DNA of 63,460 nt, the filler included. It is 8 parts of 8 records of this genome, joined end to end, with 100 filler letters (N's around TTAATTAATTAA, not from the genome) between each part and the next. Parts side by side here need not be neighbours in the genome. Positions count along the whole stretch, not along the records: positions 34,711 to 41,247 come from SRR7504441_3559; 7 more parts are not named here. The stretch is one strand, 5' to 3'. Both the position numbers and the translations under genes were made by a program. A model generated the notes under the pieces. That model searched no databases and had not been told where the DNA came from. It saw nothing but the letters and a program-made list of their open reading frames with translations. This document shows, one piece after another, positions 1-63,460 of this stretch (position 1 is the first letter of the stretch; every line of letters begins with the position of its first letter).

Positions 1-556
1 GGCAGCCGAGCGGGCCAAGGAGCAGGCGGCCCTTCAGCGCGAGGCTGAGATCCAGCGGGCTGAGCAGGCGGCCCGCCAGGCCGAGGCGGTGCGCCAAGCT
101 GAGATGCACCGGGTCGAGCAGGCGCAGAGGGCACGGGCCGAGCAGCAGTCACGCGAGAGCAGCCAGCGGGCCAACCAGAACCAGCGGGCGCCGGACAGCA
201 CGCTGGCCCGGAGCCAAGCCGCGGTGGACGCTGCGATGGGAAACAGGCCCAAGCGGACCCCTCGGACTCCTCGTGAGATGCGGGAGAGCAGGCGGTCGCC
301 AGGAGGCCGGAGCGGCCGATCAGACGAGGAAAAGAAGGCGATGCGAGACCGGCAGAACGAGGAGCTGGCCGCGGAGAGGCAGGAGAGGGCGCATGGAATG
401 AGCTCGCAAGCGGCTCGCAATCCGGCTGGCCGGAGGGCAGAGATGTCAGCCAACGAGGCGCAGGCCCGGCTCCAGGCAGCCACTGCAGACTTAGACGAGG
501 ACGATCTAGCGGACTTCAACGCGATGATGGCCGAAGAGGCCGCAAAGCACAGTTAA
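1..556 (+). CDS. 3' end of a low-complexity coiled-coil (Q/E/A/R-rich) protein, 5' truncated
   Basis: The frame is open from the window start to TAA at 554-556, with repeated EIQRAEQAAR/EMHRVEQAQR-like heptads, followed by AT-rich intergenic DNA. Confidence 0.6.
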   Translation, partial: AAERAKEQAALQREAEIQRAEQAARQAEAVRQAEMHRVEQAQRARAEQQSRESSQRANQNQRAPDSTLARSQAAVDAAMGNRPKRTPRTPREMRESRRSPGGRSGRSDEEKKAMRDRQNEELAAERQERAHGMSSQAARNPAGRRAEMSANEAQARLQAATADLDEDDLADFNAMMAEEAAKHS

Positions 557-914
557 GCCGTGCTTTTGAGCTTAGTTTGAAAGGGGACGAGATCCATGTC
601 GGCCTCGCGATATAGTGAGATCTACGAGTTCCATCTCAATCATGCAATTGATGTCGTGGTGTGCACACGGGTCGACTTTCCTTTGTTAATAAAATAAATT
701 TGGGGAGATCATCCTATTTCGTGGCCTTTCAGTTTATTCACTTGCACTGGCTGAGTTTAGGGGGCAAAGAAGTACCTCTTACTGTAACTAGTATACGTAC
801 CGACGTTTTGTAGACTACATGTACGATGAATACGAGTCAGGGTACGTACCTTTATACCTGGTACGGTAGACTGGATCCGTTGGGGGCCCGGGCTTCGAAC
901 CACACACCCGCACC

Positions 915-1767
915 ATGGCCCGTGAAGCAGCATCCATCGACCCGGCCGCCACCCCCATGGCCCCGGCTCAAGTGCTCGTGGACCCTCTCGACCAGGCGCA
1001 GGGCTCGAAGCACTCCCTCGAGCCGAGCGACATCACCGTGACCCACAAAAAGACGAAGTTGTTGGACGGCGGCCTGCTGCGTCCTCAGGAGGACGAGACC
1101 GACAAGAATGAGGAGACTGACAAGAAGAAGCAGGAACAGAAGGACAAGCCCCCCATGGTGATCAAGAACGACCTCGATGCGATGGCCGAAGCGGTGCGCA
1201 GCCCGTCCGCCGCCTTGACGCGAGCACTGGCACAGTTGAAGGGCTGCGATCACCAGGAGATCCTGCAGCAGGCCGGATTCCCCGCGGGCGTCGAGTTCGA
1301 GGACCGGTCTCGCGCCGTATTGCTGCAGCGGCGAGCCGGCTGGTCAGCTTGAAAAAGGACTACGTCGAGGACGGGACTCTTCTGACCGATTCGCAGATGC
1401 CCAATTGGTGCTTCTGCCACCTGGACCCCGAGGCCAAGAAGGCACAGATCGCTCGCACTTGCACTGGCTGAGCCTAAGGGGGGCAGAAGAAGCACAGGAA
1501 GATGCTGTGCATATCTTGGGACGGCAGGGTGACATTCAGCCTCCCCCCTTCCGCTGCGAACTGGCTGGGCAGACCCTGAATACTCGGCTGATCAAATCCA
1601 AGAAGGTGCTTGTCAGCACCGAGATTGCCTGGGGCAAGCCCCTGACGTTCGAGATCTCCGATAGGACCAAGACAATGTTGGCTGCTGCGATTGCCTGCTC
1701 CCCGCCGGTAAACGGCAATGGGGTGATCCAAGCTCTGCCGCCTGCTTCCGAATGGGCTGTCAAGTGA
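915..1767 (+). CDS. Hypothetical protein, multi-exon
   Basis: ORFs 915-1352 and 1405-1767 can be joined by short GT-AG introns and have coding-like composition. No domain recognised. Confidence 0.55.
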
Positions 1768-2195
1768 TCCGAATGGCCCAATGCCATCTCGCAACTTGTG
1801 AAGATCGACCACGTCTCCCTCTTGATCTTCTCCGTGCCCGTCTCTTGGTCTGAATGAGAATTCGACGGTACACGGCTCGTTTTCTACTTACCATTGCATC
1901 AACTCCGTGTGCATAGCGTACTCGTATACCCGATGCGTTGAACTTGTGAGTGGGTAGTAAGTGGGTGACTGACTTGCAAATTATACATGTACGCATGCAG
2001 GCTAATCTGAATTGTGCTAATGTGTTACGAATCTGATGGGAATTTATAAAAAGTAATATTGAAAGTCATAAATTCAGGCTCGAGAGTGGGTACTCGACGT
2101 ACGCTCGAACTTGTTCTCAGCTTGTTCTCTCATTTCTAAAGCTACAAGTACGTATATGTGATGCTAATCATCAAAACTAATATAATTCCAGGTGC

Positions 2196-5100
2196 TTAGC
2201 CTGGTGGACGACGGTGGTCATCCTCATCTTTGCGCTCCGAAACGAGCCTGGACAGTGTAAAGGCCGCTTTGTTGCCCTGGGCCACTTTCTCCCAAAGCTT
2301 GGCCCTCTCGCCAGCCGATTTCTTGTGGAAGCCCTTGGCCAGTTTATGCTGCGCCTGCGAGTCGTTTTGCTGCTGTCGCATGAACTCATCCATCTCCTCC
2401 TTAGTCCAGTTTCGACCGACGGATGGACTCAGTGACTCGCCTGGTTGACTGCTGGACCTCACCTGGGAGTCTTGCACCGCTTCACTTGCATTGAAACCGT
2501 CCATCACGCTAGGTGCGCCTATTCCAGCCCCGCTGTCGTCGTCAGCTGCGGCATGGTTGCGAGCGTCCTGTGACCGCCGGCGCAAAGTTGCACCAAACTT
2601 TTGCACATTCTGGGCCTTGCTTACCTGCCTCTGCATATCGATCCTGCTGGCTGTCCTAGCAGCAGCCTCCAGGTCGCTATCTCTCAGATCGCTAGCTGCC
2701 TCTGTGATCATCCCTGCGAAATCCTCGTCCATCACCGATGATATTGACGATGCCTCTGAAAGCTCATCTGGAGAGGGCACTTTGGAGTGGCGCCGCCGAC
2801 CGCCGCGTTTGGCAGCTCCAACTTTCATGTAGTCGTCCTGGTCGTCTCCGTCGAGTTCGTCGTCCACGAACCCAAGCGCCACCACCAGCTCTCCAGTAAA
2901 ATGTGGCTGTCGAGTTGGACTACGCAAATGCAGCGAGCCTAAATCGTGCACCACCAAATTCTCACAACCAAAGCCAGTGCCGACACGAACAGCCATACCG
3001 GGCCGGAACCCAAGATTTGAGGAAACCTGCAGCACTGTCGAACCGACAGGCGCGTCCTCAATCAGCACAGTCCTGCCGTCCTGATCCACTGGAGCAGCCA
3101 TATACACTGGGGGCACAGAGGCCTCGATAGGGTCGGCTGCATGGCTTCCATGCTGGTCCATCTCCCAGTAAAGCCTATCAGCCATTGCGAGCAGTTCACT
3201 GCCTTGCCCAAAGCCGAGAGCTTTCCCGACTGCTCTGATCCGCTCGTCTGAAGGAACTGAGTCGGTTTGGAATAAGCTGCTGCCGACCAGCATCAGCTCG
3301 CCACACAGTGCCTCGACCGCTGGTTGCAGGTGGCGATAGTGCGAGTCCACCTTGATGGCAAGATCGGCCATCTGTCGCGTCTGTTCGCTGTTGAACCTCG
3401 GCGCCTCCTGTGGCAGACCAGCATTCGCATAGAAGAAGGCCCGCAGTGAAATCTTGCACAGGAACCAGATGAGTTCCATCAGCCAGGCCTCCATTTGCTC
3501 CTGGCATTGATCCTTTACATCCGGCCCACCAATCTCGATGATCTCAGTCAGCTGCATCCCTAGATCCTCTTTCACTTGCGAGATCTCATGGCAGTTGCTG
3601 AAGAAAGCCTCCGACAGTGATGGCACCACGTCTTCACCCAAGAGTGGCGAGTTTGGCTCTGACAGCGGAGATACGTCAGTTAGATCCCATGGAATCCCCT
3701 CATCGCCTGCGTATTCCTCAACAGCCTCGCGCTCGCGGTCGAATAGGGCCCGAACTTCCTCAAGCAAGTTGTCAAGCTCCATTTGAAGTGATTCAGCCTG
3801 CAGGTCGTCCACTGCGTTGCCTCTGCTGAACCGGCGCATGTCCATCTCCTGATCCACCAGATCCAGGTCAGCCCGACGGTTGTCTGGTTTGCGCTGTACA
3901 TTCAGGGCGTCTGATGCGAGTTTGTCGAAGATCTGATTGTAGATCCGAGTCTGATGGTTGAGCTCAAGCATGTCCTCGATCAGCAACTCACGCTCCTGAG
4001 GCGAAAAGTTGCGGAAAATGTTGGCCAGCACGTTGTAAATCCGTTTAGATGGGATTGCTGACACGTCCTGATAGAGTGAAATGATCACGCCCACAAATAG
4101 TTCGGCATAGAGCATGGCCACAATAAAGATGTAGGCCATGAACCAGAACCGGGCCGCTTCGCTGGTTTCCCACTCTGCAGAATACATGACACCATGCCAG
4201 CCCTCTCCAACAAATAGCTGGAACATGGTGTGCAGAGACCTAGCATATGTGTCAAAGAGCGAGACGCCATCATCATCCTTGGGCCCGTCACCAAAAATAT
4301 CGGAAGAGGACATTGCATAGAGCAAGATAACTACAACGAGCGAGAAGATGAGCGGCAGGCAAGCCACTGAAGCCAGCGCGAAAGTGTTAAGCATCTCGCT
4401 GGAACCTTCATTGCGGGTGATAGTCAGCAGCACTGTGACTGATGCTAGCAACCGCTGGATTCCGATCAGCGCCACTGTATTGTTGACATCGATATACAGC
4501 AGCAGAGAGCCAAAAAGTGCAATACATGATAAAATGGCGCTCGCCTGATATCCCAGCTGCATCTCAGGGCGCTCCTGGGAGGCGAAGTATGTACTGAAAC
4601 CAGACCGATGGATCTGGAAAATGATCTCAGCAATAAACAATGGCGGGAACGCTGCCAAGAAATAGTCGAGTGTATCATTGTAGGAGAAGTCAGAGCCATA
4701 GTTTCCATAGTTAGCGGCAACACAGAGTTGCCCCCAAGCAAGCAGCTGCATTAGCGTGTTGAAATCTGAGAGCCCAAGTCCCATCCGTTCAAACTTGTCC
4801 TCGCAAAGCTTTAGAATTTCAACCTCACCAGCAAGACTCTTATGCTCAATTGCCTCCAACTCCTGACGCTTTTCCTCACGCTGCTCATCGCCAATCACCT
4901 TCAACAGATCGTCTTGAATCTCTGTCATTTCATTCTTGGTCCGCATCAACTCAGCCTCCTCGCGCAGAATCTCGTCATCTGCGAGTCTAGAGCACAGCTT
5001 GGCAAGGCAGATCAGCCTATCAAACTCAATCACTGACAGCTGCCGGCTTGAGTCAGTGTCAAGGAAATTGAACACCTCGCGTAGCTTCCATTTATGGAGC

Positions 5101-8100
5101 TGTACCATCTGCACCAGCAGCTGCACATGGCGAGATATCTTGCTCTTGGTCTTGTGTCTTGAGAGTCCGTACATGTTAACAGTCAGGTCCTCCTCCAGGA
5201 GCTCGTAAATATTTCTCTCCTCGGCCAACTGATCGTCTCCCCAGTCGTCCGCCTCGAGCTTATTCTCGTCCCGCCATTCCTGGTAAGTCAACTCTTCAAC
5301 CTTCAGCTGCACATGCTGTGCCATCCGAATTGAAGCAAGCGTCAGCTTCTTCAGCTTGTCCCTGCTGTCGGGCAGATAAAGAGGCAGCATGGTCTCTTCA
5401 AAGACATAGCGCAGCTTTCGGGCTGCAAAAGTCTTCTGGCCGTAATTGTCCATCATGCACCTGAGCGATTCGTTGCTGTTGTACAAGACCCTGTGAGTCG
5501 ACTGAAACAGATGTGTCAACTCCTTAAGTCGGATCTTCTGATCAGTTGTCATTCCTGCCACTGTCTCTGAATCCCGCTTTGAACTGCTCCGCCGACCAGA
5601 AGATTTGAGCAGTTCATTTATATCATGCCGAATAGCCTGGTCGCCATCAGGGTTGAGCAGAATCTCCTTGACAAAATTCTCAGGCAAGTCGCCACCAAGC
5701 AACGGCATGTACTCATGCAGCATGGCCTTGAGTGCCATCCGGTCGCGCCCCTCTCTGCATGTCCCAGGCATCTTCCTCGTGTCATCCTCAGATAACCAGC
5801 CTGCACTTCGAATATAGTCCAGGTGTGTCTCATACTGCAGCATACAGCACAGCGACACCAGTGCCTTGACTTCTGGCTGGTATTTGCGGAGCACCCGTGT
5901 CTGGTTTGCCTTCAGCTCACTGAATACCAGATCCATGATCTCGCGCACTTTGTTTAACCAAGAGACCTGGTCAGATAGATCACCTCCACGTGACTGCTGC
6001 ATCATCAAGTGTTCAAACATGATTGGGCTCATTGCTGCCTGGTGGCTTTCACCTTCGACCATTTCAATATGTGACTGGTTCAGCTTGCTATCACGGCCAA
6101 AGGATTTGGACTTCCTGACACCTGATGATGTCAACATATTTTTATCATTCCTTTGAGTGTTGATCCAAACCAAAAAGGTGGCTGCCAGGGCAGTCCACAG
6201 TCGTCGCCGTTCAGGAGTTGATCTTCCTTCTTTGCTTCTGTCATATGCAGATGCAAATATTTCAATCAGGAGAGACGAAATAAAGAACAGTCCAATGAGA
6301 GAGCACAGGACAAACAGCAGAGCATAGGCGGCATTGATGTCCAGTGCAGGCTCAACAGCCTCTACAAAGTTCTCGCCTGTTGCCAGATAGACGTACATAG
6401 TGGTCCCAGACTGAAAAAATGTGCTGTATTGATCGTCTTCATAGAAGTCCCCAGTCGAATATTGTCCATGAAGCAGCATGGTTACCATTGCTGAAATGAC
6501 GAGGATAATCAGGAAGAACAGTTCAATCACTGGTCCTGCAACTACCATTGCTGACAAGAATAAAGGCCATGCGCTCCATGTCTCTTCGTTACGAATAACA
6601 GCCATGATTGGGAAAACATAGTAAGTCACCAGAGCTCCGCTGCTATTTGGACACGACAAGATGAACAAAAGCGGATAAAGGCAGCCCTGACCAAGCATGT
6701 GGCCTTTGATACGCCAGGGAATTTTGCACTCTTCGCCCAGATGGTTGCGGTATTTGGTCCCACGAGAGCGAACCATAATAAAGAAAACTAGGATCAGCAT
6801 GTCCAGCCCCAGGCAGATTTGCAATGGTATGCGTATCCACATGTACTGCTCCTGCATAAATGTCAGCGCGATGAGACCACCAAGCAGCCCATTGACCAGG
6901 AAACGGTACAACGGTCGCTGGGTGATCCGGTAGAGGAACAGCAGGCCTTTCCGCAGGCCAGGGCCAGTCTGAATCAGAAGCTGCATCCTGAGCAGCACAT
7001 CATTGCCCCTAAATGTATCAACCAAGAACGACACGGCAATACGTTCAAGCACTTCCTCAGGCTCCACAAGCTCTTCCGGATTGGTCATGGATGTGAGCCC
7101 AAACTTGCCCTCAAGCTCTGGAAGCTCCTTCCGCCGCGGCTTTTGATCGCTAAACCTGAAGTATAGGGCATCAAGATACTTCTTCATGGTCAGCTCCATG
7201 TCGTGCAGGTAAGGGTGTTTCTTAGCAGCAGCAAAACGCTTGATGATTGTGCCAGCATCATCTCTTGTGACCTCTGACACGTCCTTGGCCCTTTGCCACA
7301 TTTTCGAGGTGACATGAATTGTCAGGAACACACTAACTAGTATGACGGCCAGGCAGGTAGAAATAGCTCCTTCATAATCTTCGTAAAATTGCGCTCGAGC
7401 TACAGAAGAAACTGCCACGAAACTTCCAGTCTCAAGAGCTGGACTGCTGTTCCACTGCATCTGATCAGAGCTCACAAGGTTATGGCCCTTGAGTGTGCCT
7501 CCAGCCTCAGACCAGTCATAGTCAGTGTCTGCATTGATTGCTGCAGCCGCATCTGAAATGTAATCATCATCACATGAGAGTGCGTTGGTGCCAGTTGTTA
7601 TCCCAGATGAACTGCTCAGCACAACACCAGTTGTATCAGTTATTGCAAGACTGCCTGTAATTCCAGCAAGCAGCGAGGTAAGAGTCGTCTGGAGGGTACT
7701 GATCCTCCATTCAGCAGCCCAGATGCCTACTCCTGTTGCGCCAGCTGTTGGTGGCCACTGATCATTTGTAGAACTTGCGGTACATTCCGGGCCTGTGCTG
7801 CATGCTTTGCCTACTGCAGCAAGGTAATCAATATTGTATGTGTTGGTGAAGGCATTGCTGAGGGTAGATTCACGGCCTGTGGGGTACCATGATGTGTAGC
7901 GCGGGTCGTAGTAGCAGTCACTTGGATAATTGGTGCTGTCAGCTGTGGTGGTATCTGACGAGCTAGTGTATGTGTATGTCTGAAGGCTGTATGTCTGGCC
8001 ACAGGCTGTTCCACTGCCGGTATATTGGCTGCGCACAGTTGTATAGCTTGCTGCGCCGCCATTGGTTGGGCTAGTATACTGTGCTCCTTGTGCCAGACCA

Positions 8101-11100
8101 TCAGTTGCTGTCCCAAACATGAGAGTCTGCATTGCATTGCTGGTATAGTAATCCGCCATCAGCACTGAGGTCCACTTGTTGATGACGTCGAGTCCTGTAG
8201 TACATGATGTAGTGCACCCGTTACCACTTGTTGTTGTTCCAGCACTCGCTCGCCACCACAACCTGACAGATTGCTTGACTAACGAGGTTGAACTGTCTAA
8301 TTTCACTCCTAAGGCCACATCAACAGAGCTTGTGATCTGGGTTCCAAAGTCATCCACTGCGTGACGGTGGTTCACTGACAGATAAATGAGCCAAATGATA
8401 GCAATAATGAACATCAGGATCAGAACAGACCACCACATTGCATTCACTTGCCACTTTTTGCCTAAGAGCATGTTGAAGTCATAGGACCTGAAATTGCTGG
8501 CTTTCTTCTCAGCATCATATCTTTCATCATCTGCATCAACTGCATCATCCTCACCCTTGTTGGCAGTCAGAACCATGATAATTGGCCAGACAGCAAGACA
8601 AACAGTCACAAGCGCGACTAAAGCAAAGAGGGCAATAGTGGCATAGCATGTTGACTCCAGCCAAGTGCGGTAAGAATCACCGGGCAGCGCATTGACAAGC
8701 ATGAGCTCCAGGCCGGTCACAGTTGTCTCCAATCTCTTAAGTGAGGACGACGGATCTCCTGGATCAATGCCTGTTTCAAGAAGATTGCTCTTAGGCGCGA
8801 GGGAGATGTAAGCCGGGGCTGTTGGGGTGGTGAGAGGACACTGCTCTTCTACCTGGTCGTATGATATTGCAGTGTAAATTGTTTCAGAGTTAGTCCACAG
8901 CGAGTTCCACGAGCCAACCCGAGACTCGAGGCTGGCTGCGCTCTGCCCTGTGAGTCCACCCACCGAGCTGGGATACACAGCTGTTGATGAGTGCAACTGA
9001 GATGCAACACTACTCTCAGTGGAGGCCATGAGTGTTGTACTTGAGCCTGTTGTGGACACAATATAGATCTCACCCTTGACTGGCTTTGCCTCACTGATAT
9101 ATGAAGCAAGCTGCCTTCCGTCAAGCTCTGCACCAAACACAAGAGCAAGGTTGTTGGAGGCAAGTGTCTTTTGCTGCATATATCGAAGGCCCATATAGCC
9201 AGATGAGATTGATTCGACAGCTACTGAATCAGCCCCAGCTCCGAGAGCCTGTGCTGTCGTGTACCAGCTTTGGCTGGGTACATCGCTGCAGACAGTTGTT
9301 CCAAGGGGACCATAGCTTGTAGTCACCCAATTGCTGGCAGTGGTATCCAGTCCTGTTGTTGCCTGGTATGGTGACTCATAGCACAATCCGCTTTTGTACA
9401 GTCGGGCATACCAGCCTGAGTTTGCAGTACTATACTCGGTTGAGAACACAAAAGGACTTGCCTGCCACACAACAAAGGTGGCTCCATTTGTGTTCAGAAA
9501 TGGCATCTTGGCACTGGTCATAAGCATCATCACATCCAGCAGAGTGCCACTGATGTAAGGAGCTGCTGCCAGTGTTGAGTCAATTGCTACAGCTGGAGCA
9601 GTATCAAAGACACTGTTGCCATACATTGTAGCTGTCCGTTGAACGTAGCTGATAACATCATTTGTAAGCCAATCAGTGACAATCTGGGTGTGACTTTGTG
9701 CTTGGCATTGGATCATCCTCTTGTCCTCATTCAGAATGTCAAATGTCTTGTTGCTCATTGCTACCAGCAGCCAGAAGAGCCCTGCAATCACGAGTAGCAC
9801 AATGGCAATACCAATGCTGACAGTATACCACTTCAGCGAATTGATCTCATTCATGGTTTCTTCAACAAAGGTGGAGTGCCGTGGCTGTGGACCAGCTGTT
9901 GGGCGCCTCTTGACAATTGGGCAACCATTGTGGTACTCTTCCGACTCGTCATTCGCATAATCGTCATTCTCATACTCGTCAGCCTTTGCTGCGGCTGGAG
10001 CATGTGTACTGACTCCTATTTCTACCAACTCCACTGAACTGTTTCCGCTGTAGCGTGGGCTTACAACAGGTTCCAGTGCTGGAGCGCTTCCCATGGGTGC
10101 CATTGATGAGACAGGTTCAAGCTCGATCCCAGGAGCTGTGCTTGTATCTGCGCCCGCGCCTGTGCCTGTACCTGCACCTGTACCTGTGCCTGACTGCCCC
10201 AGCGAGCTGTGGACGGGTGATTTGGGCACAAACAAGTCGTCCAGGTTGTCCAACTTCTGTTCCATGTATTGCTTGCTGGTTGGTGACATGGCTTGCAGTG
10301 CAGCCATTCTTGCTGTTCCCTGCATTTCTTCCAGGCCCCTCAGATCTTTCTGTGCTACCATGTTCTCCAGTCTTAGCCTGTACAGCTCCACCTTAAGCCA
10401 GGTGTATGTAGACATGATATACTCCAGGTGGGCGTCTGTGATGTACAGTGAGCTCTGGGTACCATCCCCAGCATCCCTCTTTTCCAGCCCCTGGGCATCA
10501 CCTAACATCTTCCTGATCATCTCTTCAAGTGTGATTTCTTCATCAAGCTCGTCCAGATCTTCTTGCTCATCTATAACGTGGCGCGAGAGTCGGAATTCAA
10601 TAGATGACAATGCATCAAACTCCACATCACGGTCTATTTTGCTGAAAAGGTTGTCATACGGCTTTGCATGCATTACATCGTAAATATCAGGATCGAGATC
10701 AGCGATCTCGATTGCAGAGTGAAGGTAACGCATCTTTCGATTCAGTCTCAGCAGGTCGTCCTTAATTGCATCCCGCTCTACAGAGTTAAAGTCCATGTAC
10801 AGCTCGCGCAAAAGGTTGTAGAGCCTCGCTGACTTCAGAGATTCAACCTCTGTGTAGAGATTGATAATGACACCAACAAATAGCTGCGAGAAGAGCATGC
10901 CCACGAGGATAATGTATCCCATGAAAAAATACCTGGCAGCTTCTGTAGTTCCATCCATTGCAGAGTACATGACATCATGCCACCCTTCTCCGACAAACAA
11001 GCGAAACATCGTGGTCAGCGAGCGCGCATATGTGTCGAAGTAAGGATTCTTGTTACCATCAACTGCTTTGCTACCAAAGATGTCACGTGCTGCTACTGCT

Positions 11101-14100
11101 GCCAGACAAATCACCACTAGCATCGAAATCACCAGTGGCAAACAGGCTGAAACCACTGAAGCCAATGACTGCAACATCTTGGTAAAGCTAGATGAGTTGG
11201 TGAAAATACGCAAGCATGAGAATCCTGTCAGGAAGCGGGCGGTGTTGAGGCCTATTGGACACGAAGACTGGAATGAGAGAAAAATCGCACCAGTCATAGA
11301 TGCAACAATCAAGAGGATTGCTGCTTGGTGTCTGAAGAAAAGCTCGGGCCGCCGCTCACATCGGAAGTACTCAGTGAAGCCCCAGTATAACATTGTCAAA
11401 ACAATCTCAAGTAAGAAAATTCCAGTGCAGCCAATCATAAGCCAGTCAAGCAGGTAGATATCGAAGCCACCAAAGTACATGGCGGCTATTAGCACATTGC
11501 CCCAAGTCAGCAAGTAAAATAGAAGGTTGAGTTCCTCCACCCACCATTCGGTTGATGAGGCACTGACCTCATATGATTGCAACTCGAGCCGTGCCTGGTC
11601 TTGGAATAGTGAGAAGAGCACTTTCTCCTCCAGATTCAAACTCGGAATCTTCAGTCGATACCTGACAACACAGGGTTCAGATGGAGCCCAAGGCCATCTA
11701 GTTACCGCAGTTCCTGGAATTCTTCCCAATTCAGTTCGCCGTCCTCCTCGCCATACCACTTCTCAACCTCCTTGAACATAGATCGGATCTCACTCTCGCT
11801 ATGCTTGATATCCGGGAGCATTTGCAACCCAGCAACAAGCTCTGCCATACTCACTGTACCTTGGTTATCCACATCCAGCTGTTCAAAGAGGAATCTGCAT
11901 TCAGCTAACTCTTCTGGGGTTAACTTTTGCTCTCCAGTAGTCGCATCCGATGAGTAGCGAAGTGATGGGTCCAAGAACGACCAGCTTTGTTGAATGGCCC
12001 CATCTTGTGACATAGAATTCCGCAGCTCACGCTGCCATTGGAAGTCGACTTCACCGGTGCTCACCTCCTTGGCTTGGCACTTGCCACGCCCCTGTCGAAT
12101 GGCTTTCTGGAAATCAGACAGGTCCTGATCTACCACCACGCGCTCAGCATCGATTCGGAGAGCTTTGGATGCAACAAGTTCCCCTGTCATCTTACCAATC
12201 CGATAAACACGTTCAAACTCGAGAGGTGAGAGTGTAGCGTTGCCTGACGTATCCAAGTGGATGAAGATCCGGTGAAATCGCCACTTTTGAAGGAATACAC
12301 GGTGCACCAAGTTAATCAGCCGAGCAGTCACATCAAAGCCCTGATCACCCGGCTGGTTGTAGCGTATAAAATGCTGCTGGATGGACATCATGGCTCTTTT
12401 GAGGTTGGTATTGCTTGGACAGTGACCTCGCGTCCAATTAACATTGGCCCATAGACTGTCCTCATAATCCTCATCCTCGCGCCACTGTTGGTCGCCTTTA
12501 CTCTGAAGTACACCATACCCTGTGACAACAAGCTTGCGCTTCCTTTTGAAAAGCCCGCACGCCTTGTCTTCTGGATAGTACCTCTCCATGGGCACTTCGC
12601 AGTGGTCGTCATGGTACACTGAGTTGAATAAGCCTGCAATCTCAAGCAACTGCTCGTACAAATTCGGGAAAATCATATCAGCACAGATATCAAGGAGCAC
12701 AACAATCCTTTCTTTGAGTGCCTCGGGCTGCACCACTTTTTCTTGCGTCTGTCGACGCACATCCTCTGTGAGGGTCTTTGTTGTTGAGTGAATGTCATCA
12801 ATCCAATGTTGACCTCGCTTTGCAGTGTCTCCAAGTCCAAATCTATACCGCGGCATCAGCTCTGGACCTTCGCGCTGAGCAACCATCAGGTCTACAAAGT
12901 CCTCCAAAGACATGCCTTTCTCACTGAATGCAACGTAGCTTGGATCCTTGCACTTGCGCATGGCACCATTGAAGAGAGCGCAGGTCATGTGGGAATGTCT
13001 CACCCATACTTCCATCACGGCGACAAGCGAGAACCATTCACGGCGGCGCTGTGCTGAGTGCATTGTTTTCTTGTTCTCATAGTAGCTTTCAGCAAAAGCT
13101 TCAATCAGAAGAGATGTGATAAAGAAGGTGCCTATCAGGGACACAATCAGGAAGAAGGTACTATACCATAAGCTCATATTCAGGGCAGACGAAGTGGCCT
13201 CAATGTAATTTTCACCAGAGCTCAGGTAGATGAACATTGTAGTGAAGGCAGTATTGAAATCTGCATACTGTGCGTCTGTGTAAAAGTCACCAGTCTTGTA
13301 TTTGCCTGAGAGTAAAAGGCATGACATGGCTGAAGTAGAGAGCAACAGGCACATGAAGAGGTGCAGCACACGCCCTGCAGAGGCAAAGGAATATCCGAAT
13401 GCAACCAGTGATTGCCACATGATTTTGTTCCTCACAATGACAAGCGCGGGGTAGATATAGTGGGTGGTACTGCGGAGGGCCTGGTCATCTTTGCTTCGGC
13501 TCCATAGGCTCAAAAAAACCACTACCGACCACAGGCAAGGAATGAGAACAACGTAGATGATGAATTCTCCGCGGATGTGGTACCCAATTGAGAATTTGAT
13601 GCCACATACACTAAATTCCCGAGGATCGTGTTCCCGGCTCTTTGCGCGAATAATCTGGAAAACAGACCCACAACAGGTGTCCAAGCCAAGTACGAAGATA
13701 AAAATTCCTTGCATCAGGTAATAGGCATCTTCGTTGATATCGTCCCAGGCTTCTTCACGCAGAATTTCAAGCACCACTAACGCAAAGATCATGGCATTGG
13801 CCAGCGCGTTTGAGAACCATGACTGCCAACACACAAAGGTAATTACAGAGTACATACTTTTGCAGTGCCTAAACTAAATACTATACAAGTGAGTGTAGGT
13901 AGGTTCAGGGCACCTGGTACAGAGGCCAAATCCAATTGAGGAATCCAATCAGCCAAGGTCTGAAACCCCAGTCTCCAACCTCATCATACACGCGAGCTTT
14001 GATCAGTTCAAGCATCAGCCGGGTCATCGCATCATGCCCAAAGAGACCATCGCGCATAAATTCGACTGCCTGGCGTCGCATTTCTTTTGAGACATGCTCC

Positions 14101-17100
14101 TCAACAAAATTGTCATCGTCGAACGGGTAATCCTTTTCACACCTTCGCCTCACATACATCTCAAGGTCGAGTACATTGGGACGAATCCGGTCGTATCGCA
14201 TGTTATCGATGTGGTCCTCGAGGTTACTGCTGCTGCCAGATTTCTTGTGGGCTTCCTCAGCTGTGTTGAGTGGGCTATGCGGGCTCAATGGACTGCGTGG
14301 ACTTGATAGGCTTTTGATGATGGGGGGGCTGTCAGGTTTTCTCATTGGACTGGTGACGGGGGTGCTTGGGCCAGAGCCTGCACCATACCCAGGGCTGCTT
14401 GGTTGGCCAGAGCCTGCACCGTGCCCAGGGCTGGGTGAGGAGTACATGGCGCCACCGTTGTAGACCCTGTTGGCTTTGATATCCATGTCCTGCCGATTCT
14501 GGAGGAAATCTAGCTTCATTTGACGCTGCAAAAGCAAAGTGAGTACCACTGATTGGGCTACCCACACTCTGACCTTCCTGATGCGTTCAGCAGTGCGCTC
14601 GCTCTCTGTGTGCACAATGGCAATCAGTATACCTATTGTCATGATAGACACAAGGAATAAAATGTCCAAAGTTTGATCAAAGTCGTTGTAAAACTGATTC
14701 CTTGACATCGACATCACGTTCTCAGCACACACACCGCTGGATCCACAAGCCAAAACGATGGAACTATTGCCAAGAACAACATCATGACCCTGCAACACCA
14801 CCAGAATCAGGAGGCTGGACAGAGCAGGCATGGGCTCGTACCACCAGCAGAGAAGGGTCAAGCCCAAAGAAAACATTGTCATTGTCAGCATGGATTGCCT
14901 TGGTCCCATCAGAAACAAAGCTGTCATCTGAAGCAGAGCAGAGCATGATTCTGTCGATCGTGTTCCCAGAGGCTGCAAGCAAGTATCCATCATAGGTGCC
15001 TTCACTGTCGGCAGAGGCTAGAAACAAAGTGCCGTCAAAGCCATCGATCAGCCTTTCAAAACCAGCACCAATTGAATCAAACGTAAATTCGGAGGCCCAC
15101 ACCCCGGTCATGTCGCATGTATATCCGTCCCTGCAAGTCGTACTTGCTTCATAATACTTACCTTCTGCATACATTGCCTGGACAAAAGCCATTCCATAGA
15201 CATCTGTCGACTGCTTGTAGAAGGGAGAGACTAAGGTAGAGGCGCCATCTGCACCAGATGCAGGAACAAAGAGACGTCCTGCTACGTACCAATCTTTGTG
15301 GCGTGGACCATAGTAGCAGTCATCAGGATAGTTTGTACTATCAGATGCAGTGGAGCCTGATCTTGTTGCGCTGTCCCATGTGTAAATAGATGTTTCAAGG
15401 CATCCTGCACCAGTCGATTTGCTGATCACGCGTACACCACTGGCTGTACCGTTGGCCCCTTGCTCAAAGCCCTCCGCTTGTGTACCGAAATAGAGAGTTT
15501 GCAGGCCATTATTAGTGTAGTAATCTTCCATAAACAATGTAGTCCACTTGTTGAGCGCCATGCCATTTGCACCAGTTCCAAAGGTGGTTAACACTTGGCC
15601 AGTGAAATTCCAGATCCTTGCTGATTGTAAGGTCAATTGCTGTGAATCAATGTACCTTAACATGAAAATGGAGTCCATTGAGGACGTGACCTGATCCCCA
15701 AAATCATCCATTGCAGATTTGTGCTCATCTGAGAGTGCAATTGTCCACATGACCAGGACTGTGAAAATGAGGGAAGATACAGTCACGAGCAGAATCCCTT
15801 TCAAAATTCTACTGTGCTTGAAACAGAAGATATTGAACCTGTCCCATTTGGAGCCTACTCGAGAATCGGGACCTCCTTCTCTCATGCTAACCTCCATACT
15901 AGGAAGCACATGTACATTGAATCCTCGCATGACAAAGAATGGCATAAACAGCAGCACTGCTGCTAGCAATACAGCAGAACTGGCTAGAGCGTACGTTACA
16001 ATGGAGCACTCTTTCATATCATTCTGATACGCAGTACCCCAGAGCGCATTCACCATGACTATTTCTAGCCCACTCACTGAGCTACCCAGGCGCTGCACGG
16101 TGGCCAGTGTGATATCGTAGTCAAGGTTGCTTGGTGGTTGTGTTGCCACGTATGCAGTGGTGGTCGAAGATGGACAGCGTGCTGCCACTAGGCCAGCAGC
16201 AGCTGCAGAGTCAGCCGTCTCTGAGTTAGTCCAGATGTCTTGGAAAGAACCATAGTTGGAGACTAGTGTAGTTGCACTGGCACCTGTGAGGTTGCCAACA
16301 GTGGTAGGATCAACATCCACCTCAGCAAACAGCGAAAGCGAAGTATTTCCAGTACCTGTTGTTGCCAGTAAAGTGGTGCCTGAGCCAGTTGTCGAGACAA
16401 GATATACTTCACCCCTGACTGGCGGAGCCAGCCCTGCCCAATAACTGAAACGGCTCCCTTCAAGGTCAGCTCCAAACATGATCTGGGGGGTAGTAGCAGT
16501 TGAAACTGACCGCTGCATGTATCGTATACCTATATAACCAGTCAGAATCGTCTCAACAGCAACATCAGTTTGTACTGTTCCGTCGTCACAAGCAGTTAAG
16601 TACCACCGCTCTTGAGTAATAGTGCTGCAGGTGCTGTTGAGTGGACCAGAGCCGACTGCTGTAGCGTCAGTAACTTGCTCCCAAGCGCCGTAACCTGAAG
16701 TCTGTGAATATGAAGCAGAGTAACAGAGGTCAGTGGAGTGATCGTACATTCGAGCATACAGGCCGGTTCCTGCCAGGGCACTTGGTGTTTCCCACTGGGC
16801 ACTGAAAACAGAGCAAGATGTTGCGTCTGCAGCAGTCTCCCGACCAATCACAGCCCAAGTGGCTGCAAGTTGCGTTGTTGCTTTTCCAATTCCCATCATC
16901 ACAGTAGGCAGGCTGCTGGTGTAGATGGTAGTAGTGCTCAAATCGTCATTGATATACTCGCTAGCACCGGTACCAGACCAGGTGAAGACCCCTCGATCAT
17001 ACAGGTCAGCATTCCGCCTGGTGGTGTTGACAACAAGATCAACCAGCTGCTCACTCACCAGATTCGTGTGACTTGCAGCTTGACATTGGATGGCTGCTGT

Positions 17101-20100
17101 CATGCTTGTCATTACATCAAAGCTCTCGTCAGGGATCCAGTAGCAGATGGCAAAAGCGTAGGTAAGCATAAGTGCCATGGAGACAACCAAGATTGTCCAG
17201 TTGAATTTGTCATACTTGATGAAGTTGTCTCCTGCCCAGCGCTCGAGGGTGGCTCTTCGAGTTTGCGTCCTGTGGATTGACAACGGGATTGCTGACTGGA
17301 TCGCACTCTCATTGCCTAGCTCTGCCTCTTCTGGGTGCAACGCGCACCACACTAGCAGGTCCAACGCGGGACCGTTCTCCATGGTAAGTTGCTTGAGCCC
17401 ATCTCGATACTGCTGGATGTGCTCTGGCGAGCCAGCCTCTCCCGTATTTTCCATTGTTTCAATCATTGTCAGAGTCTCTTGTGTCTTGATAGCTGATGTC
17501 AGCTCACCCTGGAACAGCAAACTTGACTGGTCTGCCACAGCTGCCCCCAGTCGCTCCATCAGTTGATCAGGCGTCTCTTCATGCGGCCCTCCAGGTAGGA
17601 TCTCCAGATGCACAATCACTGAACCAGCCCTGATATCACGTACAGTCACCCGCTCGACTCGCGCTTGAATGGCTAAAGCAACCTCAGATCTGAACCTTGC
17701 CTCCCAGCTAGAGTAGCCGTAGCTGTGCAATTCAGTCAGGGAACCTTCCAAGACCAGCACTGTGGAAGTCGCACCGCGCACCGCTTGGGCCTGGTGTCCA
17801 AGCAGCTGTAGCTCTGTATCACCGAGATATTGCTGTGCCTGATTAGATGTCAGAGCTCCCTCCTTCTTGGTCAGAGTAAAAATATCATAGAGGATAAGGC
17901 ACCACATAAGTACAAGGCATAGTATCCCAAACAAGCACGCGCCAAACACAGTCCAATAGAACTCATCCGAGACTATTGCTGCACCCACTGCTGCAGCAGC
18001 TTGTGCCAGCGCGCCCAATGATGAACTGGCCGCTGTTGTGGTGATGCTGACTACCTCGCCTGCTGCTAGTGCACTTGCTTCAAAGCTATCTGCAAATGCA
18101 GTACCAGAAGTTGCAGAAGTCAGACTGGAAGCTGCAGCTGCAGCCAGCGCATCTGTTTCAACACTAATACTAAATTGGACATTAATCGAAATGCCACGCC
18201 TAGCGCCCTCTGTGACACCAGTGATAGTGACGTCGTTGATAGTGATACCACTGGTCGTTGACACTACTGCCTCTTTGAATGCCAACTGTAGCACACACAC
18301 AGTTCAGTGACACACAACCAACAATCTAATGATGTTCCAGGTTAGAAGTCTAATGGTGCTGAGAGTCACCTGCAGATTCTCGTTCGATACGAACTCGTCC
18401 CTTGCAACTCCTACCATGCCCACCTCGCTAGTCACCTCAGCTGCACAAGTCTTGGTTCCGCAAGCGAGCTCTCCCTTTTTCTGGCACTGGCCCGGTGTGC
18501 AGACGCAGGTAGTTGGAGGAGGTCTAGTCAGGACATACTCCAGATTGACATTGCTTCCGCCTGCACATGGCTTGTCCGCTGGGCATCCAGGTTCAGCCGG
18601 GTAATCCTCCAGTTGGTCTGTTCTACAGTCTGGTAGTCGGAGCTCTGTTTCTACTGAGTATTGAGTACCACCGGCAGTACCGCTGCCGGTGGCAACATCA
18701 TTCTGACTTCTCACCTGGATCCGAAGAGTGGGCGCCGTGTTCATTTCTACAGAGAGAACTGAACCCATTGTCTGGGTGACGGCAACAGCCTCTGCTGGAT
18801 CAGTATTGGTGTATTCTGTCCCATCTAAAGTAATGAACGTTACACTCGAATAAGCGTAGGTTTGACCACCGAACTCAAAGAGCTGGTTGGTGGTAGATGA
18901 TCCACTGGGGGAACCCTGGACAGCAGATGGCGTTAGGTACTCGTAGGAGCCAAGAGTTGCGCCGTCAGATGCGCTGAGAGCGGCTTCGTATGATTTCTGC
19001 ACGCTGAACGGTGACGGTGTCAAGGTTGCCTGGTTTGTTGTTGCAGTCCCGCTTGAATCGCTATAATACAGAACGATATTACTCAATAATCTGTCAGTGT
19101 TGTACTGAGTTGTAAAGCAAAACGTGCCTGTCAGACTATTCGGTACATACGCAGTATCCAAAAATACGTTCTGGAGGACTGTTAGACAGTACTCAGTGCC
19201 GTAGTACATCACAACACCGGCTAATGAGATTGTAACTGTGAGCCCATCGCTGCTTATTGTAAAGGTCAGTGAGCCAGAGTTCGCTGCCGAGTAGGATAGA
19301 GTGAATGTGTTGAGCGCAAGATGCTTGATATCAGATCGTAGACTTAGACTATTAGTATTGTAGTCTGAACCTTGTGTGACTGGCTGATTCAAGACCCAAA
19401 CAATATTGCTGGTGCTCACAGAGGCACCAGATGAGTTAGTTGATGGTGTCGAGCTGGTGAATCCTGGCGGGGTTGTGTCTTGAAGCGTTGTAAATGTATA
19501 CATGGTTCCCGTGATTCCAGCAAATAGGTTACTATATGTAGATTCATCCACTATTGCTGTACCAGACACTATCACTTTGTAGTACACTCCATCAGCCAGG
19601 ATGGTGTCTCCTTGGCAGCAACCATTGGCGCAGGTGCTCTGACTCGGATCGGTGCTAGTGGTGCACGCCGTTGTGATAGTAAGCACACTGCCTGAAATTG
19701 TGCAGCGGCTGCCTGCTGTTGTGTTACCAGCTGTATCAAGTGTGCATAGTGGCAGCCTACCACTACTACTTGTACTGCTGTGCTCCCACTCAAGGTCCAC
19801 AACAGCGGCGTCGTCATTAGCGACGACTGAGCTAATAGTTGCTTCCGCCCCAGTATCTACTCCGGCAGCACTGACGGCAGTGAGAGCGTGTCCGACTATA
19901 AAGTCACCTGACTGGCCAGTAGCGCGTGTCACGTAAAGCATAGCATTCCCACTAGGCGTGTATGAGATTGTGGCGGTAGCAACTACTGTGCCACCATTTG
20001 AAGATGTGATTATGTCACCATGGTGAAATTCACCAGAAATCGAGGCCAGACCGAGTTTTTCATGGCCAACAAACGCCACAGTCTCACTGAACGTGATGGC

Positions 20101-23100
20101 AATATTTGAAGTAGTCGATACACTTGTAGCCTGAGCTGTTGGCGAGTAACCGGCGGCATAGGGCTGTATTCCATCACCATATTCGTATGTGATGCTCGTT
20201 TCAGCATTTCCAATAGAGGTGATTGAGTAATCACGCACAAAACCAGTAGGCAGCGTGACTGTATAAGTGTTGTGCGAAGAAGCACTCACTGGGCTGGTTG
20301 CCATGACAACTGTGAGCTCGTAGCCGTTGCTGGAGAGGGATGAAGCAATCCCCGAGGTTACGGTCGCTGAGGTTGAAGTTGCTGTGCCGCCACTACCCAC
20401 TGTCTCTTGAGATGATATCTCTCCTGCTGTATGCGTTTGAATAGAGACACAAAAGGCCGTAATTGAGCTGCCAGTCTCTGTCAGAGGATCTCCCACCACA
20501 AACGTTCCAGAAGCACCACTGATGACAACAGCCTGCAGAAAAGAATGAGGTCAGCAGGCTGAGGAAAAAATGCAAGGGCACATACCTGCTTGTTGGAATC
20601 AGACCAGGCCACCGTGCCAGAAGCACCACTGTTTCCTCCTGTGATGGTAGAGCCAATGGTGAACGCAGTCGAGGTGATCTGGCTGATTGTGAGTGTAGCG
20701 GTGTTTGCTGCCAAGTACACCGGCTCATTGAAGGTGATCACCAGATTATGACCAACTCTTATATCAGCAGCCCCATTAGTCGGGTCACTCGAGGTTTTCT
20801 CAGGAGCTGCGGTGTCTGGCGATGTTTGTGTTGTAAACGAAATGGTGACACCATCTGTAGTGGCGTCACTGCTGTACCTGGTGGCATAGTAGTTGCCTTG
20901 TGTGTTTTTTACAGAGTATGAAGGCAAGTGAACGGTATAAGTTATACCATTCTGAAAGGTGGTTGGCGAGGTGACTTTCAGGATTGTATGTCCTGTACTT
21001 GTGCTGCTCAGCTCAACCAAGGAATTATCCCAGCCAGTGGTCAAACTGTTCAGAGCCACCACCGTGTCGGAGCCAGAGCCGTCAGATATGGTCAACTGTC
21101 TGGCAAAATTTGTGTTCAGTGAGACGGCATCATTGAACTCAAATTGGATCTGGTTGGTCTGTAGGTACACTCCTGTGCCCCCCTCAGCCGGATGGGTCCA
21201 CACCTACAGAAAGGTCTCAGGTTTGGGCAGTACAATCAATTAGTCATTCAGGTGTCACCAGTGTTGGCTCAGTCAAGTTTGCTGCAGTCAGACTTGCCCG
21301 GGTGATCAATGCATTGGTTGCACCTTCTGCCATCGCAGACATTGGGAATCCAGCCATCCAACCCACGGGCACCCCGGTGACAGCATTCAGGCCATACGAG
21401 TGGATCGAGGCACTGGTGGCCGACACATTGCTCTGCGCCCAGAAGACTTCACAGCCTGAGTTGGTGCTGCTTGGATTACAGCTGCTGCTGCTTCTCTGCT
21501 GAAAAGCTGCAAGGAAGTGAGGTGTAATTCCAAGGGCACCCTCATCAAAAGTCACCACCTGGGGATTGGCTGCAGTTGAACTATAAATTGCACCCTGCGC
21601 TGGAAAAGGGCATCGCTGGTTGGCAGCAGGCATAGCGAACCATCCAACCCCCTCAATTTGGGTGGTGCCAGCAGCGGTGTTAGCACTAGCACCGCTGCTA
21701 GCAGTGGTATACTGCTGCATTGTAAACTCGAACTGTTGGTCCGTTGTTCTTGTAACCTGCGCTGTGAGAACAGCTGTATTATCAACGTCTGTCTGAACCT
21801 GTGCTAGCACTATGGGAGCTTGAGTGTAAGCACTTGTACCCGCACTTGTAAGACTGAAAGCGATAGTTTCTGTGCCAGCAACAGAATCAAGCATCTGCAC
21901 AACACCGTGAGCATGTCGGAATGCAAGCATCTGACCTTGTCGGTGTATTTGATCCCTGCCTCCCATTGATTTGTTCCTGTATTCGGATTACCATTGACTG
22001 TACCAGAGGTCCCAGCTTCCATCACACCATATGATACCCTGATGTCAACGGAGGTCCCAGTTCCAGTTCCAGTGAGATCCTGGTAAGCAGGAGGTCAAGG
22101 CCATGGCTGGGCAGGTTGGCTGCACCTGCAACCTGAATTTGATGCTAGTGGATTCTACTTCGGTGAGCCTGACATCATAGCCGTAGCAGGAGGATTGGTC
22201 CTGGCAGCTTGCGTCTGTGATCTGGACAAAAGCCACTGGCTGATTGTAGTTGCCTTGCAGAGTTATTGTGTGTCTACTTGTAGCATCTCCCACAATAAGA
22301 GTAGCACTATCAGAACCAAACTCGCCTACTTGATCTAGAGCCCGGTAGGCTGACCAAAGAGTGCCATCCCAATAGCAAGTATTGTCTACTTCAATATTGG
22401 TGTACGTGGCATTGGCGGTGCAGTATTGAGTCTCGATTGGCATGACCACCTGCAAGCCGAACTATTATGGCACCAGGCAGCATCCAGGCACGAAATGCTC
22501 ACCATGGATGTGGTTGTGTTGTACAAGAGAGGTAGATTGTGACCATTGTCTCCACTGATGGTGGTGGTGGTGGTGAGAACTGGGCTGGTGGTGTTGAGGA
22601 AGAATGTGATTAGGTCTGCATCGTATGTTGCGTCATGGTCACACGATGAGAACAAGATGCAGCACTCCGTGCCGCACGCGCCATTTGTATTAAGAGTGAA
22701 ACCCTGCATCATAGTCATTCCAGCCTATGCACAAAGCACCGTGCAACTAGCCGATCCCAAAGTCACACACTGCGCTAGACAGTAATCATAGTCCGCAGTA
22801 GAATAGGCCACACGGCTGCCACCTCATCTCAGCCCGGGCGTGGGGCGGATGACTCACCCTGGCGAGGTGCTAAGGCAACCAGTGTTGTTCGATATCCCTC
22901 CATAGCCATACTGCGGTCGACCGTCAGTGCCTCAATAAAGCAGCAACTAGCATACCTGAGCAACAGAACTTTCCAAGTGCACCGGAATCACTCGGTGATA
23001 GAGATTGCTCGAGCTGGTGGTGGTGGCCGCAAGCTGAACGTACGTAGCCTGACCATCCAAGGCCACCTGAGCACATCCCGCATGTCACTCAGCTTGCAGG

Positions 23101-24470
23101 TGGGCGCACCCTATACTCATCCGCTGCCCAGCTGAGATCGGTCGGGGTGTTGCCATTGGAATCGGCCGCTCCAGCCACCACTCCGCTCAAGACGTTGATT
23201 GCAGTGTTGTATACAACAGTGTTGCTCGAGAGGCCCCAACCATACCCACTGTACATTTGCCAGGTCTGCGGGGTGCCCATCCCGAGCGGTTCGTAAGTCC
23301 AGGACGCGCTGTCTCCAAACTGATCGTGCCCATATCCGTTTGTGCTGCCCAACAGCTCAGCTGTGGCCAGGCCGGAGGTCTACCCTCCGTAGCTGAAGGT
23401 GGAGAGCGTGTTGGAGGGGTCACTTGAGAAGCATGCTGCACACCCGTGAGCGCCCGGGCGCCCGAGCGGCCGGCACCAGTGCTGAGGTCATCACACATGT
23501 ACATCCCAGTCTCGCTGTACAGATAGAGCTGATTGCAAGAGCATATCCCACAGAAGTAGTCCTTGGACGGCACCTGCCCACTCCTGACTCAAACAGGGCT
23601 GCGCTGAGCGGATACCGCCGGGTTGAGGCAGTCTGTGTTGAAGGTTGCATTGATGGTGCAGGACCCCCTCAGGGACTGGATGGTGGTGCCACAGGAGCAT
23701 CCAATCGAAGTGCCGGTGGTAAAGCTGCCGCCCACTCAGCCTGGCAGCCACTGGGAGCGCAGGCCACCTTGGCATCACGCCGAATTCTGCTACAGTAACA
23801 GCTGTTGATGATGATGATGAGTCCAACACTAGTGCATAATACCTTAACCCTGCGCAGCCTGCAGGGATAGGGTATTCGTACATCTCTGTCACCGGCATCA
23901 GCGCCGAGCCCAGACAGGCAGGTTACTGAATTCGCTGTCCCCTGCGGCCACGGTCGCTATAGTTGTGCCACCGCTGCTCTGAATCTCACTGACCGAGGAG
24001 CCTGCATGCTCCTGCTCAGAGCCCGGCCCACAGCTGAGCGGCTCACCGCACTTGAGCTTCCAGCCAACCAGGTCCGTCCCCTCCCCGGGCACCAACTTCA
24101 GCAAGGCCGCGTCCTGCACCGGCACACGTCGGTCAGATGGCGCACGGAGCTATCAAGCGGCCGGCAAGAGGGGCCGGCAAGGGGGAAACAAACCGGCACG
24201 GAACCCGTTGGGGCTATATCGATGCCGATATACTCCCAGGTCGACGGCGTAATCGAGGCGACGGTGGCGGTATCACCTGCCCCTTGCTCGGCCACGATCA
24301 TCCCAGTACTCGTACCATCAAAGGCGTTGGCCCCGTTGCTTACGTACGAGGATGCGAGCAAGGTTCCGCCCCATCGCGGGCCGACCGCGGCGACCGTCGT
24401 AGTTTGCGCACTCGCGAGGCTCGACATCGCACAGATCAACACCAGTCCCCACTGCCGCAGTGCACTCCGT
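2196..24470 (-). CDS. Giant (~7,100 aa) receptor-channel: signal peptide + adhesin-like ectodomain + TM + 2x[two TM-flanked Cache-like domains + TPC-like 12-TM ion channel with EF-hands]; first exon lost at contig end
   Basis: Frame-preserving GT-AG introns read directly: 11662-11705 (ELR|YRL), 13823-13913 (LYQ|SWF), 14790-14841 (LLV|GHD), 18286-18369 (NLQ|LAF), 20533-20585 (NKQ|AVV), 21204-21258 (PTL|VWT), plus about 10 more upstream. Four Ion_trans-like 6TM repeats with pore loops SGENY/VGEGW/TGENF/VGEGW. dCache-type motifs YYGPRHKDWY and YYDPRYTSWY. EF-hand loops DTSGNATLSPLE, DVDNQGTVSMAE and DTDSSRQLSVIE. Confidence 0.85.
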
Positions 24471-24519
24471 TCTGTGTGCGCAGCCGGTCGGTGGGGGGAG
24501 GGGGGGGGGGGGGGGGGGG

Positions 24520-24619
24520 NNNNNNNNNNNNNNNNNNNNNNNNNNNNNNNNNNNNNNNNNNNNTTAATTAATTAANNNNNNNNNNNNNNNNNNNNNNNNN
24601 NNNNNNNNNNNNNNNNNNN
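24520..24619. other. Artificial contig spacer (N44-TTAATTAATTAA-N44)
   Basis: Six-frame stop linker flanked by Ns. Identical spacers lie at 30066-30165, 34611-34710, 41248-41347, 49091-49190, 56032-56131 and 60152-60251. Confidence 0.98.
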
Positions 24620-24688
24620 CTTGATCTTGGCGGCGTCACTCCCCCCGGTGGTGGCGCCATCAACCAGCAGCAGCAGATCATCCCCCAT
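24620..24688 (-). CDS. Possible 5' end of a gene running off the contig (MGDDLLLLVDGATTGGSDAAKIK...)
   Basis: ATG at 24688 with an open frame to the gap, oriented away from TPR. Too short to identify. Confidence 0.25.
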
Positions 24689-25177
24689 ACTCAGCACCGC
24701 GATGCCGGTGAGTGTCGGTTGGCCGCCCTCCGATCCTTTCTACCTTTCTGCTCAGACCCGATCAACGGAACCGATGCCTGCAGCGGTGGTGGCGTAGTGG
24801 GTGGATGACTCTTGGGGCCCGGTCGTGTGCTGCTGCGGTATGATGTGGGTGGTACACAGTCGCACCTGTAGTGTACATTTCTTGCCCGGGCGGGACGCCG
24901 AGCTCGGAGGAGTCTGGGGCGGGGCAACAAGCCGCGGGGGCGGCATGTCCACAAGCAGCTCCGCGTAAGCTCCGCGCGCTGCAGGACGTGCAGGACTACC
25001 TGAATCCCGGCCTAGAAGACCACGCGGCCTTGGCCACAGTGCACAGTGCCCTCATGGCTGGCCCTACTACTCGCTGGCCAGGAAGGGTTCAGCCGGCGGC
25101 CGGCTGGTGCGCTGGCCTCGAGTTTTTCTTCGGTCTGATCGGAAGCCCATCCGAGTGCGTGTGTGTGCCGAGACGAG

Positions 25178-28100
25178 ATGGCCGAGGAGGCGGCGGGCCA
25201 GCAGTGCGGCCCGGGCCGGGGGGCTGCTGGCCGAGCCCGCCGCAGGTCGGTGGACGCCGAGCAGCGCTTCGTCCAGCTCGAGCGTTCCCTCCGGGCCGCC
25301 CAGCGGGTCAACCAGCAGTCCCAGGCCTCTGCCCGCCCCGCCCGCGGCTCAACCGTCGGCGCAGGCCAAGCTCGACGCGCTCTCCAGCACCAATGTGGAG
25401 CTCTCTGCCGCCGCCGAGGTCCCCCCCCCGCGCCCTCCCGCGCCAGCCTCGCGGATCAGGCGCACTCGCTGCGGTGCTCGGAGCTCGAGCGAACCGTGGC
25501 CGATAGAGACGAACGGCTGGCGCTGGCCGAGGCGAGCCGGGCGGAGAGCAAACGCAAGGAGACCGAGGCAGTGGAGTCGGCCGGCGCGGTGCAAGCTGAG
25601 AACCGCCGGATGGTGCCGCGGGCGGGCTGGGTGGGTCGAGCCTGGGCAGGCCGGCGAGTTAGAGAGAGCATCAGGAAGGGTCGAGGAGGCCCGGGGCAAG
25701 GCGAGCGAGCTGGAGAGCCAACTCGACCAGATCACCGCGGCCCAGCTTCCCAACAAGGCGCGTGCGACGGCTTGGCGGCCGGGCGAGCGCTGCACAGGTG
25801 AGTCTGGACAAGATGCAGCAGCAACTCGCTGTGCTCGAGGCGGACAACAAGCGGCTATCCAGCCAGGCAAGCCCTCGGGGGCGTGCCGGTTTGACCCCGC
25901 GTGCAGCTGGGGGAGGCTAACAGCACGCTAGCAAAGCTCAGAGCAGACGCGGCTCAGAGCAGCACGACTGCCAAGGCTGCGGCCGAACTGAGCGCCGCAG
26001 AGGCTGGTGCGGCCGGCCTGGGGCCGGCGGGCGAGCGTCGGGGGGCAGCCGCAGCCAAGGCGGAGCTGGAGAGCGCCCGCAGCGCACTGAGCACTAAACA
26101 GGAGGAGCTGGCGGCATCGCTTTCTCAGCTGAGGACAGAGCGCGAGCAGAGGGCCGAGGCGGACGGCACGAGGGACCGGGCTCTCGAGGCCCAGACGGAG
26201 GTGGCTGAGATGGCTCAGCAGGCCGTCCGGGATAAGGAGAGCAAGATGCAGGAGCTCCACTCGGCGATGCAGACTGCGTCGATTGAGCGCGATGAGGCTG
26301 CCGGCAAGCTGGCGCAGGCGGAGCAGACGCACAGGCAGGCCGCGGAGACGATGGAGGCCAAGCATAAGTCGGAGCTCGACTCGCTGAAGGCGATCATTGC
26401 AGCCCAGGACGGGAGCACTGGACAGTTGGTGGCTGTTGCTCCGAGCGACGCGCTGGTGCCTGTCGAAAGCACAGCGAGCGGGTTCATGCCTGCCGGCCAG
26501 TCGATGAGCGACCTGTGCTGCCAGCTGGCCGAGGCCCGGCAGGAGCTGCTCAAGGAGAAGAGCCGAAGCGCCCAGCTCGAGCAATCGATGAAGTTCATTC
26601 TGGAGGAGATTGAGGCCAAAGCGCCTGCGATTCAGCAGCAGCGGAACGACTTTGACAACTTGGTCCGGAGCCACTCGCAGCTGGCCAGCCGGCTGGCCGA
26701 GAACGTGGACGAGAAGGCGGCACACCGGGCTGAGCTGGCTGCGCTATCTTCAAAAGTGGAGGAATTGAGTAGCTTTAACACGGCGCTCGAGAAGCAGGCG
26801 GGTGCGATGGCGCAGCAGCTGCACGACTGGATCCGATCCAACGAGCAGCCCGGCGAGCCGCAGCAGCTGGCGCTCCAGCTGCAGAAGAGCAACATGGCGC
26901 TCACTAGTAAGACTGCGCAGCTGGAGGCTCAGCTGGCACAGCAGCAGGCGAACAGGAAGACTGAGGCAGACCAAGCCCTTAAAGCCAAACTGGGCGAGGC
27001 ATTTGCCATGGGCGAGGCGCTCAAGGCGGATATGGACACGATGCGCGCCGAGGCCACCCGGATAGTCGGTCAGCGCGATCTGTACAAGGTGCTGTTGCAG
27101 CACGCTGAATCGAGGAGCGGCGAGGGCGGCGAGTTGGCTGAGCCGAGCGCCGCGCTGGAGGAATCGACGGCGGTGACGGCGCTGCAGACCGAGTTGAGTC
27201 AGCTCAAGGCGAGCCGGGCCACCGCGCAAGGCAAGCTGCAGGACGCGCTTGACAAGGCCAGGGCCGATTGCACAGAGCTACGGATCAATCTGACCAAGAG
27301 TCAATCGCAGTCGGAGTTCAGGGAAGAGCGGCACGCCATGCTGCTCAAGAACACAGATGCGATGCGCTCCGAGCTGCAGGCGCTTCGGGGCAAAAACATG
27401 GAGCACACCGGACTGCTGATGGAGCAACAGGCTGAGGTGGCCAAGGCTCTCCAGCTGATTGAGACGGAGCGGGCCAAGACTGCGGAGGTGAGCCAGCAGC
27501 TGCAGCGCATGACTGCTCAGAAGCTGCGGGCCGAGCGGAACGAGGCGGCGCTGGAGGCGCAGATCGGGGCTCTTTCACAGGAGAAGACAAGGCAAGCTCG
27601 GCTGGTGAAGGATTTGGAGGCGATTTTCAAAGACTTTGAGAAGACATGCGCCCTGCAGAAGAAGCATTCGGCTGCGGAGCTGACCAGGGCGCAGGGCGAG
27701 CTGGCGGCGCTCGAGCAGCAGCTGGAAAAGGCCGGGCAGAGCTCGCAGGAGAGCGAGGATAGGCTGAGGCATAAGCTGAGTGAGGCGAGGGCTGGGCTGG
27801 ATTCAGCAGAGGCCAAGCTGGTGGCCGAGGGCAACCAGAAGGATCAGCTCAAGGCTCAATTGGCCGAGGCCCAGACTCAGCTAGCAGACGCGCAGGAGCA
27901 GCTGGGACAGGCCCAGGTGAAGCTAGCTGCCAGTGACACAACTGGCGAAGGCAGCGAGTCGCAGCTGGCAATCCGATTGGGCGCTGTACAGACAGAGTTG
28001 ACTTCAGCCCAGCAGTTGGTCAAGCTGCGTGAAGACGAGGTGAGCCAGCTCAAGAGCATCGCGTCAGCCAACGAGCAAGCGTTGCTCAAAGCCCAACAAG

Positions 28101-30065
28101 AGCACACCGCCGCCGCCAGCAGCGCAGCCACCGAGACTGCCACGCTCAAGAAGACAGGCGGCGAGCTGGAGAGCCAACTGGCAGGCGTCAAGTCGGAACT
28201 TGCAACCAAGCAGAACGAGTGCGACGGGCTGCGGCTGGAGCTCAAGGAGCAGGTGGAGAGTTTTGATGCCGAGATCGCGATGCTCAAGGCGACCGATACT
28301 AGCCTCAAGCAGACGGCTAGTCAGTGCGAGGAGGAGGCCGAGGCTGCGCGAGCCGCGATGCGCGCAGCTGAGCTCCGCCGGGACGAGGTCGAGTCCAAGT
28401 ACGAGCGTGAGGTGAACAACCACGCACTCAAGATCTCGGAGGCGAGCGCGCTGCAAACTAAGCTGGACAAGGCACAGTTGGCGGCCCAGCAGGCCCAGCA
28501 GAAGCTCAAGGAGAATGAGCTGAAGATGCAGGAGCAGCAGGCGGCCCAGGTCACTAGCGCGGCCGGCCAGGCACGCGAGGTGAGCGAGGCGACCACCCGA
28601 CTCAAGCAGCTTGAATCACACAACGAGCTGCTGCATGCGCAGCTGGACTCGCGGCTGGAGAGTCTGCAAAAGAGCCAGCCGGGTCAGCCACAGGATGAGC
28701 AGGACACGGCGATGCAACAGGTGCTCCGGTTTGTCAGAAAAGAGAAGGAGGTGGCAGTCGCTCGCCTGGAGCTGGCGCAGCAGGACGCCGCCAGGCTGCG
28801 GCTCAAGAACGAGTCGATCAGGAAGCAGCTGGAAGAGGCTGGCCAGCAGCTGCAGAAGGAGATGAGCAGGAGCGAGTCGCAGCGGCGGACCCAGGCTGAG
28901 CTGCAGGTGGTGATGCAGCACGTTGCTGAACTGAGTGAACTCCGAGAGAAGAATGGCCAGTTGCAGCGCAAAGTGGAGCAGTTGGAGCAGGCGGCGGCGA
29001 CCAACATGGCCCAGCAGTCGGCTGATGCAGCCAGCAAGCTTGAGCAAGCAGTGGAGACGTCCAAGCAGGAGGCGGTGGCCGCACAGGCTGCAGCCAAGGC
29101 CAAAGAAGAGGAGGTGCAGAAGTGGAAGGACAGGCTGCGGGGCGAGCTGCAGAAGAAGAAGCAACTCGAGACCGCAAAGCAGGCAGAAATAGCGGCACTG
29201 CAAGCCGAAATGAAGACCAAGACTGAGGCGGTGGCAGCGGCACAGGCACGCGTGGAAGCAGCCGGTGCAGAGCAGAAAGGGCTGCAGGAGCAGCTCGAGG
29301 CAAGCCAAGAGTCGGGTAAGGAGGCCGAGACTAAATTTGCAAAGGCTAGGGGCACACTGGGCAAGATGAAAGCGTCAATAGATCGACTCAAGAAGGAAGT
29401 AGAGGAGAAGGACAAGGAGCTGCAGAAGGCTCAGGGTGCTGCTGGTGCCGCCAGCTCGCCCGAAGTGACTAGCAAACTGGCCACAGTCGAAGGCGAGCTC
29501 GCCTCAGAGAAGCAGGCCAAGGAAGGGCTCCGAAAGCAGCATGCCCAGCTTGTGCAACAGCACGAACAGCTGAGCGCGCGGGTAGCCGAGGCTCGCACCA
29601 TGGCCCAGTCTGGCGCCCAGCTGGCCGAGGCTCTCGCCGCCCTTGCAGGTACCGTGCCCTGCCTGCGTGCCTGACCAAAGTGCAGGGACTCCACCCGCAG
29701 AGCCGGCCGCGGAGCCTGCCAGCGCGCCTGCCGAGCCTGCCGCAGCCCCGCCTACCCCTCCGACCGGGCGTGGGCCGTTCCTGGCTGGCATGACTGTTGC
29801 GGCCAACCAGCAGGTACCCAGCAGGCTGTGGGCTGTCTGAGTGTGTCCTAGTCTCAGCCGGAGTTCGGTGCAGCCAAGCAGCTGCCAGTGCCGCAACCGA
29901 CCGAGACCGCAAAGCGGAGTGGCGAACAGGAGCCAGAGGTGCTTTCTGGGCTGTGTTGTTGCAGATTGGCTGATTCTGCTGCAGGGGTCAGCGGCCAAGA
30001 AGCCCAGGACAATGGCGCCACCAGCCCCCAAGCCTGCAGCAGGCAAGGGTGCAGCAGCAGGCAAG
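25178..30065 (+). CDS. TPR: Nuclear basket nucleoporin TPR/Mlp1/NUA homolog, 3' truncated
   Basis: Long coiled coil with TPR-family motifs ILEEIEAKAPAIQQQRNDFD, IVGQRDLYKVLL, ESKYEREVNNHA and QVLRFVRKEKEVAVARLELAQ. Several ~40-nt introns at the 5' end and after 29648. Confidence 0.85.
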
Positions 30066-30228
30066 NNNNNNNNNNNNNNNNNNNNNNNNNNNNNNNNNNN
30101 NNNNNNNNNTTAATTAATTAANNNNNNNNNNNNNNNNNNNNNNNNNNNNNNNNNNNNNNNNNNNNCACTAAGTTTAGCAGTGAACGTTCGACCAAACAAA
30201 CCCAAACGGCAAAGCACTACGCTCGTGA

Positions 30229-30815
30229 TCACTTGGGATCGCGCGGTGGGAGGTATGTTAAGTATTCGGTCCGGCCCTCTTTGCTGATCAGTTTGCCCTC
30301 GCCGTCCAGCACCACCAACAGCGGGATCCCTTGGCACTGAAACTTCTCCATCAACTTACGCTGCCCGCAGCTCGCCCCACCACCAGCCGCGATTCGGGCC
30401 ACCTTGATGTCGCGCCGTGTGAACGGGACGGCCAGCCAGGGCATCTCGCCATAGTATGTATTGAAGTCATCCTCGCCATTATCCCACGACACAAATACTA
30501 TCTCGGTGCCCGGGCCAGCCGCTTGGTACGCCGCGCTTAATTTTGGCGTGAAGCTCCTGCAGCTGGGGCTCAGCCAGCCGGGCGCGGGCCACGGGCAGGG
30601 CACCGGCAGGGCGGACACCTGCCGCCATCGGGTTACGGGCGGCCAGCGCACCGCACTCACCAGTAGGCGCTGAAGTAAATCATCACGTAGCGCTTACCGG
30701 CCAGCCGGGTCTCGGTGGCGCAGGGCGGGTCCACGCTGTCCGATAGCAGCTCCGGCCCGAACAGCCCGACAAATCCCTCCTCGCCCTGACCCTCGCTCTC
30801 TCCGCACACTCCCAT
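30229..30815 (-). CDS. Nucleoredoxin/tryparedoxin-like thioredoxin
   Basis: Spliced sequence reads YFSAYW-CPPCR-SFTPKL...EIVFVSWD...MPWLAVPF...GIPLLVVLD. Three introns, and CPPC lies on the 15-nt exon 30604-30618. Confidence 0.9.
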
Positions 30816-30919
30816 CTCGACTCTCTCGAGCTGGCAACCCGCTGCCGGCTGCGGACTCAGCACGGAGACGGAAGGCGTTGGCACGGCTTTTGCCTGGCGG
30901 CCCAGTGAGACCCGGCAGG

Positions 30920-33444
30920 ATGGCTTGCTCTGCGCACCTGCGACTGTCCGGGGTGGTCATCCCTGCCGACCCGTCGGCCGGGCGCTCCCAGGCATGCGGT
31001 CGGCGGGCCCACGGGGAGGGCCTGGGCCAGGTATTTCTGGACGAGAACCAGCGGTCTGTGATCCTGATCGACCCCGACGGCGGCTACTTCACCGTCCCCT
31101 TCCGCCGGGCTGGAGTGATCTCCCCCAGGACCGGTCAGGTGGCCCGGCCCGCCCCGCCAGTGGCGCTGGGCTACTCCTCGACCGAGCCCTGCCTCGGGGC
31201 GGCCCTCTCGCCCACCCAGCGGTTCCTGGCCATCCAGCGCACCGTGACTGGACTGGACGTCGTGGCGCTAGCAGACCCCGGGCGAGCGCCGGTCCAGCTG
31301 CACTGCCGACAGGACCGGCGGGACAACCGGCTGTTGGGGTTTGTGTGGACTGGGGCGCACTACTGCGACTTGGTTCTGGTGGGTCCGAAGCCCGGCCTCG
31401 AGCCCGATCCGGCGCCCAGGTGACCGCACACGGGCTCGAGTGCTACAAGGATATGGACATATCCGGCCAGTGCAAACCAGGCAAAACCTACGACCTTAAG
31501 TGCAACTGGTCCCCCCCCTCGGCTTGCGGCAGCTGAGCAGGCTGCGCAGGTATGTTTACTCAGCTGACGCGGCGCTCATACTGTGCTCGACGGGCCAGAA
31601 CGGGAGCGTGTTGCAGGGGTTTCAAATAACCGCCAAGGTGCTGCCGGCGGGTGTGTTTTGTGAGACTGTGGTGGCAGGAGATGATCAAGCTGAGCAAGTT
31701 TGAGATCGACATTGGCGGGCAGGCGGCGCTGGCTGCTGATGAGATCAAGCTGGAAAAGATCTACAACACGCTCATGTGCATCCACATGGACCGGACGCGC
31801 AAGCGGCTAGTGATTTACGAGGTCCAGCTCAAGCAGCTGACCAAGCGATATGCGATCAACCTGCACTCTCACGACAATGTGGCTGTCTCGGTGGTCGACA
31901 GCCTGATTGTGGTGCACAATCTGGGCTCAAAGGCACCCCCAGACTGCGGCCTAAGCCAACCCGAGCCAGGTGTCCATGTTGTTCGACGTGTGCAGCAAGG
32001 AGGACTTTCCAGTCTCGGCGCCTCTCCCGATGCTCAATGAAGCCACTCCGGAGCATTCGTCTGAACTGTGCCCCCGCGCAGCGCACACCCAGGGTGAGCA
32101 GCTGGCAGGTATGCTTCAAGCTGGCAATTCTGTGCGCCGCGTTGCGTGCTCGACCGTTCAGTCGGGGCCGTCTGGGAGCTGCTGCTTGACATGGAGGCCG
32201 TCACACAGTCCTCGGGCAACGACACGGCACTCCCGCTCGCCGCCCTGTAGCTGAGCCCGTTGGCAGCTCGGGCTGCTCGACTTTCTGATGCGTCGGTCCG
32301 AGAGCAAGCCGCTGCTGCTCAAGTGCGGCCACTAGCTGTGCTTGGCCGGAGCGTGGCTGCAGGTGGCTGCACAAGCTGATTGTGAATCAGACGCGGCTGG
32401 TGGCGATGGCTCGGTTGTTCCTGGCCATCAACCAAACGCTGCACGACTCGATCGTCGAAGCCCAACGGAGCGCCGAGGAGGAAGCCTCCAAGAAGAGCCG
32501 GTGGAGCCTGTTTGGCGACTCGAAGGACGAGATCACGCTCCCGATTGAGTCGCCATTTGACATACACAAGCCCAGCCAACCCGCCAACCCGCTCAGCCCA
32601 GTCAACTCTAGCGGCCCTCCTGCGTTCGAGCCAGTCGGGCGCCCTGCCACGGACAGGCGCGTTGGGCAGCACCCTGGGGCCCAGCTTGGGGCAGATATGT
32701 GAACGACAAAGTGGTGCTTGACCAAGACCGCGACATGTATAAAAGCGTGTTTGCCGTGTCGCTTGCAGAATCGTGCAGTCCGCAGGTGCACTCGCACGGC
32801 CGCACGCGGCATGCTCAGTGGGCTGTTCAGTATCTCACGGCAATTGTGGCCGAGTACATGCGCACGCTTAACCACTTCAGGCTCACGATCTCATCCAACG
32901 TGTGCTGCTTTTTAGTATCGCTGCTCGCCGCGTCGCAGCAGTGCGTACGCCGGTGGTGGTGGTACGCTGAGGCGGCGGCAGATTGTTCCAGCTGCACCAA
33001 TTTGTACAGTACAAAGTGATCCACGACTCGCAGGCATCCATCCACTCACGAGTTGGCTGACGGCGTGCAGGCGGTGGCGGAGCAGCTGCTCACTTTGAGA
33101 CAGGAGCAGCACGCCTGCTTCCAGCTCGGGCTGGACATGCTCCAGCGGCTCCGGCTGTCGGACCGGATCGTCCAGGTGCTGCTGGCCGATGGCAAAGTGC
33201 TCGACGCGCTGCTTTACACTCGACGGCATAATCTGAAGCAACTGGACGTGCGGGCCTTCCTGGAGCACGCACTCGAGTCTAACAACGAAGTGGTCATGTT
33301 CACTGTGTTTAGGCGAGTGCGCGCGTTGGTTGCCGTTGATCGAAGGGCTGCAGGTACTTTAGGAACCAACGCGAGTATGAGGAGCTGCGCCCGCAGTTTG
33401 AGGCGGCAATGAAAGAAATAGTTGATCAACAAGATGAGTGCTGA
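30920..33444 (+). CDS. RMC1: RMC1/Mic1 (C18orf8) regulator of MON1-CCZ1 complex
   Basis: Motifs LSPTQRFLAIQR, LLGFVW, VAVSVVDSLIVVHN, QFVQYKVIHDS and FQLGLDMLQRL are spread over many short exons. The spliced end reads FTVFRYFRNQ...EC*. Confidence 0.8.
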
Positions 33445-33642
33445 TCATCATGAGCCGATTGCTAGGAAATACAATCATGTAATGAGAGCATTGGAATGGT
33501 AAACCATAAAAAGATCTAGACTTACTGTACTGTACCGGCATACCGTAGTACGAGCAGGCCGTATCAGATTGGTCGGTCGATTTGCACACCCTGTGGCCAT
33601 GGCCTCGCCGCGCACAACTAGCAAGCCTTCGAGGCCTATTTA

Positions 33643-33705
33643 TACGAGTACGATTAGAGTACGAGTACGATACGAGTACGATAGAGTACGTGTCATGTAC
33701 CGTAC
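33643..33705. repeat. Intergenic GAGTACG/TACGAGTAC motif cluster
   Basis: Five GAGTACG copies at 33646, 33657, 33663, 33674 and 33684. Related clusters occur in other intergenic regions. Confidence 0.7.
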
Positions 33706-33889
33706 ATCATAACATCAAGGCTGAGACTGGACACCGAACGCAGACCATCGCATGCGGTGATACTCAGTTGTTGCAGTACTTTACTACGCCATGCGGCAAC
33801 GCACCACTCACCCCACGGTCGCCCCAGTCTGCCCCAGTAGCAGCGCCAGTTTATCCAAGATCTGCTCCTTTTGCGCCGAAACCGCTACC

Positions 33890-34610
33890 ATGCACTCACC
33901 CAGATCCGCCGCCAGTTGGGCTGTGCGGCGCTCGGCCTCCGCCAGCTCACCACTGGCCAGCCGGAGCTCGGTCCGTAGGCCCAGCTCGTCCAGCCGCTCG
34001 GCCGGCTGCTCACTGCACTGGGCTCAGTCTTAGGGCTGCACCGGGAGCACCTGCGCTCCTGCCTGCGCGGCTTGTCCACTACTCTATTGAACGACCGGCG
34101 ACTCGGGCCGGCCGCGAGCCAGGGCCGGTGCGAGGCGCCGCTTCCAGGCCGCGAAATGTGCCGGGCCTCCTCCGCCGCGGCGCACATGTCCTCTGCCCTA
34201 TCGAACTCTCTAGCCCTCCTTCCTGGTGGTGGCATTCCGTCTCAGGACAGCTGGTCGTGTGGCGACAGGAGGTGGGCGGTCGTCTGGTTAGCGATCGGGT
34301 GCACTGTCTGCGCGGTGCTACTCGCGGGCAACACGCCGGTGCACCTTTCACACAGCTTGAATCAAATATCGGTCAGCTGCCGGTTGGGATACTGTTGGAT
34401 TTGCCATGTCGAGCGGTTTAAGCGAGGAGCTGCTTGAGTGGCGGATGCAGACCGAGGCGGACAGGCGCACCATCGAGAGCTGCCTGTCCCCATCTGGTCG
34501 CCAAGCTGCCTCGCCCACCAAGGGCTCTCCTCTGCCTGAGAACCTGCGGCCTGTGCTGGTGCCAGCCGCGACCCATGAACTTCTGGCCAATCATGTTAGC
34601 CAGGAGACAC
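33890..34610 (+). CDS. Hypothetical multi-exon protein, 3' truncated
   Basis: GC-rich coding-like segments separated by GT...CAG intron-like stretches. The last exon (EELLEWRMQTEADRRTIE...) runs into the gap. Confidence 0.35.
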
Positions 34611-34731
34611 NNNNNNNNNNNNNNNNNNNNNNNNNNNNNNNNNNNNNNNNNNNNTTAATTAATTAANNNNNNNNNNNNNNNNNNNNNNNNNNNNNNNNNN
34701 NNNNNNNNNNTTACCCCATGCAATGTTAGGG

Positions 34732-36771
34732 TTAGAACGGACGGCCATGCATGTGATATCCATACTCGTACATGTACATTGGAGGCGCAGGTGGAGGCGG
34801 CGGTGGAGGCGGCGGTGGAGGCATGGAAGGATTTCGGTCGTTGGGCTGGTATCGGTTATTCGGCTGATATCGGTCGTGAAACTGTGAGAGACTTGATGGT
34901 GCTTGCCAAGGTGGGTGATATGCGCTGTATCCTCCGTATTGGTACTGTGGAGCCGCCACGTTTGCCGGCTGTGACGACAGCGGTTGATGCCGCTTTGCAC
35001 TCGACTCGGCCCACTGCGACTGCTGTCGTTTCCGGAGGTTCTCTCGGGCAATCATTCGCTCTCTATCAGGGTGCACGTTTGAAATCGGCTCACCATACCA
35101 GGTTTTGCCGCAGTCTGCAGGTGCGGATGCACTCAAGATGTCGCGGGAACGAGCAGGGATCTCAGCTGCTGCCATGTCCTGTTGGCCTTCCTGTCGCCAA
35201 GCCCTGGCGAACGAACGGTCCGCAGTCACACAGCTCAGCTGGCCAGACCCGGTGGGGCTTGGCCCTAGCTCAAGTGATGGCATCGGCTCGGCCAGCCAGT
35301 CTCGAGTGCAGCGAGCGTGCTTGTCCAGGCTGGATATCTTGATCTTCAGCGCCTTCTCCATCGCCTCCCTCTCGCCCCGCGATGTGCACGACAGGAAGCA
35401 TCTTTTGATATACGCTTCCAGTGCCAACGGGTAGGACCCCGCGTTGCTGCAGGGCACTGGTGGCGCAGTGCTGCTCTCAGCACCAGCCTCACAGCTCTCT
35501 CGGGCCGCCGGCGCAGGCTCTCTGACCTCGGGCTCTTGATTTGCAGCCTGCCAGAAGCGGTCCGGGTTCCTGAGGGCGTTGACCACGTGCTGCGGGACCG
35601 CACCCACGTCCTGCGGGGTGGGGCACGAGTTTTCGGTTGGGTCGATCACCCTACCGTGACCATGGTCGACGTTCGGTTCCGGGCCATTCAAGCCTTTATG
35701 CTTGGCAATGAGGTGGTTCGCAAGATCCTGGTGCTTCTTGAATTTCCGGCCGGCCTTGCAGCCACCAACCCTGCTCCAAAGACACTCGCATCCATCCGAT
35801 TCCATTGCACTTCGCTGAGCCTCAACTAGTACTTTACTGGCTCTCCGTTGTTGGGTGAATTGCCGCCGTTCCTCAGCCCGGGCGCGCTGCTGCTCCCGAA
35901 CAAGCTGGCGCCTCTCCTCCTCGGCTGCCGCGGCCCTCAGCGAGTGAAGGATCCCGCGGACCTTGGTAGGCCCCAAGCCTTTCAGGCTTTCGAGCCCAGC
36001 CGCGAGCTGACTGGCCTCGAATGGCCGGAGCTTTCTGCGGGAAACGATGGCGTCGGCCACCGCAGGCCCGACGCCGTTGAGCGACTGTGTGAGCCAGCGC
36101 TGACTCATGGTGTTGAGCAGCTTTGCCTGGTGTAACAGGCAGACTTCTAGTGACGTCCCTGGCAGCGACTGATCCAGCCGGGCCTCTGGCAGCGATACCG
36201 GCGCCAGATCGGCCAGCCGGAGCCAGCCCTGCTCGGCTGTAGGCTGGGCCGGCTCCAGGATAACCAGCCCGTCATCGTCGCTGTCAGAATCCAAAACGAT
36301 TACGTCTGTCATCGATTGCCGCTCGTCAGTCGTCAGCCGGTACAGCGCGCCGTCCTTTAGACTGACCGAGAGCTCGCCCGGAGCAGCAGCCAGCAGCCGG
36401 AGTGTGAGCTCGCAGACTCGCACCCGGTCCGCCGGCAGCTGCTCGCTGCAGTTGGGGCAGAGGGCGGGCTCGCCGCGCGACGCGTGCTCGCGCCTGGTCA
36501 GCAGGTACGTGGAAAGCTCGAAGCAAGTCTGGTGCGCGCAGTCGGCGCCGCGGCAGGGCACCCGGAGTCGGGCGCGAGTGTACCGGTCTGTGAGTGCCAG
36601 GTCCTCCGATTCGACCTCGAGCTCCTCCTCTGACCCGGCCTCCCCGCGGGCCAAGAACGCTGCCAGCCCCTCGCCGAAACCCAGACGCGGTACGAGGGCC
36701 GTCGCGGAGTTGGGGCATCCAGCGCCCTTGTCCCCCGGGTTCTTGCGGGCAGCCTGCTTGGTCCGCGGCAT
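34732..36771 (-). CDS. SP-RING (zf-MIZ) SUMO-E3-like protein with H3-tail-like N-terminus, SIM, HhH, C2H2 finger and LENG8/Thp3-like motif
   Basis: MPRTKQAARKNPGDK; RLRVPCRGADCAHQTCFE...CPNC; DVIVLDSDSDDD; LNGVGPAVADAIVSRR and LKGLGPTK; CLWSRVGGC...HLIAKH; LEAYIKRCF...DWLAEPMP; Pro/Tyr-rich tail. Single long ORF. Confidence 0.75.
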   Translation of the reverse strand: MPRTKQAARKNPGDKGAGCPNSATALVPRLGFGEGLAAFLARGEAGSEEELEVESEDLALTDRYTRARLRVPCRGADCAHQTCFELSTYLLTRREHASRGEPALCPNCSEQLPADRVRVCELTLRLLAAAPGELSVSLKDGALYRLTTDERQSMTDVIVLDSDSDDDGLVILEPAQPTAEQGWLRLADLAPVSLPEARLDQSLPGTSLEVCLLHQAKLLNTMSQRWLTQSLNGVGPAVADAIVSRRKLRPFEASQLAAGLESLKGLGPTKVRGILHSLRAAAAEEERRQLVREQQRARAEERRQFTQQRRASKVLVEAQRSAMESDGCECLWSRVGGCKAGRKFKKHQDLANHLIAKHKGLNGPEPNVDHGHGRVIDPTENSCPTPQDVGAVPQHVVNALRNPDRFWQAANQEPEVREPAPAARESCEAGAESSTAPPVPCSNAGSYPLALEAYIKRCFLSCTSRGEREAMEKALKIKISSLDKHARCTRDWLAEPMPSLELGPSPTGSGQLSCVTADRSFARAWRQEGQQDMAAAEIPARSRDILSASAPADCGKTWYGEPISNVHPDRERMIARENLRKRQQSQWAESSAKRHQPLSSQPANVAAPQYQYGGYSAYHPPWQAPSSLSQFHDRYQPNNRYQPNDRNPSMPPPPPPPPPPPAPPMYMYEYGYHMHGRPF

Positions 36772-36831
36772 TAGAACCAAGGCGGCTACATACCCTGCTC
36801 CATTTGATAATTATAACGGAATTTCAGACAG

Positions 36832-37774
36832 ATGGAGCTCGATGAGGGGCGGAGCCAGGACGGGATCGCCGGCCAGGAGCACCTTCGCGCGCTCCAGCGG
36901 CTCCAGCTGCTCCCAGACGACGTGCTGGTGGTGCGCGGCCCGGGAGGCCAGGCCCCGACCTGTCGGGCAGGCGTCGCTCGGACCCACCAGCCCGGCCGCC
37001 TGGCCGCTCGCCGTCGCCTGCCACGTGCTGTTGCACGGCCACAGCCCGCCGGCCAGACTGCCCGAGCAGCTCGAGGCCCACCGGGTGCGCCGGCCGGCGT
37101 GCGGGCCTCACCCGGCCGCGCAGTGGGACTTGGACCCGGCCGGGGGCGGGATGGAGGGACTGGCCAGGCCCAGGGTGCTCGGCACACAGCTGCCGTTCCC
37201 GGCGCTGCCGCCCGGGGCCCGGGGGTGCCGGATGGTGTACCTCGTGCGCGAGCCCAAGGAGAACCTGGCGGCCGCCTGGGACGGGCAGCCGCTGCAGCCG
37301 TTCGTGGACAGCTGGTGCCTGGGCAACGGCCTCGGCCAGCCGGGGGGCGGGTTCGGGCCGCACCTGCACAGCTACCTGGTCGGGCTGCACAGGGGGCACA
37401 GGGTGCACTGGTTCAGCCTGGAACGCTTCGAGATTGACCCGACCGCCGAGCTGACGGAGCTCGCTAGGTTCCTGTGGGGTGCCAATCCGGCGGGGCTGGC
37501 GCCAGAGCGGATCCCGGCGGCCCACTCCGCTGTGCAGGCGGTGCGGGCGGCTGAAGGGGAGTGGCTGGGCGCGCGGGGGCTGCTCAGCCCGGCGCAGTCG
37601 GCGCAAGTGGACAGAAGCTTCCAAGGGCTGTTCTCATTGTATCATGGAAAGCTGTTTTCTGACAAGTACGGGACTGCCGGGATATTCGGGGCCGTGTATC
37701 CTAGCAAGGACAAGCACAAGTTGATGAGCATCCCCACAGGTAGGCTAGCGGCGGCTGCCGATGTAAATTTATGA
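36832..37774 (+). CDS. Sulfotransferase-fold protein, catalytic motifs degenerate
   Basis: LLPDDVLVV|ASLGP (intron), RPRVLGTQLPF and RMVYLVREPKEN align with Sulfotransfer_1 motifs DDV..YPKSGT, PR..KTHLP and IYV.RNPKD. Confidence 0.6.
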
Positions 37775-37905
37775 TTCGCAATTGATTTTAACTTGAATTC
37801 GAGTAATTCAAAAGGCTCTTCGACGCTTAGGGCGTCGTTGAAGGCCTATATTCGGAGTGCGCCCTATTGGCGCTCGGACACCCGAATATGCTCCGGTGCG
37901 CTCCG

Positions 37906-38922
37906 TCACGGCTTGGCGGCGCATTCCATCAGCCGGCCGTCCTCGAGCATCACGACCATCTCCGGCAGCCTAAGCGCCCCGAGGTGGGTACCCAATGCAG
38001 TCTCCGGCAGCCCCATCCCGCGCTCCTCATACCGCACCCCGGCTGCGTAGTCCACGCACATCACCTTGGCCGCCGGCCCCAGCAGCTCGTTCGGCTCGTT
38101 TTCCGGAAACATGTCGGCGCCGGTCGGGTGGAAACCGTCGGGGTGGATATCGTCAACCGCCGGGCTGATCTCGCCCATGAACCGACGCCAAAAGTGGCCG
38201 ATCACCACCAGCTTACCGTCGGCCGGCTGGTAGCTCTCCCACCACTTGGCCCTCTCGATCGTCCGCATCTTGCCGCCAGCAAAGAACGGCTCGGCCGCCT
38301 TCTGCTCGAGCCCCGAAGTGAGCACCTTTACCGGATTCTCGTTCTGGTGCGCCAAGTCGATCTGCTCCACGTCCGTTACGCCCTCCAACCGCGCCTCGAT
38401 CGCTGCCTCGGACTGTGTGAACGCCTCGAGCACGGTGCAGTCGAGCGCCTGAACTGCGGCCAGAGCCTCGGGCGTGACGCATGCGTGGACAACGAGCAGG
38501 TCGTCGCGCTCGAGCACCAACGGCAGGCTCGCAAAGAACTCGAGCACTTCGTCGCTGAATTGCTGGTCGGCCAAAACCTGGAACGACACCGAGTGCTTGT
38601 CCTTCCTAATCACCTCGGGCTCGCCGAAGAACCAGTGGTTCCCATGCTTGCGGTCGGCCTTCAGGATGTTGAGCTCGTGGTTGCCCAGCACGCACTGGGC
38701 GTTCCCCTGCTGCATCAGATGCCGGACCAGCCTGACCACCCCCGGCGAGTCCGGGCCCCGGTCCACCAGGTCTCCCACGAAGACCAGCTTGCGCCCGTCG
38801 GGGTGGCAACCGTTCCCGTCATAGCCCATGCGGTCGAGCAGCTTGCACAGGGTTCCGCACTCGCCGTGCACGTCCCCGATGATGTCCACCGGCCCCTCAA
38901 ACAGCCGCTGGACCAATCGCAT
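37906..38922 (-). CDS. Calcineurin-like metallophosphoesterase (ApaH/PrpE-like), intronless
   Basis: Motifs GDVHG, GDLVDRG, GNHE, VHA and GH in a single 338-aa ORF. Confidence 0.85.
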   Translation of the reverse strand: MRLVQRLFEGPVDIIGDVHGECGTLCKLLDRMGYDGNGCHPDGRKLVFVGDLVDRGPDSPGVVRLVRHLMQQGNAQCVLGNHELNILKADRKHGNHWFFGEPEVIRKDKHSVSFQVLADQQFSDEVLEFFASLPLVLERDDLLVVHACVTPEALAAVQALDCTVLEAFTQSEAAIEARLEGVTDVEQIDLAHQNENPVKVLTSGLEQKAAEPFFAGGKMRTIERAKWWESYQPADGKLVVIGHFWRRFMGEISPAVDDIHPDGFHPTGADMFPENEPNELLGPAAKVMCVDYAAGVRYEERGMGLPETALGTHLGALRLPEMVVMLEDGRLMECAAKP

Positions 38923-39013
38923 GGCTGTCCAGATCGAAGTAACGGCAGCTCGAGCACTGGCAGATCGACGAGTTTACAAACGGTAGATCTAGCCGGTGTT
39001 GACACCGGGCGGC

Positions 39014-40187
39014 ATGGGGATGGAGGCCCGCAGGCGTGCCGACTGGGAGGCCGAGGTGCAGGACAGCTAGGAGCTCCAGCTGTTCAAGCCGCTGGCCGCC
39101 TGGAAGGCCAGCTACGAGCCGCCCGCGGCCCCAGACTCGATAGAAGCCAAGATCAAGGCCGGTATGCTGGACAAGGCCAGGGAGCTGGCCCAGCAGGCGC
39201 TGGTGCACCAGATACTCGAGCTGCTCTCGGCGCTCCTCTCCAATCTGCAGCAAGAGCTCAGCGACAACCTCGAACCAGCTCGCGGCCCGTCCGAAGCCGA
39301 TCTTACCTCAACAGCCGGACCAGGCGACGCCCTCAGAGACACCCAGGCGCTCAAGCACGCCATTGTCGTGGTGTGCGCTGGGCCCGGCCCGGCGGACCGC
39401 CGGTGCGGCAGGTGAATGCGCTGAACGCAATCTGCCTCGCGTTCCGCTTTTCGCGGCACCAGCCCAGCAAGTTTGAACATCTGCGCGGCTGTGCGGTCAG
39501 CCGAATCGCTGAGCAGCTTTGCCTGGCCCAGCAGCATGCGCGCAACGAACTCCAACGGCAGACCAGCAGCGCGACGGTTGATCGGATTGCGCTAGCCATC
39601 AAGGCAATTGCGTGCCCTGCCGGGCTCCGATCCGCGGCCAGGCAGTGCTTCAAGGCAAAGCTGACACACTGCAGCGGCTGATGGGGGAGGCGCCCGTGTT
39701 TTCCCGGATGGCGCGGGTGGGTCGGGAGACTGTTGGGGCGATGCTGGCCAAATTGATTGAAGCCCAGCTCAAGAGACATGCAGGCAAGCTAGTAGAGCAG
39801 CTCCGGGACGAGGCGCCGCCCCTGCCGAGCCGTTCGAGCCGAGCTGCAGGTTGTGGCGGTGGTGCGCGACGCTGAGAGTCAGCTGGGGCTCGATCTGGGC
39901 GCCAGCGAGCCAAGCTCAATGGCCACGGTGGGCCGCGCGGTGTACACGCAAGCACTGACTCGGGACCGTGGCAGGCCATCGAGAGAATCGATCAACGGAC
40001 GGTGGCGGCCTACAACAGCTTGGACCAGGCAGTGGCCGAGCAGCTGGCCCAAGTCACCGAGTTCTTTGAGAGCATCCTGAACGGCAATCCGGATGAGGCA
40101 GTTGTGCAGAGCCAGGCGAATCTCATAACAACACCTGAAGGCCGCAACCCTGGGGTCGCTGGCGCAAGCTCGAGGCAATGCTGCTAA
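39014..40187 (+). CDS. Hypothetical helical protein, multi-exon
   Basis: Consecutive coding-like frames (ELQLFKPLAAWK..., MLDKARELAQQALVHQILELL..., VAAYNSLDQAVAEQL...) linked by short introns. Confidence 0.5.
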
Positions 40188-40228
40188 TTAATGCGTGTAC
40201 ATGCTCTATTCATAAAATTCATATAAAT

Positions 40229-40876
40229 TCATATAGCTCCGTAATTTGGTAGCAAATTCCGCGTGGCGAGCGGAGCCATATCGCCTATAGTCGACACGGC
40301 GCTGTGCGCCCCCGGCTCGTACGGCATCACCCCGCGCTCCGCCGCGCTCCGCCCGTCCCCGTTCACGTGCACAGCAATGCTGAGCCCTGAAATCAGCTTC
40401 CTGCCAGCCGGGCCGTACTCGCTCCAAATTCGGTTGCACATGGCCAGAGCGACGCGCTCCCACTCCGCCGAGAGCGGCAGCGTCGGCGTTGGGCGCAGCG
40501 CCGTGTCCAGGATGATGCTGTGCGCCGAGAGCTGGTACTGTATGCAGTTGTCGTCCCCCTGCGCGAACGGACAGTGGTCTTCTCCCGGGCGGTAGCGCCA
40601 CCTTACGTAAACGTCCAAGGTCTTGTTCTCCTGTCTAGTGCTGTTGATCTGGAGCAGCTGAAACTCGAAATCCACCGTCGGCGCCGGATCGGGAGCGGAC
40701 TGTTGGGTGGCGAGCACCGCGACCAGCGCCAGGCTGGCGCCGGCGATGAATGCGAGCAGCTGGCTCCCTCTAGACACGGTCGGCGGGACAATTAGGCGTC
40801 CGTGGCCCGAGTGGTGGAGCTGCGTGCTGTGCTCGGGTGTGAGCCACTTCGCTGGCTCCTCGCCCTTCCTGGACAT
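40229..40876 (-). CDS. Hypothetical single-pass (type II) membrane or secreted protein
   Basis: Intronless ORF from MSRKGEE with the hydrophobic segment LLAFIAGASLALVAVLA, then a globular region with N-glycosylation sequons (NST, NKT). Confidence 0.6.
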   Translation of the reverse strand: MSRKGEEPAKWLTPEHSTQLHHSGHGRLIVPPTVSRGSQLLAFIAGASLALVAVLATQQSAPDPAPTVDFEFQLLQINSTRQENKTLDVYVRWRYRPGEDHCPFAQGDDNCIQYQLSAHSIILDTALRPTPTLPLSAEWERVALAMCNRIWSEYGPAGRKLISGLSIAVHVNGDGRSAAERGVMPYEPGAHSAVSTIGDMAPLATRNLLPNYGAI

Positions 40877-40942
40877 GGCCGCGCCCAGAAGCTGAAGCCC
40901 CAGATCCGGCCAACCGTTGCCGTTACAGGTGCCGTTTGTGCT

Positions 40943-41247
40943 ATGCCCGTCTACCGGTCGTCCTGGGCCCAGCCGGTGCTGGCCAGCCGGACGCCGTTCC
41001 TGGCCAACCCGTACTGGGCGCACAAGGTCGCCCGAGACGAGCAGCGGGCCAAAATCACCCCGGCTGACGCCTGCGACCGCGGGCTGCGCGACGCCCGCCG
41101 GCTGCTTGAGGCCTGCCAGACTGTCAATGGCGACGCGATGCGCCCGCCCGAGCCGTACCGGGCGGCGGCCGCCGCAGTGGCGGCCGCGACCAAGAGGGAC
41201 ACTGAGGCCGCAGCCGAGGAAGAGGCGCTGATCTGCTGCGCGAAGCT
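40943..41247 (+). CDS. 5' part of a hypothetical protein, truncated
   Basis: ATG at 40943 with an open frame to the gap (MPVYRSSWAQP...). Confidence 0.45.
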
Positions 41248-41347
41248 NNNNNNNNNNNNNNNNNNNNNNNNNNNNNNNNNNNNNNNNNNNNTTAATTAAT
41301 TAANNNNNNNNNNNNNNNNNNNNNNNNNNNNNNNNNNNNNNNNNNNN

Positions 41348-43979
41348 ACGCCTGGATAGGCACCGCAGCTCTCTCGTCGTTGGCTATTGGAAACATGGCT
41401 GCTTGAGCTTGCACATCCCCTACCCTATCCCCTATGGCTGCTTGAGTTTGCATATCCCCTGCTGAGACAATCATTTGGCAGGCTGGCAACGCAAGCTGAG
41501 CCGTGCTGTTGCTGCCACTGAGTGAGGGCAAGCAGTCTGAAGTTAAAACATGCCGCCGCCTGGGGCGCGAGGCTTGAATGTTATCCAGAGGGCTCACCAT
41601 TGTGCCATCTTGTGCATCTGGCGTAGCTAGATTATCTGGAGACTGATAAGGGATCAGTTCGCAGTGCAGCACGCCTTCTGAACTCCTAGCTGTCTCCCTG
41701 GCAGCTTCGCGTCTCACGCGAGCAGGCAAGGTCTCGGACGCAAACAGTTGAATGTGCTTGAACCAGCCGAGCCGCGTCAGAACCCGCAGCACATTCGCGT
41801 CCACAGCGTAGTCGTTCCGCTTCATTTGATAGAGCATCAGACATGCAATGGTCTTGTCGCTGATGCCTGGGCTCTCGATCAGCCACGCTCGCACTTGATC
41901 ATCTGGCCAGTTGTTGAGCTGCTCGAGCGAGGTCTCTCCAAACTTGTCATGCGCCCGCTGGAGCAGCAGCATGATCCGCTTGGCCTTGTTGTGGAAGTAT
42001 GGCCCGTGACAAATGCACGTCTCCACGTCTTCCTGCCGGGCCTGGCGCATACGATTCCAATCAGGCTCGCCGGAGGCAGCGCCGCCAAAGCTGCTCAAAA
42101 GATTCGAATATCCAACAGAAGACCAGCTGTTCCGAGTGTTCTGGGCGCAAATCAGCCCGACCAGCGTCCCAAGGATCGAGGTCTTCCATTCCAGATTGAT
42201 GAAAGGGAAATCTCCGTACGGTGACTCGAGCTTGCTGGAAAGCTGCTCAAAGTGGTGCCAGAACGTCTGGTTGCTAATGGGCTTGACCAGGTCCCCATAG
42301 AACAGGTGAGGATTCACGCGTGGCCGTGGCTGAGAGGGCACGCGTTGCATCATCGCCGGGATCGACGGACAGCGCGGCATTGTTTGGAACGAGCCAGCTG
42401 GGTGGGCCGACCGTTGGCCTCCGGTCCGAGCAGGCTTGGGCTTGATCAAAAGCTGCTTGAGTTGGGCCTGCTCGTGGTCGTGCCGGACGCAGTAGGCGCA
42501 GACCACGTGCTGGGCGTCGCATTTGAGATGGCTGTGCGTGTTGCAGTGGTCGCACTGGATCCAGCTCTGGTCGCCAACATCCGGAGACCAGATCTCAAAA
42601 CAGACCTGGCACATGCGCTCGTCCAGAAACTCGCCGATCGATATGTCCAGCCCGGACACCTTGAGCGCCCTCAGCCAGCGCTTATCCCGCTTGAGCTGAG
42701 CGGCTGCCTGTGCGTACTTGGACCTGGCTGTGTCCAGCTGCTCAGCTGCCTCGCCCTGCACGAATGCCTTGGGCTCCACTGGGTCGGGCTGCGGCTCATC
42801 GGGGGATTGCGGCATCGGCAGCACACTAAACGGCAGGCCGGTCGCATTGAAATTCCGGCCCGGGGTGACGACGAACTTAGCCTTGCGGCCTTGCATCTCG
42901 ACCGCTATCTTGAGAGATCCGTCCGCCGCCCGCTCGACTGGATCCCCAATCTTCTCCCGGCGGCTGGCGCAGACCGGGCAGTCATCCAGCCGGTCCGGGT
43001 TCAGGCGCTGCCACTGCTCGGCGCAGTGCTGGTGCCTGTGTGTGTTGCAGTGCGGGCATTCTATCCAGAGCAAGTCGTACGCGTCCTTGTCGTGCGGCGA
43101 CCAGAGCTTGGAGCATACCTGGCACATGTTCTGCTCGATGAACTGGCCGACCGACTGGCTGGCGTCCACTCGGATCGCCTTGAGCGGCTCCCTGTCCAGC
43201 CTGAACTTGCCGATCCGTTCGCACTCGGCAACAAACTCCTTGGGGCTCTGCTCAATCTCTAGGTCATCGCGCACTATCACCACCGCCCCGCCCTGCTCGA
43301 TCCTGGCCCAGGCGTGCAGCTCGGCCTGCAGCGCCGCTATCCCGACCGTCACCTTGATCGTGCCCTGGCTGCTCCAGCTCCCGCCTTGAGGCTTGGCCTG
43401 TCGCTTCTTGGGTCTAGAGCTGGCCAGATCGGCCCCAAACGCCGCCTTGCGCTCGGCCTGCAGAGCCCACGGCCGCCCGGCGGCTCCGGCGGCGCTGCGC
43501 TTGGGCCGGCACAGCGCGGACTGCTGGCCGCCGGCTATCGGCGCCCCGAGGGCCGACTGCTTCCCTCCGGCCATCGGGATCTTGCCGGCCGCCGCGAGGG
43601 GCGGGTCGGCGCGCCGGCTCTTTCGGCCGGCCGGCGTCGGGTCGGGGGCCTTCCTCTTGGCCGGTGGGGCCGGGGCGCGGGGCGCGGGGTCTTGCGTATC
43701 TGGCGCGCAGGTGCACTGGTGGTCGGCCGGGACCACTCGCTGGCAGTCGAGGCATTTGATCTTGCCCGCTTTGGGCGTCGCCTGGACCTGCGGGCGCCCC
43801 CGTGCCGACTTGCCCGCCCGCGCGGCCGGGGTGCGGACCGGCGGGCTGCTGGCGCTCTTTTCAGTCACACTTGCTTCTCGGGTCCGGGGCGCGTCGGCAG
43901 CCCGTCGCCTGGTCACCCGGGGCGTGCAGGCCGACACTTCGGAGATGGCATCGCTTCGCGCTCGTCGAGCCCTCGGCAT
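41348..43979 (-). CDS. 2x PHD-like fingers + HhH-GPD DNA glycosylase (DEMETER/ROS1/EndoIII-like), 3' truncated
   Basis: TLVGLICAQNT, DWNRMRQA, KAKRI, SLEQL, SPGISDKTIACLML and VDANVLRVLTRLGW. C4HC3 fingers at 42969-43124 and 42489-42611. Met at 43979 is preferred because the upstream ATG overlaps PSMB7. Confidence 0.8.
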
Positions 43980-44103
43980 CTCGCGGGCCGCGCTCTGCGG
44001 TGGCAAGACCTCAGCAGAGGCGGTGGCGCCAAGCCGGTACCGATCCGTTGGAGGAGCAACGGAAAGCTGAGCTTCGAGTGTGTCAAGCTCGGGCTCTCCA
44101 GAG

Positions 44104-45313
44104 ATGGCCGCCGAGGAACTCGCAGGCATTCAGGGCGGTTTCAGCTTCGAGAACTACGCTAGGTGTCGCGCTGAGCTGAGCCCGGGCCCGGCGGGCTGAT
44201 CGATCTGCGGCAGGAACAACTTTATCCAGGAGCAGGGCGCCAAGATCCCCAAGTTCCGCAAAACAGGAACCACCATCGTCGGCGTCATCTACAAGGTGCC
44301 CCCCAGGCGCGACCGCCCGCGCTGACCGCTGTCCCCAGGATGGCGTCGTGCTTGGTGCCGACACCCGCGCTACCGGCGGTTCGACGGTCGGCGCCGAACC
44401 AGGCGGCGGGGCTTGAGGCCGCGGGCAGGTCTGCGATAAGAACTGCGAGAAGATTCACTACCTGGCGCCCAACATCTACTGCTGCGGGGCCGGCACCGCC
44501 GCCGACACCGAGAAGACCACAGGTGCCCGGGCGGCTGCTCGGGTTGCCAGCCGGGGTGCAGACATGATCAGCGGGCAACTCTACCTGCACAGGATGGCGA
44601 GCAACCGGCAGTCGCGGGTGACCACCGCCCGGAAGATGCTGAGCGAGATGCTCTTCCGGTCTGCCCCCGGCCGGCGCGGCTCTGAGTCTGGCCGCAGCTA
44701 CCAAGGCCACGTGAGTGCTGCGCTGGTCCTGGGGGGTGTCGACGTCAACGGGCCTCACATCCACACTGTGTACCCGCACGGAAGTACTGACGCACTGCCG
44801 TACGCGACGATGGGGTCGGGCTCGCTGGCCGCAATGTCAGTGTTCGAGGCGCGGTACAAGGACGACATGACGGTCCGCCTCTAGCGAGCTTGGGCGGCCT
44901 TGTGATCGATGGTTTCTTCAGAGGGACGAGGCGGTGCTTCTAGTCCGGGATGCGATCAGGGCGGGGATCTTCAACGATTTAGGTTCGGGTGGGAACGTTG
45001 ATGTTGTAGTCATCGCTAAGGTGACAGACCATTCAGCTGGCACTGACTGGTTGTGCGTACAACAGAACCAACCAGCAGAGATCCTGCGCAACTACGAGCC
45101 GCTGGACGTCGAGCCGGAAAGGCGACCAGTCAAGTTTGCTCCCGGCGCTACAGGTGCAGCCCTGGGGACAATACTCTAATTGGCTAGGCAAATGGCCTGC
45201 TATTGTGTCGCAAGACGCCTCGATCTAACAGTTTTGTGGCAGCGATACTCTCTGAAACTGTGGAGGTGTTTGAGGGATCGGTAGCCGATATCGGCGAGGG
45301 GATGGACATCTAG
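44104..45313 (+). CDS. PSMB7: 20S proteasome subunit beta type-2 (beta2/Pup1/PSMB7)
   Basis: Spliced GGFSFENY...[25 protein letters not shown]...DKNCEKIHY...[11 protein letters not shown]...[15 protein letters not shown]...[10 protein letters not shown]...[14 protein letters not shown]. Eight GT-AG introns. Confidence 0.95.
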
Positions 45314-45670
45314 ATTCCCACTCCAGGGCATGTATCGAAGGTAATTGTGTCTTCACACGACACAATAACCTTTTGTATGAATCGAATTAGTTCTGGTTTG
45401 TTCCACCTTGTAGTTATGAACTCGTACGAGTCATGTAAATCACTCTATCGAATCTATCACACATTTTGTGACCAAATAACGTGCAGTGCAGGATTTATAC
45501 GTACCAGATGTCACTTTAGTGAACATTTAGACAACAACGTGTAGACCTGTTTGATCATCGTGCATACTCGTACATACGTAAATCATCGAGTGCTTTTTTC
45601 TATCCTGTTCTATCGGTTCCTCTAGTTCTTCTATATATCCATTGGCACCATCTGTAGTGCTTTCTGGAGC

Positions 45671-48179
45671 TTATAGTGCCGATGCCCCATGCAGGTCTCT
45701 CCACCATGAGTGCTCGTTCGGATTCCATTTCCACTCTTTAAACTCATGCCCATTCAGCCAGTACCTGCAGCAGGCTTGGCAGCCATCCACATCCCCGATC
45801 ACCTGCTCACCACAGACGTCCGTTTGCGCTTGTCAGTCAGCTGGATCTCGTGTATCCACTCATACCTGCCCACAGCTCGATTGGGGCTTCTGGTGGTCGG
45901 ACCTGGCGTCTCCCATCAGCACATAGATATCGCCCGCTGCAAGGTGGATCCGGTGTGTATCCTGCGGCCTGCCCAGCGCTCAGTTGGTCTGATTCGGAGC
46001 GCGGCCGCTCACCCTGTCTGCGGGTTGCTCAGCACCAGGTCAGCGGCATCGAGCGAGGAGCTGATGATCAGCTGTGGGCTCGACCGTCAGTCTGCTCTAG
46101 ATAGCCCACTCACGTGGCCCAGGTTTGGTGGATCGAAGTGCGGCTCCAAGTTGGCCGAGTAGCTTACCACCATGTGGTGAAATACGACAGGCTCGCCCCC
46201 GGCCAGCATCGTGTGCCCTGGCCAACCGCTTACACTCGGACCCAACCAGCCAGATCACCGCCCACGCTGTCATGGCTCGGCGGCTCCAAGTTGTGCCCTC
46301 GTGCAAGCTTGCTCGTGTACTGAGAAGACTTGACAACAGCTCCCTGCAGCACAAGCTAATGCCGATCGGATCAGGTTTTGAGTGACCTCGCGATCTTCTC
46401 GCAGGTCCAGCATCGGCTGCAGGTACGGGAATATGCACTCGCGGATCACTTTCTCGAGAGATTTGGTCCACGAAGGGAACTGTGTGATCGAGGCCCGCTT
46501 GATCTCCGAGGGGCACTGCCAGCCAGGCCGGTGATGCGCGGATGGGATTGACTAACAGACCGCCGAGTGCTTGCAGATCTCTTCCGGAGCAAAGCAAACG
46601 CGGCATTGCGAGCTCTGGTTGGCCTGCTGCACGACTGCGTGCGAGTACTTGCCATTCACGACGTCCTGCACGTCGGCCAGGTCGGCTTGCATCGCCTCGA
46701 GCAGCGTGAGCCCCGACTCTGTCCGGTGCCTGCACTGGCTGGTTGATCAAGCCGGATGGTTGAGCGCACCTGGTGAGGATCTGCTGGAAGAGCATGAACC
46801 CGTCCACCATCTTCCACTCAGCCGGGTGCACCGCCTCGGCCCAGTGCAGCATCCGGCCGAAATTAACGTTGTTTGTCTGCAGTCTCCGCCGCTCTTGCCC
46901 ATTCTCGTGAGGAAGAGTGGTATCAGTTTCTTTCTTGGAGCTAGCAGCCGGCTCTGGCTTCTCGGAGATCAGGCACTCCCGCCCAGTGTCTGCTGCGACG
47001 GCCAACGCCTGCCAGCCCACAACTCAGCGCCTGATCAGACCGACACGCCGCCCTAGAGTCGACTAGCAGCCAATCACTCGCACGCGATAAGACACAGCCG
47101 GCTCTGCTCGCCTGGGTCAGCCTGGCGTTAACCCTAGCCGTGTGATGCAATCTGCCCTCGGCTGTCTGAAGTCGCAGGCGCAGCTCGGCACACTCCCGCT
47201 CAGTGGCCAATGCCCGTGCGCTATATTTTGGCATCTCGTGGGTCGCCGGCTTGGCGCCTGCACTATTTGGAGTCGTTGTCGCCGAAATCCCACCGCTGTG
47301 CTTTGGCTTTTTGTTGCCCTGGGCATGCTTTGGGGCGGCTCGTTTGGCACACTTCTTAGGCGCCGCGCGCTGGGCCGCGGCCGCCGCCTCGAGAGCCGTG
47401 AGTTTCTCTATCTGAGTCTGCACCTCCTCCTGGGCCATTTTGAGGGTCTTGTTGCGATCTGTCAGCACGACCAGCATCGAGGCGGGCTGCGACGGGTCCT
47501 CCAGGCACTGGACCACCTGTCCAGACCCAAACCAGACCGATCAGCACTCATTCCATCCGCGCAATTCTTAGGCGGGAGGGCAGCCGAGACAGCCCGGCTC
47601 GGCCGGAGGCGGGAGGGCTGGTTGCTCACCGCCTCGACGGCTGCGTTCCCGGGGATGTCGCATAGCAGACGCATCCCGACCAGCTTGAGCTGGCTGCTGC
47701 CCGAGAGCTCCGGCTCCTCGAACTGCGTGAGCTGCTTGATCAGGGCCTCGTCAGACTCGGCCCCGCCCGCCCCGATCTGGAACAGCTGGAGCAGCTCGTA
47801 GGTCAGCTTGTACGGCTTCCCGTACCCTCGGAAGTCCTCTGCAATTGCCAGCGGGCTTTTGGCGCTGGCGTTGAGGTCCTTTGGTCGCAGGCCGCTTCGG
47901 AGCAGCATCTCGGCCGCGTTGCGACAGCCGCGGCTGGCTGCGAAGTGGAGCAAGGTGTTGCCAGACTTGTCTTTCAGTTCAGTCAATGTGAAGCCATGCT
48001 CGCGAATAGCCTGCCCCAAACCAACCCGTGAGCTCCCAAGCGTCGGCAAGGCCGGTCCGAGAGCGGCCGCGCGCTGGGGGGGGGGTTCCCACCTGCAAAC
48101 ACGAAACAGCAGAAGCATCGCTGCGCCGGGTGCAGTACTTGAACGCCTCGAACAGATCATCCGCGTCAGCCTTCGCCAT
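45671..48179 (-). CDS. Ankyrin-repeat + AlkB-family 2OG-Fe(II) dioxygenase fusion, multi-exon
   Basis: Ankyrin repeat GNTLLHFAASRGCRNAAEMLL. The spliced C-terminus reads LEPHFDPP...IYVLMGDAR|YEWIHEI...KRTSVVSR|YWL, giving HxD...H...RxSxxxR. TAA at 45671-45673. Confidence 0.7.
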
Positions 48180-48904
48180 GATGGCACTCCGGGGTGCTAT
48201 CTCGTCTCCGCACAGGTCACGCGGCGGACGCGGGCCGGGCTGGTGCTCCCTCTCGCGAGGTCAGTCAACGTACGTACATTTCCTTTGCCTGATCATACAG
48301 GTTCGATGATGCAGTGCTCAGCCCGTGCCAGCGCGCCTGCGAGCCAGCGAGCTTACCATGTACAGAACCACCATACAACAACAAGCCTCGGGCGAGGAGT
48401 ATCCCCACTCCCAACATACTCCAGCCCTCCTCCGGATTGCCAAGTGCACCGGTACCCTCTTCGCTAGCGGCCTAGCGCTCTCTTGCCGCCTATTGTTTGT
48501 TCGCAACTTTGCTCGGAGGATTAGGAGCTTTTTTGCCGCCGGCCCGGGGCAAGCCTGGGTAGTGGGGTAGTCGCCCGGAACGCCCGTACTAGGTTGACCG
48601 CCTGACTGATTGGGCGGTACTAGGGCGGTACCTGCGGGGATGAATCGGATGATGCCTGGTGAATTCGAACCAGCCTCACTCGCTCAAGTCATTATTCAAA
48701 GCACAGGTATGCCGCCTCCCGCGCTCGGCTGATGGCCACCATAGTGCCCCGGCATCTCTGGCCCGCCTCCAGCCCCTGTTTAGACTGGTCGAGCCCCTCG
48801 CCCTGCCCGGGATCTTCCGGCGGCCCAGCCCTTGCCGGCCCCCGCTCCTCCGACTGCTGCCCGACCGCATAGGCTGACCGGCCCGGGCGTGCAGACACAT
48901 CGAG

Positions 48905-49090
48905 ATGCTGGAGGCTCGGATCGCGCAGGGCTCGCTGCTCAAGAAACTGATCGAGGCGGTCAAAGACCTCGTGACCGAGGCCAACTTTGACTGCAACGCC
49001 GAGGGGATCACCGTGCAGGCGATGGACTCGTCGCATGTGTCGCTGGTCGGCATCCAGATGAAGGCCGACGGGTTCGAGCACTACCGATGC
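48905..49090 (+). CDS. PCNA: Proliferating cell nuclear antigen, 5' part
   Basis: [30 protein letters not shown]...[11 protein letters not shown]...FEHYRC. Probable 5'UTR intron at 48707-48893. Confidence 0.95.
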
Positions 49091-49190
49091 NNNNNNNNNN
49101 NNNNNNNNNNNNNNNNNNNNNNNNNNNNNNNNNNTTAATTAATTAANNNNNNNNNNNNNNNNNNNNNNNNNNNNNNNNNNNNNNNNNNNN

Positions 49191-50607
49191 GTGGACAAAG
49201 CGCCCGAGGGGGTACTTTCAGTGGCCTGTGGGCTGTACCACGCGGCGTGCTGCACCTCCAGCGGCGAGGTGGCTCTCTGGCTTGGCTTGCCCGATTGGCC
49301 GCAGATGTGGAGCTGGGGCGCCGGCAACTTTGGCCAGCTGGCAGACGGATTGGGCGCGATGCGGTGAGCTGAGGCCAGCCGGGAATGAGCCCAGCACAGC
49401 ACTACTCCGGGCCGTGTGGATCTCCCGGACGGAGTGCAGGCGAGTGCGGTCCGGTGCGGCTCTGCACACACGCTCATGCTCGACAGTGCGCACAAGGTGA
49501 GCTCACTATTCAGGCCCAGCAGAGAGCCTATCCAGGTATGGGCATCTGGATACGGCGGGGATGGCCAGCTCGGGCTGCGCAGCCGGGAGAGCCGCAAGCA
49601 GCTCTGCAACGTGTCTTCGCTCAACAGCTTTGAAGTGCTCCACCTCGAGGCAGGCTGGCGGCACTCGGCTGCAATATGCGCCGGTGGGTCGCGGGCCGGC
49701 TCGTTCACCCAGCCGGCAGGCGGCGAGCTGTTCAGCTGGGGCTGGGGCAGCGAAGGCCAGCTCGGCCATTCCTACCCAAACGACGCGCTCTCTCCAGGGC
49801 AGGCGGGCGGGTGTGAGGCTCTTGCTAACAGCGGGCCAGGTGCTCAGTTTGGGAGGCCCAGCGGTGCGAGTTGGCTGTGGGACCGACCACACAGCGTGTG
49901 TGGTCCGGCTCACCGATTCTCAAGTGGCCGGGATCGCACTGCCAGCCTGCCCCGAGCCAGACGTGAGCTGTTTGAGCGAGCTGCAGATGGCTGCCACATC
50001 GATTCAGGGCGCAGCTGCAGAGGCGGCACAGGACAAGTGTGAGCTTGCCAGCACGGGCACCGGCCAGCGGCGCGGGCTGTCCCAGCAGCGCAAGGAGAAG
50101 CAAGCGCTGTTGGACGAGCTCTGGGCTCTGCAGGAAAAGAAGCTCGTTTGCACGGAGCTCGAGCTCAGAATGAGGCGGGCCGTGGCTGAGGCGCATCGAG
50201 CGTGGATACAGCTGAACGAGACCAGTGTGGACGAGGTGGGTAAGCGGCTGTCAGCTGGCGAAGGAATGTCGGACTTATCTGTGGTGGTGCAAGTTGCCCG
50301 GCAAGCGGTGGACGAGGTGGTGATTCAGTTCAAGCAGACAATGATGGCTGGAGACAACGCTGCGCTGGTGGCGACGGAGATCCATTCGGATCCGGAAGTG
50401 GCCTCTGCGGTGGCGGACTTCGTTCGGATGCTCGTAGAGATCATCGAGGACAATGGCGAGATGCGCAAGCGGGTGTATGGGTACACCGAAGCCTTGCAGC
50501 GAGACACGATTGAGAAGGCCAAACAATTTGAGGCAACGATGGCCATTGCTGAGGAGCCGAGTGAGATTGAACGGTTTGGAATGAAATTCGCAGCAATTTT
50601 TGATTGA
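49191..50607 (+). CDS. RCC1-repeat protein with C-terminal helical region, 5' truncated
   Basis: VACGLYHAAC, WSWGAGNFGQL, GYGGDGQLG, LEAGWRHSAA, FSWGWGSEGQLGH and VGCGTDHTA. Confidence 0.8.
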
Positions 50608-50914
50608 GTTCCCAAGATGCACATGGACATTTTGTGGGGCCATGGAGGGTCGTGCGCCAAAGGCCCAAGACAGAGACCACTCACTCTTAGTGCAACCTTG
50701 CAATTGTACTACAATGCTTGCAGGTTTAACAATTGTTTATCCTTGGAAGCTAAACTAGTTATCAACTTTGATGGGTCTAGCCGAGAGAGAGAATACATGT
50801 ACATTTATTAGTAGCCGACACCTAATCATGAATGCACACTCGTAGATTCGAAATTTTGAATTCCATACGTACAGTACGGGTTAGCTAGCCGCCAGCATTA
50901 GCCATCAACGCAGG

Positions 50915-51693
50915 CTATCCCTTGTAGACCAACGAGAAAATCACAAACCCGAGCCCGGTGAAGAACCCGAGATAGCCTGCGTGCAGATTGGCAACGGTTC
51001 AGCCAAGGGCAGGCACCGGTCATGATGATTGTCCAAAAGAATGTGATGTTCCCCGCCGCAATGCAACGACCAAACACGCCGCAGTGATGGTCGAAACCGG
51101 TGACACACCGTTGACAGGTCCGGCAGTGGTGGTTCCCGCCGGTCTCCCACCCTCTCACGTTCTTGGCGTTCTGCGGTATTGGCCGCCAGACGAGGCAGCG
51201 CACGCAAAAGTCGCGGCCGTCGGGGCCTTTGATGTTGGAATGCAGCGGCCCACCAGGCTGGCCTTCCTCAAACCAGCGGATCACCTGCCCGACCTCAGGC
51301 GGTTTGATGGTTCGCCACCTCGCTAGGCAGTGGGAAACAGTTCTCCTGGCTGCGCCGGATCTCCCCGGGGTCTCCCAACAGAATGTAGAGCAGACAGAAT
51401 AGCGCCAGCGCCACCTCGCTGTGCAGCAGCACCACGTAGGCCCAGAAGGCCCCGTCCGGCAGCTCGCCCACCCCGCCCAGAATGATCCCATCCGACACGC
51501 CTACGATTATTGAGATGATCGTCAGGACCACGCACACCCCTCCGCAGGCCTCCGACCCATGGCCAGCGCCCCTGGCCGGCAGCGGACAGCGGGTTTGGAG
51601 CTCGGCCAGGTCGCGTGGGGCACGAATCTCCTGGTCCACGCTCACCGCCTCCAGCGGCACCGCCGCCGGAGCTGCCGCGCGCCGCCCCTTCAT
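50915..51693 (-). CDS. DHHC palmitoyltransferase
   Basis: TM segments and a DPG motif, then [10 protein letters not shown]...[24 protein letters not shown]. Two short introns. Confidence 0.9.
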
Positions 51694-51890
51694 GAATGCG
51701 ATCGGAGCGGGCAGCGGGCGGGTCGCCGGTCCAGATAACAACGACAACCAACGACCTGCTTTTATAATTTTTATTCTATCGGTTGATCTATCTGTTGAGA
51801 ATTTGTGCACGAGCTCAAGAGTCATGAAGAAAGTCTCGATGTTTTGTTTTGGACAAGCAGAGCTGTTAAACATATTTCTCATGAAGCGTA

Positions 51891-53459
51891 TCAAAATCTG
51901 CTCCGTGGCGTCTCACGCTCAGCCGGGGCAAAACTGGTGCTGGCCCGTGGCGTACTCTCCATGTACATTGCCGACCCAACCTCAGGGGGGCGATACGTGT
52001 CGCTACTATTGCTCGATCGCCTGGCCTCACAATCAGCCCCAGACAGCACCGGGCCTCCGCACTCAGTCAGAGGCTCCTCAGCGTGGCACAGGTCGTGGCT
52101 GTTGCTGGCCGGTGTCCAGTCCTTCAGGTCTTTGGGGGTGAAGAAGCCCTTATGCTCTCTGTCCAGCTCACAATATACCTGAGTCGCCACAGACGCGGTC
52201 AGCACGGACCAAGCTACACTCACACCTGTCTGAGCATATTTAAAACCTTCCTATCACACGCCCGCATAGCGCGCAGCTGGTACTCCAGAAACGCCCCGTA
52301 ATCAATCGCCTGCAGCAGCTCAGCCCGGCCCGGCCGCTGGAGCCACCCCGTCCTCTGGAGGGCTGCTCTGCAGATGCTCTTCACTCTCACTAGTGGATAG
52401 CGCCTCAGCCAGGAAGGTACTCGCGCGGCTGCTTTGGTTTTGGCGGGCCGCAGTGAGCTTCTGCATCCGCCACAGGTCCTGGCCGGATATGGACGACTGC
52501 GCCAGTTCGTTCCGGCTCTGCACGCGCGCATAGTGCTGGGTCACAATGTCGGCTACAGTGGCACACACCGCCGCGAATAGAGGGATCCCTGCCCGGCCGG
52601 CTGAGCCGCATGCCTGACCAACCGGGCACCTATCCAGATCCAGAAGGTGCAGAGCAGAAGAGGGTACTCCTCCGCTTTGGGCGAGCCTTGTGCCGCAGTG
52701 GACATTGAGGTGACAGCAAACATGAGCGCCCACAGGAAAGATTCGCAAAAGTCGCCCTCGGGCGTGTGGCACTTGAGCATATTCCCGTCCTCCGAACCGG
52801 CCTTTGTGTACCTGCCCCGGCGCTCGCCCGGCGGCTCGGCTCGCGTGCACCGGAACAGCAGCGCGCCGAAGAATGTCCAGAGCACCCAGCCGCCTATCAA
52901 CATCACGCGGCCCTTCCGCCGGCGCCAGAAGAAGGTGAACCGGTGCCAGCCAAGCTGCTTCCGGAGCTCCTTCTCCCGATCCGAGCTCACCAGCTGGAAA
53001 GTGTCCAGCCGGCTATCCCTCATCTCCACCACAAACTGAAACAGCATCACCAGCGCCTGCCCCCCCGGCTCAGCACCGGACGGCCGAGGGGGTGGGCACC
53101 GCCGCGATGAAGCTCGAGCCGATGATCACAAACACGATGGTGAAGAGGAACGACCCAGAATGGGTCAGATGGTTTTCCCCGTACCCCACGCCCAGACCCA
53201 CATTCACTGCGAAGAAGAGCGCCAGCCACCATGGCCAGCCCTCCGCCAGCGAGTAGAAGAGGGTGCCGATCGAGAGCCAGACCACCACGGTGAGCGCGAG
53301 CCCGGCCCTCAGCCGGAATTTGGCCTGGAGCTTGCGCTGCTTCTTGGCGGCGTGGTTCAGGATCTCAGAGATGGTGTGCGGGTGGTCCGCCTCGCTCACC
53401 TCGGGGTCGTACTGCGCCCCGAGCAGCCCGATCCCCATGTCCTGCGCCACCTCGTCCAT
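51891..53459 (-). CDS. Tandem-pore K+ channel (TPK/K2P-like) with C-terminal EF-hand
   Basis: IGTLFYSLAEGW...FFAVNVGLGVGYG (pore 1), FAVTSMSTAAQG (pore 2), and the EF-hand-like LDREHKGFFTPKDL. Multi-exon. Confidence 0.7.
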
Positions 53460-53721
53460 CTCGCCCGATGTGCTCCCTCGTGCGAGACCTCAAGCTACCA
53501 GGGGCTGCCTCCACAGCCCTTGCACTGCAGCCACAGCCCTGCCGTTTTTCACTCAAATCAAAAGTAAAATTAGAACAGGATTCGAAGAAGATCAACCGAG
53601 GCCCCAGGCAGGTGGTGCGGCCCCGGGCCGGCCGGCTTGCTTACTGGGGACGGGCAGAGGCGAACAGCAAGGCACTTCCAAGGCCCTTTCGCGCACCTCG
53701 GGACGCCGCGGCAGGCCGAGG

Positions 53722-55103
53722 ATGAATCTTTCGCGGGCCAAGGCGGCGAGCGTGGGCCAGGCGCCAGTAGAGAAACCGAGCACGAGCCGTTTGCCGCAGG
53801 TGCGCGCCCGGCGGTGGGGCCGGCCGATGCGGGCGGGGCTAGTTTGAAGACTATGTGGAGAAGCGGGACTACCAGGGGGCGCTGGCGGTGCTGGAGTTCC
53901 AACGGCTCGCAGGGGAGGGCGACCAAGTGAGCACGCTCCAATGGATCGGGTACTGCGCGTTCCATCTGGGGGAGCACGGCAAGGCGATGAAAGTATATCA
54001 GGAGCTGCTCGCGATGACCGATGCCGACCCGTTGGACCACATCTACTTGGGCTGCTGCATGTTTTACCTGGGGATGTACGCGGAGGCCGAGGAGGAGGTG
54101 CTCAAGGGCCCCCAGGTCCCGCTCCAGACCCGGCTGCTCTTTCACCTGGCACACAAGCTCAACGACGAGGATAAGCTGATGAAGCACCATGGCAAGCTCA
54201 AGACCTGCGTCGAAGACCAGCTCTCCTTGGCCTCGATCCACTACCTCCGAAGCCACTTCCAAGGTGCGGCCTCAGCCGGCCGGCTTACTTACTGGGACTG
54301 GCTGCAGAGGCGACCGATATATACAAGCGCGTGCTGCTCGAGGAGAACCGGGATTACTTGGCGCTGAACGTGTACGTGGCGCTGTGTTACTACAAGCTGG
54401 ACTACTATGATGTCTCTCTCGAGGTGCTGCAGGTCTACCTGCAAGCCCACCCGGACTCCGTGGTCGCGGTCAACCTTAAGGCCTGCAACATCTTCCGTCT
54501 GTACAACGGCCAGGTGGTCCGTGGCGCCTGCGGAGCTAATCGGGCGCAGGCGGCCGAGGCCGAGATGAAGGTGCTGCTAGAGAAGACCGGCACCAAGGAA
54601 TACACCAACGACATCGTGAAGCACAACCTGGTCGTGTTCAGGGATGGTGAGGGTGCGCTCCAGACGCTTCCGCCGCTCGTGGACGTTGTGGTCGAGGCGC
54701 GGCTCAATCTGGTGATATACTACCTACGCCAAGACGAGATCGAAGAGGCGTACAACCTGATCAAGGACCTTGAGCCCAGTTGCTGCAGCTGATCGCTAAC
54801 GATTGCTACCTCAAGGTGCCACCAAGATTGCTCGCGTTGTGAGCGCTTGTCTTGCAGGGCTCGTTCTTCTATTCGGCTAAGGCCTTTGATGTGCTAGAGC
54901 GCCTAGACCCCAATCCGGAGTACTGGGAAGGGAAGCGAGGGGCCTGCGTGGGCCTGTTCCAAGCAGTTGTCGCAGGCAAAGCGGATGATGAGCATTTGCG
55001 CGATATCGTCTCCATGCTGCGCAACACGAATAATCCGCAGGTGGAGTACATCATCCGTACGATCAAGAAGTGGGCGCGAGAGAACTCAGTCAAGCTCCAG
55101 TAG
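53722..55103 (+). CDS. IFT56: Intraflagellar transport protein IFT56/TTC26/DYF-13 with internal deletion and frameshift (pseudogene or misassembly)
   Basis: [59 protein letters not shown] and [27 protein letters not shown]. The sequence jumps from KDLEP to [10 protein letters not shown] out of frame at about 54777. Confidence 0.9.
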
Positions 55104-55431
55104 TTATTGGCGTGTCGTGCTCAACCAGGACCATGCGCGCTAGACGTGTAACTTTCAATTGTACGATATCTTCTAACTCGAGCGGAGCCCTCTACTAGGT
55201 ACCCGGGTGATTAAACAAATTGAACTCCCCAACAATATCTACATGTATCTAGTACGTGGACCTAAGAGCAAGCCTTGCTCGCTCAGAGGTCTCCAGGGGT
55301 CCGTCTCATGATCAGTCTACCGTCAGCTGACCGTACTTGTATCTGATTCGGACAGACCTCAAGTCTGCCCGCCTCACACTGACAGCGGACACTGGCACGG
55401 GAGAGCGTGGCGCGAGCAGTTTCCTGAGGGA

Positions 55432-56031
55432 ATGTCCGGCGCAACCAGCTTCCTGGCGGGGTTGCCCCAGGGTCGGGTGCACGGGCTGCCCGATTGGATA
55501 GACGAGAAGCGCCAAGCCGGGGCCACGGCCCAGCCAGTCCCGCCGCTCGGCTCGTGGGCCCGCAACGCGCTCCTGCTGCGGCACTTGCTCTACTCGCCCA
55601 ACTTGGTCTGGCTGAGCATCGCCGCGGGGGTGTACCTGCTCTTTCCGTATGACTTCGAAGCGGCCCGCGAGTGGCGGCTCGGCTGGGTACTCCGGCGCGT
55701 CGGGATCAACCTGGCTGTGATGCTGGCCTACTACAGCTACTTTGAGACCAGCCTGTACTGGCTCGGCTGGAGCCAGCGCAAGTTCGCCCCGCAGCTGTGG
55801 CCATCCAACGGCAAGATCCTGCACAACCTGGGCTGGAGTCTGCTAGGGACCCTGCAGTATTGCGCCTGGGAGATCGTGTTCATCCGGCTCTACGCCACGG
55901 GCCAACTGGCCTATGTCCCGGACGCCGAAGCCTTCAGCAGTCTGCCCAATATGCTCGTGCTGCTAGCCTGGGTCGGGCTGATTCCGTTATGGCGAGGGTT
56001 TCACTTTTACTTTGCGCATCGGCTGATCCAT
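55432..56031 (+). CDS. Fatty acid hydroxylase/sterol desaturase family protein, 3' truncated
   Basis: Several TM segments ending in the first His box FHFYFAHRLIH at the contig end. Confidence 0.75.
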
Positions 56032-56206
56032 NNNNNNNNNNNNNNNNNNNNNNNNNNNNNNNNNNNNNNNNNNNNTTAATTAATTAANNNNNNNNNNNNN
56101 NNNNNNNNNNNNNNNNNNNNNNNNNNNNNNNCGAGGGTAAAGGCGGACATAGCTAGTCAGTAACCCTACTGCTACATGTACACGAGCTCCGAAATTTTAA
56201 ATATTT

Positions 56207-59200
56207 TTATGGTAAATCTTTGACCTTATTTTCAAACCAATCTATATCCAAGGGCTTGGTAGTGACTCCTTGCATTCCAGCTTTGAGGCAGACCGCCTCC
56301 GTGTCGGCGTCAACACTTGCAGTGAGCCCATAAATGGGCGTGATGTGCATGCGACTTTGCCTCGCCTCCCACGCCCTAAACTCAGTGACCACATCTGCAC
56401 CAGAAATTGCCCCCATATTGAAGTCGCATAAAACTAACTTATACTGGCACTGTTTCAGAGCCTTGAGCCCTAAAACACGGTACAACTCAGAATTAAAACA
56501 CAAGAATGAGCCACACCTTCCTCTGCCCCACAACCCTCATCCACTTTGAAACCTTCGGCACGAAGGAGCATTGCAGTCAACTTGAGCACAGTAAGGGTGT
56601 CGTCAATGATCAAGATGCGCTCGATTTTGCATGTCTCAGGTACTACCTCGGGTACTACCTCGGCTTCTGCCTTGGGTGTTGCATCGGTTTCTGTCTCGGC
56701 TTCAGTCTCGGATGCTGCCTCGGGTGCTGCCTCAACTTCTGCCTTGTGTGGATTGTGATGTGGTGCAACTGGTCCATCAGTGTGAGCTGGAATCAAGGGA
56801 AAGCTGAACCAAAAGACAGAACCAGGGCCGTTAGGATTATCATGCATCCCACACTGGCCACCAATAGATTCACACTGTGCCTTGACCACAAAGAGCCCAA
56901 GGCCAGAGCTCTGAGCATTCGACACAAACGGCTCCCATATCTTGGCTTGTTGACCTGGTGGCACGCCCTCTCCAGTGTCTGTGACTGAACATAGCACGAA
57001 TTGGTGGCGGTCCAAGGTCACAGTCAGGTCAATATTTCCATCAGATGTGTGCCTGCATGCATTGCTCAATAGATTAACAAGACTTCGTACAACAACACTT
57101 CGGTTGCACACGATTTGATCAGATTTCAACAGGCTATCGTCGACTTTAGATGACATGACTGTTGAAGGGGTGGCTGCGTGCGATGTGCATGCCAGTGCTT
57201 CGGAGGTTAGTTGTGCCAGAGATACCACGTCTTCACATCGCACTTTGACATCACCCTTGTCCAGGTACCGCGCTGCGAGCATCATCGTGTCCAGGAAATT
57301 GAATGCAACCTTCAGGGCCGAATCCATTTGGTCAAGTATTGAAGTGGATGGGAGCTGACGCTGAGAAACTAAGCTCCGTAAAACTGAGGACCCGCTCTTC
57401 AGTGCAGCAATAGGTGTCCTCAAATCATGCGCGGTTGAATAGACAACCTGATGATAGGCTGCAGCTTGTTTGCGTAAATCAGCAGCTCGCGCCGCGTGAA
57501 GCCCCACACTTTTGAGCAGTAAAACAGCTCCACCCAACAAGGTTGCTCCGCCAGAAATGAAGAGGTCGAAAGCCATGTTCGGGGAACAAAGTGTCACGAG
57601 AGCATTAAGGGAGAGCGTGACAGCCAGATATTCGGATGCTGATGTGCAGGCCGCCGCTGCAAAGAAAGGATTTCCAACGCAAACAGGAATAAACTCCATC
57701 TGAGCAATGTAGCCCAAAGCACCCAGAGCGGCACGGGACGGGAGGAGAAGGAAGCTTGCTAGCCGCACAAACATCATATAACCCTTGTAGCTTGGGGGCA
57801 TTAGCAGTAGCACCACAAAAAATGCGAATGGGATGGGCACAGTGCCCCAGTCGTCTCGCAGTATGCGGTAAATCACATTCGTTGGGAAGTACACGACTCC
57901 GCCCCACCACATTGCCAAAGTCGACAGTTGCTGATGATCAGACATAGCACTCGCTTGATGAACTCGACCAAGCTTAGCACCAGTCTGGGTGGATCTGATC
58001 AAACAGTAAGCAGAGCCAAGAACAAACATAGCCCCAAGCACCAGCCTTGCAGTGGCTTGATGCTCCTGCAATGTGCGCCAGAGCTCTCCAGGTCTCTGCC
58101 GTTCGTGAAGGATTAGTGCCAATGCTGCTACTGGGACCGAAGCGACCGTTAATGCTATGTAGAGCCCAGTTGAGTGCTGGGGCGCAGGCTGGCCATCCGG
58201 ATCTGGCTCAGACCGCTTGCATAGCCACACGCACTTGCTGACCATCGCGATTGCGCCGGCAAAGGTTGCTGAGACAGCAGTGATTGTTAAAAGATTACCT
58301 GCAGGGTTTGCGTGCGACCAGAACAGCACCACTGCGTTGAGCGAGAGCGTGACGGTCAGGTACTCCGATGCTGATGTGCAAACTGCTGCAGCAAAAACAG
58401 GACCCCCGATACAAGCAGGAATGAGGTCCACCTGAGACACATAGCCCAGCACACCTAGAGCAGTACGGCACGGGAGAAGAACCAGACTTGCTAGCCGCAG
58501 GAGCAAAACGTAAGTCTTGTAGCTCGGGCTTGTTATGAGCACAGCTATCCAAAATGCGACAGTGGCAGCAGCACCGATCCAGTCGCCTTGCAGTACGTGG
58601 TATGTGCTGCTCACTGGCAAGACAATCAGCGCCAGCCACCACACAACTGTAACAATAAACTGTTCGTGCCAGGCTTGGCGTTCTACCAGATGTGCCGCCG
58701 GGCCAGCCAGCGACTCCAGTACCATGTCTAGCAGCTGGAACCGGATGTTGCATACGAATATCACCAAGCCGACCGCGCACATACCGATGGAGTACGCAAT
58801 AGGCGACATCCGGGAGGGTCTGCGCCCATCCTTCTCTAGTGCCCGCAGCTGTCTGGTCACAGTCACGATTTTGGCATCAATCTGCGCACGCTGGAGCTCG
58901 AGATCGCGCAGCTGGGCCTCGAGCTGATCACTGGAGGGGCAGCTAGCCTCGAAGACCGATCGGTCCATCAGGGCTGCTTCGTCGTCAAAGCTGCCGGTCC
59001 CGGTTTGAACAGCCGACACCTCCAGTAAAATCTCGTGATCGGCCTGGATTCTTCGGACCATCCCACGCCAGTGCTCCAGGATTTGCTCGAGCTGCGGGTC
59101 ATCCGCAACTGCCGAGTGCTCCGTCTCTTCCTGGCGAGGCTTGAAGCCAACTGCGGCTACCACGACGATCCGCCCGGTCACGTTGCACGGCAAACCCGCC

Positions 59201-59754
59201 CTCGAACGATCAGGCGCCGCAAGGCACTCGTCCCGGCCGCCTGGCGCGCACCAGCGGAACCCTGGATCCAGCATCTGGACCGCTGGACGCACGTCGGTTC
59301 GGAGTCCAGCCCGCTCCAGCAGCTCCGGGTCCGTCTGTCTCATCAGCTTCTCCACGATCTGACCGGTCGTGTTGTGTGCGTGCTGTGACCTCCAGTGCGG
59401 CAGGTTCGCCTGGTTGCACCGGCCAGGCTGCGGTATCAGGCTCGCGGACCACCACCACCTGTCAGCGTACTCGCCCGTTCCAGGGGGCACCAGCTGCTTT
59501 AGCGCTTCGCAGGCGGCCCCCGGTTCGGCGGCTGGGTCCGGGGTAGCGAAGGTGATCTGCACTATCCCGCTCCTGTGAGTGCCCTGCCCAGCCGACGAGC
59601 CGAGCAGCTGATGGGTCGCCGAACCGGTGTACTCGTCCCCCTGCTGGCCGCCCGTGGCACGGCCCAGAACCGACAAGGCGCCCACACACAGCACCCACGA
59701 GCAGCAGCCCCTCCGAAGACCACCCATCGCACTTACCTGGCGGGCATTCACCAT
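56207..59754 (-). CDS. Multi-TM hybrid histidine kinase with receiver domain
   Basis: H-box HDLRTP, N-box NLLSNA, DTGEG and GLGL. Receiver IDD...LCDFNM...GLTA...TKP is split by an intron near 56470-56516. The start could be 59754 or 59727. Confidence 0.9.
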
Positions 59755-60106
59755 TGGAGGCAGCGACCTGAAGGTCCTGCAGCCATGATTTGTCCGGTAT
59801 TTGACGGATCCGTTGATTTGTAGTCCACACGTGTGGACTTGCCGATACTTGACTTACTTGTGGCCACAATCTGATTAACACTCCGCTATTTTGAGCAAAT
59901 CTAGGCCACGGATTTACTAGCAATATATCTTGATTATAAGGTCAGGTCACCCTTGATTATAGTATGATTATTGGGTCCGTTGGTTTAAAAATAAGATGGT
60001 CGGACCCGTCTATGGTCGGACTGAGTTCATTAATTTTATTCATTGAGACAATCATTCTACTGTACTAGTACGGTAGGTTTACATGACGGTAGATTGCTTC
60101 GATCGA

Positions 60107-60151
60107 TCACCTCTTACCCTTACCTTTGCCGCCTTTGCCGCCTTTGCCACC
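60107..60151 (-). CDS. 3' end of a gene with a GGK-repeat tail (GGKGGKGGKGKGKR*)
   Basis: The (cctttgccg)n repeat at the contig end reads as Gly/Lys codons followed by TGA. Confidence 0.4.
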   Translation of the reverse strand, partial: GGKGGKGGKGKGKR

Positions 60152-60311
60152 NNNNNNNNNNNNNNNNNNNNNNNNNNNNNNNNNNNNNNNNNNNNTTAAT
60201 TAATTAANNNNNNNNNNNNNNNNNNNNNNNNNNNNNNNNNNNNNNNNNNNNAGGTCCAGCGCCGGGCCGGTGTCCCCACTCATCATCATCCACTCAAACG
60301 GCTGCACCGTC

Positions 60312-60705
60312 ATGGTGAAAGGTGAAAGGACAAAGGTTGAGCTGGTGGCATGTGGGGATCCGGGGCTGGTGCCTGGTGCTGAGCGCCGTGGAGCTGCCCG
60401 AAATCTACGCCGTGCTCTCCGGCCAGGGCCAGTCTACGCTCACTGGATTCCAGCAGGGCCTCCGCGAGTGCCGCTCCGTCCGGCGGCTGTGGGCGCTGAT
60501 GCTGGTGCTGCTGGTGGTGTCTCGGCTGCATCTGGCCGCTCGGGTGACCGACCGGGCCGCGGCGGTGCAGGCGGCGGTCGTGCACCTGGCCGAGGCGGCC
60601 TACCTGGTGCCCGAGCATGTGTGGTACGGGCATGGGGACCGAGCGATCGCCGGGGCCATTGCGTTGAATGCTGGGCTGTTCCTGGCGCACGCACTCCGAG
60701 CCTGA
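60312..60705 (+). CDS. Small multi-TM protein, loosely Erg28-like
   Basis: GIRGWCLVLSAVE...RRLWALMLVLLVVSRLHLA...HLAEAAYLVPE. The pattern resembles Erg28 only weakly, and the start is uncertain. Confidence 0.35.
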
Positions 60706-61012
60706 TCTGCAGCCTTATCGCCGTCGCATGAGTACGGGTTTAGCTTCCCGTGACTACAGCAGTAGGCCCACTTACTCGTATGATGGTCACATAGCTCATG
60801 ATGTTGTACGTACGTTGAATACTACAGGTACCTACTGAGTACTCGTACTCGTATGATAATCGTACGAGTACGATTGTATCAACACCGAATGGCAATATGA
60901 GACAAATACCATGCAGTAGTATTTACCAGTACGGCGTGACGCTTAAAAACTACAGTGCATGAGCTCTAGACCGAGTCTAGACCACACACCCGAGGTCGCA
61001 CTGTACTCGTAC

Positions 61013-61996
61013 TCAACAGCAACGTGATGACCGCTGCTGGCCGATTGAGCAGCACCGCGACCGCATCGGTGACTCAGGCAGCGACTCCGGCAGTAACTCG
61101 TCCGGTCGCCGCTTCTCCGGTGCGCCTGTTACAACCTCCTCCAATCTGGAGGATGCGGTCAAATTGAAAACGCTGATCAACTCGGCCTTCTCTTCACAGG
61201 ACCTGGGCACCAAGCTGAGTCTCGACCCAGAGCCAACCAGCTCGCACCGCTCGAGCTGCTCGATCTGTCTGGATTTTTGTCTCAGCTGCATGGCCTGGTC
61301 CTCTATCACAGCATACAGCTGCGCCTCCCTCCAGTCTAGTTGCGACTCGAGCAAGCCCAACTGCTCGGCTGCCGGCGAGGCCAACTCAGCCGCTTGGTCC
61401 GCCGCTATGGACTCGGCCTGAGATGCTCTGGCCTCAGCCTCCACTGCCCTTAACTCAGCACTCGCCCTAGCCGCGGCCTCCGCCTCCGCCCTTACTACGG
61501 CCTCGGCAGCACGCGCCTCGGCATCGGCCGCCCTGCGAGGCGACGATTGCTCCGGGGAGCCAGACACCCTCTGAAGTTGCTGCCCCCGGGCTCACTGGCA
61601 AGGCGTGGCTGCCAGGCGCCGTGAGCTGGAACTCGAACTCTGCTGGTGAACATTCGCCAAAAGTGGCAGACACCCAGCGCCGGAACTGGTCTCTGCTGAG
61701 GTGGGTCGGATCGGACGAGTTAAAGTGCCGAAAGGTAACCTCAACCTGTTGCCGCTCGCGCCGGGCACAGCCTAGGCCCGGGCCTGTTCCAGTGTGATGC
61801 CATCGTCGCAGCAGCGCATCACTTCCACAAACTCGCCTGGTCGCCACTCCGCCGCAACCGCCGCCCAGTGGACTCACTGAGCTCCAGTCGGTCGTTGCCG
61901 TTGGCGTCGAACGCGTCGAAGATCTCGTCGATCTGTGCCTGTCCCGCCGCTCGCCCTACCTTCCGCTCAGCCACTTACTCGGCGGGCTGGGGTCAT
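61013..61996 (-). CDS. EF-hand + coiled-coil protein, multi-exon
   Basis: MTPARR|AQIDEIFDAFDANGNDRLEL (EF-hand), FRHFNSSDPTHLSRDQF, then an Ala/Glu coil. The 3' end is uncertain. Confidence 0.6.
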
Positions 61997-62347
61997 TTGC
62001 CCGTCGCTCTCGTAGTACTCCGCCAGCTGAGCCTCGCTCCAGCCAGAGGCGTCGGTCGGCTGCGACACCCAGCTGCTCCCCAGGGGTCGGTCCGGCCCCT
62101 GGCCTGGCCCTACGGGTGGTTGGCGGCCAGCTCAGCCGGTGATCGGGGAGTTGTCATTCCGACCAAACGCTTCTCTCCCGGGGGCTTGATGTGGGCTGCC
62201 CGCCCACTGAGCCAGCCGCCCGATCACTGCGGCTGCGCCTGTTCCGTGCCTTGGAGGTGTGCCCACTGCCCAGTCCGAACTGCAGGCTTTTTGAGATGAA
62301 AAGACGCCCCTGAAGTGGGGTGGTGAAGCGCCGGAGTGTGTGGCGAG

Positions 62348-63244
62348 ATGATGACTCCGACCGACGAGGCCGGGATCCTGGCCGCCGTGGAGCAATACGG
62401 GGCGGCGCCCGGGGCGCGCAAGATGATGCAGAACGAGCGGGCTGCCGCTGAGTTCGCGGTGGCCAACGACATCTACGCAGTGTGGCGCAGCAGCACAGGG
62501 GCCGACTGCACTCGGGTCGGACCGCACTCGCTCTGCTTTTGCGGGCACCGGCTGGCTGATCACGACCTGAGCTCCCGCCTGGTCCGTTGCGGCCAGTGCG
62601 CGTGCAAGCGGTTTGACCACGTGCCTGCCCGACCAGAGGAGGTGGGCGAGTGGTGGCTGCCCCGACGGCGCGGATTCAACGTGCACAGCTGGCGGGCCAA
62701 GTGCCGGTGCAAGCACTCGCACGAGGAGCACGACCCGGTCAGCCGCCGGTGCCGGGTCTGCGGCTGCGGACAGTTCCAATCGGACTACCGCTGCGTGGCG
62801 TGCGACCGTAGTCAGGAGGAGCACGAGACCCTGTTCGAGACAGGGCAGGAACGGAGGGCCGAAGGCAGGCCGGTGGGCGCGCTGTACTTTCCGCTGGCAG
62901 ACACTCCGGAGATACAGGCGGCTGTGTTTGATGCGGTTGGCGCCGGATCTGCGTTTGCGCCTCCCAATCCGATGGACAGACCGGAAAGGTCAGTCGTGCT
63001 GAGCCGCAGCACGAGTGGGGGTCGTAGTGGGGCACGGGCAGGCAAGCTCAAGGCAATCGAGCAGCCAGATGTCATGGGACAGGACAGTGTAGCGTTGCGT
63101 GAGAGGCTCGTGCAGTTCTATAACGAAATGGATCCGAGCAAAATAAATGGGGTGGACAAGCTATTGAAGGGATATGCGGGACGGGAAACCTTGCTAGTCC
63201 AAATGATCGAATCAAAATATGGTCTGCCGGCAGGGACAATCTAA
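62348..63244 (+). CDS. FAM221: FAM221-family protein
   Basis: CTRVGPHSLCFCGH, RPEEVGEWW, WRAKCRCKHSHEEH and HETLFET..ER..GRPVG, plus a C-terminal RLVQFY...KYG helical module. Confidence 0.8.
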   Translation: MMTPTDEAGILAAVEQYGAAPGARKMMQNERAAAEFAVANDIYAVWRSSTGADCTRVGPHSLCFCGHRLADHDLSSRLVRCGQCACKRFDHVPARPEEVGEWWLPRRRGFNVHSWRAKCRCKHSHEEHDPVSRRCRVCGCGQFQSDYRCVACDRSQEEHETLFETGQERRAEGRPVGALYFPLADTPEIQAAVFDAVGAGSAFAPPNPMDRPERSVVLSRSTSGGRSGARAGKLKAIEQPDVMGQDSVALRERLVQFYNEMDPSKINGVDKLLKGYAGRETLLVQMIESKYGLPAGTI

Positions 63245-63460
63245 CTACGGTAAAAGCCCGTCTAGGCAGGTAGGCCTGACTATTGTTTGACTATCAAGCT
63301 AGCTAAAACTGAGGACCACTTCATGATTCACAGAAAGCTTGATTTTAATTTTTGTTTATTTAAATCTACCTTATCTAACTCATCTAAGTTACCGAACTCA
63401 TCTATTGGTATACGTACTAGGTAAGAGTATTGCGTACTCGACGTACAATCATGTAGGTCC

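Follow-up and report, generated by a model that had tools for sequence, protein, structure and literature searches.

The window analyzed here is a stretch of 63,460 nucleotides, filler included, that joins short contigs of a metagenome bin end to end, and the gene of interest lies on a 6537-bp contig at positions 34711-41247. On the minus strand of this contig, a single-exon open reading frame (ORF) of 679 amino acids (P0001; 34732-36771, stop codon included) was delimited by translation and by homology to a relative, P0172, which aligns gap-free to residues 24-365 with 45% identity (E 5e-82). An AT-rich spacer of 60 nt (36772-36831; GC 0.42), recognized from sequence and codon-usage score, separates its start codon from that of a divergent, sulfotransferase-like neighbor on the plus strand, which starts at the ATG at 36832. 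Within the spacer, a scan for upstream ATGs reveals a mini upstream ORF (uORF) on the minus strand (ATG GAG CAG GGT ATG TAG, MEQGM followed by a stop; 36786-36803) that is out of frame with the long ORF, and the only two ATGs found on the same strand in the upstream 430 nt are both inside this uORF.

The gene product is a PIAS/Siz-type SP-RING protein and, from its sequence, a predicted SUMO ligase; the features described below all lie on the minus strand. The SP-RING or zf-MIZ domain named in the original prediction is readily recovered at residues 64-110 (36442-36582) by Pfam, by PDB and family profile searches, and by alignment. With the full protein, the Pfam zf-MIZ model (PF02891) scores 31.4 bits (E 1.6e-7), slightly below its cut-off of 33.5, and with residues 1-180 alone it scores 34.0 bits, above that cut-off; it is detected in 14 of 14 family members. 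A profile of the family matches PIAS2 (E 1.3e-14), PIAS3 (4.7e-13), SIZ2 (1.8e-12), and SIZ1 (5e-9). The zinc ligands C78, H80, C105, and C108 align with the C-x-H...C-P-x-C pattern of PIAS2/3 and are invariant in an alignment of 8 sequences (A2), and an alignment of 14 sequences (A1) shows no variation at H80, C105, and C108 and at least 90% conservation at C78. Ahead of the domain, alignments identify a conserved N-terminal block at residues 27-43 (36643-36693; V-x-x-L-x-F...A-L..RG), for which an AlphaFold2 model of residues 1-210, built from 8 sequences and of low confidence (mean pLDDT 51.3, pTM 0.42), predicts a helix at residues 32-44.

The SP-RING is followed by an SP-CTD-like continuation at approximately residues 111-150 (36322-36441), where the family profile aligns to PIAS2 201-307, and by the predicted acidic SIM, DVIVLDSDSDDDGLVILE, at residues 156-173 (36253-36306), which stands as a motif-based assignment conserved across the family. 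Here, a run of Asp and Ser is flanked by two hydrophobic cores, the family consensus is V-I-D-L...DDDDDD-x-I-I-x-E, and the position matches that of the PIAS2 SIM. A further conserved motif, W-L-x-L-x-D-L-x-x-V-x-L-P, was found in the alignments at residues 183-199 (36175-36225). Helix-hairpin-helix (HhH) motifs and a C2H2 finger had also been proposed, and both are retained here in weakened form. Two HhH-like motifs (G-V-G-P and G-L-G-P) occupy residues 219-279 (35935-36117), with Pfam matches to HHH (E 0.0055), HHH_3 (0.013), and HHH_5 (0.024) that all fall below cut-off in this protein, whereas 2 of 14 members give an HHH_3 match, the better one with an E of 1.8e-5, and a relative from JGI carries the name "ComE-like DNA-binding protein." The C2H2-like finger at residues 328-360 (35692-35790) is indicated by the pattern C330-x7-C338-x14-H353-x4-H358 and by alignment, together with a zf-C2H2_2 match in one family member (E 0.0062) and the UniRef name of the Aureoumbra homolog, "C2H2-type domain-containing protein." The segment likened earlier to LENG8/Thp3 (SAC3/GANP; residues 446-500, 35272-35436) did not hold up, with no Pfam match at E<=1, no usable Atlas match for residues 425-520, and only unrelated weak matches when residues 430-520 were compared with the PDB by phmmer.

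Neither a PINIT nor a SAP domain was matched at E<=1 in the Pfam search. PINIT is also ruled out because only 63 residues (approximately 35 in the relatives) precede the SP-RING, too few to hold it, and in place of SAP the HhH-like motifs stand downstream. Short N-terminal helix, SP-RING, SP-CTD-like part, acidic SIM, two HhH-like motifs, and one or more C2H2-like fingers make up the plan that the alignments outline for the family, which is apparently an algal (pelagophyte-type) variant of the SUMO E3 type not described before.

It is at its very N terminus that this protein resembles histone H3. The ORF opens with MPRTKQAARKNPGDK, and codons 1-15 (36727-36771) read M-PRTKQAARKNPGDK, so that, lined up from the initiator Met with H3 (reference MARTKQTARKSTGGK, the form given in the PDB search), 9 of the 14 residues that follow are identical, just as had been claimed from the sequence. 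The identities, counted after Met, are R2, T3, K4, Q5, A7, R8, K9, G12, and K14, and the five mismatches are A1P, T6A, S10N, T11P, and G13D; the phosphorylation sites T6, S10, and T11 of H3 are thus gone from this tip, and A1 has become Pro. H3 1-14 has five basic residues, all of them retained here, and nine others, of which four are retained (P=0.063); the three lysines are all matched even though Lys is scarce, at 2.6% in long ORFs and 3.4% in this protein. When the first 30 residues were compared by phmmer with 177,635 distinct PDB sequences, four matches were returned, all of them histone H3, with weak E values of 0.49-4.3. The likeness stops at residue 15; the PDB alignments run on to about residue 22, and the sole identity past residue 15 is with one mutant Cys. 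As predicted, there is no sign of a histone fold, with no match to Pfam Histone (PF00125) at E<=1. The tip M-P-R-T-K agrees with the H3TM rule iM-Z-R-X-K, where Z is G, A, S, T, C, P, or V, and in the part of the source cited here Pro is among the residues that permit removal of the initiator Met (PMC8166343).

To place this match against chance, 86,461 stop-free 14-mers from the six frames of the whole window were scored against H3 1-14. Six matches were reached by 19 of them, seven or eight by none, and nine by the SP-RING protein's tip alone, and with no other 14-mer at 7/14 or above, the window holds no second H3 gene or fragment by this measure. The composition-based probability of at least 9/14 is 2.1e-8 per register. 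With approximately 30 protein N termini in one window, the chance of such a match is about 6e-7, whereas some 0.2 chance events would be expected for 1e7 N termini, a rough figure that corresponds to approximately 250,000 windows scanned. The match is therefore far above chance locally, but across the whole scan it may still be a coincidence.

Whether the H3-like codons are translated depends on the start codon. The first 23 residues (36703-36771) form an extension, defined by alignment and codon usage, that is missing from all aligned relatives and has a GC3 of 0.87. The codon that follows it, codon 24 (36700-36702), is ACG (Thr), 6 residues ahead of a Leu30 that is invariant in the family alignment; it is one transition from ATG and may be a lost ancestral start codon. 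Upstream of M1 the frame is closed by a TAA at a distance of 13 codons, the next in-frame Met after M1 is residue 153, beyond the SP-RING, and of 18 gene models that join an upstream ATG to the ORF through a GT/GC-AG intron within the 430 nt upstream, none is in frame. Scored for codon usage, the extension reaches +3.0 bits in its own frame and -9.1 and -4.8 in the other two, and the 60-nt spacer is negative in every frame. As no other ATG is workable and codon usage is of the coding type from M1 on, we infer translation from M1, the sole ATG model that retains the conserved N terminus; a start elsewhere, which would have undermined the prediction, is not what the DNA points to.

Contigs from four public runs (three RNA and one DNA) match the ORF in only three places, 34823-35147, 35470-35827, and 36027-36411, where identity is 95-99%; two further pieces of approximately 34 nt show low likeness. 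No contig from these runs bridges 36412-36872, and none lies over the 5' end. The metatranscriptome contigs, which come from three studies and are 95-99% identical to the portions of the ORF body that they cover, give a weak hint of expression.

The tip is not a property of the family. Conservation in orthologs had been put forward as a check, and among the relatives retrieved, which are more distant than true orthologs would be, the outcome went against the prediction: the extension is present in 0 of 13 aligned relatives, and an M-Z-R-x-K start in 0 of 172 other retrieved proteins, which at their N termini share at best 4/14 residues with H3 1-14. Many of these 172 are fragments or generic proteins with zf-MIZ or HhH, and even the closest relatives reach only 45-51% identity. 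Ten of the 13 relatives begin with Met 6-13 residues ahead of Leu30, and the other three have longer, unrelated N-terminal ends. A close ortholog was found neither among metagenome contigs, searched with the single protein and then with a three-sequence alignment, nor among viral contigs, and the sequence collection holds no exact copy of the protein or of three neighbors. A homology search with residues 1-44 (E<=10), in which just 6 candidates had any word in common with the query, also gave no match. The tail is most likely, to judge from these comparisons, a young lineage-specific addition. It could have arisen when the family's usual start was replaced by ACG, which would have moved translation to the ATG 23 codons upstream, and its sequence could either derive from a copied 5' end of an H3 gene, with later divergence at 5 of 14 positions, or have originated de novo.

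The bases just upstream of the M1 ATG may loosely resemble a relic spliced leader. A reading as a dinoflagellate retrogene was dropped, as the one relative with a species name comes from a pelagophyte, Aureoumbra lagunensis, and no other feature suggests dinoflagellates.

N-terminal H3 mimicry is known, from the cited passages, in a few dozen animal proteins and has in vitro support there. Chen et al. 2021 (PMC8166343) name as H3TMs, in the part cited, VRK1, PCLAF/PAF15, BCL11A/B, SALL, and FOG, describe the tip as conserved within the SALL, BCL11, FOG, and MEF2 families, and report enrichment of human H3TMs among chromatin- or DNA-type factors. The VRK1 tip binds PHF2-PHD more strongly than H3K4me3 does (PMC8166343), and the VRTK of PAF15 is bound by the UHRF1 PHD as the ARTK of H3 is (PMC7060239). 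With the H3TMs so described, our protein shares a predicted initiator Met followed by a small residue and R-x-K, a nuclear host of the DNA or chromatin type, and a tip predicted to be flexible, although the AlphaFold2 pLDDT of <50 at residues 5-28 is likewise seen in half the model. Pro at position 1 is as in VRK1 (PRVK), and R-T-K is as in PAF15 (VRTK) and H3 itself (ARTK). The motifs quoted for known H3TMs copy, as we read them, essentially the first 4-5 residues, whereas here the likeness reaches 9/14 and takes in an A-R-K "K9" site, G12, and K14. Also unlike the H3TMs described there, the host is a protist protein of the SUMO ligase type, the tip is not conserved in relatives, and binding could be proposed only by analogy. 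With histone H3 itself, our protein shares tail residues 2-5, 7-9, 12, and 14, counted in the same register after Met; it departs from H3 at the other 5 of 14 positions, carries the likeness no further than residue 15, and lacks the fold.

The host compares with PIAS/Siz E3 ligases (PIAS2, 4fo9; PIAS3, 4mvt; Siz1, 3i2d and 5jne; Siz2, 6u75) in the C-H-C-C zinc site of the SP-RING, the SP-CTD-like stretch that follows it, and the acidic SIM downstream. It differs from them, with E3 activity predicted from sequence, in the absence of PINIT and SAP, in the HhH-like motifs and C2H2-like fingers downstream, and in an SP-RING that starts approximately 60 residues from the N terminus (approximately 35 in relatives). 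Plant PIAL1 and PIAL2, PIAS-like E3/E4 ligases of transcriptional silencing that keep PINIT (PMC8064691), are similar in being SAP-less with SP-RING and SIMs, and their link, according to the cited passages, is to chromatin silencing (PMC8064691); our family differs in lacking PINIT, and the PIALs, as described there, in lacking an H3-like tip. Plant SIZ1, in the accounts cited, is an SP-RING ligase whose own PHD finger reads H3K4me3 (PMC6954211; PMC8064691). The arrangement proposed here would resemble it as a PIAS-type ligase tied physically to the H3 tip and to the state of K4 and would be its inverse, as SIZ1 reads the tip and our protein would carry a copy of it.

The model that we hold to be most likely, although tentatively and with less than even confidence, is that the tail is a young, translated "H3 N-terminal mimicry" extension on a PIAS/Siz-like protein. 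Once the initiator Met is cleaved off, as Pro at position 2 permits, P-R-T-K would lie in the register of H3 A-R-T-K; the tips of VRK1 and PAF15 are arranged likewise and are bound by PHD fingers in the way that H3 is. It could then be speculated that the tail docks a DNA-bound SUMO ligase onto proteins that bind or modify the H3 tip, such as PHD, WD40, and chromodomain readers or K4/K9 writers, or alternatively that enzymes acting on the H3 tip regulate the ligase through the tail; docking on, or regulation by, H3-tail readers and writers is inference only. The out-of-frame uORF before M1 and the divergent neighbor only 60 nt away count against this model. A fuller reading, in which a protist SUMO ligase captured the first approximately 15 residues of H3 and is itself marked and bound by H3K4/K9 writers and readers, as the original prediction had it for the tail, seems to us doubtful.

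A quite plausible competitor, if not one that we would back, is that the extension is translated and carries no chromatin meaning, its likeness being a matter of chance or neutral change. The tail would then be a short, basic, disordered N-terminal end that became coding once the ancestral ATG turned into ACG and that perhaps aids nuclear import. Its uniqueness to this gene (0/13 and 0/172) and the ACG at the Met position of relatives agree with such an origin, as do the 5 of 14 differences from a near-invariant H3 tip, three phosphorylation sites included, and a scan-wide expectation of approximately 0.2 chance matches is not negligible. Against it stand the probability of 2.1e-8 per register with no other 14-mer of the window at 7/14 or above, the match at all three lysines despite the scarcity of Lys, and the nature of the host, a chromatin- or DNA-type factor of the class reported, in the part of the source cited, as enriched for human H3TMs (PMC8166343). 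The codon usage of the extension is also of the coding type, unlike that of the AT-rich spacer, and a newly recruited 5' untranslated region would be expected to differ from this. The same coding signal bears on a reading that we regard as unlikely, in which the H3-like codons are untranslated and synthesis begins either without an AUG, close to codon 24 (ACG), or in a distant upstream exon. The short N termini of relatives, with Met 6-13 residues before Leu30 and ACG here at -6, agree with this, as do the uORF immediately upstream, the divergent ATGs 60 nt apart, and matching public contigs that do not reach the 5' end; however, the frame has no ATG from M1 to M153, 0 of 18 upstream ATG and intron models are in frame, and a frame-specific coding signal with a GC3 of 0.87 begins at M1, 13 codons after an in-frame TAA. 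Much less probable still is an assembly or binning chimera in which the 5' end of a genuine H3 gene became joined to an SP-RING gene. Such an artefact is conceivable in a window of concatenated short metagenome-bin contigs, at a locus with sparse coverage in public runs and no contig across 36412-36872, but the tip is unlike canonical H3 at 5 of 14 residues, the window has no other H3-like 14-mer, the frames read over 36600-36900 hold no histone fold, the neighbor is sulfotransferase-like and not a histone, and reading frame and codon usage are continuous through residues 15-30.

The H3-like tip is thus a one-off candidate histone mimic, seen in one gene of one metagenome bin and not conserved in relatives, so that its support is of limited weight. 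Among the H3TMs in the cited passages there is no SUMO ligase and none that copies the tail as far as K14, and a non-exhaustive search of the literature found no H3-tail mimic on a SUMO or PIAS ligase. If the proposed mimicry is true, this would be the first SUMO ligase with a mimic of a histone tail, an arrangement inverse to that of plant SIZ1 with its PHD reader, and it would couple the histone-tail code directly to local SUMOylation on DNA. If the tail is made and used, the protein would provide a simple link between histone marks and SUMOylation and represent a natural fusion of a histone "handle" and a SUMO-conjugating enzyme in a marine alga.

The predicted N-terminus of P0001, a 679-residue protein encoded in one open frame on the minus strand (34732–36771), copies the tip of histone H3. 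It begins M-PRTKQAARKNPGDK, and when it is compared with the H3 reference MARTKQTARKSTGGK, as printed in the PDB search, identity in register holds at 9 of the 14 positions that follow Met (R2, T3, K4, Q5, A7, R8, K9, G12, and K14), with differences at A1, T6, S10, T11, and G13. The original prediction, an H3-tail mimic at 36727–36771 without a histone fold, was correct in its coordinates and its count, and no such fold was found in P0001. A phmmer search of residues 1 to 30 against all PDB sequences gave four matches, all of them histone H3, at E values of 0.49 to 4.3, which are weak alone. Among 86,461 stop-free 14-mers from the six frames of the window, nine matches to H3 1–14 occur once, at the P0001 start, with six matches in 19 and seven or eight in none. 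Given the amino acid composition of the window's long ORFs, the probability of at least 9 of 14 is 2.1e-8 per register, and the expected number of chance matches is ~6e-7 for the ~30 protein starts of one window and ~0.2 for ~1e7 starts, a rough estimate for a scan of ~250,000 windows. A chance match of this strength is thus very unlikely locally, but on statistics alone a scan-wide fluke is possible. All five basic residues of H3 1–14 are kept in P0001, versus four of the nine others (P = 0.063), a difference that is suggestive at most.

P0001, the host, belongs to the SP-RING proteins of PIAS/Siz type and carries a SIM. The Pfam zf-MIZ match at residues 65 to 110 scores 31.4 bits over the whole protein, just below the cut-off of 33.5, and 34.0 bits on residues 1 to 180 alone; zf-MIZ is matched by all 14 aligned family members, and the zinc ligands C78, H80, C105, and C108 are conserved in the family alignments. 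A profile of eight members matches PIAS2 (4fo9, E 1.3e-14), PIAS3, SIZ2, and SIZ1, and that alignment extends beyond the SP-RING into the next region. The zf-MIZ that had been predicted is thereby borne out, as is the acidic SIM-type motif, located at residues 156 to 173 (DVIVLDSDSDDDGLVILE) and family-wide in the alignment of 14 sequences. The predicted HhH motifs fare less evenly, being weak in P0001 (E 0.0055–0.024) but stronger in 2 of 14 relatives, and a C-x7-C-x14-H-x4-H finger follows them; P0001 probably carries DNA-binding motifs. A LENG8/Thp3-like motif, also proposed, finds no support in Pfam, Atlas, or PDB. Neither PINIT nor SAP was found in P0001 with Pfam, and there is no room for either.

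In all-against-all HMMER comparison, residues 1 to 420 match at least 150 proteins at E≤1e-3 and 13 at ≤1e-10, and the best matches share the whole N-terminal architecture. Among the matches listed, the closest full-length relative is P0172 (424 residues; 45% identity over P0001 residues 24 to 365, no large gaps, E 5e-82), and Aureoumbra lagunensis, a pelagophyte, is the source of the only named relative. The motif W/x-L-x-L-x-D/S-L-x-x-V/x-x-L-P (36175–36225, minus strand), which lies after the SIM and before the HhH region, recurs family-wide, including in P0172 and the relatives P0003 and P0005. The literature searched held no description of this layout, with an SP-RING at the extreme N-terminus followed by SIM, HhH, and fingers; to that extent, this is an undescribed PINIT-less SP-RING family. 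Longer relatives (P0003/P0153, P0010, and P0015) have a C-x(n)-C...H-x4-H-G-G finger in two to six copies and long low-complexity ends (poly-T, poly-G, and poly-N), and one JGI family copy is annotated as a "ComE-like DNA-binding protein."

The gene lies on a 6,537-bp contig (34711–41247, GC 0.648) of a concatenated metagenome bin, and runs containing pieces of the locus are marine. The linkers, N44-TTAATTAATTAA-N44 with stops in all frames, occupy 24520–24619, 30066–30165, 34611–34710, 41248–41347, 49091–49190, 56032–56131, and 60152–60251; the contigs are separate, genes flanking a linker are physically non-adjacent, and ORFs that enter one are artefacts. Other genes encode a calcineurin-like metallophosphoesterase (37906–38922, minus strand, E 1.3e-11), a TPR/MLP1-like nuclear-basket-type protein (26210–29674, plus strand, E 9.4e-9, 35.8 bits, just missing its cut-off of 36.0), and a large HATPase_c protein (56470–59754, minus strand, E 9.2e-17). 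A protein of at least 927 residues (41348–44129, minus strand), its N-terminus truncated by a linker, matches HhH-GPD glycosylase weakly (E 1.5e-4), contains two Cys/His-rich PHD-like fingers upstream, and may have a DEMETER/ROS1-style architecture. Contig 1–24519, with minus-strand ORFs of 3,094, 1,041, 717, and 666 residues and EF-hand and Big_5 matches, has a GC of 0.517, well below the 0.54–0.65 of the others, and may represent either a genome region of low GC or a mis-binned contig. The Pelagomonas calceolata genome, with a mean of 63% GC, is described as having troughs of 52% (PMC9481584), a parallel only and not an identification of the source.

Whether the resemblance is translated depends on the initiator Met, M1. 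Several observations favor M1. Its reading frame is closed by a TAA 13 codons upstream, and the second in-frame Met is residue 153, C-terminal to the SP-RING. The 23 extension codons have a GC3 of 0.87 and a codon-usage score of +3.0 bits in frame versus −9.1 and −4.8 out of frame, resembling the next 23 codons, while the 60 nt upstream of M1 are AT-rich (GC 0.42) and score negatively in every frame. The only two ATGs in the upstream 430 nt of this strand lie inside an out-of-frame mini-uORF, MEQGM* (ATG GAG CAG GGT ATG TAG, 36786–36803, minus strand), 14 nt from the P0001 ATG, and the 18 GT/GC-AG intron models built on these ATGs all fail to reach the conserved block in frame. Two features may count against M1: the uORF itself, and a sulfotransferase-like neighbor that starts divergently at an ATG (36832) just 60 nt away. 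In that neighbor (36832–37774, plus strand), a protein-like N-terminus, MELDEGRSQ...LLPDDVLVV, is out of frame with a weak Sulfotransfer_1 match (E 7.5e-4, from ~37160), which suggests an intron or frameshift between ~36930 and ~37150. Metatranscriptome contigs from three studies are 95–99% identical to parts of the ORF body, with neither a contig nor a read over the start, and are at most a weak hint of expression. Translation from M1 is, on balance, likely. A true start at a non-AUG codon near codon 24, or in a distant exon, is improbable; the codon at −6 from the invariant Leu30 is ACG (Thr24), one transition away from ATG.

In the alignment, the tail is peculiar to P0001. The family's conserved block begins at P0001 residue 27 (V-x-x-L-x-F, 14-sequence alignment), and in 10 of 13 relatives the start Met lies 6 to 13 residues ahead of Leu30; the other three (P0168, P0010, and P0011) have longer predicted N-ends unrelated to H3, and each also has, internally, a Met at −6 or −7. 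In P0001, 29 residues precede Leu30, and residues 1 to 23 have no counterpart in any aligned relative. None of the 172 other retrieved proteins, a set of search hits and cluster members with many generic zf-MIZ/HhH proteins and fragments, starts M-Z-R-x-K, the best N-terminal identity to H3 1–14 being 4/14. Absence of the motif from orthologs, which the original prediction named as refuting it, is therefore seen as far as the comparison reaches, its nearest members being just 45–51% identical and none a true ortholog. That the resemblance is translated yet meaningless is an appreciable possibility. An assembly chimera is very improbable, as the tip differs from H3 at five positions, frame and codon usage are continuous, and no histone fold is present. 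That a SUMO ligase here carries a working copy of the histone tail is unlikely, though more than negligible. The original observation is confirmed, and its interpretation as a whole is partly supported.

As the likeness extends to the A-R-K "K9" site, G12, and K14, the extension may have arisen from the 5' end of an H3 gene and not by convergence. Removal of the initiator Met, allowed ahead of Pro (PMC8166343), would leave a P-R-T-K end in register with H3 A-R-T-K. The same source uses exactly this rule to define human "H3 N-terminal mimicry" proteins, and reports that the K4-trimethylated VRK1 tip (P-R-V-K) binds the PHF2 PHD finger ~3-fold tighter than H3K4me3 and that unmethylated tips bind NuRD; the UHRF1 PHD is described as holding PAF15 V-R-T-K as it does H3 A-R-T-K (PMC7060239). 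Plant SIZ1 presents the reverse wiring, its PHD finger being a reader of H3K4me3 (PMC6954211; PMC8064691), and plant PIALs are described as retaining the PINIT domain (PMC8064691) that P0001 lacks. P0001 is a candidate addition to a known kind of H3 mimic, a single gene in one bin, on an apparently undescribed PINIT-less SP-RING family. In the leading model, drawn by analogy, its tail would dock the ligase onto proteins that bind the H3 tip, or render the ligase a substrate of K4/K9 enzymes.

Follow-up and report, generated by a model that had tools for sequence, protein, structure and literature searches.

On the minus strand of one contig, the window (the whole stretch of DNA that was analysed, 63,460 nucleotides in eight contigs joined by N linkers) carries the front (5′) two-thirds of what is probably a nuclear gene from a eukaryotic marine alga, encoding a member of a DEMETER-like HhH-GPD clade that is sister to plant DME/ROS1, with fingers that would aim a putative enzyme of active demethylation at chromatin. 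ORF inspection showed the minus-strand frame 41346..44129 to be open over 928 codons. The extent given in the first-pass annotation, 41348..43979 on this strand, is accounted for at both ends: 43979 is Met51 of the frame and 41348 is the first base past an N44-TTAATTAATTAA-N44 linker. Because this linker directly adjoins, 5′ on the plus strand, the contig end at 41348 that had been noted is real; the frame is cut there, which deprives the gene of its 3′ part.

Table 1 Features of the gene fragment and its boundary, in positions of the window.
Feature	Position	Strand	Basis
Gene fragment, Met51 to contig end, 877 codons	41348..43979	-	open frame, Met51, adjoining linker
Assembly linker N44-TTAATTAATTAA-N44, ends the contig and truncates the gene	41248..41347	.	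sequence inspection
N-terminal basic, Ala/Pro-rich region, residues 51-306, net charge +24	43212..43979	-	composition
RGRP motif	43791-43802	-	within N-terminal basic region
Small C-x2-C-x9-H-x-C-x-C motif	43707-43763	-	within N-terminal basic region
Finger module 1, residues 312-392: pre-finger LKAIRV..SVGQFIEQNM, then C4HC3 finger	42954..43196	-	
Finger 1 ligands C336 C339 C358 C361 H366 C369 C384 C387	42969-43124	-	
Finger module 2, residues 482-553: pre-finger LRALKV..SIGEFLDERM, then C4HC3 finger	42471..42686	-	
Finger 2 ligands C507 C510 C526 C529 H534 C537 C544 C547	42489-42611	-	
First part of HhH-GPD domain, residues 608-814, through RLGWFKH and the clade's conserved extension	41688..42308	-	tblastn, PDB search, model
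Helix motif LICAQNTRNSW	42123..42155	-	pairwise alignment and ungapped column alignment, 41 rows
Lys759 codon, hairpin PGISDKT, predicted Schiff-base nucleophile of a bifunctional glycosylase/lyase	41853..41855	-	aligned with ROS1 Lys
Asp777 codon, VDANV, conserved catalytic Asp of the HhH-GPD motif	41799..41801	-	aligned with ROS1 Asp
Low-complexity tail past RLGWFKH, residues 793-927, without Fe-S motif	41349..41753	-	

The assignment to the DEMETER-like enzymes starts from the glycosylase domain, to which tblastn of ten relatives aligned with 46-54% identity. Its score against Pfam HhH-GPD is 22.5 bits, below the cut-off of 26.2, and a PDB sequence search returned Arabidopsis ROS1 as best match (E 5.2e-12), followed by Deinococcus EndoIII-1 (E 5e-8). 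An AF2 model of the domain (pLDDT 78.5 overall, above 90 over model residues ~50-170) retrieved 8a5f (3.3e-7) and 7yho (9.4e-7) via Foldseek, confirming the HhH-GPD fold at the level of the predicted structure. As first described, the catalytic residues are kept: Lys759 is invariant in a 49-row and in a 41-row alignment, the position of Asp777 is at least 90% conserved in the 49-row alignment (Asn in the 7yho entry), and the two are spaced by 18 residues, as are K120 and D138 in E. coli Nth. Q663-N664 align with ROS1 Q607-N608, which places Gln663 at the wedge position Q607, and Phe641 occupies the position of the pocket aromatic F589. The likeness to ROS1 that had been seen in the QN motif is thus real in the alignment but not specific, because most of the small relatives of EndoIII-1-like and fungal-like kind carry QN as well (41-row alignment). 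Two neighboring positions differ, with A662 and N667 where ROS1 has T606 and D611; within the clade, Asn fills the D611 column in 14/14 rows and Ala the T606 column in 13/14. Both residues are essential for ROS1 glycosylase activity according to a passage of PMC3045615. A third residue, Y1028, through which ROS1 prefers 5mC to T, falls in the missing part of the window gene; the relatives have Val there.

Phylogenetic placement comes from a careful tree (50 rows, 184 columns) that takes E. coli Nth as its root; a quick tree of 62 rows agrees with it. The window protein falls within a clade of nine (97/92), nested in a wider haptophyte-type clade of 15 rows (100/99). These 15 rows and nine plant and algal RRM_DME proteins together form a clade of 24 (98/92) that excludes EndoIII-1-like and fungal-like proteins, the haptophyte-type clade standing beside the DME clade of plants and green algae as its sister and not inside it. 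The comparison with DME/ROS1, Nth and fungal HhH-GPD proteins proposed at first reading accordingly comes out on the DEMETER side. Each of the two joined clades has a long stem (1.1 changes per column), so that from the tree alone long-branch attraction is possible. Domain content was compared across the relatives by Pfam scans. RRM_DME (PF15628) scores above its cut-off in P0004, P0008, P0013 and P0028, just under it in P0015 (33.3 vs 34.6) and weakly in P0012 and P0027, and is on record for 4/4 further relatives of P0015, whereas Perm-CXXC was not found in the clade by these scans. Reader domains of the relatives comprise zf-CXXC, zf-CW, PHD, FHA and PHD_NSD, and in some clade members they lie inside the catalytic domain (zf-CXXC in P0013, zf-CW in P0118). 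Within the domain, the ten closest database proteins share 46-54% identity with the window protein, and the two with organism names come from Emiliania huxleyi (P0004, EMIHUDRAFT_451890, 1609 aa) and Prymnesium parvum (P0008, AB1Y20_000123, 1552 aa), both Haptophyta and annotated as hypothetical or PHD-type domain-containing; by sequence identity, the closest named relatives of the window protein are haptophytes. A literature search on haptophytes and Emiliania found no paper on DME-like enzymes in haptophytes. Sequence comparison supports placing the enzyme with the DEMETER-like glycosylases and not with plain Nth.

The architecture of the domain differs from that of the DML family, in which a passage of PMC3045615 describes the glycosylase domain as discontinuous, with a long insert between the QN-helix segment and the HhH segment. 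In the window protein this site is closed, with 8 residues vs 41-284 in nine plant and algal proteins, and core relatives match across it as a single stretch. The distance from Asp to the Fe-S loop is 168-574 residues in six of the seven full-length clade relatives, compared with 64-68 in plant and algal DME and ~40-47 in small EndoIII-1-like and fungal-like proteins. All 927 residues, including 150 past Asp777, are free of an Fe-S spacing motif, in line with what had been noted up to the contig end. Owing to these 150 residues and the relatives' inserts after Asp, the domain is most likely split elsewhere than at the plant site; its earlier description as contiguous holds at the plant insertion site but not for the region behind the catalytic Asp, where the six relatives carry their large insert. 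We read the low-complexity tail (Table 1) as the likely start of the clade's insert between Asp and Fe-S loop. Past RLGWFKH, relatives match its pattern for ~25 residues and then diverge; since they run on in frame with the same pattern there, an intron right after RLGW was rejected. The four-Cys Fe-S loop is present in the seven full-length relatives and reads C-x5-C-x2-C-x5-C in the core clade, the C-x6-C spacing of the plant enzymes not being kept. By analogy, we infer that the missing 3′ part of the window gene would run through an insert one hundred to several hundred residues long and then encode the last helices of the domain, a four-Cys Fe-S loop and RRM_DME.

The first-pass annotation had proposed to recover this 3′ end with its Fe-S and RRM-DME parts, which were not found in the contigs of the window, in four public runs or in a metagenome scan. 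Neither tblastn of ten relatives against the six frames of the window (Fe-S loop or RRM_DME on the other seven contigs) nor a phmmer search of these frames with the C-terminal halves from 11 relatives revealed anything beyond the known part, and a metagenome contig scan with the last 328 residues gave 33 pattern matches, none of them confirmed. Contigs of the four public runs cover the stretch in pieces of 81-447 bases only, with no extension past 41348 and no joints. Near-identical pieces are present in marine metagenomes; because the word shares with the four runs are small (at most 0.15), we draw no conclusion on habitat or abundance beyond this. RNA-library contigs lie on 42255-42516, 43373-43523 and 43617-43767 with 95-99% identity and no splice joints, a weak hint of expression.

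Upstream of the glycosylase domain, the protein carries a duplicated cysteine-rich module. When the two units were aligned, 45% of the residues proved identical over 62 aa (E 6e-18); with more flanking sequence included, the figure was 42% over 67 aa (E 6e-17). This likeness is far beyond chance, and both units fit C-x2-C...C-x2-C-x4-H-x2-C...C-x2-C (residues 336-387 and 507-547), the ligand order and spacing of PHD fingers. The duplication into two homologous C4HC3 units with eight ligands each, as originally proposed, is borne out. A longer repeat unit, including GTIKVTV and GSLKIAV upstream of each finger, found no BLASTP support and was discarded. The last loop of finger 2 has 6 residues only, which is shorter than the usual PHD range. 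In an alignment of both units with six fingers from relatives, 8/8 ligands and one Trp are invariant. A profile of 12 fingers of relatives matched only this protein among 502 targets (E 3.1e-7), at residues 327-389 in finger 1 (i-E 1.1e-3) and 501-541 in finger 2 (i-E 3.6e-4). Seven proteins contributed to the profile, and Pfam PHD is passed by four of them (P0004, P0008, P0009, P0010) as well as by P0013; P0006 falls just short of it, and P0012 has no PHD listed.

The window fingers score below the gathering cut-off of Pfam PHD (PF00628, 24 bits), with 19.8 bits (E 8.4e-4) for finger 2 scanned alone and 11.7 bits within the whole protein, while finger 1 matches at E<=1 only. PHD is the best Pfam family for finger 2, and 8/8 aligned fingers match it at E<=1. 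Foldseek of an AF2 finger model (pLDDT 63) against the PDB gave no match at E<=1e-3, the top rows being mostly PHD fingers at E ~1-4, and a wide VIA-align search with the model found no significant match (one chain at Z 2.2). A query of the ESM Atlas with the finger region returned RING- and PHD-like leads only, all below 0.9 (best score 0.88), which we do not treat as evidence. The original naming as PHD fingers hence misses the Pfam cut-off and a fold match, but a PHD type is supported by the ligand pattern and by homology to the Pfam-positive PHD fingers at the same position in relatives. In a search of 1839 candidate proteins with lengths of 510-1624 aa, no other carrier of the module (residues 305-560) reached E<=0.01. 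The basic region that precedes the fingers matches no Pfam family at E<=0.01; its RGRP motif is presumably AT-hook-like.

In the mechanism that we propose, the basic N-terminal region and the fingers would hold the enzyme on chromatin, the fingers probably through binding of a histone tail. The catalytic domain would flip the base out with Gln663, cleave the glycosidic bond and nick the strand via a Schiff base at Lys759, and the gap would then be filled by ordinary base-excision repair. The most likely substrate is predicted to be 5-methylcytosine, which would amount to active demethylation. Confidence is lowest for this step, since two residues that ROS1 requires for glycosylase activity are replaced throughout the clade; 5mC excision by the clade is plausible but unproven. 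Of the enzyme initially suggested, base excision guided by chromatin marks fits the chromatin and CpG readers of the relatives, but demethylation is not read from an active site in which T606 and D611 are Ala662 and Asn667.

The protein might instead be a repair glycosylase of the EndoIII type tethered to chromatin, acting on oxidised or deaminated pyrimidines such as thymine glycol, 5-hydroxyuracil or T:G, with fingers that merely deliver it and with no role in demethylation. Its top Foldseek match is Deinococcus EndoIII-1, level with ROS1, its best NCBIfam model is that of the DR2438 (EndoIII-1) family (NF053634, 51 bits), and the residues that are essential in ROS1 or tune it to 5mC are changed, the third of them in the relatives. 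The EndoIII-1 model, however, scores far below its cut-off of 400, the tree joins the clade with DME and not with EndoIII-1-like proteins, RRM_DME is common only to the clade and DME, and the CXXC and CW partners point to CpG or methylation states; we consider such a repair enzyme unlikely.

Another reading, quite unlikely in our judgement, makes the haptophyte-type clade an old, separate DEMETER-like line with shifted chemistry or target. Four features set the clade apart: the Ala/Asn pair, Val for Tyr, the shortened Fe-S loop, and readers before or inside the catalytic domain. The base that its members remove might then not be 5mC but, for instance, a pyrimidine that is oxidised or hypermodified; alternatively, they might edit the nucleosome-linker methylation typical of these algae under the control of histone-tail reading. 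If this were true, the window gene would represent an early-branching member with a duplicated, very divergent finger module.

Loss of glycosylase activity through Ala662 and Asn667 would leave an AP lyase or only a DNA-binding and flipping module, serving as chromatin reader or scaffold. A passage of PMC3045615 reports that ROS1 T606L and D611V abolish glycosylase activity and keep AP lyase, and the replacements are fixed across the 14 clade members. Against this, Lys759, Asp777, Gln663 and the pocket Phe are under apparent constraint in the clade, Asn and Ala are less drastic replacements than the Val and Leu tried in ROS1, and small relatives outside the clade (P0150, P0078, P0116, P0072, P0059) likewise lack the Asp of the D611 position, which leaves an impaired protein only a slim chance. 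A plain endonuclease III (Nth) ortholog behind an unrelated Cys-rich region, or a dead gene fragment, is highly improbable despite the HhH-GPD fold with Lys and Asp and a gene that is incomplete in the assembly, given that the domain reaches 27 bits in the nth model TIGR01083 vs a cut-off of 211.7 and 300.2 for E. coli Nth in the same scan (the absence of its last quarter lowers this score and cannot explain the gap to the cut-off), that E. coli Nth is a distant outgroup in the tree, as the initial view of an enzyme other than Nth had it, and that the frame is open over its 928 codons with conserved catalytic residues and ends at an assembly boundary, with no stop codon.

For the reading that we prefer with moderate confidence, a DEMETER-like enzyme of an alga, the gain from the window alone is modest, as it holds one truncated, divergent member. 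With a distinct clade of haptophyte type, DNA demethylation by base excision would become a possibility in a wider range of organisms, and haptophytes are ecologically important. The clade further offers natural variants of ROS1 residues marked essential by mutagenesis and natural examples of reader domains wired directly to a catalytic core, both of which are relevant to the targeting of such enzymes to chromatin. Methylation in haptophytes is itself unusual: a passage of PMC9246332 describes that of E. huxleyi DNA as DNMT5-linked and confined to nucleosome linkers.

Among known systems, plant DEMETER/ROS1 (7yho, 7yhp, 7yhq) is both the best sequence match of solved structure and the sister clade. 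Common to both are HhH-GPD, the Lys nucleophile, the catalytic Asp, the Gln wedge, the F589-type Phe and a large protein with a basic N-terminal region, as well as, in full-length relatives, the Fe-S loop and a C-terminal RRM_DME. In contrast to the plant enzymes, the insert at the plant site is absent and the relatives' large insert follows Asp instead, T606 and D611 are replaced by Ala and Asn and, in relatives, Y1028 by Val, the clade's Fe-S loop is shorter, Perm-CXXC was not found in its Pfam scans, and PHD-type fingers are fused upstream. Deinococcus radiodurans EndoIII-1 (DR2438; 4unf, 8a5f) has the same fold and the top Foldseek score, and shares with other small HhH-GPD proteins and the window protein the SQNT/QN helix motif, Lys and Asp; it provides the best NCBIfam model for the domain, yet well short of the cut-off (51 vs 400). 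The small EndoIII-1-like and fungal-like proteins are single-domain, 200-450 aa, without RRM_DME or readers, and stand apart in the tree.

A section of Zhang et al. 2019 (PMC6717269, with reference to Iyer et al. 2011) describes DME homologs of chlorophyte and stramenopile algae that carry CXXC, Tudor, PHD, AT-hook and DnaJ domains, and treats the insert as ancestral for DME; PHD- and CXXC-fused algal homologs are, in this sense, already published. The window protein follows the same principle of joining readers of CpG or chromatin state to a DME-type catalytic core, and the green-algal-type P0066, P0088 and P0152 carry Tudor, HARE-HTH, zf-CW and DnaJ domains. Unlike these, the haptophyte-type clade is a separate branch without the supposedly ancestral insert, some of whose members have readers inside the catalytic domain. 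Closest to the window protein in layout are P0004 and P0008, 51% and 49% identical to it in the glycosylase part, with PHD fingers upstream of the same domain whose eight ligands and Trp align with those of the window fingers, and with Ala and Asn at the same two active-site positions. Their fingers carry one more C-x2-C pair upstream as well as a WVH motif, in place of which the window fingers read S(V/I)G and TH(R/S)H, and P0008 has a weak GNAT-like N-terminus that the window protein lacks. The window fingers are 38-45% identical to each other vs 24-33% to any of those in P0004 and P0008, and the window protein branches outside the group of eight that holds P0004 and P0008.

Seven N44-TTAATTAATTAA-N44 linkers separate the eight contigs of the window, so that neighbourhood arguments are valid only within one contig. 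The glycosylase gene lies on contig 41348-49090, where a minus-strand frame of 928 open codons (41346..44129) enters the N linker; the contig end thus truncates the gene, as the first-pass annotation had suspected. The upper bound set there, 43979, corresponds to Met51, a sensible start because a proteasome-subunit gene begins ~125 bases beyond it on the opposite strand, with its start read near 44104. Both genes stand head to head, and the ~125-base gap between their start codons suggests a shared bidirectional promoter. The basic N-terminal region of the encoded protein (P0001) has no match in Pfam. Searches of the metagenome contig collection and of the other contigs of the window did not recover the 3' part of the gene. 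Marine metagenome and RNA libraries contain near-identical short contigs, including pieces at 42255-42516, 43373-43523 and 43617-43767, and the library contigs matching the gene have no splice joints, a weak hint that the gene may be transcribed and the covered parts intron-free. Eukaryotic genes also occur on the other contigs (Ion_trans/EF-hand, zf-MIZ, TPR/MLP1 and FAM221). On contig 1, a chain of frames has the look of a single giant gene bearing Ion_trans (E 1.5e-44), EF-hand and Big_5 Ig-like domains; the G+C content there is ~49-50% versus 58-67% on most other contigs.

Features located in the window and in P0001
Feature	Position	Strand	Remarks
Very long open-frame chain	2199-21987	minus	contig 1; 3188, 723, 370, 1173, 748, 240, 247 aa
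TPR/MLP1-like frame	25895-29671	plus	
zf-MIZ/SP-RING frame	34735-36810	minus	31.4 bits, below cut-off
C-x2-C-x9-H-x-C-x-C motif, residues 123-141	43707-43763	minus	small motif, basic N-terminal region
RGRP motif, residues 110-113	43791-43802	minus	basic N-terminal region; resembles AT-hook core
C4HC3 pattern, unit 1	residues 336-387		
C4HC3 pattern, unit 2	residues 507-547		
Proteasome-subunit gene	44104-45200	plus	apparent introns; frame 44417-44884 (later exon) matches PF00227, E 3.4e-21
1127-aa protein with HATPase_c	56473-59853	minus	
FAM221 frame	62327-63241	plus	
Linkers	24520-24619, 30066-30165, 34611-34710, 41248-41347, 49091-49190, 56032-56131, 60152-60251		

Two finger modules, unit 1 (residues 312-392) and unit 2 (482-553), precede the glycosylase domain. 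An alignment of 62 residues at 45% identity (E 6e-18) bore out their proposed homology, and wider flanks did not lengthen the repeat. Both units display the stretch L(K/R)A(I/L)(R/K)V...S(V/I)G(Q/E)F(I/L)(E/D) followed by the C4HC3 pattern, and an alignment of the two units with six relatives' fingers shows no variation at the eight ligands or at the Trp of CxxCxxxW. A profile derived from 12 fingers of seven relatives matches only the window protein, once per unit (E 3.1e-7), among 502 targets (P0001 and 501 window frames). All eight aligned fingers match Pfam PHD at E<=1; when unit 2 is scanned by itself, PHD ranks first among families (E 8.4e-4), its 19.8 bits lying below the 24-bit cut-off. 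Structural support for a predicted PHD fold failed: with the AF2 model of the fingers (pLDDT 63), Foldseek yielded no match at E<=1e-3, most top rows being PHD fingers at E ~1-4, and VIA-align returned one chain (Z 2.2). The finger module was not found in other proteins of 510-1624 residues. Identity amounts to 38-45% between the units and to 24-33% between the units and relatives' fingers, and the pre-finger stretch occupies the place of a C-x2-C pair in relatives. We read both units as probable divergent PHD-type fingers, duplicated in the lineage of the window protein.

The HhH-GPD part scores 22.5 against Pfam, below the cut-off of 26.2. Its best match among solved structures is Arabidopsis ROS1 (E 5.2e-12), followed by Deinococcus EndoIII-1 (5e-8), and a model based on a 49-row alignment (pLDDT 78.5, core >90) has EndoIII-1 (3.3e-7) and ROS1 (9.4e-7) as top Foldseek matches. 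The catalytic Lys and Asp of ROS1 have Lys759 and Asp777 as their aligned counterparts, in line with the initial claim that both are kept; the two are spaced by 18 residues, which is also the spacing in E. coli Nth, and form the signature of a putative bifunctional glycosylase/lyase. A plain Nth ortholog, the alternative raised at first pass, is excluded by a score of 27 bits with the nth model versus a cut-off of 211.7, E. coli Nth scoring 300 alongside.

A word-indexed search gave 10 matches, the two with named organisms being the haptophytes Emiliania huxleyi and Prymnesium parvum; an exhaustive search gave 1332 at E<=1e-3, 157 at 1e-10 and 12 at 1e-30. Full-length close relatives carry a C-terminal RRM_DME, along with PHD, zf-CXXC, zf-CW, FHA and PHD_NSD, and weakly HMG or GNAT. 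Distant long matches are either plant-type DME proteins with Perm-CXXC and strong RRM_DME, or algal proteins with Tudor, HARE-HTH, zf-CW and DnaJ. For the 99 small matches, the best model is Deinococcus DR2438, and none of them reaches a cut-off. One distant match, P0132 (614 aa), is a fusion of HhH-GPD (E 3.8e-12) and C-5 cytosine DNA methylase (E 3.1e-56) domains, combining a base-excision module and a methyltransferase in one protein.

A careful tree (50 rows, 184 columns, rooted on E. coli Nth) was computed without P0006, P0118, P0132, P0074 and P0142, taking every third remaining small row (n=22). The window protein is sister to eight core haptophyte-type proteins (97/92) within a wider clade of 15 rows (100/99), which groups with nine plant/algal RRM_DME proteins (98/92); small and fungal-like proteins all fall outside. 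A quick tree of 62 rows gave identical groups. Both joined clades have long stems, and the RRM_DME common to them is independent support for their grouping. The gene belongs to a haptophyte-type DEMETER-like clade, of which it is a divergent member, truncated here and with PHD-type fingers fused to it.

Several features set this clade apart from plant DME. The domain had been described as contiguous, which holds at the plant insertion site, where 8 residues separate the QN-helix and HhH segments compared with 41-284 in nine plant/algal proteins, but most likely not after the catalytic Asp. Counted from this Asp, the first Fe-S Cys comes after 64-68 residues in 8/8 plant/algal proteins and after about 40-47 in five small proteins, whereas the distance reaches 168-574 in six of the seven full-length clade members (78 in the seventh, P0028). 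In P0013 (2164 aa), a zf-CXXC (1322-1366) sits inside the glycosylase domain, between Asp ~1181 and Fe-S Cys 1621; the distant P0118 (1649 aa) likewise has an internal zf-CW (800-845), between HhH-GPD (600-730) and Fe-S Cys 1087. As first reported, no Fe-S motif occurs in the 150 residues between Asp777 and the contig end; since, in addition, the first ~25 residues after RLGW match the clade's pattern, the contig end most likely falls within this insert. In the core clade, the Fe-S loop reads C-x5-C-x2-C-x5-C. The QN pair, initially termed ROS1-like, is present but also found in small relatives. ROS1 F589 and Q607 are kept, and Y1028 is Val in relatives. T606 and D611, essential for ROS1 glycosylase activity (PMC3045615), are replaced by Ala662 and Asn667, with Asn in 14/14 and Ala in 13/14 clade rows.

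The observed domain order, catalytic Lys and Asp and family placement frame a possible function. The basic region and fingers would tether the enzyme to chromatin, Gln663 would flip the base and Lys759 would perform Schiff-base lyase chemistry, the missing 3' part presumably encoding the Fe-S loop and RRM_DME. The weakest link is 5mC as putative substrate. It would be favoured by the sister relation to DME, by RRM_DME and by the CXXC and CW partners, and we count towards it the heavy DNMT5-linked methylation of Emiliania huxleyi DNA described in an excerpt of PMC9246332. The active-site residues changed relative to ROS1 leave room for a repair role instead of 5mC excision, and likewise for impaired base excision. 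The first-pass observation is confirmed and its interpretation supported in part.

Our search of the literature on haptophytes and Emiliania, with most subscription journals outside its coverage, found no paper on a DME-like enzyme, and PMC9861306 reports DML proteins as detected only in plants, green algae included. Extracts of PMC6717269 describe chlorophyte and stramenopile DME homologs carrying CXXC, Tudor, PHD, AT-hook and DnaJ domains and, citing Iyer et al. 2011, propose that methylation or chromatin state may regulate the algal homologs. The concept of reader-fused algal DME homologs is therefore already in print; new here are the particular features of the haptophyte-type clade and its divergent member in the window.
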